A stretch of 64,000 nt of DNA, taken from positions 33,164 to 97,163 of the forward strand of contig JBDIVR010000015.1 in assembly GCA_039794265.1 (NCBI GenBank), given 5' to 3'. Below the pieces are notes generated by a model. That model ran no database searches and had not been told where the DNA came from. It was given only the letters and a program-made list of their open reading frames with translations. The first letter of the stretch is position 1. Every line of letters begins with the position of its first letter. Origin of the DNA: Myxococcota bacterium. GTDB taxonomy: Bacteria; Myxococcota_A; UBA9160; PR03. A program made the position numbers and the translations under genes. This document shows positions 1 to 64,000 of the stretch, in pieces.

Positions 1-485
1 GGGAGCGCGGGCTGCCGCTCGAAGAGGGCGTCGGCTGGCGGATGCGCATGGCGCCCGGCGAGGAGACCTTCGAAGACGCGCTCTGCGGACGGCAGCGGCA
101 GACTCCCGCGCAGCAGTGCGGCGACCTGCTGATCCGGGACCGGCTCGGCAATTGGAGCTACCAGTTCGCCGTCGCCGTCGACGATTTCCTGCAGGACATC
201 ACGCTGGTGATCCGAGGTCTCGACCTGTTGGCGTCGACCGGGCGTCAGCTGCGCATCGCACGACTGCTCGGGCGCGCGGCGCCGCCGGTGTTCCTGCACC
301 ACGGACTGCTGATGCAGTCCCCGACGCAGAAGCTCAGCAAGGCGGACGGGGCCACGGGGGTGCGCGAGCTGCGCGCCGCGGGCTGGACGGCGCCCAGAGT
401 CCTCGGAGAGGCGGCGCACCGGCTCGGCCTGCAAGCAGCGCCCTCGCCGCTGGCAGCGGATGCCGTCGAGCAGCTCTTCCGCTGA
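1..485 (+). CDS. gluQ: glutamyl-Q tRNA(Asp) synthetase, C-terminal part (5' end lies outside the window)
   Basis: The reading frame of ORF 42..485 is open to the window edge. The translation ...GDLLIRDRLGNWSYQFAVAVDDFLQDITLVIRGLDLLASTGRQ...QKLSKADG matches the GluRS-like catalytic core of GluQRS/YadB, including a KMSKS-type KLSK motif. Confidence 0.8.
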   Translation, partial: ERGLPLEEGVGWRMRMAPGEETFEDALCGRQRQTPAQQCGDLLIRDRLGNWSYQFAVAVDDFLQDITLVIRGLDLLASTGRQLRIARLLGRAAPPVFLHHGLLMQSPTQKLSKADGATGVRELRAAGWTAPRVLGEAAHRLGLQAAPSPLAADAVEQLFR

Positions 486-515
486 CGGCCTCCGCGCGGC
501 CGTCGCGCTGCTACC

Positions 516-2981
516 GTGCAGGGCCCGTCCGTTGCGACGATCCTTCGAGACCCCGCCGCCGTGCACGCCTCCCGCCACACCCTCGACGTGCTCGAATGGC
601 CGCTGGTCGTCGCGCGCTTGCGCCAGCTGACGCGCACGCCGGCCGGCCGCCAGCGCTGCGACGACGACGAAGGTCCGTTCGCGACCGACATCGACGCGGC
701 TCGCGAGCGACTCGCCGAGACCAGCGAAGCGCGCGCGGTACTGGCGTTCGCGGCGCCGCCGCTCGGCGGCCTCGTCGGGATCGGTGCGCCGCTGCAACGC
801 GCCGAGCGCGGCGGTTCGATCGCCGCCGGCGAGCTGCTCGACATCGCGACGACGATCGAGGCGATCACCGCGACGGCTCGGTTCCTGGACGGGCAGCGCG
901 CCACGGCTCCGCGTCTCGCGGCGCTCGCCGACCGTCTCGGCCTGCACCAGCGGCTGGCCGACGAGATCCGCGACGCGCTCGACTCCGAAGGGCACGTGCG
1001 CGACTCGGTGTCGCCGATTCTCGCCAGCGCACGCGCGGACGCCCGTCGGCTGGCCGGCGAGATCCAACGCCGCCTAGACGCTGCGCTACACGACCCCGCG
1101 TTCCAGCCGTATCTCTCGGATCGCTTCGTGACGGTCCGCAACGATCGCTACGTGCTGCCCGTGCGTGCCGATGCGCGAGGACGGATTCGCGGCATCGTGC
1201 ACGATGCTTCCTCTTCCGGCACGACGCTGTTCATCGAGCCGCAGGCGGTCGTCGACGCGAACAACCAGCTCAAGGAGACGGAGCTGCGGATCGAGCGCGA
1301 GACGGCGCGCGTGCTCCGCGCGCTCGCCGACGGCGCCGGACGCGAGGCGTCCGCACTGCACGCGAGCCTCGCCGTGCTCGAAGCGATCGACCTCGCGTTT
1401 GCGCGCGGCGCATTGTCTGCGCAGTGGAACGCCGTCGAGCCGGAGCTCCGGGACGAGGGCATCTTCGCGCTGCCCCAGCTCCGGCATCCGCTGCTCGACC
1501 CGGCGCAGGCAGTGCCGAACGACCTGCACCTCGGCGACCCGGTCTGCGTCCTCGTCCTCTCGGGCCCGAACGCCGGCGGCAAGACCGTCGCGATGAAGGC
1601 CGTGGCGCTCGCGGCATTGTGCGCGCGCGCCGGCCTGCACGTCGCCGCGGCGCCCGGCGCCCGCGTCGACTGGACCGACCGCCTGCTCGCGGACATCGGC
1701 GACTCCCAGAGCCTGCGCGAGAACCTCTCGACCTTCTCCGCGCACCTGGCCAACCTGGCGCGGATCGTCGACGCGGCCGATGCACGCACGCTCGTCGTAC
1801 TCGACGAGATCGGCGACGGCACCGATCCCGGCGAGGGAGCGGCGCTGGCGCAGGCGGTCCTCGAGGCGCTCGCGAGCGCCGGCGCGCGCGTACTCGTGAC
1901 GACGCACTACGGGCTCCTGAAGGAGATGGCGCAGGTCGACGCGCGCTTCGAGAACGCCAGCTTCGACTTCGACCCCGAAACGCTCGCGCCGACGTATCGC
2001 TTGCGGGTCGGCGTACCCGGCGTGTCGTCCGCCACCGCGGTGGCCGCGCGCATGGGGCTGCGCCACGACGTGCTGGAGCGAGCGGGCGAGCTCTTGGACC
2101 GCGCCGATCGGCGACTCGAGCGCACGCTCGCCGAGCTGAACGCGAGCCGCGTGCGGCTCGAGGAAGAGCATCGCGCGGTGTCACAGGCGCGGGCGGAGAC
2201 GGAGACGCAGCGCAGCGAGCTGCGAGCCCGTCTCGAGCACCTCCAGAACCGCCGCGATCGGCTCTACGCAGACATGCGCCGGGACCTCGAGCAGTCCTTC
2301 CGCCGCGCACACGACGAAGTGGCGACGGTGATTCGTGAGCTGCAACGCGCGCCGAGCGCCCGGGAGGCCGAGCGCGCCCGGCGCGAGCTGCTCGAGATCG
2401 CGAACCGTGCGCAGCAGGAGCAGCAGGCGACGGAGGCCGAGCGCGCGGAGAGTGCGCCGGCACCGGCCTCGGCCGACTTCGCACCAGTCGACTGGCCGAG
2501 CGCCCGGCCCGGAGATCGCGTCGGCGTCGCCGGCGGCGGCATCGGCGTGCTGGCGGCGCTGCCCGACCGGCGCGGCCGCGTTGCCGTACTGCTCGGCAGC
2601 GCGCGGGTGCTGGTGCCGCGCGAGCGCGTCGGCATCCCGCAGGCCGCCGCGGCGGGCGCCGTCGAGCGACGGGACGCCGCGAGCCGCGTCGTCGTGGACG
2701 CGGCCGGCCAGCGGCCCGAAGACGCGCCGGCACGCGGCGGCAGCGACCGCTGCGACCTGCGCGGGCTGCGCGTCGACGAGGCGCTCGCCGAACTCATGCG
2801 CGCGCTCGATCGCGCCGCGCTCGAAAGCCGGGCGCAGCTCGGCATCGTCCACGGCATCGGCACCGGCGCGCTGCGCGACGCTGTTCGGCGTCACCTCACG
2901 GACTCCCCCTATGTGGCGCGCTTCGCCGCCGCGGCCCCCGATGCCGGCGGCGAGGGCGTCACCGAGGTCGTGCTGCGCTGA
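516..2981 (+). CDS. mutS2: endonuclease MutS2 (MutS ATPase plus C-terminal Smr domain)
   Basis: 821-aa ORF with a GTG start. It has Walker A GPNAGGKTVAMK and a DEIGDGTDP region. The C-terminal Smr-like segment reads CDLRGLRVDEALAEL...GIVHGIGTGALRDAVRRHL. Confidence 0.9.
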   Translation: MQGPSVATILRDPAAVHASRHTLDVLEWPLVVARLRQLTRTPAGRQRCDDDEGPFATDIDAARERLAETSEARAVLAFAAPPLGGLVGIGAPLQRAERGGSIAAGELLDIATTIEAITATARFLDGQRATAPRLAALADRLGLHQRLADEIRDALDSEGHVRDSVSPILASARADARRLAGEIQRRLDAALHDPAFQPYLSDRFVTVRNDRYVLPVRADARGRIRGIVHDASSSGTTLFIEPQAVVDANNQLKETELRIERETARVLRALADGAGREASALHASLAVLEAIDLAFARGALSAQWNAVEPELRDEGIFALPQLRHPLLDPAQAVPNDLHLGDPVCVLVLSGPNAGGKTVAMKAVALAALCARAGLHVAAAPGARVDWTDRLLADIGDSQSLRENLSTFSAHLANLARIVDAADARTLVVLDEIGDGTDPGEGAALAQAVLEALASAGARVLVTTHYGLLKEMAQVDARFENASFDFDPETLAPTYRLRVGVPGVSSATAVAARMGLRHDVLERAGELLDRADRRLERTLAELNASRVRLEEEHRAVSQARAETETQRSELRARLEHLQNRRDRLYADMRRDLEQSFRRAHDEVATVIRELQRAPSAREAERARRELLEIANRAQQEQQATEAERAESAPAPASADFAPVDWPSARPGDRVGVAGGGIGVLAALPDRRGRVAVLLGSARVLVPRERVGIPQAAAAGAVERRDAASRVVVDAAGQRPEDAPARGGSDRCDLRGLRVDEALAELMRALDRAALESRAQLGIVHGIGTGALRDAVRRHLTDSPYVARFAAAAPDAGGEGVTEVVLR

Positions 2982-3001
2982 CGCGGCGACGCGCGCGGCG
3001 C

Positions 3002-4354
3002 TCAGCCGCGCAGGTCGGCGAGCAGGTCCGCCGCGGCACGCTGGCCGGACGCCGCGGCGCCATCGAGACTCGGCGCAGCGAGCCAGTCGCCGGCGAAGTA
3101 CAGCCGGCGGCCGGCGGCGCGGCGATCGGCCTGCACCGCGCGCAAGCTGGCGAGCCGGCGGAACGCGCCGACTTCGAAGCGCGGCCAGGCGCCCGGAAAG
3201 CGCGTCACGACCCCGTCGCCCGAGACCTCGAGTCCCCCCGGCACGCAGCGGGCCGAGGCCTCGATCAGCTCCGCCGCCACCACGCCATCGGGCTCGCCCA
3301 GGTGCGCCGCGCTCCACGGCTCGCGGGCAAGCGCAGTCACGCGGCCTCTTCCGACATCGGCCGGGCCGCGATCGCCGCTCGGTTCGAACGCGAGCAGCGA
3401 CAGCGGAGAGCCAACGGCCCGCGGGATCCGGATGCGCGTCGGGACCGACACCGGGAGCGGACGCGCGCTGCCGCTCCACGAGATTGCCGCGTCGACCCGC
3501 ACGGCGCCGAGGGCGTCGCGCTCCGCGCTGGAGAGCAGCGACTGCGCGATGCGCAGCGCCTCCGCGGCCGGCGTGGCGATCAGCACGGCGTCGGCGTCCA
3601 GCGTCTCGCTGCCGGTCGGCGCTTCGATCGAGACGCGCAGACGCCCGCCCGCACCGGCATCGATCTCCGACACCGTGCGGCCTAGGCGGACGCCGAGTCG
3701 CGCTGCGAGCAGCTCCGCCAGCAGCCCCGGCGCCTCCCGCAGCGCACCCGCCTCGCCGCAGCCCTCGCCGTGCCAGCGCAGCAGGAATGCGGCGCGACTC
3801 GCCTCGCACTCGTCCACCGGCGCGCGTTCGGCGAGCCACGGTTCGAGCCAGCTCTCGACGCAGCGGCGGCCGAAATACAGCTCACCGAAGTCCCGCAAGG
3901 ATCGATCGTCGAGCGGCGCGGCACGTTCCGCGTGCGCCACGTCGAGATGCGATGCGTAGCGACGTCCGAGCCGCGGCAGCCGCAGCAGGCGCAGCGCATC
4001 GAACCAGCGCAGGCCCGGCGTCCGCGCGATCTCCCACGCCTCGCCGTCGGCGACGGGTCCGAAGCCGATGCCCGGCGCCGCGAGCTGCGCACGGGCCCAC
4101 CGCCGCAGCGGCAGCAGCTCGTCGGCGAGCCCGGCCTCGCGCACCAGCGCGAGCAACGCCGCATCGGCGGTCGTCACGCGCGCCACCGTGGCGTCGATCG
4201 CGCCAGTCGGCAGCGTCGCCAGCGTCGCCCGGCCGCCGGCGCGCGCCCCGCGCTCGAGGAGGCGGACGCGATGGCCGGCCGCGGCGAGACGCTGCGCCGC
4301 TGCGAGGCCTGCAAAGCCCGCTCCGACGACGACGATCTCCGCCGCTGTGGACAA
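3002..4354 (-). CDS. FAD-dependent oxidoreductase (amine oxidase / protoporphyrinogen oxidase / phytoene desaturase superfamily); substrate unknown
   Basis: 450-aa ORF with a TTG start at 4354. The N-terminus carries the dinucleotide fold VVVGAGFAGLAAAQRL...LLERGARAGGRA and the C-terminus reads RLYFAGDW...GAAASG. It starts 9 nt after the stop of the upstream GH36-HAD gene on the same strand. Confidence 0.75.
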   Translation of the reverse strand: MSTAAEIVVVGAGFAGLAAAQRLAAAGHRVRLLERGARAGGRATLATLPTGAIDATVARVTTADAALLALVREAGLADELLPLRRWARAQLAAPGIGFGPVADGEAWEIARTPGLRWFDALRLLRLPRLGRRYASHLDVAHAERAAPLDDRSLRDFGELYFGRRCVESWLEPWLAERAPVDECEASRAAFLLRWHGEGCGEAGALREAPGLLAELLAARLGVRLGRTVSEIDAGAGGRLRVSIEAPTGSETLDADAVLIATPAAEALRIAQSLLSSAERDALGAVRVDAAISWSGSARPLPVSVPTRIRIPRAVGSPLSLLAFEPSGDRGPADVGRGRVTALAREPWSAAHLGEPDGVVAAELIEASARCVPGGLEVSGDGVVTRFPGAWPRFEVGAFRRLASLRAVQADRRAAGRRLYFAGDWLAAPSLDGAAASGQRAAADLLADLRG

Positions 4355-4363
4355 CGCCGCGCC

Positions 4364-7021
4364 TCAGCCTCTCGCGAGCCGCGCCGCGAGTCGATCGACC
4401 ACATCGTGCAGCGTCTCGAACGGCTCGTAGGGAGCGCCGCGCGAGGCAAGCTCCTCCGCCAGCGACTTCTTCGCGAACACGATGTCTGCAGCATCCGCCG
4501 CGCACAGGTCCGACACGCGGCCATCGCCGATGTGAACAACCGGAACGCCCGGGTGTCGGCTGCGGAAGTGCTCGATGCGAGAGCGCTTGCACACACCGGT
4601 CCCGCAGCCGCAGTCCGGGTTCGGGTGGCCGGCGGCGATCCGCCAGACCCCATGTTCGTAGCGGAGGTGATTGGCGTCGTAGGCGAAGCGGATCCCGCTC
4701 AGCTCCTGCAGGCGGTCGAGGTTGCGGTCGAAGCCGTCCGAGAGCACGCGGAACGGGATCGCGCGCTGCTCGCACCACTCGATCAGAGGACCGGCGCCGG
4801 GATCCAGCTCGACGGTGCGCAGGAACGCCTCGAGCTCGGCCTCGGGCAGCGCCAGACCTTCGAGCAGCTCGAGGTTGTACTGCCACGCCGTCAGCTCGCC
4901 GCGTTCGAGCCGCGGCCACAGCACTTCACGCCGTGCGCCGGCATGGCGCTGCGCCAGCGTGGAGCCCACGTCCTGCGCGGCGAAGGTGCCGTCGAAGTCG
5001 CAGAAGATGACCAGGGGAGGCCGGCCGCGCAGGCGGTACAGCGCCGCGGCGTGCGGCGGAAGCGACACAGAGATCTGTCCGTTCTCGGTGCTCGCCTCCG
5101 GCGAGCCGAGCAGCGGTTCGGGCGACGCATCGGCCAGCGGTCGCGGCACCACCGCCGCCACGGCCGCCCGGCTCACGGAACACTCGTGGAGCGTCTCGCC
5201 GGGATTGAACAGCGCCAGCAGCCGATCGCCGAACGCGCGCGCCACGACGGCGTGTCCGATCTCGTCGGCGCCGAGGTCGAGGACGCGCGCGGCGCCCGCC
5301 TGCTGCGCCTCGTCGACTTCCCGCGCCAGCTGCGCGGTCTCCCGCACCAGCGCGCGCTCTTCGGGCGACAGCGCTGGAAGATCGTCGGAGACGATCGTCA
5401 TGCCGCCGGTCACGGCGATCGAGATCGCCAGCGCACGCACCTCGTCGCGGGTGAGCTGCGAGTCCTTCGAGCGCGCGAGCAGACAATCGGGATCGTTCAG
5501 CCACAGCCGTCGGTGCATCCATGCGCGCGCCAGCGTGTTGCGCAGCGCATTGCGACCGGACGGCACGGTCGCCTCGATCCCCGGGATCCGCGCGATCGGC
5601 AGCGTCTCCCAGTGTGGCGCCGTATCGGGCCCGATCCGCATCCCATCGACGACACCCACGGCCGGTCCCAGCGGACACCCGCAGCCGAGCAGAAATGCGT
5701 GCTCGCCAGCCCCGGCTCGCACGGACTCGAGGCCGCGACGCAGGCGCGCGGCGCGGGGGATGCGCGGGTCGTGGGCGCCGGCGAGGAGTGCCGCGGTGTA
5801 CAGGAAATCGAGCTTCAGGTAGTGGAAGCCCATCTCGACGAGCGCGCGAAACGTCCGCTCGAGGTGTGCGCGGACGTCCGGATGGGTGGGATCGAGCACG
5901 TGGACCCAGCCACCTGGTGTCCACATCCCGTGATGGAGCCCGCGCAGCGGCGCCTCCGGCGTCTCGAGCTCGCGCAGCAGCCAGTCCGGATGGTCCCCGA
6001 ACACGCGGCTCTCGGGAACGACGCAGAACGGCGCCGTCCACAGGCCGGCGGTGAAGCCGGCGTCGCGAACGGCATGCGCGATCGCCGGCAAGCCGCTCGG
6101 AAATTTCTCGTTGGTCTCGAGCCAGTCGCCGATCTCGCGCTGGTAACCGTCGTCGAGCTGGACGAGATCGATCGGCAGCTCGTGGCGGGCGGCGGCGAGC
6201 GTCTCGAGATTGCGCAGGAACGCCGCCTCGGTCACGTCGTGGAAGAAGTGGTACCACGAGCACCAGCCGACCTGGAACGGCGCGCAGCGACGCGCGCGCG
6301 CCGCGACTCTGTGTGCGTCGGCGAACCGTTCGAGCAGCACGCTGGCATCGGCGCCGAGCGCGACGTGCATCGACTCGAGCTCGATCGACTCGCCGGGTTC
6401 GACGGGTCGCTCGACGCGCTGCTCCAGCTCGACGCGCAGCGCCTCGCCGTCGCGACGCGCGAAGACGGTGCCGAACGCCCGGCCGCTCTCGAGCACTCCC
6501 GCCAGGCAGTGCGGGCCGCCGGCGGCGGCGCCGGCCACCAGCGCACCGTCGGACTCGTGCCAGCCGAGTCGGTCCGCCGGCGGGACGCCGTGGGCATGGT
6601 GGAAACCGCGCAGCCACGCGCCCGACGGAAACGGCGCGGTTCCGTCGTCATCGAGCGCCGTGCCGCCGGCGAACGACCACGACTGGTACCCCTGCCGCAG
6701 CAGGCGCCAGGAGCCCGCTGCGAGTCCGCCGGCCGGCGGGCGCCAGCGGAAGCCGAGACCGAAGGCCACCAGCTGGACCGGCTCGTCACTGGCGTTCCGG
6801 ATGCGCGTGCGCCACGTCATCGCGGCGGGTGTCGCCTCCGTCTCGGCGGTCACCCGGAGCGGACCGCAGGCGAACGCGCCGGCGGCGAGAGGGGCCTCGT
6901 AGGGAACCGCAGCCTCTCCGGCCTCTGACGGCGCCGCGACGCGCACGAACGCTCGGTGCGGCTCGAGCAGACCGGCCGCGGGATGTCGGAGCGCAGGCGC
7001 GGGCCCGCCGGGTTCGGACAT
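4364..7021 (-). CDS. fusion protein: GH36 (melibiase/alpha-galactosidase-like) domain plus C-terminal HAD-IB phosphatase (MtnX-like) domain
   Basis: I place the start at the ATG at 7021 (MSEPGGPAP...). The track ORF extends to 7777, but that extension is low-complexity. GH36-type motifs: GWCSWYHFFHDVTE, DLVQLDDGYQREIGDW, FPSGL, GLWTAPF, YLKLDFLY, GCGCPLGP, WLNDPDCLL. The last ~215 aa read VIFCDFDGTF...SDGFD...HIGDGRSD (HAD motifs I-IV) with a CGCGTGVCK cluster like MtnX-type phosphatases. Confidence 0.75.
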   Translation of the reverse strand: MSEPGGPAPALRHPAAGLLEPHRAFVRVAAPSEAGEAAVPYEAPLAAGAFACGPLRVTAETEATPAAMTWRTRIRNASDEPVQLVAFGLGFRWRPPAGGLAAGSWRLLRQGYQSWSFAGGTALDDDGTAPFPSGAWLRGFHHAHGVPPADRLGWHESDGALVAGAAAGGPHCLAGVLESGRAFGTVFARRDGEALRVELEQRVERPVEPGESIELESMHVALGADASVLLERFADAHRVAARARRCAPFQVGWCSWYHFFHDVTEAAFLRNLETLAAARHELPIDLVQLDDGYQREIGDWLETNEKFPSGLPAIAHAVRDAGFTAGLWTAPFCVVPESRVFGDHPDWLLRELETPEAPLRGLHHGMWTPGGWVHVLDPTHPDVRAHLERTFRALVEMGFHYLKLDFLYTAALLAGAHDPRIPRAARLRRGLESVRAGAGEHAFLLGCGCPLGPAVGVVDGMRIGPDTAPHWETLPIARIPGIEATVPSGRNALRNTLARAWMHRRLWLNDPDCLLARSKDSQLTRDEVRALAISIAVTGGMTIVSDDLPALSPEERALVRETAQLAREVDEAQQAGAARVLDLGADEIGHAVVARAFGDRLLALFNPGETLHECSVSRAAVAAVVPRPLADASPEPLLGSPEASTENGQISVSLPPHAAALYRLRGRPPLVIFCDFDGTFAAQDVGSTLAQRHAGARREVLWPRLERGELTAWQYNLELLEGLALPEAELEAFLRTVELDPGAGPLIEWCEQRAIPFRVLSDGFDRNLDRLQELSGIRFAYDANHLRYEHGVWRIAAGHPNPDCGCGTGVCKRSRIEHFRSRHPGVPVVHIGDGRVSDLCAADAADIVFAKKSLAEELASRGAPYEPFETLHDVVDRLAARLARG

Positions 7022-7247
7022 GGGCCGCACGGTAACCCGGAGCCCCGAAAGTGCGAGCCCCGGAGCGCAGGACGAGGGCGCTGCGTCGGCGCGCCGCGCG
7101 AGGACCCGCTTGCCGGCGCGCTGCGCGCCATCGACGCCGGCTTCGTTCGCGAAGCTCGTCGCCGATCCCAGGGACCACGGCGGGGGTCCGGTCGATCGAC
7201 CGCCCGTCCATTTCGATCCTGAGCCCAGCGACGAACTGCGCCGCGTG

Positions 7248-7268
7248 GGTGACGAACTTTGCGTCACC
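7248..7268. promoter_or_regulatory. inverted repeat GGTGACG-N7-CGTCACC, candidate upstream activator site
   Basis: Perfect 7-bp arms at 7248-7254 and 7262-7268. The centre lies ~115 bp upstream of the GG of the -24 element at 7373, which is the usual distance for enhancer-binding-protein sites. Confidence 0.3.
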
Positions 7269-7371
7269 GCAGGCTCCGCGCTGCGCCCGTGTTGCCAGCC
7301 ACCTGCCGCAGCGTCGAGTGGGGTTGCACGGGCGCTGCCCGATCTCGTGCTCCTGGAGCCACTTTGGTACT

Positions 7372-7386
7372 TGGCACCGCCCTTGC
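7372..7386 (+). promoter_or_regulatory. sigma-54 type -24/-12 promoter (TGGCACcgcccTTGC)
   Basis: Exact TGGCAC-N5-TTGC. GG is at 7373-7374 and GC at 7385-7386 (12-nt offset). It is intergenic and points at the GH20 gene (ATG at 7545). Predicted TSS is near 7398. Confidence 0.55.
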
Positions 7387-7425
7387 TCTCTCTGTAGGTC
7401 ACAACACAGAGCCTCGCGGTCCACC

Positions 7426-7483
7426 GCGCCCGGACTGGCAACCCCTCCCCCAGCACTTCGGTACTGGGTGCCAGTCCGGGCGC
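7426..7483 (+). promoter_or_regulatory. long leader hairpin capped by a C(UUCG)G tetraloop
   Basis: A 15-bp basal stem pairs 7426-7440 with 7469-7483. An 8-nt 5' bulge follows. The upper stem is CCCAG/CUGGG plus AC/GU, closing the loop TTCG at 7457-7460. The structure lies between the predicted TSS and the GH20 start codon. Confidence 0.45.
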
Positions 7484-7544
7484 ATCGCGTCGAGGCCTCG
7501 GTCTCGGCGGCGACTCGCTGGCTCGTTCTCTAGCCTCGCGCTCC

Positions 7545-9509
7545 ATGAGCCGCGCGAGCGCCGACTCCCTGCCGCCGATGCTGCCCGCGCCGCGCGCGGC
7601 GACGCGCCGGCCCGGACGCTTCGCCCTCCGCGACGGCCTGCCGATCGTGCTCGAACCCGATAGCGACGACAGGGATTTCTCCACCGCCTGCGCGCTGCGC
7701 GATGCCGTGGCGCGCGCGGCGGGCATCCGCCTCGTCATCGAGACGAGGCGCCGACGCAATGACCTCGGCCCGGACATCGCGTTGCGCTGCGAGGGGAACT
7801 CCGGTGACGCCTACCGCCTGCGCATCGCCGCGAGCGGCGTCGAGCTGAGCGGCGCCGGACCGGCGGGACTCCGCTATGGCGTCGAGACGCTCGGCCAGCT
7901 CGTCGATCGTCGCGGCGCGCTTCCCGCGTGCGACATCGACGACGCACCGGATTTCGCCGCGCGCGGCCTCCTGCTCGACGTCTCGCGCGGCAAGGTGCCG
8001 ACGGAAGCGGAGCTGCGCAGGCTCGTCGACCTGTGCGTGCGGCTCAAGCTGAACGTCCTGATGCTCTACGTCGAGCACACGTTCTGCTGGCGACGACACC
8101 CGGACATCGGCGCCGATGCCGATGGGCTCGACGCGGAGACGCTGCGCGCACTGGACGCCTATGCCGCCGCGCGGCACGTAGAGCTCGTTCCGAACCAGCA
8201 ATCCCTCGGGCACATGGAGCAGATCCTGAAGCTGCCGGCCTATGCGGCGCTCGCCGAGACGGACGCGCGCTGGACGCTCGCATGCGCCGATCCGCGCACC
8301 TACGAGCTGTTGCACGACCTCTACGACGAGATGTTGCCGAACTTCCGTTCCCGGCTGTTCCACGCCAACTGCGACGAGGCCTGGGACCTGGGGCGCGGCC
8401 GCTCGCGTGAGCTCGCCGAATCGCTCGGGCCGGGAGGCCTGTTCCTCGAACATGTACGCCGGGTGCGCGATCTCGCCCGGGAACACGGTCGACGGACCGC
8501 GATCTGGGCCGACTTCGTCCACGCGCATCCGGAACGCATCCCCGAGTTTCCCACCGACGTGTTGCTCTGCGAATGGTGGTACGAAGCGGACTTCGACTTC
8601 GATCGGGTCCGGGTCTTTGCCGAACACGAGCTCGAGTTCTGGGTCTGCCCCGGTACGTCGTCGTGGAACTGCCTGTTCCCCCGCCAGGACAACGCGCTCA
8701 CCAACGTCGCACGCTGGGCCGACGCCGGACGGCGTCACGGCGCCACCGGCCTGCTGATGACCGACTGGGGCGACGGGGGCCACTACAACCTGCTCGGCAA
8801 TTCGTGGCTCGGCTACGCGTGGGCGGCCCAGCAGGCGTGGAGCGGAGACATGCCACCGGCTTCCTTCGATCGCGCGTTCGGCCGCGTGCTGTTCGGCGAC
8901 GGCAGCGGCGAAGCGGCCCGCCTGTATCGCGAGCTCGGAGCGCTCCACGATGCCGGCTTCCCGGTCTTCAACGCGTCCCCGCTGCAGTTCCTCTTCTTCG
9001 ACGACCTCGAGGAAGCCTGGTTCGTGCGCGGCGTCGCTCCGCGCGTGGCCGGGCGTACGCTGGCCCGGCTCGAACGCGTGCAGGCGCGCCTGGCCGGCGC
9101 AGCCGATCGCTTCGGCGCCGACACACAGACGTACCAGGAGCTCTGCTACGCGGCCGATGCGTCGCTGCTGGCGCTGCGCAGGGCCCTCGCGGGCCGACGC
9201 TGGATCGCGTGGCGCGAGCAGCCGGATCGGCTCGCCGCGCGGGCGCGGCGAGCACTCGCGCGCGAGCTGGCGACGCTCGCGAGCGAACAGCGCGAGCTGG
9301 CGACGCGCCTGCGCCGGCTGTGGCGAGCGCGCAGCCGGTCGTCGAACTTCGAACTCACCGGACGGCGACTCGCGCGCGCGATCTCCAGCACCGCGCGTGC
9401 AGCGCGCGCGCTCGAGCGCAATCGCCCGCCGGCGCCGCCGGCGCCGCACGAAGGCTTCACGATGGGCGCGGTGTTCCGACACCTGAAGGAGTCGCTGTCC
9501 GGCGGCTGA
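7545..9509 (+). CDS. glycoside hydrolase family 20-like protein (beta-N-acetylhexosaminidase-like), no signal peptide
   Basis: 654-aa ORF with an ATG start. The TIM-barrel start reads DAPDFAARGLLLDVSRGKVPT...LKLNVLMLYVEH and the catalytic-pair region reads FHANCDEAWDLG. There is no N-terminal hydrophobic segment. Confidence 0.75.
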   Translation: MSRASADSLPPMLPAPRAATRRPGRFALRDGLPIVLEPDSDDRDFSTACALRDAVARAAGIRLVIETRRRRNDLGPDIALRCEGNSGDAYRLRIAASGVELSGAGPAGLRYGVETLGQLVDRRGALPACDIDDAPDFAARGLLLDVSRGKVPTEAELRRLVDLCVRLKLNVLMLYVEHTFCWRRHPDIGADADGLDAETLRALDAYAAARHVELVPNQQSLGHMEQILKLPAYAALAETDARWTLACADPRTYELLHDLYDEMLPNFRSRLFHANCDEAWDLGRGRSRELAESLGPGGLFLEHVRRVRDLAREHGRRTAIWADFVHAHPERIPEFPTDVLLCEWWYEADFDFDRVRVFAEHELEFWVCPGTSSWNCLFPRQDNALTNVARWADAGRRHGATGLLMTDWGDGGHYNLLGNSWLGYAWAAQQAWSGDMPPASFDRAFGRVLFGDGSGEAARLYRELGALHDAGFPVFNASPLQFLFFDDLEEAWFVRGVAPRVAGRTLARLERVQARLAGAADRFGADTQTYQELCYAADASLLALRRALAGRRWIAWREQPDRLAARARRALARELATLASEQRELATRLRRLWRARSRSSNFELTGRRLARAISSTARAARALERNRPPAPPAPHEGFTMGAVFRHLKESLSGG

Positions 9510-10875
9510 CCCGAACCGGCGCCGGCGGCTCGCTCCAGATCCGGCGGGCGATGCCGGCCAGGTAGACCGATCCCGTCGCAATCACCAGTTCGTCGGCGCC
9601 GGCGGACTCCCGCGCGGCGCGCAACGCGAGATGGGGATTCGGCACCACGCGCATCGCCACACCCGGCGCGACGGCGCGAGCCGCGACCGCGATCTCGTCG
9701 GGAGCCAGCGAGCGGGTCGGCTCGGCCCGCGTGACGGTGACGCAGGCGGCGAGTGGCAGTAGCGCCGCGAGGATCGCCGGCAGATCCTTGCCGGCCGACA
9801 CCGACAGCACGAGATGCACCGCCGTACGCGGTACGCAGGCGAGTGCCGTCGCGAGCGCCTCCGCCGACGCCGCGGTGTGCGCCGCATCGACGACGAGCCA
9901 CGGCGCACGACCGACCCGCTCGACGCGTCCCGGAAGACGGGCGCCGGCGAATCCGCGCACGACCGCCGCGGCCAGCGCGGCATCGTCGTGCGCCGCGAGG
10001 CGCCGCACGCACGCGAGCGCGAGCGCCGCGCTGGCGGCCTGGTGAGCGCCGAGAACCGGCAGCGTCGCGTCGACGGCGAACGCGCCGTCGCGCAGCGCCA
10101 GCGCGAGTCCGTCGAGCGTCGCGGGTCCGCGCAGCGCGGCGTCGAACTCGCGACCGAACCGCGTGACCGGGACGCCGAGCTGCTCGGCGCGCGCGAGCAC
10201 CACCGCTTCGGCAGCCGGCGGAAGCGCGCCGAGCACCAGCGGTCGCGCGGGTTTCAGGATGCCTGCCTTCTCCGCAGCGATCGCCGCGACGGTCGCCCCG
10301 AGCCGATCGGTGTGTTCGAGCTCGATCGTCGTGATGCACGTGACCGCCGGGTCGACGGCGTTCGTCGAATCGAGCCGGCCGCCGAGACCGACTTCCAGGA
10401 TCACGCGATCGAGCCCGGCGTCCGCGAACAGCAGCAGCGCGGCGGCGGTCGTCGCGTCGAAGAAGGTCGGCGTGTTCGCCGGATCTTCGGCGCGCAGCGC
10501 CTCGACGTGGGGACGCAAGCGGGAGACGGCGGCGGCGAGGCGCGCGCCCTCCACCTCGACCCCGCCGATCCGGAAGCGCTCGGTCCAGCGCTCGAGATGC
10601 GGCGACGTGAAGGTTCCGACCCGCTCACCAGCGGCGCCGAGCAATGCCTCGGTCAACAGCGCCGTCGAGCCCTTGCCCTTCGAGCCGGCGATGTGGACCA
10701 CCGAGAGGCCGTCGTGGGGGTTCCCGAGTCGTGCGAGGAGTCGGCGGATCGGCTCGAGTCCGAGCCGGCGGTACGGCAGAGCAGGAAGACGCTCGACGTT
10801 GATCAGGCCCTCGAGCCAGGCGGCGGCGTCGGCGAGGGTCTCGATCGGGCGCTCCGGGGAGAAGGGGTCGGCCAC
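9457..10875 (-). CDS. folC: bifunctional folylpolyglutamate synthase / dihydrofolate synthase
   Basis: 472-aa ORF with a GTG start. It has the Mur-ligase P-loop VHIAGSKGKGST and TSPHLERWTERF. Its 3' end overlaps the convergent GH20 gene by 53 nt. Confidence 0.85.
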   Translation of the reverse strand: MADPFSPERPIETLADAAAWLEGLINVERLPALPYRRLGLEPIRRLLARLGNPHDGLSVVHIAGSKGKGSTALLTEALLGAAGERVGTFTSPHLERWTERFRIGGVEVEGARLAAAVSRLRPHVEALRAEDPANTPTFFDATTAAALLLFADAGLDRVILEVGLGGRLDSTNAVDPAVTCITTIELEHTDRLGATVAAIAAEKAGILKPARPLVLGALPPAAEAVVLARAEQLGVPVTRFGREFDAALRGPATLDGLALALRDGAFAVDATLPVLGAHQAASAALALACVRRLAAHDDAALAAAVVRGFAGARLPGRVERVGRAPWLVVDAAHTAASAEALATALACVPRTAVHLVLSVSAGKDLPAILAALLPLAACVTVTRAEPTRSLAPDEIAVAARAVAPGVAMRVVPNPHLALRAARESAGADELVIATGSVYLAGIARRIWSEPPAPVRVSRRTATPSGVGTPRPS

Positions 10876-10926
10876 AGGCGCAGCATAGCCGCCGGCACGA
10901 CCGCGACCGGCGGCTCGGAGGGCGTT

Positions 10927-10952
10927 GCGGGCGGCCCTTCCGGGCCGCCCGC
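10927..10952 (-). terminator. GC-rich hairpin (11-bp perfect stem, GGAA loop) between the small Zn-ribbon gene and folC
   Basis: On the minus strand it reads GCGGGCGGCCC-ggaa-GGGCCGCCCGC. There is no U-tract, so it could be a terminator, attenuator or RNA-stabilising element. Confidence 0.3.
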
Positions 10953-10972
10953 GCGGGACGCCTCGCCCCGCG

Positions 10973-11299
10973 TCACTGGACCATGTAGCGCTTCCACTGG
11001 CGGTAGTTGGTCACCGCCTCGCTGGTCCCGGTGTTCGCGGGGTAGTAGAACTTGAGCGCGTAGCCGCACTCCTTGCAGATCTTGTAGGCGAATTTGAAGC
11101 CGTCCACTTCGCGAGTCGATCCGACGATCTCGCGATTCTCGTCGCTACAACATGGCGACGGGCTCGGCGGGGAGACGATCTTCTTCGGGTACTCGTTGCG
11201 CGGCCCCTCCTCGGCCGTGTAGCGGATGATGTTCTTGATGATGCGATGGTTCCTCGCATCGGTGTTCTGCTTGCGGATGTTGCTGCCGATTCTCCTCAA
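10973..11299 (-). CDS. small basic protein with a putative CC...CxxC zinc ribbon, unknown family
   Basis: 108-aa ORF with consistently G/C-ending codons despite a Lys/Asn/Tyr-rich product. Its TTG start forms a TTGA overlap with the NRDE gene stop. The SD GAGGAAGG ends 5 nt upstream. Cys pattern: PCCSDE...X22...CKECGY. Confidence 0.55.
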   Translation of the reverse strand: MRRIGSNIRKQNTDARNHRIIKNIIRYTAEEGPRNEYPKKIVSPPSPSPCCSDENREIVGSTREVDGFKFAYKICKECGYALKFYYPANTGTSEAVTNYRQWKRYMVQ

Positions 11300-12078
11300 C
11301 TCGCCTTCCTCGTCGCCGTCTCCCCCGAGCCGGCCGAGGCCGTGCGCCCCAGCTCTGCCAGGAGAGGAGTGAAATCGTCGTAGGGACTCGTGCAGGGGGG
11401 GCCGTCCGCATGCTCGAGCAGATCGTCGTGGTCCGAGCCCAGTCGCAGCAGCGTCGAGCTACGCGTGCCGTAGCCGCCGCGATGCACGCAGGTGTCGCCA
11501 GTCGCATCGGAATCGTCGCCATGGGTCCGGCACAGCTCTGCCAGCCCGTCTCGAACCGCGCGCGCCGGTCCGCTCGCGACGCGTTCGGCGCGTTCCATCG
11601 TGCGGCGGATCCTGGCAACGGCGCGGTCGTCGGGATCGGCGTTGCCGACGACGTGGACGCCCGGCGCCAGGGAGAGCAGGAGCGGAGCCGTTTCGTATAC
11701 GACCGCGAACGCGTCTTGCGCGTCGGCGAGAAACAGGTTGCAGGGGTTGTACAGGCCCGACTCGAGCGCGGCGGCGCGTTCCGCAGCCTGCCGGGCGGAA
11801 CTCGCTGCGAGCAGATCGACGACGAGCTGGCCGCGCGACCGGCGCGTCGCGTCGAGCTGCGCGGTCGGACGGTTCGTCACGGCCGCAAACACGCCCATCG
11901 GATTGATCCCCCACCAGGTCCCGCCGGCGCGCCGATCGAGCGGCGCGACGATCGGCCCCGAAGGCCCCTCGCGCAGCGCAGGCCCGTCGGCCGGACGGTC
12001 GAGATATTCGTCGCGGTTCGCGGCGACCCAGAGCGGGGCGCCGGCGGCGCAACGGTGGAGGGCGACGAGCGTACACAT
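11296..12078 (-). CDS. NRDE family protein (TANGO2/DUF833-like)
   Basis: I place the start at the ATG at 12078, giving the N-terminus MCTLVAL (Cys2, as in Ntn-type folds). The signature WVAANRDEYLDRP is present. The track ORF extends 39 codons further upstream without support. Confidence 0.8.
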   Translation of the reverse strand: MCTLVALHRCAAGAPLWVAANRDEYLDRPADGPALREGPSGPIVAPLDRRAGGTWWGINPMGVFAAVTNRPTAQLDATRRSRGQLVVDLLAASSARQAAERAAALESGLYNPCNLFLADAQDAFAVVYETAPLLLSLAPGVHVVGNADPDDRAVARIRRTMERAERVASGPARAVRDGLAELCRTHGDDSDATGDTCVHRGGYGTRSSTLLRLGSDHDDLLEHADGPPCTSPYDDFTPLLAELGRTASAGSGETATRKAS

Positions 12079-12189
12079 CACGAGCCTCTCACCCGCACGA
12101 AACGGAACTTTCGGGAGGTCTTCCCGGGAACGCGCTCGGGGGGGCACAGGTGCAGAAGGCGCGCGCAGTGTACCAATGTTCACCCCGGG

Positions 12190-12204
12190 GGGCAAGGGCC
12201 TTGC
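12190..12204 (+). promoter_or_regulatory. orphan sigma-54-like motif (gGGCAAgggccTTGC)
   Basis: GG-N10-GC spacing is correct, with one mismatch in the -24 box. It points into the 3' end of the patatin gene (antisense). Two small hairpins (TTCCG-ggcg-CGGAA and TCCGA-ggac-TCGGA) follow at 12209-12236. Confidence 0.2.
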
Positions 12205-12422
12205 AAAAAGCTTGATTCCGGGCGCGGAATCCGAGGACTCGGATGATGCCGTCAGGGACGCCCAGGGCTTCGCATGGCGAACCAGGAGCGTTCGTCATCG
12301 AGATCCACGACCTCACCCCGCGCCGTGAAGCGGCCGAGACTGAAGTGTTGTCGGGGCAGAGCCCTCATCGATGGCTCCGCTCGCCGACGCTCGCATCTCC
12401 CGGGCGGGACACGCGCGGCCGA

Positions 12423-13796
12423 TCAAGCGCTCTCGGTGCGCACCAACCGCAGCGGCGCTCGCGCGTCGGATTCCGGCGCGGTGCCGCCGTCCTCTCCGGC
12501 CGGCTGCAGCCAGCCGCGCTCGGCCCGCACGCGATCGGCCTTCTTGCGGGCCGCGTCGCGACTCATCTCGAGACCGTAGTGGCCGAGCACGTCGGACACG
12601 GCATCGAAGTTCTGCTCGAGCGTCATGCGCACGGACTCGAAGCCGTGCTGGATCGCGTCAGCGCGCTTCCAGAACGCCAGCGGGTTCACGTTGAAGAACT
12701 CGGCGTCGCGCTCGCGCGGCTCGAGCAGCAGGATGTCGCCCTGGAAACGGTCGTCCGTCAGGTAGCGCTGCAGGCCGAGCTTCAGCCGCGAGTGCAACAG
12801 CGTGCGGAAGACCTGATTGAGAACCACCTTCAGGCCGCGATCGGACAGATAGCGGCCGTTCGCGAAGTAGGGACCGGTTCCGCCCTCGGCGTCGGTCCGG
12901 TTCAGGAACGGGCGGAACGGGTTGTAGCAGATGATCAGGTCTGCCCCCTTCTCGATCGCGACGTCGATACTGGCGGTATGTCGCACACCGCCATCGACGT
13001 AGTCGACGCCGTTGATCCGCGCCGGCTTGTAGAAGAGCGGCAGCGCCGTCGAGGCCTGGACGGCTTGCGCGATCGTCGCGTCGCAGCGCTCATCCGGGCC
13101 GAAGAGCTCGCGCTCGGCGGTATCGAGATCACACGCGGTGATGTACAGCGAGCGGTTGCGCTTGCGCTGGAAGGCGCGGAAGTCGTTGGGCATGCGCATG
13201 CGCTCGAGGTTCCTGCGCAGCCAGTACTCGAGACTGGCGTTGTCGAAGAAACCCGACGGGATGTGATTGGTGAGCGCCGGAATCTCCCGTGTCGGCGAAA
13301 CGTGCTGGAGCAATGCGAGGACGGCCGTCTCGAAGTGCACGTAGCTCGGTGCGCTCACGAAGCGGCGCAACGGAATCCCGACGACCTCGGGCAAGCGCGG
13401 CAGTGCGCGCAGGAAGTCGGCGCTGATCCCGGGCAGGAACGCCAGCAGGTCGTAGCTGAGCTTCGCCGGACGTCCGATGAACTCGCGCCAGTTCGGGTTG
13501 TAGAAATCGGTCGGGCGCAGCTGGTCCATCCGGCGGCTGCGGCCCTCGAGCACGCGGATCATCTCGCTCGGGGAGACGCCGCTGGCGAGTGCGACCGCGA
13601 GGATCGAGCCGGCGGAGAGTCCGACGTACGTGTTGAAGTCGGTGATCTTCCGTCCGACCAGGAAGTCGTCCAGCGCCTTCAGGCCGCCGACCTTGAAGGC
13701 GCCGCCGGAGACCGCACCTCCCGCCAGCACGAGGGCGATCCGCGGATCGCGTTTGGGGCGAGCGCCCCGGCTCTTCCGGATCAGCGTCAGGCCCAC
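12423..13796 (-). CDS. patatin-like phospholipase
   Basis: It has the oxyanion region LAGGAVSGGAFKVGGL, the nucleophile elbow GLSAGS and the catalytic Asp motif VDGGV. The start is uncertain. I chose the GTG at 13796 (VGLTLIRKSRG...) because the upstream 150 codons of the track ORF are Arg-rich and not protein-like. Confidence 0.75.
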   Translation of the reverse strand: MGLTLIRKSRGARPKRDPRIALVLAGGAVSGGAFKVGGLKALDDFLVGRKITDFNTYVGLSAGSILAVALASGVSPSEMIRVLEGRSRRMDQLRPTDFYNPNWREFIGRPAKLSYDLLAFLPGISADFLRALPRLPEVVGIPLRRFVSAPSYVHFETAVLALLQHVSPTREIPALTNHIPSGFFDNASLEYWLRRNLERMRMPNDFRAFQRKRNRSLYITACDLDTAERELFGPDERCDATIAQAVQASTALPLFYKPARINGVDYVDGGVRHTASIDVAIEKGADLIICYNPFRPFLNRTDAEGGTGPYFANGRYLSDRGLKVVLNQVFRTLLHSRLKLGLQRYLTDDRFQGDILLLEPRERDAEFFNVNPLAFWKRADAIQHGFESVRMTLEQNFDAVSDVLGHYGLEMSRDAARKKADRVRAERGWLQPAGEDGGTAPESDARAPLRLVRTESA

Positions 13797-14241
13797 GCAG
13801 TCCCTCCAGCTCGGCGCCAGGCCTCGCGGCGGTCCTCCCGCCGGTCCCCGGCTTCGCCCTGTCGGTCTCGCCTTCTCCAGTGGGTGCCCTCGAACGCCCG
13901 TTCGGTAGCGTTCGACCCTCCGATGCAGCGCGTTACGATACCGGGACGTGACCCGCGAGTCGACTGAAATCGTCGGACGCGCTCGGTTGTCCCTGTCGCA
14001 AATCCGACACTCGAGACCAGACTTTAGAGAGACTTCCCGAGGATTCGCATGGATGGGGACGAGGGGCCGGCCGTGCTGCGGCGCGTCGGCAGCGCCCGGA
14101 CCGTCGTGGAGAACGCGGATCGGGGCAGCGGCGTCGCTGCGATGCCGGGTCGTCCGCGGGCTCGATTCGATGGCGGACCCGCGCTGTGGTACCACTGGAA
14201 TGTCGCTGCCCCGAGGCGGCCCTTCGTGAAGGTGACGGCGC

Positions 14242-15705
14242 ATGATGCGCCCCCACAGGCGTCTCCTCCCTTGCCATTGCGGGTCCTCCGTGTGCGGCGC
14301 GCGCCGGCGGCGGGTCCGTCTCGTCGCCCTCGCGACCGCGACGCTGGTGGTTCAGCTCGCTTGCGCCAGCCGCCCCTCCAGTACGGCGCCTGCGCCCGGC
14401 GGAGCGGACCCTGATCCGAATCGCTCCGATCCCGCCGCGTCGGTGCCGGATCCCTACGACCCCGCCGACCCCTACGACCCCGCCGACCCGGTCGATCCGA
14501 ACGGCTCCAGCGCGGGAAACCGCGCGCAGAGCATGATGGAGGGGATGCTGCTCGGCGCGATGATCGGCGCGTCGATGGGACCCATCGGCGCGCTCGCGGT
14601 CGGAACCATGGCAGGGCTCTACGGCGCCGTGACGGGGGACGTGCCGTTCGGCATCCCCGGTGGTGGAGGCGGCGGCGGCCGCAGCGGCGGCGCCGAGGCG
14701 CAGCGAGAGGCCGAGATCGAGGACGAGCTCCAACGGCAGGCATCGCTCGAGACCGAGATCGAGGAGGAGCTGCGACGACAAGAGGATCTGCTGCGCGAAA
14801 TCGATTCCGAGCAGACACCGCCGGCGGAGCCGCCCGCGGACGAGGCGACCCGCCCGCCTTCTCCGTCGAAGCCGGCCGCAACTCCGTCGCCGGCAGCCGC
14901 AGCCGAGCCGAGCGCTGCGGAGATGGCCGAGCGCGCCGATCCCCGCGCGGCCCCGCGCGCGCCGAGCCCCCGCGATCTACCGCTCTCGATCTTCGACGAG
15001 ACGAAATCCGAGATCCCGGCCGGGACGTGGGGCAACGACCGGAAGATCCCCGTGTTGGTTCGCTCGCTCGATGCCGACCGGGACGGCAAGCCCGAGGAGC
15101 TGCGCTACTTCGACCGCCAGACGGGCGCCCTGCTCCGGATCGAAGCGGACCGCGACTACGACGGGCGGATCGACGCCTGGACGATGTACGAGAACGGCGT
15201 CGTCGTTGCGCGGCAGCTCGACGAAAACGGCGACGGAAATCCGGACGTCTGGGAACGCTACGAGGCCGGTGTCATGGTCTCCCGAGAGGTCGATCGCGAC
15301 GGCAGCGGTTCCCGCGACGCCTTCTACGTCTTCTCCGGTGGCTCGCTCGTGGAAGAGCGCCACGATCAAAGCGGTGACGGGAACATCGACCGCATCGTCT
15401 ACTACGAGGGGCGGCGCATCGTGCGCAGCGAAGAGGATCGCGACCAGAATGGAGCGATCGATGTCTGGTCCCGCTACGAGACGGGACCGGACGGTCGAGA
15501 GGTCGTCACCCGCGTCGAACGCGATACGAACGCCGACGGGCGGCCCGACACCTTCGAGTCGTACGAGCAACAGGGGGACAAGACCGTTCTCGTCAGGCGC
15601 GAAGAGGACAAGAACAGCGACGGACAGGTCGACGTCACCTCGATCTACGAGAAGGGCAAGCTGGTGAAGCGCGAGATCGCCGACCCGGCCTTGACGCCCT
15701 TGTAA
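14242..15705 (+). CDS. secreted/lipo-protein with glycine-zipper segment, coiled coil, Pro-rich linker and 8 DxDxDG-type repeats
   Basis: 487-aa ORF. The signal-like N-terminus RRRRVRLVALATATLVVQLAC is an imperfect lipobox. Other segments are PYDPADPYDPADPVDP, MLLGAMIGASMGPIGALAVGTMAGLYG, the acidic heptads EIEDELQRQASLETEIEEELRRQEDLLREI, and then the repeats. The start could be a downstream GTG. Confidence 0.7.
   Translation: MMRPHRRLLPCHCGSSVCGARRRRVRLVALATATLVVQLACASRPSSTAPAPGGADPDPNRSDPAASVPDPYDPADPYDPADPVDPNGSSAGNRAQSMMEGMLLGAMIGASMGPIGALAVGTMAGLYGAVTGDVPFGIPGGGGGGGRSGGAEAQREAEIEDELQRQASLETEIEEELRRQEDLLREIDSEQTPPAEPPADEATRPPSPSKPAATPSPAAAAEPSAAEMAERADPRAAPRAPSPRDLPLSIFDETKSEIPAGTWGNDRKIPVLVRSLDADRDGKPEELRYFDRQTGALLRIEADRDYDGRIDAWTMYENGVVVARQLDENGDGNPDVWERYEAGVMVSREVDRDGSGSRDAFYVFSGGSLVEERHDQSGDGNIDRIVYYEGRRIVRSEEDRDQNGAIDVWSRYETGPDGREVVTRVERDTNADGRPDTFESYEQQGDKTVLVRREEDKNSDGQVDVTSIYEKGKLVKREIADPALTPL
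15070..15675 (+). repeat. eight tandem ~24-aa coding repeats (D-x-[DN]-x-D-G-x-x-D ... Y-E-x-G-x-h-h-x-x-E)
   Basis: Examples are DADRDGKPEELRYFD, DRDYDGRIDAWTMYENG, DENGDGNPDVWERYEAG, DRDGSGSRDAFYVFSGG, DQSGDGNIDRIVYYEG, DRDQNGAIDVWSRYE, DTNADGRPDTFESYEQ and DKNSDGQVDVTSIYEKG. Confidence 0.65.
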
Positions 15706-16562
15706 TGGGGTCCGCGAACTCGACGCCGTCCTCCGACTCGGAGATCCGAGCGCACCTCGCGGACATCGAGCGCGACGGCTTCACGATCGTCCGAAACGTC
15801 CTGTCCGCCGCCGAAGCGGATGCATTCGCAGAGGATCTCGGGCGTCTCGAGCACGAGCTCGGAATCGGCTTCGGACCCAACTCCTTCGAGGGCTTCCGAA
15901 CGACGCGGATCTACAACCTGCTGGTGCATGGCGAGCGCTTCCGGGAGATCCCCGTGCACCCACGCGTGTTGCCGATCGTCGAGGGCGTACTCGATCCGGG
16001 CTGTCTGATCTCATCGCTGTCTTCGATCGCGATCGGCCCGGACGAGGCGCCGCAGCCGATCCACGCCGACGATCAGCTGATCCCGCTTCCGAAGCCCCAC
16101 GTCGCGATCGTGTGCAACACGATGTGGGCGCTGACGGAGTTCACGGCGGAAAACGGCGCCACGCGCCTCGTCCCCGGGTCGCATCGGTCGGACCGCAGCC
16201 CCGACTACGGCACGAGCTACGACTCGATCCCCGCGGAGATGGAGAAGGGCAGCGTGCTGGTCTGGAACGGCAGTCTGTGGCACGGAGGCGGCGCCAACCA
16301 CACGAGCCAGCGACGCATCGGGATCGCCATGAACTATTGCGCGGGCTGGATCCGTCAGCAGGAGAACCAACAGCTCGGGATTCCGCGCGCGATCGCCCGT
16401 GGCTTCGCACCGCGCCTGCGCGAGCTGGTGGGTTACGGGGTGTACCGCGGCCTGATCGGTCACATCGACAAGCAGAGCCCGGTGTCCTTGCTCGGCGAAG
16501 GTGGCGATCTGGAAACGGTGTGGCAGGCCGCCGATCGTGCGGCGCGGCGGGGGGCCGAGTAG
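15705..16562 (+). CDS. phytanoyl-CoA dioxygenase (PhyH) family Fe(II)/2-oxoglutarate oxygenase
   Basis: 285-aa ORF. The facial-triad context is PIHADD...WHGGGAN with the Arg in SQRRIGI. Its ATG shares one base with the upstream TAA (TAATG at 15703-15707). Confidence 0.85.
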   Translation: MGSANSTPSSDSEIRAHLADIERDGFTIVRNVLSAAEADAFAEDLGRLEHELGIGFGPNSFEGFRTTRIYNLLVHGERFREIPVHPRVLPIVEGVLDPGCLISSLSSIAIGPDEAPQPIHADDQLIPLPKPHVAIVCNTMWALTEFTAENGATRLVPGSHRSDRSPDYGTSYDSIPAEMEKGSVLVWNGSLWHGGGANHTSQRRIGIAMNYCAGWIRQQENQQLGIPRAIARGFAPRLRELVGYGVYRGLIGHIDKQSPVSLLGEGGDLETVWQAADRAARRGAE

Positions 16563-16580
16563 CCCGGAGTCTCGGAACGC

Positions 16581-17870
16581 TCAGCGCCCTCCGGACGGCT
16601 TCTCGACTTCGAGTTCCAGCTCCTTCTTCTCGCGGCTCCGGAAATCTTCGATCTTCCTCCGCTCCTTGAGCAGCAACAGCTCCTTGTTCATGCGACGGAT
16701 GCGCTCGAGTTCACGCGCCAGCTCGAGGTCCGTCAGCTGGGTGCGGGCGAAATCGAGCTCGAGCGTCACGTTGCCGCGGCTGCCGTCGGATGCCAATGCC
16801 GTCACGCGGACCTGATTGCGGCCCTCGCGCACCGGGACGAAGCCCGAGAACGAGCCATCGGGCTCGAGTCTCACATCGGTCGAGAAATCGCCCGTCGTCA
16901 GGTTCGCGATCACCACGTCCTCGATGTTCGCGAAGCTCACACCCTGCAACAGCGCGACGATGTCGCCCGGATTCTGCACCGGCGTGTAGGTGCCGAGCGA
17001 GACGCGCGCCATCTCGGTGACCGCCTGCGGATACGTCAGCGCCTGCGGCCCGAGCGCGTAGGTGTTGATCCGGATGCCCGCGGTCTTCGCGAGCCCCGCC
17101 GCCGAGATCGCTGCCTCGATGTCGCCCGGATCGGTGACGGCGCCCGACCCGATCGGAAGCGACGGCACGCCGTCGGTCAGGAACAGCAGTACCGGCTGCG
17201 CGCCTGCGCGCGGCGTGCTGCGCGCGCCGGGAAGGCCGGCGAGCTCCGTCACGCCGAGCCGAATCCCGGCCGCGAAGTTCGTCGCGCCCGACGGTCCGCG
17301 CGCCACCACGGCATCGATCCCGCGCCGAACGGCGTCGAAGTCGTGGGTCAGCGGGACTTCGAGCCACGCGTCCTGCTGGTTCACGCTGCGCCGGTGGCCC
17401 GTCGACGGATCGACCTCACCCGCAAAGGTCGCGAGCCCCACGCGGACGCGTCTGGCATCGAGGCCGGCGAGCAGGGCGCGGGCGGCCGCTGCCTCCGCGT
17501 GCAGGATCGTGTCCTCGGGATCCGTCGAAAGCATGCCGTCCGGATAGGATCCGGGCGGCAGCAGCTCCTGCTGCGGATTGAAGCCGACGACGCCATCTCC
17601 GTCCACGTCGACGCCGCTGGCCACTCGGGTGGATCCGGAGACGTCCATCACGATCATCACGTCGAAAGCGGCGGGCCGCTGGCCGTCTGCGGAGGCCGTT
17701 CCGCGGATCGGCGCCTGATCCACGCGGTTCTCGACGCGCTCGCCCGGTCGTGGTGAGTCGATCATCACGCGGACCTCGGCCCCGGCCCCGCCCGCGCCTC
17801 CCAGCAGCGCGAGCAGGACGGCGAGCGCGAGCGCGATGGACATCCCGAGAGGGAGCTCCCGCGTCGCCAA
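16581..17870 (-). CDS. secreted von Willebrand factor A (VWA) domain protein with K/E-rich coiled-coil tail
   Basis: It has the signal peptide MSIALALAVLLALLGGAGGAGA and the MIDAS motif VMDVSGST. The C-terminus reads ELARELERIRRMNKELLLLKERRKIEDFRSREKKELELEVEK. The start is either TTG at 17870 or ATG at 17843. Confidence 0.8.
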   Translation of the reverse strand: MATRELPLGMSIALALAVLLALLGGAGGAGAEVRVMIDSPRPGERVENRVDQAPIRGTASADGQRPAAFDVMIVMDVSGSTRVASGVDVDGDGVVGFNPQQELLPPGSYPDGMLSTDPEDTILHAEAAAARALLAGLDARRVRVGLATFAGEVDPSTGHRRSVNQQDAWLEVPLTHDFDAVRRGIDAVVARGPSGATNFAAGIRLGVTELAGLPGARSTPRAGAQPVLLFLTDGVPSLPIGSGAVTDPGDIEAAISAAGLAKTAGIRINTYALGPQALTYPQAVTEMARVSLGTYTPVQNPGDIVALLQGVSFANIEDVVIANLTTGDFSTDVRLEPDGSFSGFVPVREGRNQVRVTALASDGSRGNVTLELDFARTQLTDLELARELERIRRMNKELLLLKERRKIEDFRSREKKELELEVEKPSGGR

Positions 17871-17893
17871 GCGATCGTTTCGGCCGGCGGTGT

Positions 17894-18574
17894 TCAGTAG
17901 CGCGGGGACTCGCGCAGCTCTTCGCGCCGCGGAACGATCTCGATCTCCACCCGCCGATTCTGCTGGCGGCCCGCCTCGGTCGCGTTGGTCGCCAACGGGA
18001 ACTGCTCCCCGAAGCCCATCGCCGTGATGCGCGACGGCGGAACGCCGCCGTTGACGAGGTAGTTGCGCACGTTGTTGGCGCGGTCCTCCGAGAGGCGAAG
18101 GTTGGCTGCCTCGGAGCCGGTCGAATCCGTGTGACCGCGAATCACGACGTTGCTCTCCGGGTAGCTGCGGAGTGTCTGCGCCAGCGAGTTGAGCCGCTGC
18201 GCGGCGCCCGGCGCGATCCTCGAAGAGCCGCTGTCGAAGAACGTGTCACCGGGGAAGGTCACCAGCAGACGATCGGCCTGGCGCTCCACGGTCGCGTCCG
18301 GGATCGCGTCGATCTCGCGCGCCTGGTTGTCGAGGTAGCGGCCGATGAGCCCGCCGGCGACGCCCCCGACGGCGGCGCCGATCAACCCCCCGGCGAGATT
18401 GTCGCCCTCGCCGGCCGCGAGCACGCCGGCGCCGGCGCCGGCGAGACTGCCGAGGACAGCGCCCTGCGTCGTGCGATTGCCCGGAACGGTTTCACAACCG
18501 AGCGTGGCGACGGCGAGAGCGATCGCCGCCACGGTCGCGACGGCGGGCCGGCGCGCGGAAACGTGCGAGTACAT
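17894..18574 (-). CDS. OmpA-family peptidoglycan-associated lipoprotein with glycine-zipper segment
   Basis: 226 aa. The lipobox-like sequence is AVATLGC. A Gly-rich zipper GSLAGAGAGVLAAG...GLIGAAVGGVAGGLIG follows. The OmpA C-like motifs are FDSGSS...GHTDSTGS...NLRLSEDRA...NRRVEI. Confidence 0.85.
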   Translation of the reverse strand: MYSHVSARRPAVATVAAIALAVATLGCETVPGNRTTQGAVLGSLAGAGAGVLAAGEGDNLAGGLIGAAVGGVAGGLIGRYLDNQAREIDAIPDATVERQADRLLVTFPGDTFFDSGSSRIAPGAAQRLNSLAQTLRSYPESNVVIRGHTDSTGSEAANLRLSEDRANNVRNYLVNGGVPPSRITAMGFGEQFPLATNATEAGRQQNRRVEIEIVPRREELRESPRY

Positions 18575-18778
18575 CGGGTTTCCCTTCCCTTCTGAGATGG
18601 ACGCTTATGAGATGGACGTCGATTGGGGGCGGCATGGCTCGGAGCCAGCGTCGCTCCCGGCGCGAGCACTCGGATCCTCATCCGCCGCGATGCGTCCGCT
18701 CGCCTGCCCCCCCCCCGGGTCGAGCGGCCATCGTAATGGGCGGCGCCGGTTCGACGCAAGGGAAGCCCGGGGATTCGC

Positions 18779-18793
18779 TGGAACGATCGCTGC
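18779..18793 (+). promoter_or_regulatory. weaker sigma-54-like motif (TGGAACgatcgCTGC)
   Basis: GG is at 18780-18781 and GC at 18792-18793, so the spacing is correct. There is one mismatch in each box. It lies 71 nt upstream of the orphan terminator hairpin. Confidence 0.3.
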
Positions 18794-18804
18794 CACTTTC
18801 GGCG

Positions 18805-18899
18805 CGCTCGGGCCACTTCATGAGAGGGAAGTCCCACGCCTGGCGGGGCTCTCCGAAAAGGGTGAAAGCAGGGTCTCTCCGGAGACCCTGCTTTCTTCG
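18805..18899 (+). ncRNA. candidate ~95-nt small RNA (predicted only from a promoter-like motif plus a terminator)
   Basis: It is bounded by the -24/-12-like motif (predicted TSS ~18805) and the hairpin ending at 18895 followed by TTC. There is no credible ORF, and both flanking genes are transcribed away from this spacer. Confidence 0.3.
18864..18895. terminator. strong bidirectional-terminator-shaped hairpin (14-bp perfect stem, 4-nt loop)
   Basis: The sequence is GAAAGCAGGGTCTC-tccg-GAGACCCTGCTTTC. An A-run lies 5' and CTTTCTTC lies 3' on the plus strand. ACCCTTTTCGG follows it on the minus strand. Confidence 0.5.
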
Positions 18900-18928
18900 C
18901 CTGCTGCATTTCGAACCTGCTGCATTTC
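18900..18928 (+). repeat. direct repeat, 2 x CCTGCTGCATTTC separated by GAA
   Basis: The copies are at 18900-18912 and 18916-18928. The 3' arm of the adjacent hairpin (CCCTGCTTTC) looks like a degenerate third copy. The repeat lies ~105-130 nt upstream of the comM ATG. Confidence 0.6.
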
Positions 18929-20556
18929 CAATGTTCATCTCGAGCCTCGTCTCGCCTGTGTGACGCGCATCACGTGTGCGAGCCTCGCTCTCCCGACACT
19001 CCTCCGCCCCTCGGTCCCGAGGAGCTCCGCCATGACGCGCGTCCTGGGAGCCGTGCTCTCGGGCGTCGACGGCGTTGCCGTCGAGGTCGAGGTCCGGATC
19101 ACCTCGCACCTGCCGCGGATCGACATCGTCGGCCTGCCGGAGGCGGCCGTTCGCGAAAGCGCCGCGCGCGTGCGCGGCGCCATCGCTGCGATCGGCCAGC
19201 CGTTTCCGCGAGGCTGCGTGACGGTGAACCTCGCGCCCGCTTCGGTGCGCAAGAGCGGCGCGGGGCTCGACCTGCCGATCGCGATCGGAATCCTCGCGGC
19301 GGCCGGCGCGGTCGAAGTGGAGTCGCTGTCGCGTCTGGGTCTGGTCGGCGAGCTGGCGCTCGACGGGCGGCTGCGCCCGGTGCGCGGTGCGCTGGCGCTG
19401 ACCCTCGCGTTGCGCGAAGACGGCTGTACACGCGTCGTCGTGCCGCGAGCGAACGGCGGAGAAGCCGCGCTGACCCCGCGGGTCGAGGTCCTCGCCGCGG
19501 ATGATCTCGGCGCGCTGCTGCGGTTCCTGCTGATCGGGCGAGGCCTGACCCCCGTGCCGCCGCCGAAGCTCCTCGCGAGCTCTACACGACCGAGCGTCGG
19601 AGATCTCGCCGAGGTCAGGGGTCAGGAGCGCGCGAAGCGCGCGCTCGAGATCACCGCCGCCGGCGGCCACGGACTGTTGCTCGAGGGTCCGCCGGGGTCC
19701 GGCAAGACGATGCTCGCGCGCCGACTTCCGGGCCTGCTCCCTCCGCTCCGATTCGAGGAGGCCGTCGAAGCAACGCGCATCCATGGCGCCGCCGGCCGGC
19801 TCGGAGAAGAACCGATCGTTCGCGAGCGACCGTTCCGCGCACCGCACCACGCGGCAAGTCGGGCCGGTCTGCTCGGGGGCGGCTCGCCCCCGCGACCGGG
19901 AGAGATCTCGCTCGCACATCGCGGCGTGCTGTTCCTCGACGAGCTCCCCGAGTTCGACCGAGGCGTGCTCGAATCGCTCCGGCAAGTGCTCGAGGATCGC
20001 CGCGTCGTGGTGGCGCGAGCGGGTGGCACCTGTGTCTTCCCGGCAGACTTCCAACTCGTCGCCGCCGCCAACCCGTGTCCGTGCGGCTGGCGGCTCTCGC
20101 GTTGGCGCGAATGCAGCTGCACCGACGCCCTCGTGCGTCGCTATCGCGCGCGCGTGTCGGGTCCGCTGCTCGACCGCATCGATCTCCACGTCTCGGTCCC
20201 AGCCGTGGATTGGCAGGCTCTCGATTCGGGTCCGGTCGGAGAACCGAGCGACGTGCTGCGCGCTCGCGTCGCGGCGGCACGGGCGCGCCAACGCGAGCGC
20301 CTCTCGTTCGTCGGTGCGCGCTGCAATGCGGAGATCCCAGACCGCTCGCTGGACGCCGCCGTCGCGGCCACGCCCGACGCGCGCACGCTGCTCGGACGCG
20401 CCGTCGAGCGACTGCGTCTGTCCGCGCGTGCCGCTCACCGCTGTCTGCGGACGGCGCGCACCGTGGCCGATCTCGCCGAGGAGGAGCGCGTCGGCCCGGT
20501 GGCACTCGCGGAGGCGCTCTCCTATCGCCGCGGGGAGGCCGACGTCGAAGGAGGCG

Positions 20557-22407
<1,851 letters not shown>

Positions 22408-22831
22408 GCGGAGTCCTCTCGGCCCTGGATCCCTCGCGGGGAATCGGCGGGCGCGGCTCGCGAGTCCGAGATCATAGAACGCGGGCGCCGGCAGGCCATC
22501 GAACGCGGGCCTTCGGGCGCCACGGCCCAGAGGAAGGCGAGGAGGTGGCACTCCGTCTCGAAGACACTGCGCCCGGTCGCAAGCGGCTCGGCTCGAATCT
22601 CCCCCGGCTTCACGTCGTGACTTCGCCGATCGTGGCCCGATCCCGATGGTTTCTGCCGAGGAGGAAGCCCAGCACTCGTGCCCCACCGCTCGTACCGGAG
22701 ACGTCGTTCGAAGCAGCGAGACGCCGTGCTCCCCGACAGACCGGAGGCCCGCGCGTTCCTCGGCCCGCCGCGCTGCCGATCGCGATGCGATAGCCTCGCG
22801 AGGCCATCTGACCCCGGCAGGAGGAATCTTC

Positions 22832-23095
22832 GTGCTTTCGATCGGCAAGCTCATCCTGGCGGTCGTATGGATCGCCTCGGCGCGCGCCTTCTTCCTGCCG
22901 GAAACGGCGCCCTGGGCGTCGACCGGCCGCCTGCTGTTCGGCGCGCTGCTCGCGGTCCACGCGATCGAGACGGTCGTGTTCCTGCCGCGGCTGCGAGCCG
23001 CCGGCGGATCGCTGGCCAACCACGTGGTCCAGACGCTCCTCTTCGGACTGCTCCACGTCGGTCCGCTCCGGAACGAAGCCCCGGGTCGCGGATAG
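22832..23095 (+). CDS. small membrane protein, DUF1145-like
   Basis: The GTG at 22832 is preceded by the SD CAGGAGGA with a 7-nt spacer. The 87-aa product [21 protein letters not shown]...[16 protein letters not shown]...LLFGLLHV resembles DUF1145. The family call comes from memory of that pattern. Confidence 0.5.
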
Positions 23096-23160
23096 TCCGC
23101 GACCCCGCTTCCATCGTCTCGGTTCGCGGGATCGACTCGGCCGAGCCAACCGCACCGACG

Positions 23161-23376
23161 TCAGTCGAGGTCGCGGTCCGCGGCCTCGGCGGTGTTCTCG
23201 ATCACGTCGCCGGCCCCCTTTGCCGCCGTACTCGCTGCGCCGCCTGCCGCCTCCGCGGTGTCGCCGACCGCATCGCCGAGCGAGCGCCCGGCCGTCCCGA
23301 CCGTCCGGCAGCCCGAAGCGCCGATGGCGAGCGCGGCCACGAGAGCCATCGATCCCTCGAGCCAAATAGAACGCAT
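23161..23376 (-). CDS. small lipoprotein, unknown function
   Basis: The ATG at 23376 has the SD AGGAGG 8 nt upstream. The product is 71 aa with signal and lipobox MALVAALAIGASGC, followed by an Ala/Gly/Asp-rich disordered tail. Confidence 0.55.
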   Translation of the reverse strand: MRSIWLEGSMALVAALAIGASGCRTVGTAGRSLGDAVGDTAEAAGGAASTAAKGAGDVIENTAEAADRDLD

Positions 23377-23495
23377 GATGAAAACCTCCTGTTGAACGCT
23401 GTCCGATGCTTGCGATTGCACGACCGGCTCCCGGCGCGATGGCGGAACGGGCGGTTGGCGCTCCCGTGCCGCCATCGCGCGTGGCTCGTCCGCTG

Positions 23496-23663
23496 TTAGA
23501 CCGCGGGGCGACGACGGCCCGCAACCAGCGAGACGACGAAGAGCACCAGGAATACGACGAACAGGATCTTCGCGATCCCCGTCGCGGCGCCGGCGATTCC
23601 GGTCAATCCGAGCAGTCCTGCGATCAGCGCGATCACCAGGAACGTAAGGGCCCATTGCAACAT
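23496..23663 (-). CDS. DUF1328/UPF0391 family small membrane protein (not in the supplied ORF track, 55 aa)
   Basis: My own translation is [55 protein letters not shown]. The SD GGAGA lies 7 nt upstream. The N-terminal pattern is typical of the UPF0391 family. Confidence 0.7.
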
Positions 23664-23735
23664 GTACGTTTCTCCAAGCTGACGCGCCGCAGCGCGCCGT
23701 GCGGTTGCCTTCCGCCTGCTTCGATCGTGAGCGAT

Positions 23736-23750
23736 GCGAGTTTCGTGCCA
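23736..23750 (-). promoter_or_regulatory. sigma-54 type -24/-12 promoter (TGGCACgaaacTCGC)
   Basis: The minus strand reads TTGGCACGAAACTCGCA with correct GG-N10-GC spacing. Predicted TSS is ~23724, 61 nt before the DUF1328 ATG. Confidence 0.5.
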
Positions 23751-23753
23751 ATT

Positions 23754-24149
23754 TCAGGCCTCGTTCCCGATCCGTGACGGTCCTCGTTCCCCGTGTCCCC
23801 GGGTCCCGAGCGCAAACCAACCGAGCCCCGCAAGCGCCAACGCGAAGAGGATCCCCGCGAGCGCCTCGAGCAGCGAGCGGATGCCGTACGCGAAGGTGTC
23901 CGCTGCCATCTGCACCGCCACGAACAGCACGAAGATCACGAGGGCCGCGCGGCCGAGCGCTCGCATCTCGTGCCACAACGCGATCGCCGCGATCGGCGCC
24001 GCCAGGCCCTGCCCCACGAGGGCGAGCAGGCCGACGAGCGGGACGCTCGAGGCGATCACCGCCATCCCCAAACTCTCCCACAGGCGCCAGACCGCGACCA
24101 GCGCGAATACGAGAGCCATCACCCGACACCACGTCATTCCGTTGGGCAT
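23754..24149 (-). CDS. hypothetical integral membrane protein (about 4 TM segments)
   Basis: The ATG at 24149 has the SD GAGGGG 7 nt upstream. The product is hydrophobic (MALVFALVAVW..., VPLVGLLALVGQGLAAPIAAIALW, ALVIFVLFVAVQ, LAGILFALALAGLGWFAL). I recognise no family. Confidence 0.5.
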   Translation of the reverse strand: MPNGMTWCRVMALVFALVAVWRLWESLGMAVIASSVPLVGLLALVGQGLAAPIAAIALWHEMRALGRAALVIFVLFVAVQMAADTFAYGIRSLLEALAGILFALALAGLGWFALGTRGHGERGPSRIGNEA

Positions 24150-24219
24150 GCATCGACCCCTCGACAAGAGTGGACTCCGATGCGGACGGATCCGCCGAAG
24201 TCGGGCTCGCCGCTACGAA

Positions 24220-24251
24220 CAGCGCAGCCCGGCCTCCGCCGGGCTGCGCTG
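24220..24251 (-). terminator. hairpin after the BON gene (14-bp perfect stem, 4-nt loop)
   Basis: The minus strand reads CAGCGCAGCCCGGC-ggag-GCCGGGCTGCGCTG followed by TTCGTAG. It lies 40 nt downstream of the BON gene stop. The U-tract is weak. Confidence 0.4.
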
Positions 24252-24290
24252 GCTCTCCCTATCTGTGCGCGCCACCCGCGACGCGCGAGA

Positions 24291-25349
24291 TCAGTCGCTC
24301 TCGACCTGGAGTTCGCCGGTCACGCCACGCACACCTTGCGTCGTGCGCGCGAGCGTCAGCGCACTGATCCGGTCGGCCTGGCTGTCGACCTTGCCGCTGA
24401 GCCGTACGGTGCCGTTCTCGACCTGCACGTCGATGTCGGCATCCGCGAGGCTCGACCGCTCCTCGAAGCGTTTCGCCAGCGCCGCAGCGATCTCTTCGTC
24501 CTTTCTTGCAGTCGCGACCTGCTGAGCCGGTGCCACGACCTGCAGCTCGTTGCGCACCGCCTTCACGCCGTCGAGACTCTTGACGGTCTCCTCCGCGTTG
24601 CTGCGGGCTTCGTCGGTCCCGACGGTGCCGAACAGCGTGACGATCCCATTCACCGTATCCACGTTGATGTCGAAGGCGGGCGCATCCGCCGCGACCAGCT
24701 TGACCTTCGCTGCCGTGGTGATCCACGCGTCCTCGATCGTTGCGCGCATCCCGGCGGCCGCCCCGACCGGCGGCGTGGTCGACTCGTCGCGCCACAGCTC
24801 GGCGTCGGCCAGCTCGTCGGGACTGGTGATCTGGCTCGATACGCTGCGGACGCCGGACACGCCGCGTGCCGCCGCGAGAGCATCCACATGCGCGCTCAGC
24901 GTCTCCGCCTTGCCCCCGAGCACGACGACGCCGCGGTTCACCGATACGACCTCGACGCCCTGCAGCGCCGGATTCCCGTCGAGAGCCTCCTGGATCCGCT
25001 TCGTCACGTCCTCGTCGGCCGCCTCGACCGCCTCGCTCGCGCTCGCCGGCACGATCTGGATCAGATTGCGCACCTCGCGCACCCCGTCGATCCCACGCGC
25101 GACCTGCTCGGCCTTCGCCTGCTCCGCGGCGGTCGGCACCTGACCGTGGAGCGTCACGCGCCCGTCGAGGGTGTCGACGTTCACATCGAGCGGATTCACG
25201 CCTTCTGCCGTCAGCAGCGCGACCTTCACCTTGGCCGTGATCCACGGATCCGGCATGTCCGCCGCGAGCGCGGTTCCGCTCGCGGAGGCCACCATCGCCA
25301 CCGCCGCGAGCGCGGATCGGAGCTTCGTACGCCATGTCGCTGTGTTCAT
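24291..25349 (-). CDS. periplasmic protein with four BON domains (OsmY-like)
   Basis: I place the start at the ATG at 25349 (MNTATWRTKLRSALAAVAMVASASGTALA, a signal peptide). There are four repeats of the type ...DVNVDTLDGRVTLHGQV...A..A..GV..V.N.L.V. Confidence 0.85.
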   Translation of the reverse strand: MNTATWRTKLRSALAAVAMVASASGTALAADMPDPWITAKVKVALLTAEGVNPLDVNVDTLDGRVTLHGQVPTAAEQAKAEQVARGIDGVREVRNLIQIVPASASEAVEAADEDVTKRIQEALDGNPALQGVEVVSVNRGVVVLGGKAETLSAHVDALAAARGVSGVRSVSSQITSPDELADAELWRDESTTPPVGAAAGMRATIEDAWITTAAKVKLVAADAPAFDINVDTVNGIVTLFGTVGTDEARSNAEETVKSLDGVKAVRNELQVVAPAQQVATARKDEEIAAALAKRFEERSSLADADIDVQVENGTVRLSGKVDSQADRISALTLARTTQGVRGVTGELQVESD

Positions 25350-25438
25350 CTGTCTTCCTCTCGTGTTGCGCCGCGAGCGGTGGGTCTCACCGAAGCAGCG
25401 CGTTGGGATGACCAGGGCTCTTCCAGAACGAGCCCGGT

Positions 25439-26104
25439 TCATCCGGTCTTCTCTTCCGCGCTCGACCAAAGACGAACGGCCTCCGCGCCGGTCGCCGAAG
25501 GCCGTACGGCTCGATCGAGGTTGCGGAGCACGAAATCCCAGTCGATCAGATGATCGATGACGGCTTCGACGTAGCGATCGCGCTCGCTCTGCACGTCGAG
25601 GTAGTACGCGTGTTCCCAGACATCGATGGTGAGGAGCGGCGTCAGCCCCTCACGGAGAGGGTTGTCGGCGTCGTGCGTGGCGGTGACGCAGAGCCGCTCC
25701 TGCTCGTCGACGACGAGCCACGCCCAGCCGGAGCCGAAATGACTACTCGCAGCTTCTGCCAGACGCCTTTGGAGATTCCCGAAACCGCTGAACGACGCTT
25801 CGAGGAGCGCCAGCAGCGTTCCCGCGGGCTTCCCGCCCCCGCCGCTTCGCAACCCTCTCCAGTAGAAGTCGTGGTTCCAGATCTGGGCGGCCAGCTGGTA
25901 GACCTCGCCGTCGGCCGCGCGGACCAGCCCTTCGAGCGTGGTTGCGGAACGCGAGCGCTCGTCGAGTACCGCGTTGAGCTTCTCGACGTAGCCGCGATGA
26001 TGCTTCTCGTAGTGGAACTCGACGGTTCGCGCGCTGATCCAGGGCGCGAGCGCATCCTTCGCATAGGGCAGAGGCTTCAACTCGAAGTTGCGGACTGACG
26101 ACAT
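25439..26104 (-). CDS. sodB: Fe-type superoxide dismutase
   Basis: 221 aa. Motifs present are FHYEKHH, AAQIWNHDFYW, FGSGWAWLV and DVWEHAYYLD. Confidence 0.9.
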   Translation of the reverse strand: MSSVRNFELKPLPYAKDALAPWISARTVEFHYEKHHRGYVEKLNAVLDERSRSATTLEGLVRAADGEVYQLAAQIWNHDFYWRGLRSGGGGKPAGTLLALLEASFSGFGNLQRRLAEAASSHFGSGWAWLVVDEQERLCVTATHDADNPLREGLTPLLTIDVWEHAYYLDVQSERDRYVEAVIDHLIDWDFVLRNLDRAVRPSATGAEAVRLWSSAEEKTG

Positions 26105-26158
26105 TCAGCGCCCCCCCCTCATCGCCGGCGATACCCGGCCTCTCGGCGGTAAGTGTTT

Positions 26159-26173
26159 GCAAGGCGTGTGCCG
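26159..26173 (-). promoter_or_regulatory. sigma-54 type -24/-12 promoter (cGGCACacgccTTGC)
   Basis: The minus strand reads CCGGCACACGCCTTGCAAA, an exact GGCAC-N5-TTGCA. Predicted TSS is ~26147, 43 nt before the sodB ATG. Confidence 0.55.
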
Positions 26174-26267
26174 GCGAATACGCGCCCGGGGGGCGCGCGG
26201 ACCATGCTGGACACCCGGCCGGGACGGCAGGGCCGGTCTGCGACGGGATCGGACACGCTCATGTGTG

Positions 26268-26280
26268 TGTAGGATCTACA
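26268..26280. promoter_or_regulatory. perfect palindrome TGTAG-GAT-CTACA in the sodB / AI-2E divergent spacer
   Basis: It is an AT-rich palindrome in ~70% GC DNA. It is centred ~100 bp upstream of the sodB -24 element. The minus strand reads TTTTGTAGATCC, related to the TTGTAGAAA 9-mers at 27582 and 29841. Confidence 0.3.
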
Positions 26281-26515
26281 AAAGCCCCTGGACCTCGATC
26301 TCCTGCTTCCATTGCTTCGGCGGAAGGGCTGAGAAGCCGGCGGCACGTCCCGTGCATTCCCTCCGTCACGCCCCCATCGATTCGAGTCGGGTCGACGCGA
26401 ACGAACGGGAGAGAGAACCCTGACCACCACGCCGAGTCCCGAACCGTCGCCGCTCGCAGGCCTGGACCCGTCGGCCGAACCGAGGGCGCGTTCGCTCGCG
26501 ACGATCGGCATCTTC

Positions 26516-27514
26516 GTGCTGCTGTGCTTCTACACGGCGTACTTCGCGCGTACGCTGCTGCTACCGATCGTTCTCGCAATCCTCGCGAGTCTCATCCTGC
26601 GGCCCTTCGTCGCAGCCATCCGGCGCGTGGGCATCCCGCCGGTCCTGGGCGCGGCGCTGGTCATGGGCGCCCTGATCGGCTCGGGGGCCTACGGCGTGGT
26701 GACCCTCGCGGAGCCCGCTGCAAAGTGGCTGGAGCGCGCGCCCTCCAGCGCGCGCCTGATCCAGCAGAAGCTCCGTTTCGTTCGCGAGCCCATCGAGCGC
26801 ATGAGCGATGCGACGAAGGAGGTCGAGGAAGCCGCACGGATCGACAACGAGGATCGCGAGCGTTCTGTCGTGGTGCGCCCGCCGCCGCTGTCGGACGCGA
26901 TCCTGAGTCACGCCCAGGGTCTCGTCGCGGGTGCGCTGATGAGCTTGATCTTGCTCTTCTTCCTGTTGGCGACGCCGGATCGGCTGCTCACGAAAGTCAT
27001 TGCGATGGCGCCGAGGCTCGGCGACAAGAAGCTGGTGGTGGCGGCCGTGCGGGAGGTCGAAGTGGAGATCTCGCGCTACCTACTGACGGTCAGCGCCATC
27101 AACGTCGGTCTCGGTGTCGCCGTCGGCGCGGCGATGCTTGCACTCGGGCTGCCGAACGCCCCGTTGTGGGGTGTCCTCGCAGCCATCGCGAACTTCGTAC
27201 CCTACGCCGGAGCGGCGTCGATGACGCTGGTGATCGGCGCAGTCGGCGTGGTGAGCTTCGACCAGCCCGTCGAGATGTTGACGCCGGCCGCCGTATTCCT
27301 CGCGCTCACGTCGATCGAGGCGTACATGGTGACACCGGCGGTTCTCGGCCGTCGCCTGACACTGAGCCGCGTAGCCGTGTTCCTGTCGATCGTCGCCTGG
27401 TCTTGGCTTTGGGGAATCCCGGGGGCACTGATCGCCGTGCCGGTGCTCGCGGCGACGAAAATCGCCGCGAAGCACCTGCCAGGCCTCGAGCCGGTGGCGC
27501 AGCTCCTCGACTAG
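26516..27514 (+). CDS. AI-2E family transporter (PerM/UPF0118)
   Basis: 332-aa polytopic ORF with a GTG start. The family-typical C-terminal half reads LLTVSAINVGLGVAVG...LWGVLAAIANFVPYAGA...LWGIPGALIAVPVLA. Confidence 0.85.
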   Translation: MLLCFYTAYFARTLLLPIVLAILASLILRPFVAAIRRVGIPPVLGAALVMGALIGSGAYGVVTLAEPAAKWLERAPSSARLIQQKLRFVREPIERMSDATKEVEEAARIDNEDRERSVVVRPPPLSDAILSHAQGLVAGALMSLILLFFLLATPDRLLTKVIAMAPRLGDKKLVVAAVREVEVEISRYLLTVSAINVGLGVAVGAAMLALGLPNAPLWGVLAAIANFVPYAGAASMTLVIGAVGVVSFDQPVEMLTPAAVFLALTSIEAYMVTPAVLGRRLTLSRVAVFLSIVAWSWLWGIPGALIAVPVLAATKIAAKHLPGLEPVAQLLD

Positions 27515-27637
27515 TCGCGCCTTCATCCGGGCGAATCCCGTGCCCTTTGCTCGTCGGAAAGCGGTCGACTCGGTGCGTCTCTTGTAGAAAGCGCCGTGCG
27601 AGCAGACGGAAGCTCGCCGCTCCGTCGCTCCCGGTGC

Positions 27638-27652
27638 TGGTACGGCCCTTGC
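27638..27652 (+). promoter_or_regulatory. sigma-54 type -24/-12 promoter (TGGTACggcccTTGC)
   Basis: GG is at 27639-27640 and GC at 27651-27652. Predicted TSS is ~27664, 96 nt before the ATG at 27760. Confidence 0.5.
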
Positions 27653-27759
27653 TTACCCCTCCTGCCAGACTCACGGCTCGGAAAACGCGCCCCGCGACGA
27701 GCGTCGGTCCGTAGAGCCGCGCATCGTTCGACATCGAACGGGCGAGACCAGGAGGAATC

Positions 27760-27954
27760 ATGGCCGAGCAGATACACGCGGACATCGGTCCCACGGTAGG
27801 CGAACGCGCGTCGGAGGCACGCGATCATCTACGCGATCGCGCGCAGGAAACGGATCACCTCGTGCGGGAGTTCGCGATGGAACATCCCTTCCTCGCCGTC
27901 GGCGGGGCACTGGCCGCCGGCTTCTTCCTCGCGCGGCTGATCGCGAAGCGGTAG
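27760..27954 (+). CDS. DUF883/ElaB-YqjD-like tail-anchored stress protein (short form)
   Basis: The ATG is preceded by the SD CAGGAGGA. The 64-aa product has a charged helical N-part and the C-terminal anchor HPFLAVGGALAAGFFLARLI. Confidence 0.6.
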   Translation: MAEQIHADIGPTVGERASEARDHLRDRAQETDHLVREFAMEHPFLAVGGALAAGFFLARLIAKR

Positions 27955-27957
27955 CCC

Positions 27958-28332
27958 ATGGTGGACACGAGACACAACCAGGAAGAAGCACACACCGGCG
28001 CGGACGATCGGGAGGAGGAGAAGGATGCGAGCACCGAGAACCTCCAGAAGGAGTTCCGACGAGCGCGCGAGGACACTGCGGCCGTCGTCGAGGATCTGCG
28101 CGGGCTGCGGGAGGAGCTTGCTGCGCTGCTCCGCGACCGGCTGCGGAGTCAGCCTTACTTGACCGTCGGCGCGAGCGCCGGGATCGGCTACGTGCTCGGC
28201 GGAGGGCTGCCGAAGGGCGCACCGACGCTGGCGCTGGGATTGGCAACGCGAATGGCCGCAGGCTGGCTGATGCGCGAAATCGGTGGAGCTGGCTTCGCGC
28301 GGGACTCGAGCCCGACCGAGGAGGAGCTGTGA
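27958..28332 (+). CDS. DUF883-like membrane-anchored protein
   Basis: It starts 3 nt after the previous stop. The 124-aa product has an acidic N-terminus, a helical segment EDLRGLREELAALLRDRL, and then PYLTVGASAGIGYVLGGGL. Confidence 0.5.
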   Translation: MVDTRHNQEEAHTGADDREEEKDASTENLQKEFRRAREDTAAVVEDLRGLREELAALLRDRLRSQPYLTVGASAGIGYVLGGGLPKGAPTLALGLATRMAAGWLMREIGGAGFARDSSPTEEEL

Positions 28333-28733
28333 TGGATCTCGGACAACTCACGGACAGACTTCCCGACCGGGACACCGTCCGCCACGGGCTGGAGCGCCTG
28401 GCAGGCAGCTTGCCTTCGCGCGACGCGGTGCGCGCTCGGACTCCGGATCTCCCTGCCGCTGCGCGACGCTGGTTGCCGGGCCAGCGCAAGCCCGCGTGGA
28501 GCGATGCGCTGACCGCACGCAATCTGGCGATCTTCGGCGTCGGCATGGCGCTGGGTGCTGGCCTGGCCGCCGTGCTGACCCCGCGCTCCGGGCCCGCGTT
28601 GCGCCGCGATCTGATCGATCGGATCCGACGACTGCGGGAGGCGGGGAGCGGCGCGGCAAGCGTTCCGCCCGCGCGCCGCGCCACACGCCACGACGGCAAT
28701 GGTACCGGGATCCGACCCGACCTCAGCCACTAG
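28329..28733 (+). CDS. YtxH-like protein
   Basis: Its start overlaps the previous stop (GTGATG; GTG at 28329 or ATG at 28332). The segment FGVGMALGAGLAAVLTPRSGPALRRDL fits the YtxH GxxxGxxxG...AP.SG..R pattern. Confidence 0.5.
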   Translation: MMDLGQLTDRLPDRDTVRHGLERLAGSLPSRDAVRARTPDLPAAARRWLPGQRKPAWSDALTARNLAIFGVGMALGAGLAAVLTPRSGPALRRDLIDRIRRLREAGSGAASVPPARRATRHDGNGTGIRPDLSH

Positions 28734-28762
28734 AAAAAACGTCACGGGAAACGCCGTCGTCA

Positions 28763-28777
28763 TGGCATGTTCCCTGC
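28763..28777 (+). promoter_or_regulatory. sigma-54 type -24/-12 promoter (TGGCATgttccCTGC)
   Basis: GG is at 28764-28765 and GC at 28776-28777. Predicted TSS is ~28789, 87 nt before the csbD ATG. It is flanked by two copies of AACGTCACG (28738-28746 and 28779-28787). Confidence 0.45.
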
Positions 28778-28875
28778 AAACGTCACGCGCAACGGCTTGG
28801 CAGCGCGTCGCGAGTCACGACGGCACCGCCGCATCTCGATCCCGGGAACGGCACGCCATCCGCGAAGGAGACCTG

Positions 28876-29073
28876 ATGAATTGGGATCGCATCGAAGGAA
28901 ACTGGAAGCAGTTCGTCGGCAAGGCTCGACAGAAGTGGGCCGATCTCACCGACGATGACCTGGAGACCCTGAAGGGGAAGAAGGACGAGCTGGTCGGCAA
29001 GCTTCAGGTACGCAAGGGAATCGCGCGCGAGGAGGCCGAGCGCGAAGTCGACGAGTGGTCGAAGAGCCTCTGA
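28876..29073 (+). CDS. csbD: CsbD family stress protein
   Basis: The ATG at 28876 has the SD GAAGGAG. The 65-aa product is MNWDRIEGNWKQFVGKARQKWADLTDDDLETLKGKKDELVGKLQVRKGIAREEAEREVDEW. Confidence 0.85.
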   Translation: MNWDRIEGNWKQFVGKARQKWADLTDDDLETLKGKKDELVGKLQVRKGIAREEAEREVDEWSKSL

Positions 29074-29176
29074 AGCGGTCGCGTCGCGGGGCCGCTGCTG
29101 CGAGAGAGGTCGGCAGCGGACCCGCCAGGACCGCCAGCGCGGTCCGCGGCTTTCCGAATCCCGTCGATCCTCGCCA

Positions 29177-29404
29177 TCATCGATCGCTCTCGTGCTTCCA
29201 TCCGAGTGCGAAGCCGATCACCAGAGCACCGACCACGCACCACGCGAGTCGCTCGCGGACGACCCGTCGAGGCGACATCGTGCTCTTGACCGTGCGCTCG
29301 AGGTTGCGCAACGAGCGCGCCAGATACGCCTCGGATCGCAGCCATGCGCGCTCGATTCTCTGTCGTTCCAGTGCGGCGTGACTTTTCGAGACGCCCTGGG
29401 TCAT
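29177..29404 (-). CDS. small tail-anchored protein, YqjK-like by position
   Basis: 75 aa. Its start forms an ATGA overlap with the upstream DUF1469-like gene. The N-part is helical and Arg-rich and the C-terminal TM is LAWCVVGALVIGFALGW. Confidence 0.45.
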   Translation of the reverse strand: MTQGVSKSHAALERQRIERAWLRSEAYLARSLRNLERTVKSTMSPRRVVRERLAWCVVGALVIGFALGWKHESDR

Positions 29405-29751
29405 GACGACGGCTCTTCTTCCGGATCGAGACGACTCCGTCCGAATGCCCAGACCGCACCCCCGAGAACGCCATGCGCCCCAGCCACCCACGCAGCGGCG
29501 GCAACGGCTCCGAAGTGCAGCCCCACCCACCACGCGACCGCTCCGACGGCGGACCACCAGAAGATGGCCGCGACGAAGCCGGCAAAGGTCGCGGCGAAGA
29601 GCACGAGAGTCCCCGCCTGGAGACCTTGCGCCACGGCGTCGCCCGCCTCGAGTCGCGCGAGGGCCACGCCGCGAGTGGCCACGTCGTGTGCGGACTGGAG
29701 CACCTCGTCGAACGCGTCGGCGATCGATTCGCCCGGAACCCGATCGTTCAT
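29401..29751 (-). CDS. DUF1469 / holin-X (YqjE-like) membrane protein
   Basis: I place the start at the ATG at 29751 (MNDRVPGES...). The 116-aa product reads ...LARLEAGDAVAQGLQAGTLVLFAATFAGFVAAIFWWSAVGAVAWWVGLHFGAVAAAAWVAGAHGVLGG. Confidence 0.6.
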   Translation of the reverse strand: MNDRVPGESIADAFDEVLQSAHDVATRGVALARLEAGDAVAQGLQAGTLVLFAATFAGFVAAIFWWSAVGAVAWWVGLHFGAVAAAAWVAGAHGVLGGAVWAFGRSRLDPEEEPSS

Positions 29752-29765
29752 GCACAGGAGCAGGA

Positions 29766-29780
29766 GCAAGCTCCGTGCCG
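29766..29780 (-). promoter_or_regulatory. sigma-54 type -24/-12 promoter (cGGCACggagcTTGC)
   Basis: The minus strand reads CCGGCACGGAGCTTGCTCC, an exact GGCAC-N5-TTGC. Predicted TSS is ~29754, only ~3 nt before the ATG at 29751, so the mRNA would be leaderless. Confidence 0.4.
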
Positions 29781-29918
29781 GAGGCAATGGCCGCGCATGC
29801 GCGTCTCTACGCGCATCACCGCCGAGGTGGGCCGCGAGTTTTGTAGAAACGCGGTCCCTGCCTCGATCCAGCCTGGGACATCGAGAGGCCCGCGTTCCCC
29901 TGTGGCGCAGACCTCCCG

Positions 29919-29933
29919 TGGCACATCGCTTGC
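29919..29933 (+). promoter_or_regulatory. sigma-54 type -24/-12 promoter (TGGCACatcgcTTGC, full consensus)
   Basis: The sequence GTGGCACATCGCTTGCAG is an exact TGGCAC-N5-TTGCA. Predicted TSS is ~29945, 69 nt before the ATG at 30014. Confidence 0.6.
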
Positions 29934-30013
29934 AGACCCTGTCCGCTGCGTACCGCACGCGCGCGCGATTCCGCTCGAGGAAGCGATGCGGGAACGCAAC
30001 AACTGGAGAGACG

Positions 30014-30187
30014 ATGAACAAGATGCAACGTGCGCTCGCCGCCGGATTCTGCTCGGTCGTATTCGTCGGAGCTGCCCTGGGAGGCGTCGCATGCGACCGC
30101 CAGGAGGGCCCGCTCGAGGAGATGGGGGAGAGCCTCGACGATGCAGCCGATGAGGTCGAAGACTCCGTCGACGACGCCACGCGATAG
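30014..30187 (+). CDS. small acidic lipoprotein
   Basis: The ATG at 30014 has the SD GGAGAG. The 57-aa product has signal and lipobox AAGFCSVVFVGAALGGVAC, followed by an acidic tail. Confidence 0.55.
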   Translation: MNKMQRALAAGFCSVVFVGAALGGVACDRQEGPLEEMGESLDDAADEVEDSVDDATR

Positions 30188-30227
30188 ACGTTCCGGGACG
30201 CGTTCCGAACGCAGAGGAGAGAACAGC

Positions 30228-30539
30228 ATGAACGGCGGCAACATGTTCCCGATCCTTTCGCTGCGGTTTCCCGCAAATCGGTCGAACCAGGGATTCAGTC
30301 CTGCCGTCGCCGCCGCGATCCAACCGCCGGCGGCGGAAGCGAATCAGGATCTGGCGTGGCTGCTGCGCCGCTCGCTCGACGGCGCGCGCGGCAACCCGAA
30401 GATCCGCGAACGCCTCCAGCAGCTGGCGCAGGACGCCGACAGCGTCGATGCCATCGTCCAGATACTGGGATCGCGACACGCTGTCGTGCGAGACCTGTCC
30501 CATCTCCTGCAGCGGCCCGAGTCCGGTCCGCGCGCCTGA
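30228..30539 (+). CDS. hypothetical protein
   Basis: The ATG at 30228 has the SD GAGGAGA 7 nt upstream. The product is 103 aa with mostly G/C-ending codons. I recognise no family. Confidence 0.4.
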   Translation: MNGGNMFPILSLRFPANRSNQGFSPAVAAAIQPPAAEANQDLAWLLRRSLDGARGNPKIRERLQQLAQDADSVDAIVQILGSRHAVVRDLSHLLQRPESGPRA

Positions 30540-30640
30540 CGCCCTCGAGGAGTCGAGGGCATGCCGACCCGAACTCGACGCACACGCAATCGAGTAGACA
30601 TCACCCCGATCGCATCAGGGCCCGAGCGGCCGCGATCCGG

Positions 30641-31180
30641 CTACTCGCGCTCTTGCGCCAGGCTCTCGACGAACGTGACCAGATGGCGGACCTCGTCGAC
30701 CGACAGCGTCTCGCTCCACCCCTGCATCGCCTCGGACCCGCCGAACGCGCCCGGACCGACGAGGATCACGCGGGCCAGGTCGCTCGCCTCCCCGGTCTCG
30801 TTGTTGTCGTTGGCATCGATGTAGAATCTGCCTTCCGTGAAGTCGCGAGGCTTGGGATCGAGAGCGCTGGCCGCGGGGCCATTGCCCGTGCCATCCGCAC
30901 CATGGCAAGCCGAGCAGTGGAGCGCGAACAAGGCGCTCCCCTGCTCGAGATCTCCTCCCTGCCAATCGACTCGCGTGAGCTGCCGAGCGAACGCGAGCGC
31001 CGTTGCAGGCGACACATCGGCTGGCGAGACCGCCTCTGCCGACGCGCTGATCGAAGCGCCGGCGCCGCCTCGGCCGTCGGATCCCGGCCTCGAGGCCTCC
31101 GGCTCCCCCGCATCCGAGCACGCGACGACGACGGCCAGGATCGCGGCGCGCGGGAGCCGAGCAACGAGTAGCGAGGCCAT
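30641..31180 (-). CDS. mono-haem c-type cytochrome lipoprotein
   Basis: I place the start at the ATG at 31180 (MASLLVARLPRAAILAVVVAC, a good lipobox). It has the haem motif CSACHG and a distal Met region (SEAMQGW). Confidence 0.75.
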   Translation of the reverse strand: MASLLVARLPRAAILAVVVACSDAGEPEASRPGSDGRGGAGASISASAEAVSPADVSPATALAFARQLTRVDWQGGDLEQGSALFALHCSACHGADGTGNGPAASALDPKPRDFTEGRFYIDANDNNETGEASDLARVILVGPGAFGGSEAMQGWSETLSVDEVRHLVTFVESLAQERE

Positions 31181-31225
31181 GCGGGCTCCGATCCGGTTCG
31201 TTTCGCCTGGGAGCTGGATTGTTCT

Positions 31226-31240
31226 GCAATCCCCGTGCCG
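31226..31240 (-). promoter_or_regulatory. sigma-54 type -24/-12 promoter (cGGCACggggaTTGC)
   Basis: The minus strand reads GCGGCACGGGGATTGCAG, an exact GGCAC-N5-TTGCA. Predicted TSS is ~31214, 34 nt before the cytochrome ATG. Confidence 0.55.
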
Positions 31241-31352
31241 CAGATGCGCCCGGGCGACTTGCTCACGGATCGTTCCGCCGACGTTGTCTACCCTCGCGTC
31301 GCCTGCGATTCGCGGGGGCAATCCAGGCACGAGTGAGGACGGTCGGGGTCCC

Positions 31353-31877
31353 ATGCTCGACCCGGCGCACTTCGTGATCGGCTCGGATGACGTCCACGCC
31401 TGCGTCGGATCCGACCGTGTGCGCGATCCCCGACGGGTCGCCGCAGGGATCTCGGAGCTGGACGCGGACGTCGTCGGACCGCAGGAAGTGGACTCGCGAT
31501 CTCCGGGCAGCGATGGCCCCTGCCGACTCGCCGTCCGGATGCGGGAAGCCGGGTTCGTCTGGACCGACGGCCCCACCATGCAGCGCGCGGACGGCCGCGA
31601 CCTGGCCGTGCTGCCCGGAGACTTCAACGAATGGTGGGTAGCCGGTCGGCTGCTGCGCCGACTCCACCGCGCGCCCGGGCGGACGCGCGGCGTGCGCAGC
31701 TTCCCGGCGCGGGCGCCGCTGTCCCCCGTGGACCGGATCTGCGTGAAGCCCGCCCGCGTCGTCCGCGAGATCCGCGCCCATCGCAGTGCGCTCGCCCGCC
31801 GGGCCTCCGATCATCTTCCGGTGACGGCGCGGATCGAGATCTCGCCGAGGAGTTCGCCGACTCAGCGGACGTCGTAG
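31353..31877 (+). pseudogene. endonuclease/exonuclease/phosphatase (EEP) family remnant with an apparent in-frame internal deletion
   Basis: 174 aa. The N-part is ...DDVHACVGSD...LDADVVGPQEVD and the C-part is ...LPGDFNEW...RASDHLPV. The central ~80-90 aa found in ~250-aa family members is absent, and the N-terminal N-x-H motif is changed to DDVH. Confidence 0.45.
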
Positions 31878-32857
31878 ACCTCCGGATTCGCGCAGGCCAC
31901 CATGCGTCGGCCGTCGAGTGCGGCGAGCAGGTTGTCGACGGCGAGTTCCGCCATGCGAGTCCGCGTCGCTCCACTCGCGCTGCCGATGTGAGGGGTCAGG
32001 ACGACGTTCGGGAGCTCGAGTAGCGGGCTCGTCCGCTCGAGGGGCTCGCGCGCGAAGACGTCGAGCGCTGCCGCTGCGAGGCGACCCGCCCGGAGCGCCG
32101 CGGCGAGGGCCGCCTCGTCGACGATGCCGCCGCGAGCGGTGTTCACGAGGATGGCGCCGGGCTTCATTGCGCCGAGCGCCCGCGCATCGAGGAGTCCGCG
32201 GGTCTCCGGAGCCAGCGCGACGTGGATGCTGACGAAGTCGGCGAGTGCGAGCAGCTCCGGAAGCCCCACGGGTTCCACGTGCCCCGCGAGATCACCGAGC
32301 GGCCGGGGCGTTCGGGACCACGACAGCACACGCATCCCGAAGCCGATCGCCCGGTGCGCGACAGCGCGGCCGATCGCGCCCAAGCCGATCAATCCGAGCG
32401 TCGCGCCGTGCACATCGCGCCCGAGCAGGAGGTCCGGCTCCCAGACCCGCTCGGGCCGCCAGTCCCCATCGCGCACGAAGCGGTCGGCCTCCGGAATGCG
32501 CCGGGCAGCGGCGAGCAGCAGCGCGAAGGTCAGGTCCGCCGTCGTTTCGGTGAGGACGCCCGGCGTATGGCCGACCGGCAGGGCGCGGGCCGTCGCCGCC
32601 GCCAGATCGATGTGGTCGACCCCCACCGAGACGCTCGAGAGCGCGCGCAATCCGGGGGCCCGCGCGAGCAGGGGTGCGTCGATCCGATCGGTGAGCAGGC
32701 AGAGCAGACCGTCCGCGTCGGCGAGCCGGGCGGCGAGCACGTCGGGCGGGGGGGCGGAGCGTTCCGGCCACACGTCCAGGTCGACGGTTCGGGCCAGCCT
32801 CTCGAGCGCCGGGCCCGGAAGCGCGCGGGTTGCGAAGACGCGAGGCACAGGGGTCAT
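31862..32857 (-). CDS. D-isomer-specific 2-hydroxyacid dehydrogenase (glyoxylate/hydroxypyruvate reductase-like)
   Basis: 331 aa. It has the NAD fold GLIGLGAIGRAVA and the motifs LVNTARGGIVDE and LTPHIGSAS. Confidence 0.9.
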   Translation of the reverse strand: MTPVPRVFATRALPGPALERLARTVDLDVWPERSAPPPDVLAARLADADGLLCLLTDRIDAPLLARAPGLRALSSVSVGVDHIDLAAATARALPVGHTPGVLTETTADLTFALLLAAARRIPEADRFVRDGDWRPERVWEPDLLLGRDVHGATLGLIGLGAIGRAVAHRAIGFGMRVLSWSRTPRPLGDLAGHVEPVGLPELLALADFVSIHVALAPETRGLLDARALGAMKPGAILVNTARGGIVDEAALAAALRAGRLAAAALDVFAREPLERTSPLLELPNVVLTPHIGSASGATRTRMAELAVDNLLAALDGRRMVACANPEVYDVR

Positions 32858-33030
32858 CGTTTCGGCCTCCGATCCGAGTTGCGCGACCGCGCTCGCCGCA
32901 ATCCGCGCTTGACCCGGGGGAGCCCCCAGAGATAGCGTCCGGTCGGGTGTGCCGGCCCCCCATCGGTGGCGGTCTCCTGCCGGGCCTGTCCCGGGATGCG
33001 CGCGTCGCCACGATCCGAAGCCCAGCCGAC

Positions 33031-33064
33031 GTCGAGATCGAAGTCGAGATCGGAATCGGAATCG
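33031..33064 (+). repeat. short tandem repeats GTCGAGATCGAA GTCGAGATCGGA ATCGGA ATCG
   Basis: Read directly from the sequence. It lies 70-100 nt upstream of the RND transporter ATG. Confidence 0.6.
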
Positions 33065-33132
33065 TGTGCTCGCGCGTCTCTCGTGGCCCGGCTTCCTCGT
33101 CGTGTACCGAAGGCCACTAGCGGGAGACCCCC

Positions 33133-36100
33133 ATGTCCGAGACGCCCGACATCCTCGCGATCAGCCATGCGCGCCCGACCAAGACATTGCTCTTCGCGCG
33201 CTTCATCGTTCGCAACCGCTTCTGGGTCGCGATGGGGCTGATCCTCTCGACGCTGTTCTTCTTCTACCCGATCCTCAACGCGATCCTCCGGGCGTCCGGG
33301 ATCGAAGCCCTGCCGGGCCCGTCGGTGCGAGTCGACACCAGCGCGCGAGCGCAGTGGCCGGATCACCCCTTCATCCACGCACAGGACAAGTTCGCGAAGA
33401 AGTTCGGCACTTCGTCGCTCGTCGCCGTGGGTGTCGTCGTTCGCGACGGGAACATCTTCACACCGGACACGCTGGCCCGGCTGAACGAGATCACGAGACG
33501 TCTCGACGGCGTCGGCTACGACTCGCGCATCGGAGAGCGGGAGGAGCTCCGCGAACGGCTGGAAGCGTCAGGGCGGAGCGATCGGGAGATCCTGAAGGAA
33601 CTCGATCGCCAGTTCCCTCCGTATCCGGTGAACCACGATCAGATCCGTTCGCTGGCGCACTCGAGCACCCGCGCGATCCAGATCGAACCCGACGGCTCGA
33701 TCACGTCCGACGTCCTGATGAAGGAGGTCCCGACGAACGCGGAGCAGGCGGAGAAGCTGCGCGGCGTGGTGCTGCAGAATCCTCCGTTCATCTACGGACG
33801 ACTGGTGTCCTGGGACGAGAAGGGCGCCCTGGTCACGGCTGGTTTCATCACCGACCGGCTCAGTACCTCGGAAGTGTACACCGCCGTCTTCGAGCACGTG
33901 CAGAAGATCAAGGAGGAGTTCCAGGATCCCGCCTGTACGGCTGCCCAGGAGGGGAACGCCTTCACGCGGATCGGCGATTCGCTGGTTCGCCTGGTCACGA
34001 CGGCGAAGACCGAGTCGCAATGGCCGGAAGGCTGCAATCTCCAGCTCTTCGTGTCCGGCGAACCGATCCACGTGGGATGGATCATCAAGCACGCGTTCGA
34101 GATCGGATTGTTCGTCGGACTCACCGTGATCACCGTGTTCCTGTTGCTGCTCGCCTACTTCCGGCGCCTGCACGGCGTTCTGATCCCGTTCATCGCGGCC
34201 ATCGCCACGGTGATCTGGGGGGCGGGCTTCACCGGCTGGATGGACATCACCTTCGACCCACTCGTGCTGGTGATCCCGATGATCATCACGGCGCGTGCCG
34301 TGTCGCACACCGTGCAGATGGCCGAACGGTTCTTCGAGGACTACGAGATCCTCGCCCCGCAGGTCGGCGATCCCGAGGTGGCGAAGGTCGAAGCCGCGAC
34401 CATCGCGATGGCCGAGCTGATCGTCCCGGGAACGCTCGGCATCGTGACCGATACGGCCGGCCTGCTCGTGATCATGCTCACGACGATTCCGCAGATGTAC
34501 GAGCTGGCGGTCTTCGGCGCCTTCTGGGTGCTCGCGATCCTCGCGACCGTGGAGATCCTGCACCCGGTGATGATCTGCTACCTGCCGGCGCCGAAGGACC
34601 ACGACCACTTCCTGCCGAAGTTCATGATCCGTTTCACCAACTTCATCGGCTGGATGACGACGCATCCGGTCTGGAAGTACGGCGTCGCGACGGTGACCAT
34701 CGCGCTGTTCGCCGTCTCCCTCTACATGACGATGTTCCACTCGCAGATCGGGCAGGCGACGCCGGGGTCGCCGTTGCTGTGGCCGGATCACGAGTTCAAC
34801 GTCAGCACCGACGAGATCGCCAAGCGCTTCGGCGGGGTAGACTCCTTCGTGGTCTTCTCGAGCGGGGACCGCGAGAACGCCAGCGCCGATCCGCTTCCGA
34901 TCCAGCGCATGACCGAGTTCGAGCGCTGGATGGAGACGCACACGAACATGGGCGCATCGGTCTCGATCGCGCCGATCGTGCGCGGCTACTGGCGCATGAA
35001 CCACTACGGCGACCCCAAGTGGCAGTTCGTGCCGCAGCACCCGGGCACCGTGCGGACGGTGATCTTCCAGCTCCGCACGAACGGGGCACCGGGCTTCCTG
35101 CGTCCGTTCATGACCGATGACAGCCGCGACGCCAACGTCACGTTCTTCTACCCCGATCACAAGGGGACGACCATCACCAACGTCGTCGCCGCCTCGGAGC
35201 ACTTCATCAAGGAGAACCCGATGGGCGAGGTGATCGTGCGCCTCGATCGGGACAAAGCGGAACCGGATGCGGGCTTCTTCGACCGGGAATCGCTCACGGA
35301 TCTCTGGTACTACATGCTCGGGCCGATGCTGCCGACCCGCGATCACACGCTTCGCGTCCAGGTCCGAGAGAACGGGGCCTACGCGAATCTCCCGGTCAAC
35401 CACGTCGACAAGGACGGCCTGCCCGCGTGGTGGGAAGAGTTCCGCGACGGCTCCATCGAGAACTACGAGACAGAGCGGGACAGCGTCGAAGAGGGCGACT
35501 TCTTCTCGTGGCCCGACAGTCTCGCGGATTGGTCGGAGCGAGACGTCAGCTGGTGGTGGGAGAGCCAGGAACACGGCATCCGCGCGATCGCGGTCGGCAC
35601 CAACGACCTGATCGTGCAGGATACCAAGGCCGTGGACTCGATCCCCACCTACCAGCCGACGAACTCGTGGACGCGGGGCGTCCAGTTCGTGATGGCAGGT
35701 GGCATCATGGGCATCCTGGCCGCGATCAACGATGAAGTCGAGCGCAGCCACATGGCGAACATCACGCTGCTGCTGTTCGTGATCTTCGTGCTGCACTCCG
35801 TCACCTACAAGTCGATCCCGAGCGGATTCATCATCCTGCTGCAGCTGTCGACGGCGACGCTGCTCTCGCTGGCCTACATGGCGGCCAAGGGCGTGGGCCT
35901 CAACATCAACACGCTGCCGGTTCAGGCGGTGGGCGTCGGCATCGGGGTCGACTATGCGATCTACATCGTGGACCGCATCCGGCAGGAGGTCGTCGATACC
36001 GAGGACATCGACGAAGCGGTGCGCCGCGCGATCCGCACCACGGGCATGGCGGTGACCTTCACGGCCACCACCATCGTCGGCGGCATCTTCCTGTGGTCGT

Positions 36101-36312
36101 TCTCGAACCTGCGCTTCCAGGCCGAGATGGCGCAGCTGCTGGTAATCCTGATGGTCATCAACATGCTGGGCGCCATCACCGTCGTGCCGGCGTTCTACTC
36201 GATCCTGCGGCCGAAGGTGGCGACGGCGCTGCTCAGCGAGGAACAGCGCGTGCTGCTCGATGCGCAGAAGGAACGCGAGCGGAAGCTCGGGTTGCGGGAA
36301 GAGGATCAGTAG
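33133..36312 (+). CDS. RND-superfamily transporter of the MMPL/HpnN-like (COG1033) type
   Basis: 1059 aa, with the SD GGGAG. There are two 5-6 TM bundles, each ending in family-like segments (...GTLGIVTDTAGLLVIMLTTIPQMYELAVFGAFWVLA... and ...TGMAVTFTATTIVGGIFLWSFS...LLVILMVINMLGAITVVPAFYSIL). Large soluble loops separate them. Confidence 0.85.
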   Translation: MSETPDILAISHARPTKTLLFARFIVRNRFWVAMGLILSTLFFFYPILNAILRASGIEALPGPSVRVDTSARAQWPDHPFIHAQDKFAKKFGTSSLVAVGVVVRDGNIFTPDTLARLNEITRRLDGVGYDSRIGEREELRERLEASGRSDREILKELDRQFPPYPVNHDQIRSLAHSSTRAIQIEPDGSITSDVLMKEVPTNAEQAEKLRGVVLQNPPFIYGRLVSWDEKGALVTAGFITDRLSTSEVYTAVFEHVQKIKEEFQDPACTAAQEGNAFTRIGDSLVRLVTTAKTESQWPEGCNLQLFVSGEPIHVGWIIKHAFEIGLFVGLTVITVFLLLLAYFRRLHGVLIPFIAAIATVIWGAGFTGWMDITFDPLVLVIPMIITARAVSHTVQMAERFFEDYEILAPQVGDPEVAKVEAATIAMAELIVPGTLGIVTDTAGLLVIMLTTIPQMYELAVFGAFWVLAILATVEILHPVMICYLPAPKDHDHFLPKFMIRFTNFIGWMTTHPVWKYGVATVTIALFAVSLYMTMFHSQIGQATPGSPLLWPDHEFNVSTDEIAKRFGGVDSFVVFSSGDRENASADPLPIQRMTEFERWMETHTNMGASVSIAPIVRGYWRMNHYGDPKWQFVPQHPGTVRTVIFQLRTNGAPGFLRPFMTDDSRDANVTFFYPDHKGTTITNVVAASEHFIKENPMGEVIVRLDRDKAEPDAGFFDRESLTDLWYYMLGPMLPTRDHTLRVQVRENGAYANLPVNHVDKDGLPAWWEEFRDGSIENYETERDSVEEGDFFSWPDSLADWSERDVSWWWESQEHGIRAIAVGTNDLIVQDTKAVDSIPTYQPTNSWTRGVQFVMAGGIMGILAAINDEVERSHMANITLLLFVIFVLHSVTYKSIPSGFIILLQLSTATLLSLAYMAAKGVGLNINTLPVQAVGVGIGVDYAIYIVDRIRQEVVDTEDIDEAVRRAIRTTGMAVTFTATTIVGGIFLWSFSNLRFQAEMAQLLVILMVINMLGAITVVPAFYSILRPKVATALLSEEQRVLLDAQKERERKLGLREEDQ

Positions 36313-36315
36313 GCG

Positions 36316-36354
36316 CGCGGGGCGGGGTCGGGCCCGGTCGGGCCCTGCCCCGCG
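36316..36354. terminator. GC-rich hairpin between convergent RND and ppsR genes
   Basis: CGCGGGGC (36316-36323) pairs with GCCCCGCG (36347-36354), with further inner pairing. There is no U-tract. Confidence 0.3.
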
Positions 36355-36384
36355 TCGCGTCCGCAGCGGGTCGCGATCCCGCGA

Positions 36385-37275
36385 TCAATCCACGCCGATC
36401 GCCCAGCCTCCGTGGTGCAGCTCGAGGATGCGCGACGCCGTTTCCTCGACGGCGCGGCCGGTGATATCGATCACCCGCCAGCCCCGTTGCAGGAACAGGC
36501 GCCGAGCCGCCGTGAGTTCCCGCTCGACGGTCTCCGGCTCCGCGTAACCGATCGAGATCTTGGTCCCGAGCCCGCGCACGCGGGCGCGCCGGATCGTGAC
36601 CAGCCGCTCGGCGTCCGCGAGCAGGCCATAGACCTTGCGATGGGCGATCTCGAGCAACTCGCGAGGGGGTTCGATCCCCGGCACGAGTGGCACGTTGCCG
36701 GCCTTGAGCCCGCGTTGGGCCAGGTACATCGAAAGAGGCGTCTTCGAGGTCCGCGACGGACCGACGAGCACGATGTCGGCCTGATGCAGCGTGTGCAGGT
36801 TGGCCCCGTCGTCGTGGCGCACGGCGAACTCCACGGCCTCGATCCGCCGGAAGTACTCGTCGGAGAAGCCGTGCAGTAGACCGGGCTCGAGACGCGGCTC
36901 GAGGTGCAGATGCTCGGCGATGTTCGCGATCAGTGGACCCAGCAGGTCCACGGTGGGCACGCCGTGGCCGGCGCCGTGGTCGCGCAGCGCCTGGGCCGCC
37001 GCCCTGTTGACCAGCGTGAAGACCACGAGCGCATTCGTCGCAGCCGCCTCCTGGACCACGGCCCGCGCCTGGGCGGCGCTGCGCACGTCGGGAAACTTGC
37101 GCATCCGCCAGCGGCTGTGGAACTGGAGCATCGCCGCCCGAACGGTGTCGGCGGCGGTGTCGCCGGTTCCGTCCGACACGACGAAGATCTCCGCCCAGGA
37201 CTCGCCGGATACGGGGGCCTTCCGCGGCAGCTGCTGCGCCTGGGGCGGTCGATCCGAGTTCGATTTCTCGCTCAC
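36385..37275 (-). CDS. ppsR: pyruvate,phosphate dikinase / PEP synthase regulatory protein (DUF299 kinase-phosphotransferase)
   Basis: I chose the GTG at 37275. Motifs present are [12 protein letters not shown] and the P-loop [17 protein letters not shown]. The upstream 126 codons of the track ORF are not protein-like. Confidence 0.85.
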
Positions 37276-37334
37276 GCGCGCAGCGTAGCTCCGACGCGCG
37301 GCGGGGGGAACGCGGGGCGCTATCGTGTTCGGCC

Positions 37335-39962
37335 ATGCCGTACGATCCGCAGCTCCTCGAGGCCCGCTGGCAGGCGACGTGGCGGGAACGCGGCACGTTC
37401 CGGGCGGAGCTCGACCCGGCGAAGCCCAAATACTACGTGCTCGACATGTTCCCGTACCCGTCCGGCGCCGGGCTGCACGTCGGACATCCGAAGGGATACA
37501 TTGCCACCGACATCGTCGCCCGGTACAAGCGGATGCGCGGCTACAACGTCCTGCATCCGATGGGATGGGACGCGTTCGGCCTGCCGGCCGAGCAGTACGC
37601 CGTCGAGACCGGCGTCCATCCGCGCGAGACGACGCGGCGCAACATCGAGACATTCCGGCGCCAGATCGAGTCGCTCGGGCTCTCGTACGACTGGTCCCGC
37701 GAGATCGACACGACGGATCCCGGCTACTACCGCTGGACCCAGTGGATCTTCCAGCGGCTCTTCGAGAAGGACCTCGCCTATCAGGCGGAGGTGCCGGTGA
37801 ACTGGTGCCCGGCGCTCGGCACCGTCCTCGCCAACGAGGAGGTGATCGACGGCAAGAGCGAGCGCGGCGGCCACCCGGTCGTCCGGATGCCGATGAAGCA
37901 GTGGATGCTGCGGATCACCGCCTATGCGGATCGGCTGCTCGGGGATCTCGACGAGCTGGACTGGCCCGAGCCGATCAAGAAGATGCAGCGCGACTGGATC
38001 GGCCGCAGCGAAGGCGCCGAACTGCGCTTCCCGGTCGCAGACCACGAGCGCGTCGCGATCGACGTATTCACGACGCGGCCGGACACGCTGTTCGGCGCCA
38101 CCTACATGGTGCTGGCGCCCGAGCACCCGCTGGTCGAACGCATCACGACCGCGGGCCAGCGCGCCGCCGTCACACAGTACGTGGAGGCCACGCGCCGCCG
38201 CAGCGAGCGGGCGCGCATGGCCGACGGGCGGAGCAAGACGGGCGTCGCCACCGGCGCGTTCGCGATCCACCCCACCACCGGCGCGCGCATCCCGATCTGG
38301 ATCGCGGACTACGTGCTGGCCGGCTACGGAACCGGCGCGATCATGGCCGTCCCGGGCCACGACCAGCGGGACTTCGAGTTCGCGCAGAGCTTCGGCCTTC
38401 CGATCGTCCGGGTCGTCGACGTCGCCGGGCAGGAGCTCCCGTCGACGGGCGACGGCACGAGCGTGAACTCGGGCTTCCTCGACGGACTCCCGACGGCGGA
38501 GGCCAAACGGAAGATGATCGCGTGGCTCGAAGCCGAAGGGCACGGCCGCGGCCGCGTCACCTACAAGCTGCGCGATTGGCTGTTCAGCCGGCAGCGCTAC
38601 TGGGGTGAACCATTCCCGGTGCTGCACCTCGACGACGGCAGCGTGAAGCTCGTGCCGGATCGCGAGCTGCCGGTCCTGCTGCCGGAACTCGACGACTTCC
38701 GCCCGTCCGGCGATCAGCGAACGCCGCTCGAGCGCGTTCCCGCGTGGATCGAGACCACCGATCCGGACACCGGCCGGCCGGCGCGTCGCGATCGCAATAC
38801 GATGCCGCAGTGGGCGGGCAGCTGTTGGTACTTCCTGCGCTTCGTCGACCCGCACAACGAGACGGAGCCGTGGTCGAAGGAGAGCGAGCGGTACTGGATG
38901 CCGGTCGATCTCTACGTCGGCGGGGCGGAACATGCCGTCCTGCACCTGCTCTACGCGCGCTTCTGGCACAAGGTCCTGTACGACCTGGATCTCGTCTCCA
39001 CGAAGGAGCCGTTCCGCAAGCTCGTCAACCAGGGCATGATCCTCGGCTCGAGCTGGCGCTACTACGACGACAACGTGAGCGACGATCCGCAGGCCGAGGC
39101 GCAGAGCTACTCGTTCCAGGAGGTGCGCCAGGACGGCGAGCGCACCATCGCGGCAGCGGATGGGCGAGAGCTGAAGGCCCGCTGGGTGGCCCCCGACCAG
39201 GTCCGCCTGGCCGACGGCCGCGCGCTGCATCCCACGCTCGACGTCGAGCTCGAGGAAGTCGTCGAGAAGATGTCGAAGAGCCGCGGCAACGTGGTGAACC
39301 CGGACACCGTCGTCGCCCAGTATGGCGCCGACTCGATGCGCCTCTACGAGATGTTCCTGGGTCCGCTCGACAAGGAGGCACCCTGGACGACCGAGGGCAT
39401 CCACGGCGTGCACCGCTTCCTGCAGCGCGTCTGGCGGCATTTCGTCGACGACGACGCGCCGGGAGAACCCGCGCGCCCGCTGCCGAGCGGGCGCGGAGCG
39501 GAGGCCCAGGAGCGCCTGCTTGCCGAGACGATCCACGGCGTCACGGAGGATCTGGAGGCACTGCGCTTCAACACGGCCATCGCCAAGCTGATGGTCTTCG
39601 TCCGCGACGCCGCGAAGGATGGGCCGCTTCCGCGCGCGACCGGCGAGGCATTCCTGAAGCTGCTCGCCCCGCTCGCCCCGCATCTGGCCGAGGAGCTGTG
39701 GCAGAAACTCGGCCACGCCGACTCGATCGCCCACGCGGCGTGGCCCGTTGCGGACGCGGCGCTGCTCGAGGCGCAGACGGTGACGCTCGCCGTGCAGATC
39801 AACGGCAAGCGGCGCGACGAGATCCAGGTGCCCGCCGGCGCGGACGAAGCCGCCGTGCGCACGGCCGCGCTGGCCGCGGAGAACGTCCAGCGCCATCTCG
39901 CCGGCAAGACGCCCCGGAAGGTCATCGTAGTGCCGGGGCGACTCGTGAATCTGGTGCTGTAG
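37335..39962 (+). CDS. leuS: leucine--tRNA ligase
   Basis: 875 aa. It has the HIGH motif ([10 protein letters not shown]), the KMSKS motif (KMSKSRGN) and a CP1 editing domain. Confidence 0.95.
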
Positions 39963-39980
39963 GCGGGATTGTGATCCGGG

Positions 39981-40235
39981 TCAGCGCGAGGATTCCTGGA
40001 CGCGAGGCGCCGGCCCGCTGGCCGCGATCTCCCGTGCGCGCCGGCGCAGGTACCAGACCAGGCTTCCGATCAGCGCCAGCGGCAGCAGTGAGAGCAGCGC
40101 CGTCCCCTTCAGCATCGCCAGGCTGAACGCCGCGTCGTCCTGACCGGTGCAGACGGCGCAGGCCCACGCCGCACGCGGCAATGCGACGAAGAGTCCGCAG
40201 ACCAGCGCCGTCCAGGCCGCACGCAAGGCCATCAT
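39981..40235 (-). CDS. small membrane protein with periplasmic CxxC, last gene of the oxidase operon
   Basis: 84 aa: MMALRAAWTALVCGLFVALPRAAWACAVCTGQDD...LLSLLPLALIGSLVWYL. Its start forms an ATGA overlap with the stop of the upstream subunit-III-like gene. Confidence 0.55.
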   Translation of the reverse strand: MMALRAAWTALVCGLFVALPRAAWACAVCTGQDDAAFSLAMLKGTALLSLLPLALIGSLVWYLRRRAREIAASGPAPRVQESSR

Positions 40236-40822
40236 CGGTAGACCACCAGCCACAGCACCGGCCAGATCCCGGCGACGAAGTACCAGAACACCTCTGCCGT
40301 CCCGAGCTGGCTGGACGCGAGCCAACCGCGCTGCAAGCGCACCCATGTGAGGATCAGCACGGCGAGCGCCGCGAGAGCGTGGAGGCCGTGGAAGCCGACG
40401 ATCAGGTAGAAGAAGCTCCCGAGGGTGCTGGACGTCAGGGTCAGGCCCTGGCTCAGCATCGCGACCCACTCGGCGCCCTGGAAGCCGACGAAGCAGGCGC
40501 CGAGCACCACGGCGATCCCGAGCGGCGCGCGCGCCGTGCGTCGGTCCCGGTCGAAGCGCCGGCGCGCCCAGTACAGCGCCGCTGCGGACGCGAGCAACGC
40601 GGCGGTGTTGAGGGCAGTCGCCTCGAAGGGAAGCCGCGGCTGTCCGGGCGGCGGCCACACGATCGCGGAGCTGCGGATGATCGTGAACGCGCTGATCAGG
40701 CCGGCGAAGAGCATCGCCTCGGTGACGACGAAGATCAGCATGCCCATCACCCCGTTCGGGATCAGCGGCTCCGTCCTCTGGGCGGCGACGACGCGGAACC
40801 GGCCGTAGCCGGGGAAACTCAT
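40232..40822 (-). CDS. haem-copper oxidase subunit III family protein (second copy)
   Basis: 196 aa with 5 TM segments. Family-like segments are MLIFVVTEAMLFAGLISAF, FQGAEW, FFYLIVGFHGLHAL and EVFWYFVAGIW. Confidence 0.8.
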   Translation of the reverse strand: MSFPGYGRFRVVAAQRTEPLIPNGVMGMLIFVVTEAMLFAGLISAFTIIRSSAIVWPPPGQPRLPFEATALNTAALLASAAALYWARRRFDRDRRTARAPLGIAVVLGACFVGFQGAEWVAMLSQGLTLTSSTLGSFFYLIVGFHGLHALAALAVLILTWVRLQRGWLASSQLGTAEVFWYFVAGIWPVLWLVVYR

Positions 40823-40837
40823 GATCCCGCCTCCGGC

Positions 40838-41221
40838 CTAGTGATGGGGTTCCCCGCGCTCGCCGGCCTGGAACGCGCGATTCGCCTCGATCCACGACGG
40901 CTTCTCCCAGCGGGTTCCCTCGAGCCGCATCACGTCGGGCGCGCTGCCTGCGAAGAACAGCAGCATGAAAAGCAGGCCCGTCGCGACCAGGTACCCCACG
41001 TAGCGCGGCGCCACCGGGAGGTGCATGAAGTGCTTGACGACCAGGTAGGCCTTCACGACCGCGACGCCGAACGCCGTGATCAGCGTAACGACGGGCATCT
41101 CGAGCTCCGGACCCAGGATGCTGATCACCAGGAGGACGAGCAGGATCGCCCAGATCTTCACGTAGTTCCCGTGGTGGGCGTGGTCCCCGTGGTCGGCCGC
41201 CTCGTGCGCGTGTTCGCTCAT
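40838..41221 (-). CDS. cytochrome c oxidase subunit IV (prokaryotic COX4 family)
   Basis: 127 aa. The His-rich N-terminus is followed by YVKIWAILLVLLVISILG...VAVVKAYLVVKHFMHL, which is typical of the family. Confidence 0.75.
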   Translation of the reverse strand: MSEHAHEAADHGDHAHHGNYVKIWAILLVLLVISILGPELEMPVVTLITAFGVAVVKAYLVVKHFMHLPVAPRYVGYLVATGLLFMLLFFAGSAPDVMRLEGTRWEKPSWIEANRAFQAGERGEPHH

Positions 41222-41228
41222 GATGACC

Positions 41229-41804
41229 TCACTTCGCGATGTAGAGCAGCGGAAAGAGGAAGATCCAGACCACGTCGACGAAGTGCCAGTAGAGCCCGAT
41301 CAGCTCCACGCGGTGGAGCTCCAGGTTCTTCCGGGCCGATGCCGCCACGATCAGCATGATGACGACGCCGGCCAGCACGTGCAGCGCGTGCAGACCCGCC
41401 GCCGTGTAGTAGAACGACCAGAACGTGTGCGCGCTGATCGTGAAGCCGTGCGAGATCTCCATGCTCCACTCGAACGCCTTGACCGTCAGGAAGATCAGGC
41501 CGCCGGCGGAAGTCAGGTAGAGCATCCGCGCGGCCTTGCGTCCGTCGCCGGCGTCGGCTGCCTTGTGGCCGAGGACCGCGAACAGGCTCGACGTCAGCAG
41601 CACGAAGGTGTTGAATGCGCCGATCCACATGTTGGTGTACGCCGCCTGCTCGGCGAAGGCGTCGTGCGCGAGCCGGTGCATGATGTAGGAGCCCAGCAGG
41701 CCGCCGAAGATGACGATCTCCGAGACGATCACCCACCAGACGGCGAGGCGTCCGGTGGGCATCCCCGCAGCGGTACGGGTCGTGGCAATCGGTCGGGCGG
41801 ACAT
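41229..41804 (-). CDS. ctaE: cytochrome c oxidase subunit III
   Basis: 191 aa. Motifs present are WWVIVSEIVIFGGL, TFWSFYYTAAGLHALHV and LYWHFVDVVWIFLFPLLY. Confidence 0.9.
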   Translation of the reverse strand: MSARPIATTRTAAGMPTGRLAVWWVIVSEIVIFGGLLGSYIMHRLAHDAFAEQAAYTNMWIGAFNTFVLLTSSLFAVLGHKAADAGDGRKAARMLYLTSAGGLIFLTVKAFEWSMEISHGFTISAHTFWSFYYTAAGLHALHVLAGVVIMLIVAASARKNLELHRVELIGLYWHFVDVVWIFLFPLLYIAK

Positions 41805-41852
41805 CCGCGTTCCTCTCGGCTCGAATCGGTGGATACGGCTAGGAGCCTCGGA

Positions 41853-43568
41853 TCAGTTCGGCTCGTTCTGCGGCCAGAAGTCCTGCTCGCGGCCCGGCAC
41901 GCTGTACTCGTACGGGCCGCGATACACCGTTGGCAGCTGCTTCCAGTTGCCGTGCGGCGGCGGCGACTCCGCCGTCCACTCGAGCGTATTCGACTGCCAG
42001 GGGTTCTTCCCGGCCTTCTGACCGCGCCGCAAGCTCCAGAAGAAGTTGAACAGGAACACGGCCTGGAACGCCAGCATGATCACGAGCGACACGGTGGCAA
42101 GTTTGTCGAGGTTGCGCAGCGGCGCTGCGGCGAGCTCCGGGAACTGCGTGAAGTCCCAGATCCGCCGATGCTCCCCGGCAGCGCCGAGCACGAACAGCGG
42201 GATGAAGATCAGGTTGAACGGGATCACCGTTCCCCAGAAATGGATCTTGCCGAGCGTCTCGTTCAGCATGCGCCCGAACATCTTCGGGTACCAGAAGCTG
42301 ACGCCGGCGAAGGTGCCGATGATCGCGATCGGGAAGAAGGTGTAGTGGAAATGGGCCAGCACGAAGTAGGTATCGTGCAGGTAGATATCCGCTCCGCTGG
42401 CGCCGAGGAAGATGCCCGTGACGCCGCCGATCAGGAACTCGGCGATGAAGGCGAGCGCCCACAGCATCGGCGTCGACAGCGTGATCGAGCCGCCGTAGAG
42501 CGTCGCGATGTAGACGAACATCATCTCCGCGATGGGCACCGAGATCAGCAGCGTCGTGATCGTGAAGACGTTGGCCATGCGCGGATCGATGCCGGCGATG
42601 AACTGGTGGTGCGCCCAGACGGTGAAGGAGAGGACGCCGGTGCCGAAGGCCGTGTAGAGGACGGTCTTGTAGGCGAAGAGCTTCTTGCGCGCGAAGACCG
42701 TGATGATCTCGGCGACGATGCCGACGGCCGGCAGCAGCACCACGTAGACCTCCGGATGCCCGAAGAACCAGAACAGGTGCTGCCAGAGAATCGGGTCGCC
42801 GCCGCGCTGCGGGTCGAAGAACGCCGTGCCGAGGTTGTGGTCGAAGAGCAGCATGACGGCGCCGGCGATCAGCGGGCCGACGGAGGCCATGAAGAGGATG
42901 CTCGCAATGACGATCATCCAGACCACCATCGGAATGTCGTACATCTTCATGCCCGGCGCGCGGCTGTTCATCGCGGTCGTGACGAAGTTGATGCCGCCGA
43001 TCAGGAAGGCGACGAACTCGAGTCCGACGGCGCCGATGAAGAGCGTGGTGCCGAGCGGCGTCTGGTTGTATTCGCTGTTGGCGGACAGGGGTGGATACAT
43101 CGTCCACGCGCCACCGAAGGCGCCGCCCTCGACGAAGAACGATGCCAGCAGAATCAGCGCGCTCAGCAGGAAGATCTGGTACGACAGCCGATTGAGCTTC
43201 GGGAACACCATGTCGTCCGCGCCGATCATCAGCGGAATCAGGAAGTTCCCGAACGCAGCGATCAACACCGGCATCGCGACCCAGAAGATCATGATCGCGC
43301 CGTGGTTGGTGATCAGCGCGTTGTACTCGTGCGGCGAGACGATGCCGAAGAGCGGGACCTCGATCCCAGGGAAGGCGAGCTGCATCCGGAACACGTAGGC
43401 GAAGAAGCCGCCGAGCAGGGCCATCGCCATGCCGGTGAACATGTACTGCATCGCGATCATCTTGTGGTCGGTGGACCACAGGTACTTCTGGACGAAGCCG
43501 GGTTCGGCGTGATGCTCGTGATCGTCCGCGTGCGCGTGCGAATGGTCTACCGGGATCGACTCGGCCAT
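41853..43568 (-). CDS. ctaD: cytochrome c oxidase subunit I (A-type haem-copper oxidase)
   Basis: 571 aa. Motifs present are STDHKMIAMQY, WFFGHPEVYVVLLP and HFHYTF. Confidence 0.95.
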   Translation of the reverse strand: MAESIPVDHSHAHADDHEHHAEPGFVQKYLWSTDHKMIAMQYMFTGMAMALLGGFFAYVFRMQLAFPGIEVPLFGIVSPHEYNALITNHGAIMIFWVAMPVLIAAFGNFLIPLMIGADDMVFPKLNRLSYQIFLLSALILLASFFVEGGAFGGAWTMYPPLSANSEYNQTPLGTTLFIGAVGLEFVAFLIGGINFVTTAMNSRAPGMKMYDIPMVVWMIVIASILFMASVGPLIAGAVMLLFDHNLGTAFFDPQRGGDPILWQHLFWFFGHPEVYVVLLPAVGIVAEIITVFARKKLFAYKTVLYTAFGTGVLSFTVWAHHQFIAGIDPRMANVFTITTLLISVPIAEMMFVYIATLYGGSITLSTPMLWALAFIAEFLIGGVTGIFLGASGADIYLHDTYFVLAHFHYTFFPIAIIGTFAGVSFWYPKMFGRMLNETLGKIHFWGTVIPFNLIFIPLFVLGAAGEHRRIWDFTQFPELAAAPLRNLDKLATVSLVIMLAFQAVFLFNFFWSLRRGQKAGKNPWQSNTLEWTAESPPPHGNWKQLPTVYRGPYEYSVPGREQDFWPQNEPN

Positions 43569-43586
43569 GGGTCTTCCTCGCCTCCG

Positions 43587-44285
43587 CTAACGGCCCGTGA
43601 CCGCGGCAACGGAGAACTCCCCTTGCTCCGCCATCCAGGATGCGTGCTGCTCGGGGGTCTCGATGTGGATGCGCGCCGGCATCAGCCCGTGGCCGACACC
43701 GCAGATCTCGGTGCACTGGACGTCGTGCTCACCGGTCCGCGTGGGCTGGAACCAGCCGGTGATCACGCGGCCGGGGATGGCGTCCTGCTTGAGCCGGAAC
43801 ACCGGCACCGAGAAGCTGTGCAGCACGTCCTTCGAGGTGAGCTGGAAGTGGTAGAGCTTGTCCACCTCCACGTGCAGCTCGTTCACCTTCGTGATGTCGT
43901 CGGGAGTGTCGAGCTTTCCGTCCGGGCCCGGGTGCACGAACGTCCAGGCCCACTGCTGCGCGACGACCCGGATCGTCTGCTGATCCGGCGCCGTGGGCAA
44001 GGACTGTTTGACGTCGTACCAGACGCGAACGGCGAAGAAGATGATGAACACGTCGCAGACGAGCACCAGCAGATGGGGAATCGTGATGAAGCGCTTCTCG
44101 CTCTTCAGCTCGCCGGTGATGTACTGGCCCTTCTGCCCGTCCCGCTTGCGGAAGCGCGCGATCAGCCAGAAGAACAGGACCTCCGAGACCACCAGCCAGA
44201 AGCCGACCAGCCAGAAGATCAGCGAGAACACGAAGTCGATGTCGCTGGCGAACGTGGAGGACGCGGGGAGGAATCGTTCGATCAT
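43587..44285 (-). CDS. ctaC: cytochrome c oxidase subunit II (CuA, no fused cytochrome c)
   Basis: 232 aa with two N-terminal TM segments. The CuA site is DVLHSFSVP...CTEICGVGHGLM. Confidence 0.9.
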   Translation of the reverse strand: MIERFLPASSTFASDIDFVFSLIFWLVGFWLVVSEVLFFWLIARFRKRDGQKGQYITGELKSEKRFITIPHLLVLVCDVFIIFFAVRVWYDVKQSLPTAPDQQTIRVVAQQWAWTFVHPGPDGKLDTPDDITKVNELHVEVDKLYHFQLTSKDVLHSFSVPVFRLKQDAIPGRVITGWFQPTRTGEHDVQCTEICGVGHGLMPARIHIETPEQHASWMAEQGEFSVAAVTGR

Positions 44286-44295
44286 GCGCTTCGCC

Positions 44296-44400
44296 TCAGA
44301 GAATGAAGAGGAACACGACGGCGATGAAGCCGCCGACGCCTGCGATCGTGATCAGGAAGGTCCGCCAGGCGAGATCTTCCGGCGCGTACTCCTTGGCCAT
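44296..44400 (-). CDS. 34-aa single-TM micro-protein between the cytochrome c and coxB genes (not in the ORF track)
   Basis: My own translation is MAKEYAPEDLAWRTFLITIAGVGGFIAVVFLFIL*. The ATG is 1 nt after the stop of the dihaem cytochrome gene, GGAG lies 5 nt upstream, and the ORF ends 10 nt before coxB. Confidence 0.45.
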   Translation of the reverse strand: MAKEYAPEDLAWRTFLITIAGVGGFIAVVFLFIL

Positions 44401-44401
44401 G

Positions 44402-45124
44402 TCACTCCACCTCGGTTGCCGGTTCGGGCGTCGGGGCGGCGGCGGCGGCGGTGCCCCCGAGCGTCCGGATGTACGCGATCACGTCCTTCATCGCCTGCTC
44501 GTCGACGAGCGTGCCGGACATGCCGCGCATGACCTGGGCGTTCGAGTTGCGCGGGTCGCTGGCGCGCACGCCGCTCTTGTAGCGCTGCAGCGACGACAGC
44601 AGGTACCAGTCGTGCTGCTGGTGGAGCGGAGGCGCCCGCAGCGCCTCGCTGCCGTTCGCCTGCGGGCCGTGACACGCGAGGCACACCTGGTAGAAGCCGG
44701 CCCCGCGGCCCGGATCTCCGCCGACCAGCGTCGCCGGCGTCGTCGGGACGGGGAGCTTCGCGATGTAGGCGGCGAGCGCCTGCATGTCGGATTCCGCGTG
44801 TTCCCCCCGGAAGGTCTTGGCCATCGGATACATCCGGAGCCCCGCAACGTCGTCCGGATGCATGCCTCGCTGGCCGGTGTAGAAGTTCTGCAGCTGCGCG
44901 AAGACGTACCACTCGGGCAGGCCGGCGATGGCGGGCGCCAGGTATCTCTGGTTCCCCGCGCCGGCGGCGCCGTGGCACTGGCCGCAGAACGGGAACAGCG
45001 CCGCGGCACGCGCGTCGTCCGCCGCGCGTGCCGTCGCCGGAGGAAGCGAGAGCAGCGTCACGAGCGCCGTCCCGATCGCAAAGCCGATCGCGGAGAAGGT
45101 CACGGAGTGCCTGCTGGAAACCAT
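44402..45124 (-). CDS. membrane-anchored dihaem c-type cytochrome (c4-like)
   Basis: 240 aa. It has an N-terminal anchor and two haem motifs, CGQCHG and CLACHG, each followed by a Met-containing distal region. Confidence 0.85.
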   Translation of the reverse strand: MVSSRHSVTFSAIGFAIGTALVTLLSLPPATARAADDARAAALFPFCGQCHGAAGAGNQRYLAPAIAGLPEWYVFAQLQNFYTGQRGMHPDDVAGLRMYPMAKTFRGEHAESDMQALAAYIAKLPVPTTPATLVGGDPGRGAGFYQVCLACHGPQANGSEALRAPPLHQQHDWYLLSSLQRYKSGVRASDPRNSNAQVMRGMSGTLVDEQAMKDVIAYIRTLGGTAAAAAPTPEPATEVE

Positions 45125-45275
45125 CCTGTTGGACCCTCAACTTCCACTCGAAGGCCGTCCGACGGATCGCAGCAGCCCAGGAGCCGGGGATCGCGAACGA
45201 GAACGCTCCGAGACTAGCCACGCAGCGCGCCGAGTCCCGGTCTGGCGCCGCGGGGAGGTAGCAACCCGGAGCGCG

Positions 45276-45304
45276 ATTCACAAGACGCGACGGGGCGATG
45301 TCAA
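45276..45304 (-). promoter_or_regulatory. sigma-70-like promoter candidate (TTGACA-17 nt-GTGAAT) for the oxidase operon
   Basis: The minus strand reads TTGACAtcgccccgtcgcgtcttGTGAAT. It lies ~150 nt upstream of the cytochrome c ATG at 45124. Confidence 0.3.
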
Positions 45305-45367
45305 TGTCCTGGATTCCCTGGCGATTCCGATGCTGCGACGGGGCCGGAACGGTTCCCGGGGATGCGT

Positions 45368-45802
45368 TCAGGCCGGCGCCGGATTGAATCGGTAGAGCAG
45401 CAGGTAGATCGCGACACCCGTCACCGAGACGTACAGCCAGATCGGCCATGCCCAGCGCGCCAGCCGGCGATGCCGTTCGAAGCGCCCGCGCAGGCCGAAC
45501 GTGATCAATGCGATCGCCATCGGCGGCACCGTGATCGCCAGCGAGACATGCGAGACGAGCAGCACCAGATACCCGGTCTTGGCGAGACCCTCGGCGTGGA
45601 ACGTGGTGTTCTCGAAGCCGCGCGACGCCTTGTGCAGCACATACAGGACCAGGAACAGACTCGATACGGCGAACGCGGCGATCATCGTCCTTCGATGCGC
45701 GTCGAGACGCCGAGCGCGGGCGAGCCGGCGGCCGCGGACCAGCAGCACCGCGGCGATCCCGTTGAGCGTGGCGTTCACCGCGGGCAGGAAGGACAAGTCC
45801 AT
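45368..45802 (-). CDS. DUF420 (CtaM-like) membrane protein
   Basis: I place the start at the ATG at 45802 (MDLSFLPAVNATLNGIAAVLLV...). The 144-aa, 4-TM product has the HxxxH-free DUF420 pattern ...HRRTMIAAFAVSSLFLVLYV...GYLVLLVSHVSLA...HRRLARWAWPIWLYVSVTGV. Confidence 0.8.
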   Translation of the reverse strand: MDLSFLPAVNATLNGIAAVLLVRGRRLARARRLDAHRRTMIAAFAVSSLFLVLYVLHKASRGFENTTFHAEGLAKTGYLVLLVSHVSLAITVPPMAIALITFGLRGRFERHRRLARWAWPIWLYVSVTGVAIYLLLYRFNPAPA

Positions 45803-45812
45803 CGCGAATCCC

Positions 45813-46961
45813 TCAGGCGAGCCGAGGCGCTTGTACGCTCCCGGCTGTGGCGACCCGCCCCGGAAGCCCACGTCCGAGCAGCGCCACGCCGACGAGCAGA
45901 CCCCCCGCCAACAAGAACGGCGCCCCCATCGAGCGGTCGTAGAGGAGACCGGCGGCGAGCGGACCGACGACGCGAGCCAGCGAGGCGGCCGATTGAAAGA
46001 CACCCATGACGCCGCCTCGCCGCGCCGCCGGCGCCGCGAGCGAAGCGAGGCTCATCAGTGCCGGCTGCGCGACGCCGCGACCGATCGCGGCGATGGCCAG
46101 CGGGATCAGCAGCAGCGCCACGGACGGCATGCGCGGTAGCGCCAGGAACGCCATCGCCAACGTCGCGCTGCCCGCCGTCACCAGCGCGCGCTCGGAGAAG
46201 CGCGCCGACAGCGCCTTCATGCCGCCGCCCTGGACGCCGCCCATGACGACCGCCATGCCGACCAGGATGAACGCGACCTCGCGCGCGTCCCAGCCGAAGC
46301 GATCGTGCATGAAGTACTGGAACATCGTCTCGAGCTGCGTGACGGCGATCGAGAACACGAGGTTCGCGACACAAAGACGGCGCACCACGGGGTCCCGGAG
46401 CTCGGCGAAGCGGCCGGTCACGAGGCCCTCTGCCGGCGCCGTCGCGACCCGCTCGGCCGGCTCGCGCAGCGACACCAGGGCGTGCACCCAGTTGACGACG
46501 GCCAGCCCGGCGGCAGCGAACATCGGCACGCCGTAGCCATAGGGGGCGAGCAGCCCGCCGATCGCCGGGCCCAGCACGAAGCCCACGCCGAACGACGCGC
46601 CGAGCAGTCCCATCCAGCGCGTGCGCTCGGAGTCGTCGGTCACGTCGGCCACGTACGCCGACGCCACGCTGATGTTGGCGGCGAACGCGCCGGAGAGGAC
46701 GCGCGCCGCGAAGATCCACGGCAGCGACGTGGCGAAGCCGAGCGCCAGCAGCGACAACGCCGTTCCGGCGATCGTGAACAGCAGCACCGGCCGGCGCCCG
46801 ATGCGGTCCGAAAGCCGACCCCAGAGCGGCGCGCACACCAGCTGCGCCGCGGCGTAGCCCATCGAGATCACACCGAGCTGGGTACCGCTCGCCCCCTGCG
46901 ACTTCACCAGATACGGCAGCACCGGCATCACGATGCCGAAGCCGATCAGGTCGACGATCAC
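45813..46961 (-). CDS. MFS transporter (DHA1/TetA-like)
   Basis: It has motif A GRLSDRIGRRPVLL and 12 TM-type hydrophobic segments. The first canonical start is GTG at 46961, but that truncates TM1. An in-frame ATC at 47009 with the SD GAGGAG 5 nt upstream would restore it (see findings). Confidence 0.8.
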   Translation of the reverse strand: MIVDLIGFGIVMPVLPYLVKSQGASGTQLGVISMGYAAAQLVCAPLWGRLSDRIGRRPVLLFTIAGTALSLLALGFATSLPWIFAARVLSGAFAANISVASAYVADVTDDSERTRWMGLLGASFGVGFVLGPAIGGLLAPYGYGVPMFAAAGLAVVNWVHALVSLREPAERVATAPAEGLVTGRFAELRDPVVRRLCVANLVFSIAVTQLETMFQYFMHDRFGWDAREVAFILVGMAVVMGGVQGGGMKALSARFSERALVTAGSATLAMAFLALPRMPSVALLLIPLAIAAIGRGVAQPALMSLASLAAPAARRGGVMGVFQSAASLARVVGPLAAGLLYDRSMGAPFLLAGGLLVGVALLGRGLPGRVATAGSVQAPRLA

Positions 46962-47036
46962 GACGCCGAACAGGACGCCGAGAGTGGCTCGCGAGCGATC
47001 AGACGAGATGGCGGCTCCTCGCGCGTCGCGCGCCGA

Positions 47037-47960
47037 TCAGAGCCGCGCGAGCAGATCCACGTTCATCGCGAGGAAGAGCGCGAACAGGTAGACCAGGGAG
47101 ACGCGAAACACGCGCTGCGCGGCGCCGTCGTTCCGCTCGCGCAGCAGCCGGAGCACCGACCCGACGAACCACGCGTTCATGCCGAGCGCCACCGCCAGAT
47201 ACGCCGGCCCGACGAAGCCGAGCGCGAACGGCGCCAGCGTCACCGGCACCAGCCCGACGGTGTACCAGAGCATCCGCCAGCGCGTCGGCTCGTCTCCGAT
47301 CACGCTCGGCAGCATCGGGATACCGGCGGCCTCGTAGTCGCGCTTGCGGTAGAGCGCGATGGCCCATACGTGCGGCGGCTGCCAGAAGAACACGATCGCG
47401 AACAGCGACAGCCCGGCGGCGGTGACCGTGCCGTTCACCGCGACGTCCGCCATCAGCGGCGCGGCGGCGCCGGCCGCGCCGCCGATCACGGCGTTCCACG
47501 CCGAGCGCGGCTTGAGCCAGATCGTGTAGACGAAGACGTAGAACAGGATGCTCGCAACGGCGACCCCGGCGGCCGGCGCGCCGCCCAGCGCGAACAGCAA
47601 TCCGGTCGAGAGGACCGCGAGCGTCAGGCCGAAGAGCAGTGCGGCGCGCGGCGAGATCCGGCCCGCCGGCAGCGGCCGGTTGCGCGTGCGCTCCATGCGC
47701 GCGTCGGTCTCGCGCTCCAGGTAGGCGTTCAGCGTGTTGGCGGACGCGGCCGCCAGGGCGATTCCCAGCAGCGTCAGGCACGCGAAGCCGAGCGACGGCC
47801 AGCCGCCGGCCGCCATGCCGAAGATCGGAAGGCCCGTGAACAGCACCATCGGAAGCAGGCGCGGCTTCGTCAGATCGGCGAAGGTGAGGAGCGTGGCGGC
47901 CGCCGTCCGGGGCGCCGCGGGAACCGGGGAAGCAGGTATGGACGAAGCCGTCTGCGCCAC
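47037..47960 (-). CDS. ctaB: protohaem IX farnesyltransferase (haem O synthase)
   Basis: I chose the GTG at 47960. UbiA-fold motifs present are NTLNAYLERETDARMERTRNRPLPAGRI and FWQPPHVWAIAL. The upstream 375 codons of the track ORF are not protein-like. Confidence 0.9.
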   Translation of the reverse strand: MAQTASSIPASPVPAAPRTAAATLLTFADLTKPRLLPMVLFTGLPIFGMAAGGWPSLGFACLTLLGIALAAASANTLNAYLERETDARMERTRNRPLPAGRISPRAALLFGLTLAVLSTGLLFALGGAPAAGVAVASILFYVFVYTIWLKPRSAWNAVIGGAAGAAAPLMADVAVNGTVTAAGLSLFAIVFFWQPPHVWAIALYRKRDYEAAGIPMLPSVIGDEPTRWRMLWYTVGLVPVTLAPFALGFVGPAYLAVALGMNAWFVGSVLRLLRERNDGAAQRVFRVSLVYLFALFLAMNVDLLARL

Positions 47961-48095
47961 GTCGATCTCGCTCCTCTCGCTTCCAGGCGTCACGCATCCG
48001 AGACGGGGACGGGCGCGGAACCTAGCGTCCGCAGCGGCGACGCGCAGCGCTGCGGATCCTGACACCGCGCTCCGCTCCCGCGGGGGTCGCACTCC

Positions 48096-48980
48096 GTGAC
48101 GACGAATGACCTGGTCCTCGTCCTGATCTCCGCGCTGCTCCACGCGGTGTGGGGTCTGTCGATCAAGGGCAGCGCCTCCCCGCTCGCGTTCAACCTGCTC
48201 CAACTCGTCCCGACGACGATCGCCGCGTGTGCGTTGCCGTGGCTGGTGCCGCTCGGCGACCTGCCCTCGTCGCTGTGGATGCTGGCCGCGGGGACCGGCG
48301 TCGCGCACGGCTTGTACTTCTACTGGCTCTCGCGCGCGCTGGCGGACGGCGAGCTCTCCGTCGTGTACCCGATCGCGCGCTCGGCGCCGGCGTTCCTGCC
48401 ACTGGTCGCGGTGCCGTTGCTCGGCGAGTCGGTGACCGCCACCGGCGGTCTCGGCATCGCCGTCGTCGTCGCCGGCATGTGGGCCGTGCACTTCGACGCC
48501 GGCTCGGTCCCCGGCGCCCGGCGGCTGCTCGCGCCCGGCGCGGGCTTCGCGTGGCTCACGCTGGCGGCGTCGGTCGGCTACTCGATCGTCGACAAGCTGG
48601 CGATGGCGCAGCTGCACGCGATCCCGTGGCGCGGCGCCATCCCGCCAGCCGCCGCGTGGTACGTGCTGCTGTGTTCGTCGGGTCTGCTGGTCTTCGCGCC
48701 GCTCGCTGCTCGGCACATCTCTCTGCGCGACCTCGGCGCAGTCGCCCGGCGCGAGACGCGGATGGTGCTGCTGGCGTCGGCGATCGGCTTCGTCGGCTAC
48801 GGGTTGATCCTGCATGCGCTGCGCACCGCGCCGGTCAGCTACGTCGTGGCCGTGCGCCAGGCGAGCGTGTTGTTCGCGGTGGCCCTCGGCGCGCTCTGGC
48901 TGCGCGAGCGGCCCACGCGACTCCGGCTCGCCGGTGCGCTCGCGACCGTGCTCGGGGTCGTACTCGTCGCCAATTCGTGA
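48096..48980 (+). CDS. EamA/DMT family transporter
   Basis: 294 aa with a GTG start. It has ten hydrophobic segments in two EamA-like halves. Confidence 0.75.
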   Translation: MTTNDLVLVLISALLHAVWGLSIKGSASPLAFNLLQLVPTTIAACALPWLVPLGDLPSSLWMLAAGTGVAHGLYFYWLSRALADGELSVVYPIARSAPAFLPLVAVPLLGESVTATGGLGIAVVVAGMWAVHFDAGSVPGARRLLAPGAGFAWLTLAASVGYSIVDKLAMAQLHAIPWRGAIPPAAAWYVLLCSSGLLVFAPLAARHISLRDLGAVARRETRMVLLASAIGFVGYGLILHALRTAPVSYVVAVRQASVLFAVALGALWLRERPTRLRLAGALATVLGVVLVANS

Positions 48981-49009
48981 CGCGGGAGCGGCGCGGCTAC
49001 GGTGCCCCC

Positions 49010-49672
49010 ATGCCGCGGACGCGAAGCTGGTGGTTCCGGGCGACGGTCGCGCTCGGCGGGTGGCTCGGCGCCGGGCTGCTGCGCGCACTCGGCGCCACCT
49101 GGCGGGTCCGCTGGGCCGGCAATGCGGATCCGGTCCGCGCCGGCTTGCCGGCCGTCGGCGCGCTCTGGCACCGCGCGCTGTTCCCGGCCACCTGGCGCTA
49201 TCGCGACGCCGGTGTCGCGATCCCGGTCAGCCGCAGCCGCGACGGCGATCGCATCGTCGCGGTGCTCGACCGCCTCGGCTTCGCGCCGGCGCCGCGCGGC
49301 TCCAGCTCGAGCGGGGGTCCGGCGGCCCTCGCCGGCGCGATCCGCGCCGCGCGCGAGGGCCGCGTCCTCGCCGTGCTGTGCGACGGCCCGCGTGGACCGG
49401 CCCGCCGTTGCAAGCCGGGCATCCTCGCGATCGCGCGCGCCGCCGCGATCCCGATCTACCCGCTCGCCGTCGCCGCCCGGCCGGCGATCTCGTTCCCGAG
49501 CTGGGATCGCACGCTGCTGCCGCTGCCGTTCGCGCGCGTTCACTTCCAGATGGGGACGCCGCTCCGCATCCCCGCAGACGCCTCGCGCGACGATCTCGAA
49601 CGCCTGCGCGCCGACCTGGAACACGTGCTCACCGAGCTGCAACGCACCGCCGAAGCCGCGCTCGACAGATGA
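49010..49672 (+). CDS. DUF374 (lysophospholipid acyltransferase-like) protein
   Basis: I place the start at the ATG at 49010. The sequence PVSRSRDGDRIVAVLDRLGFAPAPRGSSSSGGPAAL...CDGPRGPARRCKPGILAIA matches the DUF374 pattern. Confidence 0.75.
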   Translation: MPRTRSWWFRATVALGGWLGAGLLRALGATWRVRWAGNADPVRAGLPAVGALWHRALFPATWRYRDAGVAIPVSRSRDGDRIVAVLDRLGFAPAPRGSSSSGGPAALAGAIRAAREGRVLAVLCDGPRGPARRCKPGILAIARAAAIPIYPLAVAARPAISFPSWDRTLLPLPFARVHFQMGTPLRIPADASRDDLERLRADLEHVLTELQRTAEAALDR

Positions 49673-49691
49673 CGCGATCCGCCGTCGATCC

Positions 49692-52085
49692 TCAACGGGA
49701 TCGCGGACGCGTGCGGTCCATCGCCTCCGAGATCCAGTTGCCGATGTCCGGGTGTTCGCGCAGTCCCGACTTCTCGAGTCGTTCACGCGCGATCGCCTCG
49801 ACCTCGCCGACCGCACCGGCGGCGAGCGCATGGCGCGCGTCCTCGGCGGCTTCGGCCGAATCGAGCGCGCGCACGATTTCCTTCACCACCGGCACCGACC
49901 GCGGTGTCACCGAGAGTTCCTCGATGCCGAGACCCACCAGCAGGGCGACGGCAAGCGGATTGCTCGCCATCTCCCCACACACCGAGACGGGAATCCCCGC
50001 CTGCTCTGCGGCGCGCACGCTCCGATCGATCAGCCGCAACACCGCCGGATGGAGCGGCCGGTAGAGCCGAGCGATCGCCTCGTTGCCGCGATCCACCGCC
50101 AGCGTGTACTGCGTGAGATCATTGGTGCCGATGCTGAAGAAGTCGCACTCTCGGGCCAGCGCGTCGGCGATCAGCGCGGCCGACGGCACCTCGATCATGA
50201 TGCCCATCGGAATCCTGGGGTCGTGCGGCTCTCCGGCGCGCGAGAGCCCGTCGATGGTCTCGTGCAGCAGGCGCCGCACCTCGCGCAGCTCGTCGAGCGA
50301 CGAGATCATCGGCACCAGCAACCGCACGTTGCCCGCGGCAGACGCACGGAGGATGGCTCGCAGCTGCGCCGCCATCATGTCCGGATGCCGCAACGAGAGC
50401 CGCACCGAGCGGCAGCCGAGCTGCGGATTCTCTTCGTCGGCGATCCCGAGGTTGGGCATCGCCTTGTCGCCGCCGAGATCGAGCGTGCGGATCGTCACCG
50501 ACCGCGGCGCCAGGGCTCGCGCCACGCGCTCGTAGAGCTTCCGCTGCTCCTCCTCCGGTGGCACCCCGCGATGCGCCAGCGCCAGCAGCTCGCTGCGGAA
50601 CAGCCCGATCCCCTCGGCGCCGTGTCGTTCCACGAGACGCAGGTCCGCCAGGAGCCCGACGTTCGCCGTGAGCGTGACGCGCCTGCCATCGCGGGTCTCC
50701 GCGGGCCGGGCTTTCAGCGCATCGAGGTGCTCGACGGCGATCTCGAAGAGCTGCTGGGCGCGCCGATACTCCGCGAGCAGGCGGTCGTCCGGCGAGAGAT
50801 AGACACGCCCGCTGGTGCCGTCGACGATCGCCATCTCGCCGGGTCGTGCGAGCCGCAGCAAGCCCGGCGCGCCGGTCACGCACGGGATCTCCAGCGTCCG
50901 CGCGAAGATCGCGCCATGGGAAGTGGCGCCGCCATGCTCGGTGACGATGGCGCCCACCTTGTCCAACTCGAGCAGCGTGAAGTGCTGGGGCAGGATCATC
51001 GACGTCACCACGACCGCGCCCGGCGCCAACGGCACGTTGTGGTGTCGCACGCCCAGGAGCTTCGCCATCACGCGGCGGCCGACATCCTCGACGTCGAGGC
51101 CGCGCTCGCGGAAGTAGTCGTCCTCGATGCGCGCGAACAACGCTCGATAGTCCTCGACGACGCGCCGGATCGCGTGCAGCGCGTCGCCGGTTTCGCTGAC
51201 GGCGCGGTCGAGGCGTTGCAGGAAGCCGTGATCTTCGAGGATCTGGACGTGCGTATTGAAGACGCCGGAGAACTCCGGCCCGAACTGATCTCCCATCTCG
51301 TCGGCGACGTCGCCGAGCTCGCGGCGGGCTTCCGCCACGGCGCGCCGGAGATCGCGGGCTTCCCGTTCGGGATCCTCGCTGGGCTGGTAGTCGACGTCCG
51401 CGAGGTCGAGCGGGTCCTCGAGCAGGTAGACGGGACCGATCGCGATTCCATTGGACGCTTCCGTGCCGCGCAGCTCGACGTTGTGCTGCTCGCGATCAGG
51501 CGCCGGACCGGCGATCGGCACGCCGGCCTCGGCCATCTGCTGCACGAAATGCGATCGCTCCTCGTCGGATCCCGCCACCAGATCGAGCAACGCCGCGTTC
51601 AGTACGACGGGGGCGATCAGCTGCCCGCACGCCTGCAGCAGCTCGACGTCCTGCGGCGAGAAGTGCCGCGGCTCCACCGTCTGGACCACGAGGACTCCGA
51701 TCGCCACGCCGCGGACGACCAGCGGCGTCGCCATCAGCGACGCAAAGCGGTCCTCTCCGGTCTCTGGAAAGTACCGGAAGCTCGGATGCTCCTCGGCGCG
51801 CTCGACGGCCAGCGGCTGCCCCTCGCGCGCCACCAGCCCCACGAGGCCTTCGCCGGCCAGCAGCCGCACGTGTCCCACGGACTCGGGCGCGAGACCCTTC
51901 GTCGCGCGCAGGACCAGGGATTTTCGTGCTGGGTCGCTCAGGTAGAGCGAGCACACGTCGGCATCGAGGCGCTTCGCCACGCGTTCGACGACGTTGGCGA
52001 GCGTCTCGGCAAGGTCGTGCGAGCGCGAGACGATCCCCGCGACGTCGGCCAGCAGTGTGCTGCGATCGGAGCCCTGGGTCGCCAT
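49692..52085 (-). CDS. ptsP: GAF-domain phosphoenolpyruvate-protein phosphotransferase (EI-Ntr)
   Basis: 797 aa. An N-terminal GAF domain is followed by the enzyme I motifs GGATSHGAIFARTLEIPCV, FFSIGTNDLTQYTLAVDR and VSVCGEMA. Confidence 0.9.
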   Translation of the reverse strand: MATQGSDRSTLLADVAGIVSRSHDLAETLANVVERVAKRLDADVCSLYLSDPARKSLVLRATKGLAPESVGHVRLLAGEGLVGLVAREGQPLAVERAEEHPSFRYFPETGEDRFASLMATPLVVRGVAIGVLVVQTVEPRHFSPQDVELLQACGQLIAPVVLNAALLDLVAGSDEERSHFVQQMAEAGVPIAGPAPDREQHNVELRGTEASNGIAIGPVYLLEDPLDLADVDYQPSEDPEREARDLRRAVAEARRELGDVADEMGDQFGPEFSGVFNTHVQILEDHGFLQRLDRAVSETGDALHAIRRVVEDYRALFARIEDDYFRERGLDVEDVGRRVMAKLLGVRHHNVPLAPGAVVVTSMILPQHFTLLELDKVGAIVTEHGGATSHGAIFARTLEIPCVTGAPGLLRLARPGEMAIVDGTSGRVYLSPDDRLLAEYRRAQQLFEIAVEHLDALKARPAETRDGRRVTLTANVGLLADLRLVERHGAEGIGLFRSELLALAHRGVPPEEEQRKLYERVARALAPRSVTIRTLDLGGDKAMPNLGIADEENPQLGCRSVRLSLRHPDMMAAQLRAILRASAAGNVRLLVPMISSLDELREVRRLLHETIDGLSRAGEPHDPRIPMGIMIEVPSAALIADALARECDFFSIGTNDLTQYTLAVDRGNEAIARLYRPLHPAVLRLIDRSVRAAEQAGIPVSVCGEMASNPLAVALLVGLGIEELSVTPRSVPVVKEIVRALDSAEAAEDARHALAAGAVGEVEAIARERLEKSGLREHPDIGNWISEAMDRTRPRSR

Positions 52086-52154
52086 CCGGTCCCTCGAAAC
52101 GAAGACCGATGGTACCGGACCGTCGGAAGGAAGGGATCCGACGGGGGGGCTGGG

Positions 52155-52412
52155 CTACCCGTGATGCATCTCGTCGGACAGGCCCGACAGTACTTTGCCG
52201 GGAAAGACGTAATCCTTGTCTTCGAATCGCATCCCGAGCGCCAGGAGGATCTTCCGCTTGGTATCCATGCGGCAGTTCATGCCCTTCTCGACGCTGTGGA
52301 TGGTGCGAAGCGCCACCTTGGCCTTGCGCGCCAGCTGGGACTGGGTCATCAGGCGATTCTCGCGCAGCTCGCGCACCCGGTTCTGGCGGGTGGACCCGTT
52401 GAAGCTCTCCAT
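52155..52412 (-). CDS. XRE-family helix-turn-helix transcriptional regulator
   Basis: I place the start at the ATG at 52412. The 85-aa product is MESFNGSTRQNRVRELRENRLMTQSQLARKAKVALRTIHSVEKG.... It ends 69 nt upstream of ptsP on the same strand. Confidence 0.8.
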   Translation of the reverse strand: MESFNGSTRQNRVRELRENRLMTQSQLARKAKVALRTIHSVEKGMNCRMDTKRKILLALGMRFEDKDYVFPGKVLSGLSDEMHHG

Positions 52413-52676
52413 GTGCCTCGGCTCCCCTCTCGGCGTGTCGTTCCAGGCGCGGCGCGCTGGTTTCGATCCCGTTTCGGTCCGCGGCCGGGTTTCTTTAGCG
52501 GGAATCGGAGGTTGGAGGCATCGAGCCGCGCGAGAGGCCGGCGCCGGTGAGGGCTCGGGAACCCGCTGCAAAGCCGCCTGGGTGCGCGGGAACTCGCGCA
52601 TGACTCGCCGGAGCGAGAGCCGTCTCGGGAGCGTCCGGCAGCGCCGATCGGCCGGCGGGCGCGCAGGCAGGGCCGC

Positions 52677-55418
52677 TTGAGGCGCCCGAGAGTCGCCGTT
52701 TTCGGCGCGCTGGCCGCGTTGCTCCTGCTCGCGGCGGCCGCGAGCGGATTCTTCTTGGCAGCGCGCTTCGGACCCGAACGCGCAGCACAATGGGTCGAAG
52801 CCCGGCTCGCGGAGCAGATCGGTCCGGTGGAGATCGGCTCGCTCCGCGTCGGTTTCCACTGGGGTCCGGCGATCGAGCTCCGCGACATCCGCGCGGCGGC
52901 GGATGCCGGCGACTCCGGGGGGCGGCTCGAGGCGGCGAGCGGGAAGATCTCGTTCGATCTGACGCAGCTGCTCCGTGGTCAGCTCCGTGTCGGACGGGTG
53001 AAGCTCACGGGACTGCGGGCGGAGCTCGTGCGCGACGCGGCCGGTGTCCTGCGCCCGGAGGCCGCGAGGCGCCTGCTCGATCTCGCGACGGCCGCGCGGA
53101 CCCCGAAGGAGGGCGAGGAAGCGACCGGCCCGTTCGAGCCGCGCGAGGCGCTCGAGGCGCTGCGGATCGCCAGCGCCTCGCTCCCCGCGCTGGCGATCGC
53201 GGACGGCGAGATCCGCTGGCGAGACGCCGGCCGCCCGACGGAGGCACTCGGCCTCCGCGCGCTCGACGCGTCGCTCGGCCGCACGCGGCTCGGTGGCGGT
53301 CTCGGATTGACGGCGTCGGGCCGGCTGCTCGCCGACGACGCGGACGTGGGCCGCTTCGAACTGGAGGGCGAACTCCCGCGACTGGGAGAGCCCAACGCGC
53401 AGCTCGGGCTCACGGACCTCGATCTCGCCGCAGCGCATCCGTGGCTCGAAAGCTGGGCGCCGGCGCGCGAGGCCGACCTCGCGCTCGCGGGAAGAGCGGC
53501 CGCGCACATCACCTGGCGTTCCGACGGACCCGACGACGCGATCGATGCCGAGGTGATCGCTCTCGACCTGCGCGCGGGCGGGCGCTTCGGCGTCGATCGG
53601 TCGGAGCAGCGCGCCGAGCTCCCGAGCGCCCGCGTCGCGGCGTCGTTCACCGTCGCGCCGCGCTTCGTCGAAGCCGCGAACGTCGAGCTCGATCTCGGCC
53701 CCTGGCGCCTGCGCGGTCGCGCGCGCAGCGCACGGCCGCTCGGCGCGCGCGCGGCGATCGACTTCCAGGCGCGCGGCGAGCCCGTCGCGATCGACAGCGT
53801 GCGCGCCGCGCTGCGCACGGTCGGCGAGCCGGCGCTGACGCGCGTCGCGGACACGATCTCCGGCGGGCGTCTCGCCGCGTGGTCCCTCGCCTGCGAGGAG
53901 GTGCGCGGCGCCGTCTTCGGTGCCGTCGCGGCCGGTCCGCTCGACGCCTGGCCCGAGGGCTGCACGTTCGGACTCGGTTTCGAGGGGGTCACGGTCCAGC
54001 AGGAGGAAGGGGAACCGATCCGCGGACTGCGCGGGCAACTCGTCCTCCGACACGACCGGCTGACGCTTCGCGATGTCCACGCCCGCATCGGCGACCGCCC
54101 GCTGCCCGCGCTCGATCTCACCGTCACCGGCATCGCCGCCGTCGCGAATGCGATCGCCGACGGCGAGACGCCGCACGCGGTTCCCCCGCTCCCGGGCTGG
54201 TTCACGCTCGAACGCTGGGCCAGAGGAGATCGCGAACCGGGCGCTCCCGCACGCTGGCAGCGTGCGGAGATCGAGGCGAGCCGCCTCGATCATCCGATCC
54301 TGCTGAGGCCGGTCTCGGGCCTGCGCGCGGTCCTGCTGCCGGTCCCGTTCGGTTTCGACGCCGAGATCCTCGAGGCGCACTGGGGCTCGGCGCAGGTCCA
54401 CGGACGCGCGCGCAAGTCCGGCGATCCGCCCGGCCGCATCGAGGTCGAAGCGACCGCCGTCCCCAGCGCGGAACCGGCGCCGCGAGACCTCGAAGACCCC
54501 ACCGCCTGGGCTCGCGCGAACTTTCGCGTCGAACTCCAGAAGCTCGGTCCGTTCCGCGCGAGCGAGGTCACCGGCCGCGTGCGGATCGAAGCGGACCGCG
54601 GCCGGATCCTCGAGGGCGACGCTCGGCTGCTCCCGCGCGGGCGCCTCCTCGGCGAGGTCGACCTGACGCTCGACCACAGCGAGTTCGTCCCGGCGACCGG
54701 CCGGCTGCGCGTCGAGGGCGCCTCGCTGCCGGACCTGCTCGAGGACCTGAAGCTCGATCGCGAGGTGATGACCGGCACGGTGCACCTCTCCGGCGATGTC
54801 GACGCAAAGCTGATCCCACGCGCGAACATCCTGCGCGAGCTGACCGGCCCGGTGACGCTCGAGCTGCGCGACGGCGAGATCCGCAAGCGGATGAACCTGC
54901 TGCTCGCCCTCGCCGCGGCCAGCGACACCTTCAATCCGTTCCGCTCGCGGGAGGTGCTGCCGTACGACGAGATCGACGGCGAGTTGGTGCTCGACCGCGG
55001 TACGGTCCGTACGGAATCGCTGTCACTGGTCGGGCCGGCGGCGCGGCTGGTCGCGACCGGCGACGTCGACGTCGTCGATGCGCCGAACGAGGTGAACGCG
55101 GTGGTTGGCGTGTTCTTCTTCAAGACCCTCGACACCGTGATCGGAGCGGTTCCGTTGGTGAACCGGATCCTGCTCGGCAACGACGAGAATCTGATGGCCG
55201 CCTACTTCGCGCTGAGCGGTCCGTGGAAGCAGCCGTCCGCGCGGATCCTGCCGGCGACGCTGCTGACATCCGGGCCGATGGGAATCGTCACGGAGGGGCT
55301 GCCCGGCTTCGTGCGCTCCGGCATCGGAACGCTCCGGCGACTTCTCGGCGGCGGCGACGACGACGGGCCGCCGCGCGAGGCGAAGCCGGGCCCTCGTCGC
55401 TCCGAGCCGCGCCGGTGA
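52677..55418 (+). CDS. AsmA-like / YhdP-like large envelope protein
   Basis: 913 aa with a TTG start. It has the N-terminal anchor VAVFGALAALLLLAAAASGFFLAA, a long beta-rich body, and an AsmA C-terminal-like segment ...LVGPAARLVATGDVDV...AYFALSGPWKQP. Confidence 0.7.
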   Translation: MRRPRVAVFGALAALLLLAAAASGFFLAARFGPERAAQWVEARLAEQIGPVEIGSLRVGFHWGPAIELRDIRAAADAGDSGGRLEAASGKISFDLTQLLRGQLRVGRVKLTGLRAELVRDAAGVLRPEAARRLLDLATAARTPKEGEEATGPFEPREALEALRIASASLPALAIADGEIRWRDAGRPTEALGLRALDASLGRTRLGGGLGLTASGRLLADDADVGRFELEGELPRLGEPNAQLGLTDLDLAAAHPWLESWAPAREADLALAGRAAAHITWRSDGPDDAIDAEVIALDLRAGGRFGVDRSEQRAELPSARVAASFTVAPRFVEAANVELDLGPWRLRGRARSARPLGARAAIDFQARGEPVAIDSVRAALRTVGEPALTRVADTISGGRLAAWSLACEEVRGAVFGAVAAGPLDAWPEGCTFGLGFEGVTVQQEEGEPIRGLRGQLVLRHDRLTLRDVHARIGDRPLPALDLTVTGIAAVANAIADGETPHAVPPLPGWFTLERWARGDREPGAPARWQRAEIEASRLDHPILLRPVSGLRAVLLPVPFGFDAEILEAHWGSAQVHGRARKSGDPPGRIEVEATAVPSAEPAPRDLEDPTAWARANFRVELQKLGPFRASEVTGRVRIEADRGRILEGDARLLPRGRLLGEVDLTLDHSEFVPATGRLRVEGASLPDLLEDLKLDREVMTGTVHLSGDVDAKLIPRANILRELTGPVTLELRDGEIRKRMNLLLALAAASDTFNPFRSREVLPYDEIDGELVLDRGTVRTESLSLVGPAARLVATGDVDVVDAPNEVNAVVGVFFFKTLDTVIGAVPLVNRILLGNDENLMAAYFALSGPWKQPSARILPATLLTSGPMGIVTEGLPGFVRSGIGTLRRLLGGGDDDGPPREAKPGPRRSEPRR

Positions 55419-55963
55419 AGCGCGAGCCGGCGCGCAGCAAGCTGTTGACGATCGCCGCGGCGGCTCGCGCCGTCGCCGCCGCCCGCCGGCGCGGCGAGCG
55501 CGTCGTGTTCACCAACGGATGCTTCGACCTGCTGCACGTCGGCCACGTGCGCAGCCTCGAGCGCGCTCGCGCACTCGGCGACCGGCTCGTCGTCGCCGTC
55601 AACCGGGACGCCAGCGTGCGCGCGCAGAAAGGCGCCGGCCGCCCGATCGTGCCCGCGCGCCAGCGCGCGGAAGTCGTAGCCGCGCTGGCCTGCGTAGACT
55701 GGGTGGTGCTGTTCGGCGAACCGACGCCGCTGCGCGCGATCCGGGCGCTGCACCCCGACATCCTCGCGAAGGGCGGCGACTGGCGGCTCGATGCGATCGT
55801 CGGCCGCGAAGAGGTCGAGGCCTGGGGTGGACGCGTCGTGCGGTTGCGGGAGGTCCCGGGCGTTCGGACGACGTCTCTCGTCGAAGCGATACGCTGTGGC
55901 GACGAGACTGCAGCGGCCGGATCGCAGTCGCCTGCCGCGAGCCCGCCGCGCTCCCGGCGCTGA
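55415..55963 (+). CDS. hldC: D-glycero-beta-D-manno-heptose 1-phosphate adenylyltransferase-like cytidylyltransferase (RfaE domain II alone)
   Basis: The GTG at 55415 overlaps the AsmA-like stop (GTGA). Motifs present are VFTNGCFDLLHVGHV and ...ILAKGGDW. Confidence 0.75.
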   Translation: MKREPARSKLLTIAAAARAVAAARRRGERVVFTNGCFDLLHVGHVRSLERARALGDRLVVAVNRDASVRAQKGAGRPIVPARQRAEVVAALACVDWVVLFGEPTPLRAIRALHPDILAKGGDWRLDAIVGREEVEAWGGRVVRLREVPGVRTTSLVEAIRCGDETAAAGSQSPAASPPRSRR

Positions 55964-56020
55964 GTGCGGGTTCGCGAAGCGGCCTGAAACGAGCCCGCCG
56001 GGGGCCGCGTCGGAGTTGCC

Positions 56021-57004
56021 ATGAACGAAACGGATCCCGCGATCGCCCTGAAGCGCCTGCTCGACGAAGTCGGCCGCGTCGTCGTCGGCCAGCGGGCGCT
56101 CCTCGAAGGGCTGCTGACGGCGCTGCTCGCCGGCGGACACGTGCTCGTCGAAGGCGTGCCGGGACTCGCCAAGACGACGGCCGTGCGCACGCTGGCGCAG
56201 GCGCTGGGCCTCGGCTTCCAGCGCGTGCAGTTCACGCCGGACCTGCTGCCCGGGGACCTGATCGGGACCCAGATCTACGAGCCGGAGGAGCGTCGCTTCC
56301 GCGTGCGCCGCGGGCCGATCTTCAGCCCCGTGCTGCTCGCCGACGAGATCAACCGCGCGCCGGCCAAGGTGCAGTCGGCGCTGCTCGAGGCCATGGAGGA
56401 GCGCCAGGTCACGATCGGGGACGAGAGCTTCGCATTGCCGCAGCCGTTCTTCGTGATGGCGACGCAGAACCCGATCGAGCACGAAGGCACCTATCCACTG
56501 CCCGAGGCGCAGGTGGATCGGTTCCTGCTGAAGCTGATCGTCTCGTATCCTTCGGCAGAGGAAGAGCTCGAAATCGCTTCCGGCGCCGCCGGACGTCCGG
56601 GCTCGGTCTCGGCCGTGGCAGATGCCGCGACGGTCGCCGCGCTGCGCGAGGCCGCCGCCGCCGTCCACGTGGCGGATGCCGTCGCGGACTACGCGGTGCG
56701 CCTGGTGCGCGCGACGCGCGAACCCGCGTCGGTCTCGGCGACGGTCCGGACGGTGGACGTCTCGCGTCCTGCCGCCGGTCTCGTCGCCGTCGGAGCCTCG
56801 CCGCGCGCGTCGCTGTTCCTGGTGCGCGCGGCGCGCGCGCGGGCCCTGCTCGACGGGCGCTTGTTCGCGACCCCGCACGACGTGAAGCGAGTGGCCTCCG
56901 ACGTGCTGCGCCATCGCGTACTGCTCACCTACGAGGCGGAGGCCGACGGCATCGCGCCGGACGCCGTGGTCGAGGCGGTGCTCGACGCCGTCGCGACGCC
57001 GTAG
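56021..57004 (+). CDS. moxR: MoxR-family AAA+ ATPase
   Basis: 327 aa. It has Walker [10 protein letters not shown], Walker [10 protein letters not shown] and [24 protein letters not shown]-type motifs. Confidence 0.9.
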
Positions 57005-57013
57005 GGGCGAGTC

Positions 57014-57952
57014 GTGGACGTGCGCCTTGGTCCCGCGGCCCCGGCCGCCGTCGCGCGGGCGGCGCGGATCCTGTGGATCCGCAGCCGTCGGGAGGCAACG
57101 AGCTGGCTGGTCGGCGGGTACCGCAGCGCGTTTCGCGGCGGAGGCGTCGAGTTCGAGGAGCTGCGCCCGTACGAGCCGGGCGACGACGTGCGCTCCATGG
57201 ACTGGAATGCGACCGCGCGCAGCGGTACGCCGTGGGTGAAGCGCTTCCGCGAAGAACGTGCGCACACCGTGCTGGTGGCGCTCGACGTGTCGGCTTCGAT
57301 GGGGTTTGCGTCCCAGGGACGCAGCAAGCTGGCCAGCGCCGCCGCCGCGGCCGCGCTGATCGTCGCCGCGGCGCAGCGCGCCGGAGACCGCGTCGCCTTC
57401 GCCGCATTCTCGGACACGATCCGGGACTCGCTACCGCCGGCGCGCGGCGCAGTCCACGGCTGGCGACTGATCCGCATGGCGACCGCGCAGGCCGAGTGCG
57501 CCGCCGGAAGGACGCAGGTCGGTGTCGCTGCCGCATGGGCGCTGGCCCAGACGCGGCGACGGGCCCTCGTCGTGCTGCTGTCGGACTTCCGGGATCCCGC
57601 GCTGGACGGCGCCCCTCCGGGCGGCGCCGCCTCGCCGATCGCAGCACTCGCGAGCCGACACGATCTGGTGACGGTCGTCGTCGAAGATCCGCGGGAGCAA
57701 ACGCTGGTGGCGGCAGGCGGGGTGCGGCTGGCGGATCCCGAGACGACAGGACCGCTCCGACTGCTCGGCACCGGGAGGCGCCGGCGCGCTCGCTATGCCG
57801 CCGCAGCGGCGGACCGCCGCGCGGCGCTGTTGCGCCGGCTGCGGCGCGAAGGCGCCGACCCGCTCGTCCTGTCGGCGCCGGAGGATGCCCTCCGCGCGCT
57901 CGTCCGCTTCTTCCACTTCCGCGCCGAGCGCGGCCGGATCGCAACGCGATGA
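57014..57952 (+). CDS. DUF58 domain protein
   Basis: 312 aa with a GTG start. The pattern is FRGGGVEFEELRPYEPGDDVRSMDWNATAR followed by a VWA-like LDVSASM. Confidence 0.85.
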   Translation: MDVRLGPAAPAAVARAARILWIRSRREATSWLVGGYRSAFRGGGVEFEELRPYEPGDDVRSMDWNATARSGTPWVKRFREERAHTVLVALDVSASMGFASQGRSKLASAAAAAALIVAAAQRAGDRVAFAAFSDTIRDSLPPARGAVHGWRLIRMATAQAECAAGRTQVGVAAAWALAQTRRRALVVLLSDFRDPALDGAPPGGAASPIAALASRHDLVTVVVEDPREQTLVAAGGVRLADPETTGPLRLLGTGRRRRARYAAAAADRRAALLRRLRREGADPLVLSAPEDALRALVRFFHFRAERGRIATR

Positions 57953-58956
57953 ACGGGGTTCGGATGCGTCGAGGGGCTGCGCGCGCCGGACGGTTGCTCC
58001 CGCTGATCTTGGTCGCCGCGGTCGCGTGTCCTGCAACGCGGGACGGCGACGAGTCGCCCGCAGGGGCCGCGCCGCCGAGCGCGCAGGCCACCGTGCTGAT
58101 CGAGCCGCCGCAGCTGCGCGTCGGAGAGGTTGCGGACATCGAAGTCGCCGTCGTGACGCCCCGAGGACATGCGGTGCGACCTCTCGTGCTGCCCGATGCA
58201 GCCGAGCTCGGCCCGGTGTGGCTGCTCGACGCAGAGGCCTTGCCGATCGACAAGCGAGGCGAGCGCTGGACCCACCGCACGCGGCTGCGCGTGCGCGCCC
58301 GCGACGTCGGAACCGGAACGTGGCCGGCGCTGACGCTCGAGCTGGTCGGCCCGGAGAACGAACGTTCGACGCTCGTGACGGAACCGCGGTCCTTCGAGGT
58401 CGTGTCGGTGCTGCCGGAGTTCCCGGATCGCCTCGCGCCCTTCCCGCTGCGGCTGCCCACGGCGCGGCCGGGGCTCTCCCCGTGGCTGGCCGCGGCCGGG
58501 GGCGCCGCCGCGGCGCTGGCGACCGTCGGCGCGCTGGCGCTCGCGCAGCGCCGGCGCCGACGCGCCGGCGAGCGCGTCCCGCGCACCGGCGACGGCGCTG
58601 CGCGCGAAGCGTCGGCGCCGTGGACCGCCGCCGTCCGCGACGTCTCCGCGGCCGCCGCCGCCATCGACACCGATTGGCGTGGATCCGCGGATGCCATCGC
58701 CGTCGCGCTCCGGCGCTACGCAGCGCAGCGTTGGGACTTCGCGATCGAGTGTCGTACGACCGAGGAGCTGGCCTCCCTGCCGCCGCCCTTCGCGTTGTCG
58801 TGGCGCTGGCCGGCGGCGCTCGCGTGGCTGCGCGAGCTCGACGCCTTGCGCTTCCGCGCCAACGCCGCCGACGATGCTCCGGTCCGCGTGCGCCACATCG
58901 CCGCAGCCGCCGAGCGCTGGATCGAAGCCTCGATCCCCAGCGAGGCTCCGCGATGA
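57949..58956 (+). CDS. lipoprotein/membrane protein: BatD-like N-domain, TM segment, and DUF4381-like tail
   Basis: Its start forms an ATGA overlap with the DUF58 stop. The lipobox is LILVAAVAC. The N-domain VLIEPPQLRVGEVADIEV... parallels the BatD gene at 61771 (VLIEPPTAVVGEQVRYRI). A TM segment WLAAAGGAAAALATVGALAL is followed by ...CRTTEELASLPPP. Confidence 0.6.
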   Translation: MNGVRMRRGAARAGRLLPLILVAAVACPATRDGDESPAGAAPPSAQATVLIEPPQLRVGEVADIEVAVVTPRGHAVRPLVLPDAAELGPVWLLDAEALPIDKRGERWTHRTRLRVRARDVGTGTWPALTLELVGPENERSTLVTEPRSFEVVSVLPEFPDRLAPFPLRLPTARPGLSPWLAAAGGAAAALATVGALALAQRRRRRAGERVPRTGDGAAREASAPWTAAVRDVSAAAAAIDTDWRGSADAIAVALRRYAAQRWDFAIECRTTEELASLPPPFALSWRWPAALAWLRELDALRFRANAADDAPVRVRHIAAAAERWIEASIPSEAPR

Positions 58957-60020
58957 GCGCAGCGCTCGCCGATCTCGCGTCCCGGTTCGGCTTCGGATTC
59001 GATGGCTTCGAACGGCCGGCCTGGCTCGTGATCGGTGCGGCGCTGCTGGTGCTCGGCGCGTGGCTTGCGACCCGGCGGCGCGCGGACGCCGTACCGTGGC
59101 CCGCGTGGTCCGAGGCCGATGCGGCCGGCGCGCGCCGCGATCGCAGCACGTGGCTACCGGCGATCGCGCGCGGCGGTGCGCTCGCGCTGCTCGCGGTCGC
59201 GCTCGCCGGCCCGGTGACGGAGCACCGCGCGCCGCCGCCGCCCGGAGAGGGCCTCGATCTGGTGCTGGTTCTCGATGCCTCCGACAGCATGCGCGCGCTC
59301 GATGCCCAGGTGGAGGGGGAGTGGCGCACACGCTTCGCATTGGCGCGCAGCGTCGTCGCGCGCTTCGCCCGCGAACGCGCAGCCGACGGCGACCGGATCG
59401 CGCTCGTCGTGTTCGGCGAGACGGCGTTCACGCTCTCGCCGCTGTCGAGCGATGACGCCCTGCTCGAGGCGGCGCTGACGCGCGCGGAGCCGGGGATGGC
59501 CGGCGGCGCGACTGCGCTCGGCGACGCCCTCGCGCTCGCGGTGAAGCGCGTCGCGCCCGACGCGGACGGGAGACGGGGCGCCGGTCCGACCGCCGGCCGC
59601 CTGATCGTGCTGCTGACGGACGGACGCAGCAACGCCGGCGCGGTGCCACCCGCCGTCGCCGCGTCGCTCGCATCCGCGCGCGGCGTGCGGGTCCACACCG
59701 TGGGCATCGGCAGCACCGGAGACGTCGCGATGGAACCGCCGGGGATGGCGGGACGCGGGACGCGCTTCGAACGCCACGACCTCGATGCGACGACGCTCGC
59801 CGGAATTGCCGATGCGACGGGCGGCCGATACTTCGAAGCGGACAGCTCGGCGGCACTGCAGGCCGTCTACGCAGAGATCGATGCGCTCGAACGCGTCCCG
59901 CGACGGTCGCCGCCGCGCGTGCGGCGCTCGCCCCATCCGGAGCCGTGGCTCGCCGGCGCCGGCGGTCTCGTCGCGCTCGAGCTGCTGTGGGCGCGCGGCT
60001 TCGTCCGCAGGATCCCATGA
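58953..60020 (+). CDS. batA: VWA domain protein (BatA-like)
   Basis: Its start forms an ATGA overlap with the previous stop. It has N-terminal TM segments, the MIDAS motif LDASDSM, LLTDGRSNAG, and a C-terminal TM segment. Confidence 0.8.
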   Translation: MSAALADLASRFGFGFDGFERPAWLVIGAALLVLGAWLATRRRADAVPWPAWSEADAAGARRDRSTWLPAIARGGALALLAVALAGPVTEHRAPPPPGEGLDLVLVLDASDSMRALDAQVEGEWRTRFALARSVVARFARERAADGDRIALVVFGETAFTLSPLSSDDALLEAALTRAEPGMAGGATALGDALALAVKRVAPDADGRRGAGPTAGRLIVLLTDGRSNAGAVPPAVAASLASARGVRVHTVGIGSTGDVAMEPPGMAGRGTRFERHDLDATTLAGIADATGGRYFEADSSAALQAVYAEIDALERVPRRSPPRVRRSPHPEPWLAGAGGLVALELLWARGFVRRIP

Positions 60021-61774
60021 CCAGCCTCTGGCTCGCGCACCCGGAGTGGGCGCCCTCCGTCGCCGCGGCGACGGCGTTCGTCGCCGTCGTCGTGTTGGCG
60101 TCCTGGTGGCGCGCGCGCCGGCGTTCCGTCCGGCTGCTAGGAACACCGAAGTGGGTCGGTGTCGGGCGGCTCGGACGAGACGCGATGGTGCTGCTGGCGC
60201 TCGCGGCGATCGGCCTCGCGGCGCTCGGACTTCGAGCCGGCCTGCGCAGCGAACGCGTGCCGGCGTCCGGCGTCGATGTCGTGCTGCTGCTCGACGTCTC
60301 GCTCAGCATGGAGGCGTCCGACGTGCCCCCGAGCCGTCTCGCACGCGCGCGGCGGCTCGCCGCCGAGCTGCTCGCAAGGCTCGGCCCCGGCGATCGCGCA
60401 GCGCTCGCTGCGTTCGCCGGTCGCGGCGTGCTGCTCACGCCGCTGACGCCGGATTTCGACGCGCTGACGGAACTCGCCGCCGCCGTCGATGGCACCCTGC
60501 TCGCGGCCCGCGGCTCGGACCTCGACGCGGGAGTACGCGCCGCGCTCGGCGCGTTCGAGGCGGCGAGCGAACGACCGCGCGTCCTCGTCGTGCTGGCGGA
60601 CGGCGAGGACCCCGCCGGCGCCGGCGATGCGGGATCCGCGACGTTGGCGCGCGCCGACACGCGACTCGTCGCGATCGCACTCGGGCTCGACAGCGGCGCG
60701 CTCGTCCCCGATGGGCGCGCGCCGCTGCGCGACGCCGACGGGCGCCCGGTCCGCTCGCAGCGAGACGCCGCGCGATTGGCGCGCTGGGCAGCGGCCTCGG
60801 ACGGCGCGAGCTTCGAGGCCGATCGCTGGGGCGAGATCGATCTCTCCGCAGCAGCGGCCGAGATCCGGCGGGACGCCGGCCGCAACCCGGGCGACACGGT
60901 CCTGCGTCGCGTGCCCGCGGTCCAGACGGGGCCGCTGGCAGCGCTCGCGCTGGTGCTGCTGTGGCTCGAATGGACGGGGGTCCTGCGCCCTGGATCCGCC
61001 GTGCCGTGGCGGAGCGTGAGAAGATCCCCCGCGTGCGGACGGCGGCGGCGACCGCATGCGACGGCGGCTCTCGCCTCGGTCTTCTGGTTCGGGCCGCTGG
61101 CCCCCGGCGTGGCGAGCGCCGACCGGGAGGCGCCGCAAGCCCACCACTCACCGACCGACGCCGCCCGCGCTGCCGCACAGATCGAAGCCGCGCTGCGCAC
61201 GCGGCCCGGGGACGGCGAGCTGCTCGTCGCTCTCGGCCTCGCGCGGGCCGAGGCCGGGGATCGCGTCGGCGCAGGGCACGCGCTGCGCGCCGCTGCGCTG
61301 ACCGCTCGCGACCCCGGTCTCGCGGCGCTCGCCTGGTACGATCTCGGCGTGCTCGCACTCGGGGACGAAGACCTCGAGAACGCGCGAGACGCCTTCTTCG
61401 ATGCGCTCGCGCTGCGTCCGGACGATCGGGAGGCGCGCTTCAACCTCGAGTGGACGCTGCGCGCGCTGCGCGCCGAGCCGCCGCCCCCGCCGCCTCCCGG
61501 TGCCAGTGGCAAGGCCGACGACCCCGAGCAGGAGGATCCGGACGCCGAGCCGCCGCCGCACGGCGAGCGCGAGCAGCCGTCCCCGGACGCTGCGAACGAG
61601 GAGGAGACCCGCGCCGGCGCGCCGGATCGACAGCGCTTCGCACCCGCGCTCGGCGAGACGGAGGTGGAGCACTTGCTCTCGCAGGTCGACGACGCCGCGG
61701 ACCAGGCCCTGCGCGCCGCTGCCGGTCCCGACGACGAGCCGCGCCCGCGCCGGGGAGCGACTCCGGCGTGGTGA
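60017..61774 (+). CDS. VWA (BatB-like) fused in frame to a TPR (BatC-like) module
   Basis: Its start forms an ATGA overlap with the previous stop. It has the MIDAS motif LLDVSLSM and a TM segment LAALALVLLWLEW. A signal-like segment ALASVFWFGPLAPGVASA is followed by TPR-like repeats and an acidic/Pro-rich tail. Confidence 0.7.
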   Translation: MTSLWLAHPEWAPSVAAATAFVAVVVLASWWRARRRSVRLLGTPKWVGVGRLGRDAMVLLALAAIGLAALGLRAGLRSERVPASGVDVVLLLDVSLSMEASDVPPSRLARARRLAAELLARLGPGDRAALAAFAGRGVLLTPLTPDFDALTELAAAVDGTLLAARGSDLDAGVRAALGAFEAASERPRVLVVLADGEDPAGAGDAGSATLARADTRLVAIALGLDSGALVPDGRAPLRDADGRPVRSQRDAARLARWAAASDGASFEADRWGEIDLSAAAAEIRRDAGRNPGDTVLRRVPAVQTGPLAALALVLLWLEWTGVLRPGSAVPWRSVRRSPACGRRRRPHATAALASVFWFGPLAPGVASADREAPQAHHSPTDAARAAAQIEAALRTRPGDGELLVALGLARAEAGDRVGAGHALRAAALTARDPGLAALAWYDLGVLALGDEDLENARDAFFDALALRPDDREARFNLEWTLRALRAEPPPPPPPGASGKADDPEQEDPDAEPPPHGEREQPSPDAANEEETRAGAPDRQRFAPALGETEVEHLLSQVDDAADQALRAAAGPDDEPRPRRGATPAW

Positions 61775-63090
61775 GCCGACGGCGGACCTGCGCAGCCCTC
61801 GTCGGCGGGCTCACCGCCCTCTTCGTCGCCGCCGCCGATGCCGACCCGACGGGATCGGGCGAAGTCCCGTCGGCCGCGGCTTCCCCTTGTCACTCCGTGG
61901 TGTTGATCGAGCCGCCCACCGCCGTCGTCGGGGAGCAGGTGCGCTACCGGATCCGGATCCTGCGCCGACCCGACGTCGTCGCGGTGCGCTGGTTGCGCGC
62001 ACCGACGTTTCCGTCGCTGCGATCCGAGTGGCTTCCGGGGCGGACCCCGGATCCGCGCATCGCCGGCGTCGGTGCGGGCCTTCTCGTGGTCGAGGAACGC
62101 CGCGCACTGTTCCCCGCGACCGCCGGCACGCTCGAGATCCCCTCTGCGCAGCTCGGCTGCGCTCTCGCAGACGACGCGGAGTTCGCGGCGGAGGTGCCGC
62201 CGACCTCCTTGCGTGTCGACCCGCTTCCCGAAGCGGGGCGTCCCGACGACTTCTCCGGTGTCGTCGGCGCCGTGCGTGTACGCACCCAGGTGTCCACGGC
62301 CGTCGTGTCGCTCGGCGACAGCTTCGCGCTCGCGATCTCGTTGACCGGGACGGCGAACGTCTGGGCCGCCGACTCTCCGCTCGACCCCGCGCGCGATCTG
62401 CCGGGCGTCGACGCCTACCCGCGGACACCGGAGCTGGAGTTCGAACGCGGCGAACTGCTGTCCGCGCGTCGCACATTCGTGTGGGATCTGGTGCCGCGGA
62501 GCTCCGGAACGCTGCAGATCCCGCCGGCGCGCGTGTCGTACTTCGACCCGGGGTCGCAGCGCTATGGCCGGGCGGCCGGTCCGCCCCTGTCCATCGAGGT
62601 TCTCGCATCGGCCGGGCCCGGTGGAGCCCCGCGCGACGACCGCGCGTCGGCGGCCAGCGCGCCGGACGGTACGCCGGGGCCGTGGCGCGCCTGGGGGCTC
62701 CGAGCGCTCGTCGTGCTGCTCGGCGGCGGCGCGATCGCGGCGATCGCCGCGCGCGCGCGACGCCGGCACGCCCCTCTGCAGGCGGCCGCAGCCGCGCTCG
62801 AACAGGCCGAAAGCGCCGCGGCGCGCGGCGATCTGGACGCGACGGCGCGCGCGCTCGCCACCGCGCTGCGAGCGGCACTCGCGATGCGCATGGCGGGGGC
62901 CGGTTCGCTGCCTGTTGAGGAGCTCGTGGCCCGGGCCCCGGCACGGGGCCCGGCGTTCGAGACGGCGGCCGGACTGCTGGCGGCGCTGGATCGCGCGCGC
63001 TTCGCCCCGCCCGGGTCCGAAGTCTCCGTGCCGACGCCGGAGACCGTCCGCAGCGCCGTACGCGCACTCGGCTCGACGCGGAACGCGTAG
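61771..63090 (+). CDS. batD: BatD-like (oxygen-tolerance family) protein
   Basis: Its start forms a GTGA overlap with the previous stop. It has a signal peptide, two beta-rich repeats (VLIEPP...; FSGVVGAVRV...), a TM segment ALVVLLGGGAIAAIAA and a helical tail. Confidence 0.7.
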   Translation: MSRRRTCAALVGGLTALFVAAADADPTGSGEVPSAAASPCHSVVLIEPPTAVVGEQVRYRIRILRRPDVVAVRWLRAPTFPSLRSEWLPGRTPDPRIAGVGAGLLVVEERRALFPATAGTLEIPSAQLGCALADDAEFAAEVPPTSLRVDPLPEAGRPDDFSGVVGAVRVRTQVSTAVVSLGDSFALAISLTGTANVWAADSPLDPARDLPGVDAYPRTPELEFERGELLSARRTFVWDLVPRSSGTLQIPPARVSYFDPGSQRYGRAAGPPLSIEVLASAGPGGAPRDDRASAASAPDGTPGPWRAWGLRALVVLLGGGAIAAIAARARRRHAPLQAAAAALEQAESAAARGDLDATARALATALRAALAMRMAGAGSLPVEELVARAPARGPAFETAAGLLAALDRARFAPPGSEVSVPTPETVRSAVRALGSTRNA

Positions 63091-63113
63091 GTCGCCGGCT
63101 CGCAAGTGGGCGG

Positions 63114-63686
63114 CTACGAACGCGGCGCGATCCCCTCGCCTGCGATCCATCGACAGCGCCATACGCAGCTCGGCATCCCGTCGAGCCGACATGCGATCGG
63201 TTCGGCCTCTGGTGCGGAGAATCCCACCAGCCGCAGCGTCTCGGCCAGATAGCCGCCGACGATCCCACACAGCTCCGGCGACGGCATCGCGAAGTCCGTG
63301 AGCTCCACGCGGACGGCATTCGGGGGCTCGACGCGGGTCTCCATCCGGCCGCTGTCATGCATGCTCGCCCACAACGCGAAGGCGCGGGCGGGAATCGCCA
63401 GGGGATCTTCGGTGCCCTCGAAGAGGTGGCCGTAGGTGCCTTCGAGATGATCCCGCGCCGACACACGCCCCATCGCCTCGAAGGGATTCGCCACGTCCAC
63501 CGGGAACATCGGCGCGACGACTCGTGCGAGGTCGCGGAGATCTTCCTCGGGGTACCAGCTCGCCACGTGCACGCGCTCGTCGAGGTAGTGCCGCAGCCGC
63601 GACGGAAGTCGCGCCTCTGCGGCCTCGCGATGGCGCCGCAGGAACTTGACCAATGCGATGATCGTCGTGCCCTTCGTCTTCGCCAT
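63114..63686 (-). CDS. DUF2378-like protein (family assignment tentative)
   Basis: 190 aa: MAKTKGTTIIALVKFLRRHREAAEARL.... The size and N-terminal pattern recall the DUF2378/TIGR02265 paralog family expanded in myxobacteria. The call is from memory only. Confidence 0.45.
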   Translation of the reverse strand: MAKTKGTTIIALVKFLRRHREAAEARLPSRLRHYLDERVHVASWYPEEDLRDLARVVAPMFPVDVANPFEAMGRVSARDHLEGTYGHLFEGTEDPLAIPARAFALWASMHDSGRMETRVEPPNAVRVELTDFAMPSPELCGIVGGYLAETLRLVGFSAPEAEPIACRLDGMPSCVWRCRWIAGEGIAPRS

Positions 63687-63750
63687 GGCCCCTCGCAGGG
63701 TGCCATCGGTGGACGGGGCCGGAGCTTGAGCGACGGTCGCGATCCGGTCT

Positions 63751-64000
63751 CTACTCCGTCGGAACGGGAATCGGAACGACGCCCTCGGTCGACGACCCGG
63801 CGTCCGGCGCTCCGGCGACCGGCTGGATCGGCATCCCCGTGTCGACCACCGCCGGATAGTCCGCCAGGCCTCGGTGCCAGGCGTCGAGCGCAGCGGCCGT
63901 CGCGGGCTCGCCGTCCGGTATCACGGGAATCTGCTGCCGCTTGCCCTCTCGCACGATCGTCAGCTCGAGGGGCGTCGCGGTCGCCGCCCGCGCGACGATG
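63751..64000 (-). CDS. 3' end of a gene continuing beyond the window (hypothetical; PDZ-like terminal strand pattern)
   Basis: The frame is open to the window edge (...ATPLELTIVREGKRQQIPVIPDG...). The M in the track is an internal GTG. The stop is TAG at 63751-63753. Confidence 0.35.
   Translation of the reverse strand, partial: IVARAATATPLELTIVREGKRQQIPVIPDGEPATAAALDAWHRGLADYPAVVDTGMPIQPVAGAPDAGSSTEGVVPIPVPTE

What the first reader, a model, noticed from the sequence alone, without database searches (positions are those of the whole stretch)
18779..18928. Candidate ~95-nt sRNA: a -24/-12-like motif plus an orphan terminator in a divergent spacer
Seen in sequence. The 457-bp spacer between the ompA-like gene (start 18574, minus) and comM (start 19032, plus) contains a perfect 14-bp stem, GAAAGCAGGGTCTC-tccg-GAGACCCTGCTTTC (18864-18895). 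It has an A-run 5' and CTTTCTTC 3', and CCCTTTT follows on the other strand. That is the shape of a bidirectional intrinsic terminator, yet no annotated gene ends here. A motif TGGAACgatcgCTGCC (18779-18794) with correct GG-N10-GC spacing lies 71 nt upstream. Together they would bound a transcript of roughly 18805-18899 with no credible ORF. Directly after the hairpin the 13-mer CCTGCTGCATTTC occurs twice (18900-18912 and 18916-18928), and the 3' arm of the hairpin looks like a degenerate third copy. Established knowledge: sigma-54-type promoters have been reported for bacterial sRNAs (for example Pxr of Myxococcus xanthus). I claim no homology. Inference: this is an unannotated small RNA, or alternatively a regulatory insulator for comM.
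Basis: partly seen in the sequence, partly recalled or inferred. Interest (0 to 1): 0.6.

Follow-up and report, generated by a model that had tools for sequence, protein, structure and literature searches.

The report
Conserved structured RNA leader before comM
The hairpin is real and belongs to a roughly 78-nt two-hairpin RNA with its own promoter-like box, found just upstream of the DNA-repair/transformation helicase gene comM in about 90 uncultured Myxococcota-type sequences and absent from Rfam; it is a new RNA family, most likely a regulatory leader of comM, not a sigma-54-driven sRNA.

Summary
The 14-bp hairpin (18864-18895) is not an orphan terminator. It is the 3' hairpin (P3) of a conserved RNA motif on the + strand (covariance-model match 18829-18898, 56.7 bits).

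The motif is present in 8 species genomes and about 85 metagenome contigs:
- a box GACAC-N16-CCAC with fixed spacing (GCCAC in the window clade), promoter-like;
- a small hairpin P2 (GYCCC/GGGRC, loop ending CCUGGC);
- a conserved linker;
- a 15-17-bp hairpin P3, with 8 pairs showing compensatory changes and G-U pairs only on the + strand.

Wherever enough DNA is held, comM follows on the same strand, except in one subclade. P3 ends a median 53 nt, and as little as 31 nt, before the start codon. A conserved CGGUCCCG-GGAG box lies between them, so the motif sits inside the comM leader.

Five loci keep box plus RNA but have no comM downstream, so the short RNA is also selected on its own.

Rfam 15, ARAGORN and the literature searches found no known family.

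The sigma-54-like motif occurs at chance frequency, and its TGG is not conserved even in the two closest relatives. The second 13-mer copy is a window-specific 16-bp duplication.

Verdict: a real, new RNA family. The regulatory mechanism is inferred, not shown.

The parts
18792..18796 (+). Box 1 (GCCAC here, GACAC in the rest of the family); candidate -35-like promoter element
   Evidence: Invariant GMCAC at a fixed distance from CCAC: 25 nt inclusive in 74 of 82 sequences and 26 nt in 8. It is the only GMCAC-N16-CCACT in the window. Family-wide conservation begins here; the DNA upstream is not conserved.
18813..18817 (+). Box 2 (CCACT); candidate -10-like promoter element. Predicted transcription start about 18822-18825 (inferred).
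   Evidence: CCAC is nearly invariant (CTAC in 3 sequences), always 16-17 nt after box 1, and the sequence between them is not conserved. Its assignment as a promoter is an inference.
18827..18853 (+). P2 small hairpin: core 5' strand GUCCC (18831-18835), loop ACGCCUGGC (18836-18844), core 3' strand GGGGC (18845-18849). The range given includes flanking pairs from the predicted fold.
   Evidence: Predicted in the window RNA fold. In the family the loop varies from 6 to 14 nt while both strands are kept. The pair X4:+6 is C-G in 55 sequences, U-G in 16, U-A in 4 and never C-A.
18850..18863 (+). Conserved linker (UCUCCGAAAAGGGU here; CUUUUCAARRGUG in most members)
   Evidence: Near-invariant columns in alignments A3 and A4. 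The window clade's linker is 2 nt longer.
18864..18895 (+).
   Evidence: 98.1% of cells pair, against 39-60% when the 3' partner is slid. 8 of 15 pairs show changes on both sides, and 0 of 500 shuffles reach the covariation score. RNAalifold recovers the helix. L016 has a compensatory A-U to G-C change. The homologous hairpin in L031 and L122 passes the terminator scan; the window's does not.
18829..18898 (+). Extent of the match to the family covariance model R1
   Evidence: 56.7 bits, E = 2e-10, full-length match. The opposite strand scores only 24 bits. There is one copy in the 64-kb window.
18900..18931 (+). Window-specific 16-bp tandem duplication (CCTGCTGCATTTCGAA / CCTGCTGCATTTCCAA)
   Evidence: Exact 13-mers. 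There is a single copy in L016 and a diverged single copy in L001. It is not part of the family motif.
19001..19024 (+). C-rich run (19001-19012), CGGUCCCG box (19012-19019) and Shine-Dalgarno GAGGAG (19019-24) of comM
   Evidence: GUCCC[GC] lies 15-24 nt before the start codon in most of the 64 of 73 distinct leaders that carry it. It is absent upstream of comM in relatives that lack the RNA. It is complementary to the P2 3' strand; that this pairing forms is an inference.
19032..20600 (+). comM (YifB/ComM AAA+ helicase), the gene downstream of the motif
   Evidence: Pfam ChlI, Mg_chelatase and Mg_chelatase_C, E = 4e-88. It lies downstream of the motif in every locus with enough DNA except one subclade.
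18716..18790 (.). Extra conserved block shared only by the window, L001 and L016; function unknown
   Evidence: Almost invariant in three species while the flanks diverge. Found in no other locus.

Best explanation
The hairpin is part of a conserved, structured 5' leader RNA of the comM transcript.

Inferred: a dedicated promoter-like box (GMCAC-N16-CCAC) starts transcription about 6-8 nt after CCAC.

Shown by covariation and conservation: the first 75-80 nt fold into a small hairpin P2, a conserved linker and a long G+C-rich hairpin P3.

Inferred from spacing: transcription continues into comM.

Inferred mechanism: the leader acts in cis after initiation. P3 works as a leaky or regulated terminator or roadblock (an attenuator). 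The conserved unpaired parts are the likely contact for an unknown factor (protein, ligand or RNA) that sets how much comM is made. These parts are the P2 loop CCUGGC, the linker, and the C-rich/CGGUCCCG segment next to the ribosome-binding site.

Termination or processing at P3 would also release a stable RNA of about 78 nt. That would explain why box plus RNA persist in a lineage that has no comM at this locus.
For: 1. Homologues were found through ComM and, without reference to any gene, through a DNA pattern. 93 loci were kept by a hairpin filter; 82 had enough flank for analysis, 81 with a distinct RNA sequence.
2. P3: 98.1% paired, 8 pairs with compensatory changes, and both controls clearly lower. 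G-U pairs occur on the + strand only. The covariance model scores 56.7 bits on the + strand against 24 on the - strand.
3. comM lies on the same strand downstream in every locus with enough DNA except one subclade.
4. From the P3 end to the start codon is a median 53 nt and a minimum 31 nt, too short for a separate promoter.
5. The RNA is as conserved as the comM coding sequence (71% against 70.5% mean pairwise identity). Flanking non-coding DNA is 20-31%.
6. The CGGUCCCG box next to the Shine-Dalgarno sequence is present in 64 of 73 leaders. It is absent where the RNA is absent.
7. The P3 homologues in L031 and L122 meet the terminator consensus (16-bp stem plus AUUUUU), 59 and 53 nt before comM.
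8. The fixed 16-nt spacing of the two boxes, with an unconserved spacer and conservation starting at box 1, fits a promoter.
9. The window RNA folds into P2 plus P3 with z = -3.87.
Against: - No transcript data exist. The promoter, the transcription start and read-through are all inferences.
- Most members, including the window, lack a U-tract after P3, so P3 is not a canonical terminator in them.
- Five loci keep the RNA without comM downstream. This fits a trans-acting RNA better than a purely cis element.
- In the window itself, 136 nt lie between P3 and comM. They include a duplication and a CRP-like site, so comM could have its own promoter here.
- The proposed pairing of the P2 3' strand with CGGUCCCG is disfavoured by a median 4.9 kcal/mol and takes only about 13% of the predicted ensemble. 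It cannot be tested by covariation because both strands are invariant.
- The factor that would be sensed is unknown.
Confidence: 0.5

Rival explanations
1. It is a stand-alone trans-acting small RNA gene of about 78 nt with its own promoter, possibly of the ECF-sigma type, and P3 as its terminator or 3' protective hairpin. It regulates other mRNAs by base pairing or by titrating a protein. comM merely lies downstream and is read through or separately expressed.
For: - In five distinct loci, conservation runs exactly from box 1 to the end of P3 while both flanks have diverged. No comM follows; a convergent ABC transporter gene does.
- There is one copy per locus, and sequence is conserved in unpaired regions as in seed-bearing sRNAs.
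- P3 is terminator-like in some lineages.
- The box has the rigid spacing typical of alternative sigma factors.
- An OmpA-family gene is the divergent neighbour in about 20 loci. From general knowledge, this recalls the sigma-E-dependent sRNAs that target outer-membrane protein mRNAs.
Against: - Linkage to comM is near-universal, co-oriented and very tight (31-60 nt), which leaves no room for a separate comM promoter.
- A conserved box next to the comM ribosome-binding site co-occurs with the RNA.
- Most members have no U-tract.
- No target was identified.
- No second gene with the same box was found in 820 kb of related DNA.
Confidence: 0.3
2. It is a metabolite- or ion-sensing riboswitch. 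P2, the linker and the base of P3 form the aptamer. P3, or the C-rich/CGGUCCCG segment, is the expression platform for comM.
For: - Unpaired nucleotides are highly conserved next to covarying helices.
- A terminator-like hairpin lies in a 5' leader.
- The ribosome-binding site is predicted to be about 73% paired, mostly with the C-rich spacer.
- CCCUG in the P2 loop could pair with CAGGG of the P3 5' arm as an antiterminator or pseudoknot. This is read from the sequences and is only consistent with the data, not proven.
Against: - The motif is associated with a single gene family only.
- The architecture is very simple, with two hairpins and no multi-stem junction.
- It persists without a downstream regulated gene in one clade.
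- No covariation supports a pseudoknot or an alternative helix.
Confidence: 0.12
3. One reading: a sigma-54 (-24/-12) promoter at 18779-18794 drives a 95-nt sRNA that ends at an orphan bidirectional terminator, or the element is a DNA-level insulator between ompA and comM.
For: The GG-N10-GC spacing is present in the window. The hairpin has T-rich sequence on both strands.
Against: - The TGG is not conserved in the two closest relatives, and the motif is absent in the rest of the family.
- TGG-N9-TGC occurs 49 times in the window.
- The terminator scan finds nothing in 18300-19300.
- The evidence is asymmetric in favour of the + strand.
- No gene ends at the hairpin, and in most loci the upstream gene is different.
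Confidence: 0.03

Closest known systems
Orphan structured 5'-leader / candidate cis-regulatory RNA motifs found by comparative genomics (for example the 224 motifs of Weinberg et al. 2017, PMC5737381)
   Same: A short conserved non-coding motif upstream of a specific gene, with covarying helices, conserved unpaired nucleotides and, in some members, a terminator-like hairpin before the start codon. It was detected mostly in metagenomes.
   Different: No Rfam 15 family matches the window or eight typical members. The association with comM has not been described in anything I could find. The motif also carries a conserved promoter-like box and survives as an orphan in one clade.
Pxr sRNA of Myxococcus xanthus
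   Same: A small non-coding RNA of about 80-110 nt with several stem-loops, from a Myxococcota-type genome, with its own promoter.
   Different: Pxr lies between nla19 and an NADH dehydrogenase gene, is transcribed from a sigma-54 promoter, has three stem-loops and is confined to the Cystobacterineae. Here the neighbours are ompA-like and comM, the sigma-54 motif is not conserved, there are two hairpins, and a 26-nt Pxr sequence deduced from the published probe has no match in the window at up to 3 mismatches.
Transcription attenuators and riboswitch leaders whose terminated 5' fragment also acts as an sRNA (for example the Listeria SreA SAM riboswitch; from my own knowledge)
   Same: A leader with a terminator-like hairpin immediately upstream of the regulated gene, and a short 5' product that could have its own function.
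   Different: No ligand, no demonstrated alternative structure and no demonstrated trans target. Most members have no U-tract.
ECF-sigma-dependent promoters and their sRNAs (for example the HrpL 'hrp box' GGAACC-N15/16-CCAC, and the sigma-E-dependent MicA/RybB; recalled from memory, a lead and not a test)
   Same: A bipartite box with a rigid 16-17-nt spacer and a CCAC second element. An outer-membrane-protein gene is a frequent neighbour.
   Different: The first element is GACAC or GCCAC, not the GGAAC/AAC typical of ECF -35 elements. No sigma gene or second promoter with the same box was found in 820 kb. The sigma factor is unassigned.

Membership tests
Any Rfam 15 family | A covariance-model match at or near the family's gathering score | tested here: not met
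   Permissive E-value scan of 18400-19200: best E = 0.42, to eukaryotic SmY and miRNA models far below their thresholds. Whole window at gathering thresholds: 0 hits. Eight typical family members: only junk hits.
tRNA / tmRNA | Detected by ARAGORN | tested here: not met
   0 genes in the window.
Sigma-54 (-24/-12) promoter | GG-N10-GC with a good match to TGGCAC-N5-TTGCW | tested here: inconclusive
   The spacing is correct, but the match is weak (TGGAAC-N5-CTGCC). The loose pattern occurs 49 times in 64 kb.
Sigma-54 (-24/-12) promoter | Conservation of the -24 GG and -12 GC in orthologous spacers | tested here: not met
   TGG is CCC in L001 and GCG in L016. The motif is absent in the rest of the family.
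Pxr sRNA | Location between nla19 and the NADH dehydrogenase gene, a sigma-54 promoter, and Pxr sequence | tested here: not met
   Pxr context taken. The window context is ompA-like and comM. The probe-derived Pxr sequence has no match.
Intrinsic (Rho-independent) terminator | A G+C-rich stem followed by a U-tract (at least 5 T in 8) | tested here: inconclusive
   Not met in the window or in most members. Met by the homologous hairpin in L031 and L122.
Intrinsic (Rho-independent) terminator | Lies at the 3' end of a transcription unit | tested here: not met
   No gene ends here. The upstream ompA-like gene is divergent and comM starts downstream. It would have to be a leader (attenuator) terminator.
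Riboswitch | A conserved aptamer with covarying helices and conserved unpaired nucleotides | tested here: inconclusive
   P3 covaries strongly and P2 weakly. The architecture is simple.
Riboswitch | Association with several functionally related gene families, and a ligand | tested here: not met
   The motif is found only upstream of comM or as an orphan. A ligand cannot be tested with these tools.
ECF-type promoter | A bipartite box with a rigid 16-17-nt spacer | tested here: met
   25 nt inclusive in 74 of 82 sequences and 26 nt in 8 of 82.
ECF-type promoter | An AAC-containing -35 element, and the same box in front of a sigma/anti-sigma operon | tested here: not met
   The first element is GACAC or GCCAC. 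Only 2 chance-level extra matches were found in 820 kb. Complete genomes were not available.
Protein-coding leader / small ORF | A reading frame preserved among homologues | tested here: not met
   Loop lengths differ by 1, 2 and 4 nt among homologues, and no start codon is conserved.

The most novel reading that the evidence does not exclude
The motif is a new class of sensor RNA, either a riboswitch or the binding site of a dedicated protein. It gates expression of the ComM branch-migration helicase in a large uncultured Myxococcota-type lineage. It is driven by an alternative (ECF-like) sigma factor and doubles as a trans-acting sRNA. That would be a previously unknown stress-to-recombination/repair regulatory circuit.
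Probability: 0.15. Interest if true: 0.75.

Novelty: new member of a known kind. Interest (0 to 1): 0.55.

Why it matters
ComM/YifB is nearly universal in bacteria. Its regulation has been studied mainly in naturally competent Proteobacteria (from my own knowledge). A leader RNA that is as conserved as the gene itself, is present in about 90 environmental sequences and is absent from Rfam gives a concrete, testable handle on how and when a major soil and sediment lineage turns comM on. It also adds a well-supported new family to the catalogue of bacterial structured RNAs. It comes with clear anatomy (promoter-like box, two hairpins, a box next to the ribosome-binding site) and a natural 'orphan' clade that separates cis from trans function. 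For annotation, it explains a 457-bp 'empty' spacer.

Tried and rejected
- Rfam, both permissive and at gathering thresholds, on the window and on typical members: nothing.
- ARAGORN: nothing.
- Sigma-70 promoter and terminator scan of the spacer: nothing.
- Sigma-54 reading: rejected.
- TRF for the direct repeats: nothing; two copies score too low.
- Hairpin as a repeated (REP/MITE-like) element: rejected. It is unique in the window and there is one covariance-model hit per locus.
- Motif in more distant comM loci L009-L015 (ComM 43-52% identical, including a Polyangiaceae MAG): absent.
- Regulon search for the box GACAC-N16-CCAC in 820 kb: only 2 chance-level extras.
- Helix between CCAC and the invariant GUGG, or with nearby sequence. 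Both partners are invariant or the pairing is inconsistent, so there is no evidence (my reading of the sequences).
- Pseudoknot between the P2 loop and the linker (CUCU/AGAG, CCCU/AGGG): many C-A mismatches, not supported (my reading of the sequences).
- Long-range helix GCGGGGCU/CGGUCCCG: thermodynamically disfavoured (median +4.9 kcal/mol) and untestable by covariation.
- tmRNA-like reading of GGTTCGACGCAAGGG in the upstream block: no support.
- Exact look-up of the window's ComM in public assemblies: not on record.
- Literature searches for a comM/yifB-linked RNA: nothing relevant; 'comM' mostly matched journal abbreviations.
- Pxr homology: rejected.

Full report
**Observation.** The region reads exactly as the first-stage reader described.
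- A 457-bp spacer lies between an OmpA-family lipoprotein gene (17894-18574, minus) and a ComM/YifB gene (19032-20600, plus). Pfam confirms both.
- A perfect 14-bp stem with a 4-nt loop lies at 18864-18895.
- The 13-mer CCTGCTGCATTTC occurs at 18900-18912 and 18916-18928.
- TGGAACgatcgCTGCC lies at 18779-18794.
- The stem sequence is unique in the window.
- Rfam gives only junk hits in the spacer and no hit in the whole window. ARAGORN finds nothing. The consensus scan finds neither a sigma-70 promoter nor a terminator in 18300-19300.

**Relatives.** A ComM-based scan of one genome per species returned 18 loci.
- The two closest (L001, ComM 86% identical; L016, 89%) share an almost invariant block of about 200 nt (window about 18716-18915). 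The rest of the spacer is diverged and full of indels.
- Within that block the hairpin shows a compensatory A-U to G-C change in L016 and a larger loop in L001.
- The second 13-mer copy is missing in both relatives. The window therefore carries a private 16-bp tandem duplication (18900-18915 and 18916-18931).
- Six more distant loci (ComM 64-68% identical; MAGs labelled Myxococcota or 'Deltaproteobacteria') carry a recognisable version of the hairpin and the sequence 5' of it.

**Spread in metagenomes.** An IUPAC pattern taken from the shared core, with no reference to any gene, hit 110 metagenome stretches.
- About 85 of them carry the full motif. The rest look like chance matches in coding sequence.
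- Counting the genome loci and the window, 93 loci passed a hairpin filter. Of these, 82 had enough flank for analysis, 81 with a distinct RNA sequence.

**Anatomy of the family**:
- (T)GACAC, then 16 nt that are not conserved, then CCAC(T);
- 10-25 variable nt;
- a small hairpin P2 (GYCCC / GGGRC) whose loop varies from 6 to 14 nt but always ends in CCUGGC or a close variant;
- a conserved linker, CUUUUCAARRGUG;
- a long hairpin P3 (GAAGGCAGGG...CCCUGCCUUC with a variable top);
- a pyrimidine-rich tail.

The window clade (window, L001, L016) is a divergent variant:
- GCCAC replaces GACAC;
- the linker is 2 nt longer;
- the P3 base is GAAAGC/GCUUUC in the window and L001, and GAAGGC/GCCUUC in L016;
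- there is an extra upstream block of about 75 nt that no other locus has.

**Is it RNA, and on which strand?**
- RNAalifold recovers P3.
- On alignment A3, 98.1% of 1215 cells pair, against 39-60% when the 3' partner is slid by 1-3 columns. Eight of 15 pairs have changes on both sides, and 0 of 500 shuffles reach the observed covariation score.
- Many pairs are G-U or U-G on the + strand. On the - strand these would be C-A mismatches.
- Covariance model R1 finds one full-length + strand hit per locus. It scores the window at 56.7 bits (18829-18898), against 24 bits for the - strand, and finds nothing in the chance-hit loci or in L009-L015.
- P2 has weaker support. The 5-bp core is always pairable, though I partly selected for that. 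At the one variable position the pair is C-G in 55 sequences, U-G in 16, U-A in 4 and never C-A. Tolerance of loop insertions also fits a hairpin.
- The window's predicted 78-nt RNA (18822-18899) folds into P2 plus P3 at -43.1 kcal/mol, z = -3.87.
- Loop-length differences of 1, 2 and 4 nt exclude a coding function.

**The box.**
- GMCAC and CCAC span exactly 25 nt inclusive in 74 of 82 sequences and 26 nt in the other 8.
- The 16 nt between them are not conserved and show no consistent self-complementarity.
- Family-wide conservation starts at box 1.
- This is the signature of a two-element promoter read by a sigma factor. That is an inference.
- It is not sigma-70-like in the scan, and the T's before GACAC vary.
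- From memory, it resembles ECF-type boxes, for example the HrpL box GGAACC-N15/16-CCAC. Its first element lacks the AAC, however, and I found no second gene with this box in 820 kb of related DNA.
- The loose -24/-12 pattern occurs 49 times in the window.

**Context.**
- In every motif locus with enough downstream DNA, comM follows on the same strand, with one exception described in the next point.
- The exception is a subclade of five distinct loci, L024, L058, L064, L076 and L085 (L074 is probably a sixth, but it is cut off after the hairpin). There a convergent ABC-2 permease/ATPase pair follows instead.
- An OmpA-like gene is the divergent upstream neighbour in about 20 loci.
- The distance from the P3 3' end to the comM start codon has a median of 53 nt and a minimum of 31 nt. 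That is too short for a separate promoter plus leader, so in those lineages comM must be transcribed through the motif.
- Between P3 and the start lie a C-rich run and a CGGUCCCG box directly 5' of the GGAG Shine-Dalgarno sequence. GUCCC[GC] is present in 64 of 73 distinct leaders, in most of them 15-24 nt before the start.
- The box is absent upstream of comM in the relatives that lack the RNA.
- The RNA (P2-P3) has 71% mean pairwise identity and the first 450 nt of comM have 70.5%. The flanking non-coding DNA has 20-31%.

**The orphan clade.** In those five loci the sequence from box 1 to the end of P3 is almost identical, while the DNA on both sides has diverged. The sister locus L045 has nearly the same RNA with comM directly downstream. 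Box plus RNA are therefore under selection even without comM in cis.

**Is P3 a terminator?**
- In L031 and L122 the homologous hairpin (16 bp, then AUUUUU) passes the terminator scan, 59 and 53 nt before comM.
- In most members, including the window and the orphan clade, the tail is pyrimidine-rich without a U-run.
- P3 is therefore best described as a leader hairpin that is terminator-like in some lineages.

**Mechanism.**
- The best-supported reading is a structured 5' leader of comM with its own promoter, acting in cis after initiation. The control would be attenuation at P3 and/or control of the ribosome-binding site.
- The short 5' product would be stable enough to have been kept on its own in one clade.
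- In ensemble folding the Shine-Dalgarno sequence is about 73% paired, mainly with the C-rich spacer.
- CGGUCCCG is complementary to the P2 3' strand (7 bp including G-U pairs). That would give a P2 / long-range switch. However, this conformation is a median 4.9 kcal/mol less stable and takes about 13% of the ensemble. Both strands are invariant, so covariation cannot test it.
- CCCUG in the P2 loop could pair with CAGGG of the P3 5' arm as an antiterminator or pseudoknot. The variation seen (C/U opposite G) is only consistent with that, not proof.
- What is sensed is unknown.
- The main rival is a genuine trans-acting sRNA. A riboswitch is a less likely special case. The sigma-54 and insulator readings are contradicted.

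**The window itself.** The motif is a somewhat atypical member.
- It lies 136 nt from comM.
- It has a private duplication.
- It has a CRP/FNR-like site (18959-18974), shared with L016, between P3 and comM.
- It has a clade-specific conserved block upstream of the box.
- comM may therefore have additional control here.

**Comparison with known families and novelty.**
- No Rfam family matches.
- Six literature searches found no RNA linked to comM or yifB.
- I rate it a new member of a known kind: a new family of bacterial structured leader RNA / sRNA. It is well supported as an RNA. Its mechanism is plausible but unproven.

Noticed in passing
window 18959-18974: TGTGA-CGCGCA-TCACG matches the CRP/FNR-type consensus TGTGA-N6-TCACA at 9 of 10 positions. 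It lies between the RNA hairpin and the comM start. It is conserved in L016 and absent in L001. It could mark a separate, regulator-dependent comM promoter in this clade.
   Followed up: no
window 18716-18790 (C10 run at about 18708-18717 on its 5' edge): A block of about 75 nt (GGGTCGAG...GCGCCGGTTCGACGCAAGGGAA...GGGGATTCGC) is almost invariant in the window, L001 and L016. None of the other 126 loci has it. A possible stem GUCGAGC/GUUCGAC shows an A-U to G-U change. It could be an upstream extension of the RNA, an activator site or the control region of the ompA-like gene. A run of ten C's flanks it.
   Followed up: partly
   Followed up: no
L024, L058, L064, L076, L085 (motif at e.g. L058 4698-4768, minus strand of the locus): A subclade keeps the promoter-like box and the RNA almost unchanged but has no comM downstream. 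A convergent ABC-2 permease and ATPase pair follows after 250-350 nt of unconserved DNA.
   Followed up: partly
L031 4113-4148 (-), L122 2808-2844 (+): In these members the homologous hairpin is followed by AUUUUU and passes the intrinsic-terminator scan, 53-59 nt upstream of comM. The U-tract therefore comes and goes within the family.
   Followed up: yes
window 18345-20600 (+) and 18382-18909 (-): Long mechanical ORFs run across the spacer (751 aa and 175 aa), as is usual for high-G+C DNA. The 751-aa ORF extends comM upstream through the RNA motif and would mislead an ORF-based annotation. The conserved start is the ATG at 19032.
   Followed up: partly

Follow-up and report, generated by a model that had tools for sequence, protein, structure and literature searches.

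In the NtrC-family systems NtrBC, AtoSC and ZraSR of E. coli and its relatives, -24/-12 promoters serving one or two metabolic or chaperone operons are controlled by an activator composed of receiver, AAA+ (GAFTGA) and HTH_8 domains. In Desulfovibrio vulgaris, DVU3303-3305 has been described as a 'three-component system for general stress responses' (Rajeev et al. 2011, PMC3333781; Kazakov et al. 2015, PMC4641369). In this DVU3305 system a sigma-54 EBP response regulator is encoded together with a kinase and one further response regulator; it regulates its own expression and that of neighbouring membrane, hypothetical and Usp-type genes, which several stresses induce (PMC3333781, PMC4641369).

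Here we describe a strain-variable island of ~9 kb in the genome of an uncultivated Myxococcota bacterium, at 22534-31869 of a 64-kb window (the whole stretch of DNA analysed), which holds ~16 small stress-type genes. The genes osmY, elaB and yqjD/E/K are RpoS-dependent in E. coli, and csbD and ytxH are SigB-dependent in B. subtilis; the 'general stress' label of the island derives solely from the homology of some of its products to such proteins. An earlier note on this DNA proposed that the genes are wired to seven sigma-54 promoters and run by RpoN with an EBP that it left unnamed. We consider it quite probable that these elements are genuine sigma-54 promoters of a clade-conserved regulon, that relatives control it through a regulatory cassette, and that this cassette has been deleted here.

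Results

The window backbone aligns to a related Myxococcota locus (L096, GCA_048499615.1) at 82-86% up to 22533 and resumes from 31870 (blastn), and related Myxococcota carry a ~2-kb MFS and Usp segment where the window has the island, i.e., between the GH15 and 2-hydroxyacid dehydrogenase genes. All 16 island ORFs are intact (Table 1). Pfam agreed with the DUF1328, 4xBON, Fe/Mn superoxide dismutase (SOD), AI-2E transporter, CsbD and cytochrome c assignments of the earlier note, including a 55-aa DUF1328 ORF which it had added as missing from the gene track. Its DUF883, YtxH, YqjE-type and DUF1145 assignments gave matches below the Pfam cut-offs, its second 'DUF883-like' gene, 'YqjK-like' gene and two small lipoproteins had no Pfam support, and one further gene (30228-30539) was absent from its list. 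Several of the 'stress' family assignments are among those under the cut-offs. The L014 orthologues of the 64-aa DUF883 and 116-aa YqjE-type proteins give the same weak matches as the window's copies. The 4xBON protein has 445 homologues, and the AI-2E transporter gene adjoins a PAS hybrid histidine kinase gene in L012 and L014. The yqjE/K-like, DUF883 and YtxH genes and most of the AI-2E gene have been lost in L003.

Table 1. Features of the island, by position in the window. Leader lengths are predicted from the sequence, with the transcription start set 12 nt after the C of GC; scores are those of the sigma-54 matrix.
Feature	Position	Strand	Evidence and remarks
87-aa membrane protein, weakly DUF1145-like	22832-23095	+	Pfam E 0.01, below cut-off; 87-aa orthologue in L006, L007
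71-aa small lipoprotein-like protein, lipobox ...GASGC	23161-23376	-	ORF; orthologues in L003, L006, L014; no Pfam match
DUF1328 small membrane protein, 55 aa	23496-23663	-	PF07043 E 2.6e-16; 96% identity to L003 orthologue
P1, candidate promoter TGGCACGAAACTCGCA	23735-23750	-	DUF1328 gene; leader ~61 nt; score 16.5
131-aa multi-pass membrane protein, no family	23754-24149	-	ORF; 72% identity to L003 orthologue; no Pfam match
Periplasmic 4xBON (OsmY-like) protein, 352 aa	24291-25349	-	Pfam BON, four stretches, E 9.5e-62
Fe/Mn superoxide dismutase, 221 aa	25439-26104	-	Pfam Sod_Fe_N and Sod_Fe_C
P2, candidate promoter CGGCACACGCCTTGCA	26158-26173	-	SOD, probably also BON and 131-aa genes; leader ~43 nt; score 12.9
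Candidate enhancer (UAS) TTGTAGATCCTACA	26268-26281	-	Palindrome TGTAG-N3-CTACA, 108 nt upstream of P2
PAS hybrid histidine kinase remnant	26282-26332	+	Last ~16 codons and stop; local alignments to L014 and L006
AI-2E family transporter, 332 aa	26516-27514	+	PF01594 E 2.4e-43
Candidate enhancer TTGTAGA	27582-27588	+	56 nt upstream of P3; same relative position at L014 orthologous promoter
P3, candidate promoter TGGTACGGCCCTTGCT	27638-27653	+	DUF883/DUF883-like/YtxH operon; leader ~96 nt; score 15.8
64-aa C-tail-anchored DUF883 (ElaB/YqjD-type) protein	27760-27954	+	DUF883_C E 3.5e-5, 23.8 bits vs cut-off 27
124-aa protein, no family (earlier note: DUF883-like)	27958-28332	+	ORF; no Pfam support; 123-aa orthologue in L014
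134-aa YtxH-like protein	28329-28733	+	Pfam YtxH E 7.2e-5, 23.6 bits vs cut-off 37.5; L014 orthologue also weak YtxH
P4, candidate promoter TGGCATGTTCCCTGCA	28763-28778	+	csbD; leader ~87 nt; score 17.3
CsbD-like protein, 65 aa	28876-29073	+	PF05532 E 3.3e-16; 91% identity to L003 orthologue
75-aa membrane-anchored protein (earlier note: YqjK-like)	29177-29404	-	ORF; no Pfam support; 77-aa neighbour equally placed in L014
116-aa YqjE-type membrane protein	29401-29751	-	PF07332 (formerly DUF1469) E 3.5e-6, 27.5 bits vs cut-off 28.4
P5, candidate promoter CGGCACGGAGCTTGCT	29765-29780	-	yqjE/yqjK-like genes; nearly leaderless mRNA (~3 nt); score 14.0
Candidate enhancer TTGTAGA	29841-29847	+	Common to divergent P5 (67 nt away) and P6 (78 nt away)
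P6, candidate promoter TGGCACATCGCTTGCA	29919-29934	+	57-aa lipoprotein gene, probably also 103-aa gene; leader ~69 nt; score 18.2, window's best
57-aa acidic small lipoprotein	30014-30187	+	ORF; 74% identity to L003 56-aa orthologue
103-aa protein, no family	30228-30539	+	52% identity to L003 103-aa gene; no Pfam match
c-type cytochrome lipoprotein, 179 aa, CSACH haem motif	30641-31180	-	Cytochrom_C E 7e-9; 60% identity to L003 orthologue
P7, candidate promoter CGGCACGGGGATTGCA	31225-31240	-	Cytochrome c gene; leader ~34 nt; score 14.2

All seven -24/-12 elements were found exactly where the earlier note had placed them, as was an eighth at 7372, and each of the seven is intergenic and points into the next gene with a leader of 3-96 nt, P1 beginning 4 nt past the stop codon of the upstream gene. 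There are five exact GGCAC-N5-TTGC matches in the window, against 0.45 expected, and none of 100 shuffles reached five. When both strands were scanned with a sigma-54 matrix, our own approximation of the published TGGCACG-N4-TTGCW consensus, eight matches scored at least 12.5 bits compared with 1.39 in 200 dinucleotide shuffles (maximum 4). Intergenic DNA makes up 11.6% of the window, yet it holds all of the top eight matches, namely the seven island sites and 7372. Match density per 100 kb was 75 in the island, 1.8 in the rest of the window and 6.7 in 270 kb of unrelated high-GC metagenome contigs used as controls, i.e., a 40-fold and an about 11-fold enrichment, respectively. No sigma-70-like promoter was found in the island, and the 64-kb window does not contain rpoN. 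Sigma-54 wiring is therefore strongly supported at the level of sequence: the seven GG-N10-GC elements are predicted to behave as genuine sigma-54 promoters, from which we infer sigma-54 dependence, and almost every island gene or short operon has its own such predicted promoter.

In alignments of orthologous spacers the -24/-12 elements are kept while the flanking DNA diverges, and promoters occur at orthologous positions in L003, L006 and L014. P1 is conserved in all three, next to a diverged leader, and P2 has orthologous promoters in these and in L011 and L012. The P3 orthologue in L014 is TGGTACGCCCCTTGCT, and L003 retains P4 as TGGCACGTGTCCTGCA downstream of unrelated DNA. At P5 the promoter-to-ATG spacing is 12-13 nt, the same as at the L014 yqjE-like gene, the P6 orthologue in L003 is TGGCACATCGTTTGCA (score 19.4), and GGGTACGACGTTTGCA is the orthologous match to P7 upstream of the L003 cytochrome c gene. 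Because the window, L003, L006 and L014 are fairly close (74-86% nucleotide identity), part of this conservation is shared ancestry. Sigma-54 promoters are also conserved at the SOD, BON, DUF1328 and other small genes of L008, L009, L011 and L012, where BON identity is just 55-60%.

At six related loci SOD/BON are adjoined by a cassette of a histidine kinase, a single-domain response regulator and an NtrC-type EBP, preceded by its own sigma-54 promoter and with a PAS hybrid kinase gene beside it. The cassette kinase of L014 is a membrane protein whose two transmembrane helices lie close together, and the EBP carries a Walker A motif, HTH_8 and either GAFTGA or GSFTGA. The best NCBIfam similarities of the EBP are to AtoC, NtrC and ZraR (E ~1e-117 to 1e-96), and as no equivalog model reaches its cut-off (AtoC 391 bits vs 714, ZraR 323 vs 760, PspF also below) it belongs to an uncharacterised subfamily. 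Synteny makes it the likely activator of these promoters.

In the genome studied here, a clean ~6.1-kb deletion has removed the PAS hybrid kinase, the histidine kinase, the response regulator, the EBP and a 57-aa DUF1328 paralogue. Local alignment to L014 (~4963-5038 and 11108 onward) and to L006 places the junction at 26281/26282, the left end of the kinase remnant, with short CTT/TTT microhomology; it was seen on a single assembled contig and was not found in an independent assembly. Kept were the SOD promoter and its TTGTAGA site, all target promoters, three enhancer-like sites and all ORFs. The proposal of RpoN acting with an EBP thus gains sigma-54-type promoters and a strong candidate in six related loci, but in this genome the cassette of that candidate is gone from the island, a loss that had not been anticipated. 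The statement that the window encodes no EBP was correct, with neither a GAFTGA motif nor a tblastn match in its 64 kb. The gene at 18960-20600 encodes a ComM/Mg-chelatase-type ATPase and no EBP.

Many of the sigma-54 promoters share a second element 53-118 nt upstream, TTGTAGA (extended form TTTGTAGAwnnnACA), which ranked first among the 7-mers when upstream regions were counted without bias (14 of 37 regions, p ~5e-16). Six copies occur in the window where 0.44 would be expected, and of these only the island's three are intergenic. The element accompanies none of 18 matrix matches in the high-GC controls, 16 of 34 in relatives and four of seven in the island. The site upstream of P2 is the window's best match to a matrix built from relatives only, and neither its TTGTAGA nor its ACA varies across an alignment of six loci whose mean column identity is 49%; L003 has an orthologue of the site shared by P5 and P6, at -79. 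There is no clear site for P1 (DUF1328), P4 (csbD) or P7 (cytochrome c), and membership of all seven in one regulon is thus not proven. TTGTAGA is also conserved within the kinase-operon leader of L003, L006, L014, L011 and L012, with a degenerate CTAGAATCGAG in the same place in L008; because this copy follows the promoter, it could equally well serve repression or be bound by another protein. We regard TTGTAGA as a putative enhancer that the cassette EBP may bind.

Discussion

Taken together, these data point to a sigma-54 regulon that is conserved within one clade of uncultivated Myxococcota. Its members would be small proteins of envelope and stress type, namely DUF1328, multi-BON/OsmY-like, Fe-SOD, CsbD, DUF883/YqjD-type, YqjE-type and YtxH-like proteins, small lipoproteins and a cytochrome c. 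In relatives, control would come from within the island through a self-activated 'three-component' cassette of membrane histidine kinase, receiver-only response regulator and NtrC-family receiver/AAA+/HTH_8 activator. A stress signal would lead the kinase to phosphorylate the activator. Roughly 80-145 nt before the transcription start, the activator would then bind the TTGTAGA-type site (TGTAG-N3-CTACA in its best copies) and, with ATP, open closed sigma-54 holoenzyme complexes. Here the cassette is excised and the targets are intact; they must therefore either depend on a copy or paralogue acting in trans from elsewhere or form a recently orphaned, silent regulon.

The bleaker version, in which nothing replaced the cassette, the seven promoters are silent relics and the island is heading to decay, is possible but doubtful. 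The deletion took all four regulatory genes, the window has no EBP, and the island lies in flexible genome with lineage-specific losses elsewhere (L003). However, the scores of all seven promoters are as good as those of their orthologues in relatives that carry the cassette, the ORFs show no decay, and the EBP search covered just these 64 kb, whereas Myxococcota usually encode dozens of EBPs. Moreover, the BON gene of L009 has the promoter and TTGTAGA architecture more than 10 kb from any EBP, which indicates that control in trans is normal in the clade.

It is unlikely that the promoters, though real, answer to several EBPs and signals as modules merely clustered in a flexible island. TTGTAGA at P2, P3, P5 and P6 only, the independent shuffling of modules among relatives, and a csbD promoter conserved in L003 despite completely different upstream DNA would fit such an arrangement, but in distant relatives the same gene families are found again, with sigma-54 promoters and next to the same EBP cassette. 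A single enhancer could also act on several promoters in its vicinity, and the EBP may work from downstream positions or from within neighbouring genes, as the position of the kinase-operon motif suggests.

That the elements are chance matches or belong to another factor (an ECF sigma factor or a repressor) is very improbable: in DNA of 70% GC, GG-N10-GC by itself occurs very often, and one comparable match lies inside the L096 GH15 coding region, but the island elements match the full TGGCAC-N5-TTGCW consensus, are enriched over both comparison sets, exclusively intergenic, correctly oriented and conserved at 55% protein identity, and are physically linked to a gene for an EBP that has the GAFTGA loop, to our knowledge known only as a sigma-54-contacting motif.

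The regulon as we reconstruct it resembles NtrBC, AtoSC and ZraSR in its -24/-12 promoters, its activator domains, the activator gene beside kinase and targets, its autoregulation and its site resembling an inverted repeat, about 80-145 nt ahead of the start. It differs from them in that many separate small stress-type genes each have their own promoter, and in the additional receiver-only response regulator and PAS hybrid kinase. The DVU3305 system is a partial precedent, likened here by its published architecture; its second response regulator carries a Lon protease domain in place of a bare receiver, and its targets are UspA-type as opposed to BON, SOD, CsbD, DUF883 and DUF1328. Psp (PspF) and Zra (ZraSR-ZraP) are likewise sigma-54-dependent, EBP-activated systems for small membrane or periplasmic stress proteins, but Pfam found no PspA or ZraP homologues among the targets, and the cassette EBP, unlike PspF, has a receiver domain. 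Finally, the effectors overlap with those of the RpoS, SigB and EcfG (Alphaproteobacteria) general stress regulons (OsmY/BON, DUF883, YqjE, CsbD, YtxH and SOD), while sigma-factor competition or a partner-switching cascade would be replaced here by sigma-54 and an ATP-dependent activator, giving a predicted control that is all-or-none and enhancer-dependent.

Predicted sigma-54 promoters in the island

The window (G+C ~70%) was scanned on both strands with a sigma-54 matrix which is our own approximation from the textbook consensus TGGCACG-N4-TTGCW. The seven -24/-12 elements (GG-N10-GC) quoted in an earlier note from the island, upstream of DUF1328, SOD, the DUF883 operon, csbD, the yqjE-like gene, a lipoprotein gene and cytochrome c (P1 to P7), and an eighth at 7372, were each found exactly as written. 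These eight are also the best matrix matches of the whole window, and 8/8 are intergenic, in a window with an intergenic share of 11.6% under a GC3-based gene map. The island sites score 12.9-18.2 bits, and in 7/7 the invariant GG and GC stand exactly 10 nt apart within TGGCAC-N5-TTGCW. At the same threshold, the eight matches compare with 1.39 (maximum 4) in 200 dinucleotide shuffles, and the strict pattern GGCAC-N5-TTGC was observed five times in the window against 0.45 expected, with at least five in 0/100 shuffles. Match density per 100 kb was 75 in the island, 1.8 in the remaining window and 6.7 in 270 kb of unrelated high-GC metagenome contigs, the loci obtained in a metagenome scan with the SOD protein. 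The earlier note had named a comparison with shuffled and coding DNA as a check; with the approximate matrix, the top matches of the window lie above the shuffled level and none is in coding DNA. It was also right on orientation, as every island site is directed into the next gene, with predicted leaders of 61, 43, 96, 87, 3, 69 and 34 nt. A crude consensus scan found no sigma-70 promoter in the island, and a search for the RpoN box found no rpoN gene in the window.

Conservation in orthologous spacers, proposed as a further check, was assessed with the same matrix, and matches were present in seven related loci (L003, L006, L008, L009, L011, L012 and L014). High-scoring orthologous sites precede DUF1328, SOD, csbD, the small lipoprotein and cytochrome c, and further sites precede the relatives' kinase operon, a 57-aa DUF1328 paralogue, DUF3309, more BON proteins, a Cu/Zn-SOD and SRPBCC proteins. 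In the spacer alignments the -24/-12 blocks are kept and the neighbouring leader or upstream DNA has diverged; the csbD promoter is kept in L003 despite unrelated upstream DNA there. By sequence, position and conservation the island elements belong to the sigma-54 (-24/-12) class, and dependence on RpoN, with transcription starts ~12 nt past the GC, is predicted.

An additional site of 10.1 bits lies just past the stop codon of a PAS kinase remnant and upstream of AI-2E (Table); its spacing is kept in L014, not in L006, and with low confidence it may be an eighth promoter, for AI-2E. The yqjE-like gene starts 12-13 nt past the end of its sigma-54 promoter both in the window and in L014. The two promoters differ in sequence and context, and from the shared spacing a nearly leaderless mRNA (2-3 nt leader) would be a conserved feature. 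The DUF1328 leader directly after the promoter differs among the window, L006 and L003; it holds a block, GGCAACCGCACGGCGCGCTGCGGCGCG, which is identical in the window and L006, differs by one base in L003 and is not conserved in L014.

The site at 7372 is the fifth-best sigma-54 match of the window. The ~150-nt region after it folds strongly (-76.3 kcal/mol, z = -5.1) and contains a long hairpin, GCGCCCGGACTGGCA...TGCCAGTCCGGGCGC, with no Rfam match. Both promoter and hairpin are kept at the syntenic spot in the distant relative L009, which has no GH20 gene there. Judging by its sequence, the locus could encode a small RNA under sigma-54, or form a unit of its own.

Gene content and genomic setting

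Most of the gene families listed in the earlier note could be recovered, at two levels of support. DUF1328, the four-BON OsmY-like protein, Fe/Mn-SOD, the AI-2E transporter, CsbD and the c-type cytochrome were confirmed by Pfam, and the matches to DUF883_C, YtxH, the YqjE type (PF07332) and DUF1145 were present at scores below the Pfam cut-offs; the second DUF883-like protein, the YqjK-like protein and the small lipoproteins had no Pfam family support. Among the families taken as possible general-stress effectors, BON, SOD, CsbD and DUF1328 are solid and DUF883_C, YtxH and the YqjE type sub-threshold. A 103-aa gene absent from that list is conserved in one relative.

The window's leucyl-tRNA synthetase (LeuRS) shares 86% identity with the enzyme of a 'Myxococcota bacterium'. 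In the genomes concerned the backbone runs ComM, GH15, [MFS, Usp], 2-hydroxyacid dehydrogenase, MMPL, LeuRS and cytochrome oxidase; at 82-86% nucleotide identity it is collinear with the window, and the island stands in place of the 2-kb MFS+Usp segment of the backbone relative L096 (GCA_048499615.1). Since it replaces this segment between conserved flanks, the island belongs to the flexible genome. Its GC content (0.67-0.69, against 0.68-0.70 in adjoining DNA) is not atypical, Pfam scans revealed no integrase or transposase in it, and Rfam gave no match in the whole window. The modules of the island turn over among relatives: L003 no longer has the yqjE/K-like, DUF883 and YtxH genes, nor most of AI-2E, and carries additional Cu/Zn-SOD, SRPBCC and MgtE modules, some with the same promoter type.

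Several further features were seen around the island. A stretch near the start of the window shares synteny with L009 (MutS2, amine oxidase, melibiase-HAD, FolC, TANGO2-like, patatin). In L009, amine oxidase and MutS2 flank a 4xBON gene that carries the same sigma-54 promoter together with TTGTAGA; the chromosomal location of the BON module thus varies with the lineage. The island's right edge has a short Exo_endo_phos ORF (174 aa, partial Pfam match) that overlaps with the dehydrogenase gene at its 3' end; it is possibly what is left of a gene and marks where the island ends. Elsewhere, the window encodes a GAF domain plus PEP-utilising enzyme of the PtsP/EI-Ntr type, and the nitrogen-PTS is often functionally tied to rpoN.

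Table. Location of features in the window and in related loci
Feature	Locus	Position	Strand	Sequence
Island	window	22534-31869		
MFS+Usp segment	L096	2315-4335		
Stretch syntenic with L009	window	561-13796		
Stretch syntenic with window	L009	1-13545		
TTGTAGA serving P2	window	26275-26281	-	
TTGTAGA serving P3	window	27582-27588	+	
TTGTAGA serving divergent pair P5/P6	window	29841-29847	+	
Kinase-operon element	L003	5896		TGTAGA(A/T)TC
Kinase-operon element	L006	3571		TGTAGA(A/T)TC
Kinase-operon element	L014	7928		TGTAGA(A/T)TC
Kinase-operon element	L011	5869		TGTAGA(A/T)TC
Kinase-operon element	L012	5848		TGTAGA(A/T)TC
Kinase-operon element, degenerate	L008	6233		CTAGAATCGAG
Possible AI-2E promoter	window	26341-26356	+	CGGCACGTCCCGTGCA
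yqjE-like promoter and gene start	window	29749-29780	-	
yqjE-like promoter and gene start	L014	3621-3651	-	
DUF1328 leader	window	23664-23734	-	
Sigma-54 match at 7372	window	7372-7387		TGGCACCGCCCTTGCT
Promoter and strongly folded region	window	7372-7545	+	
Promoter and hairpin	L009	4400-4660	-	
103-aa gene	window	30228-30539		
Exo_endo_phos ORF	window	31353-31877	+	
GAF + PEP-utilising enzyme	window	49692-52085	-	
Cassette EBP	L006	5011-6399		
Cassette EBP	L014	9394-10782		
ComM/Mg-chelatase family gene	window	18960-20600		
Aligned block	window = L014	26282-27656 = 4998-3633		
Aligned block	window = L014	23505-26099 = 13801-11238		

A candidate enhancer

The heptamer TTGTAGA was first noticed between divergent promoter pairs. 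In an unbiased count over -20 to -140 of 37 predicted promoter regions it ranks first among all 7-mers (14/37 regions, p ~5e-16), with 25 copies in ~183 kb. The window has six copies, with 0.44 expected, and only three are intergenic, all in the island, where they stand 56-108 nt from the -24 element. Within 150 nt of matrix matches, TTGTAGA was present in 0/18 cases in the control contigs, 16/34 in relatives and 4/7 in the island. Of the window promoters, 4/7 have the extended form TTGTAGA(N4)ACA ~80-150 nt from the start, as do many promoters of relatives; P1, P4 and P7 have no clear copy of TTGTAGA. Upstream of SOD, an alignment of six loci (49% mean identity) is invariant in TTGTAGA, the ACA four bases on and parts of the promoter, and the window copy at this promoter, TGTAGATCCTACA, is a palindrome.

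Two other identities were rejected, namely a sigma-70 -10 or extended -10 element, given that on a reading of the sequences the hexamer TAGAnn seldom ends in T, and an IHF site, which does not fit WATCAANNNNTTR and would lie too far upstream. The position suits an enhancer better than either, and we infer that TTGTAGA is a candidate binding site of the activator described below. The motif recurs, as TGTAGA(A/T)TC, in the leader of the kinase operon in five relatives, where it follows the sigma-54 promoter by ~110-140 nt and precedes the start codon of the kinase by 30-40 nt; L008 has a degenerate version ~50 nt past the promoter, with 15 nt left to the start codon. Its role there may be that of a downstream enhancer or of a site for autorepression.

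The regulator cassette and its loss from the window

The BON protein has many homologues, and eight related loci were retrieved with it and with the enhancer-binding ATPase activator (EBP). In 6/8 (L003, L006, L008, L011, L012/L013 and L014; BON identity 55-91%) a cassette directly adjoins SOD and/or BON. Its members are a histidine kinase, a response regulator made of a receiver only and an activator of NtrC type (receiver, Sigma54_activat, HTH_8); on its other side the AI-2E transporter and a PAS hybrid kinase are often present. Assemblies GCA_041750895.1 and GCA_973363985.1 are among those that carry the cassette. The activator carries GAFTGA or GSFTGA, plus GESGTGKE, and is nearest to AtoC, NtrC and ZraR, falling below every NCBIfam cut-off for the AtoC, NtrC, ZraR, PspF, LuxO and FlbD equivalogs (best AtoC, 390.7 bits against a cut-off of 714). 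LuxO and NtrC-family proteins are its closest solved structures. In L014, a close relative, two transmembrane helices of the kinase lie ~9 residues apart, and from its sequence the protein looks like an intramembrane-sensing type; the L008 kinase has a larger periplasmic domain.

The earlier note had stated that no EBP is encoded in the window, and none was found anywhere in the 64 kb; one gene considered for this role was rejected, being of the ComM/Mg-chelatase family with only a partial Sigma54_activat match. The closest EBP homologues, P0128 (87%) and P0174 (90%, partial), are both from other assemblies, and neither locus revealed where the window's own genome might encode an EBP; the P0128 locus has its own BON gene. 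Searching genome contigs with the BON protein returned one weak Burkholderiales match and no close relative, and the metagenome search with SOD was dominated by generic Fe-SODs of at most 57% identity.

L014 has essentially the gene set of the window plus the cassette, and against it the window is missing ~6.1 kb. From the alignment at the junction, the window has lost the PAS hybrid kinase, histidine kinase, response regulator, EBP and, together with its promoter, the 57-aa gene. The minus strand reads ...GGTCCAGGGGCTT|TTGTAGATCCTACAC... there. To the left are the final ~50 bp, with the stop codon, of the gene for the PAS hybrid kinase, to the right is the enhancer-like site of the SOD promoter, and the junction shows short CTT/TTT microhomology; the SOD promoter and its upstream element survive. 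The 24-nt junction had no exact match in metagenome contigs, and the short Logan contigs with the window's BON and SOD proteins end before it; the deletion is thus read from one assembled contig. A cognate activator, as belongs to an NtrC-family regulon, is present in L003, L006, L008, L011, L012 and L014, and its absence from the window is explained by this deletion. The genes may still be activated in trans: promoters and ORFs are intact, and L009 has trans arrangements of the same architecture. Alternatively, they may have been recently silenced, all of the regulatory genes having been lost.

Discussion

On these sequences, the reading with the best support is that of a conserved sigma-54 regulon under EBP control, whose products are small envelope and stress proteins. 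It would be carried as promoter-equipped modules in a variable island, the window being a variant that has lost the regulator from its island. Its target set consists largely of families that are under RpoS or SigB elsewhere. General stress master regulators are RpoS in Gammaproteobacteria, SigB in Firmicutes and EcfG in Alphaproteobacteria, and we know of none for Myxococcota or most uncultivated lineages. A bolder proposal, which we regard as unlikely, is that the clade runs its general stress response not through an RpoS-, SigB- or EcfG-type sigma factor, but through sigma-54 and one dedicated three-component EBP system acting at the TTGTAGA enhancer, that each small effector gene has its own shufflable 'enhancer plus -24/-12' module, and that the window is a natural regulator-deletion variant. 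If this were the clade's general stress pathway, the interest of the system would be considerably higher.

Sigma-54 promoters are silent without their activator, which implies switch-like, low-leak control of the stress effectors, a regulatory logic unlike competition between sigma factors. The analysis offers a concrete candidate, with a specific EBP subfamily, a candidate enhancer motif and ~20 small effector families, including the poorly understood DUF1328, DUF883, CsbD and BON proteins, and the cassette-deleted version in the window is a natural experiment on a regulon after loss of its activator.

Literature searches returned no relevant paper connecting sigma-54 with CsbD, BON, DUF883, DUF1328 or YtxH, nor one connecting it with Myxococcus stress and SOD genes. 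The predicted mechanism is that of an ordinary NtrC-family two-component sigma-54 regulon; what is new here is the EBP subfamily, the TTGTAGA element, the target set and the layout of one promoter per small gene. In function it comes closest to the Psp and Zra envelope stress systems and, above all, to DVU3303-3305 of Desulfovibrio vulgaris, a 'three-component system for general stress responses' (PMC3333781, PMC4641369).
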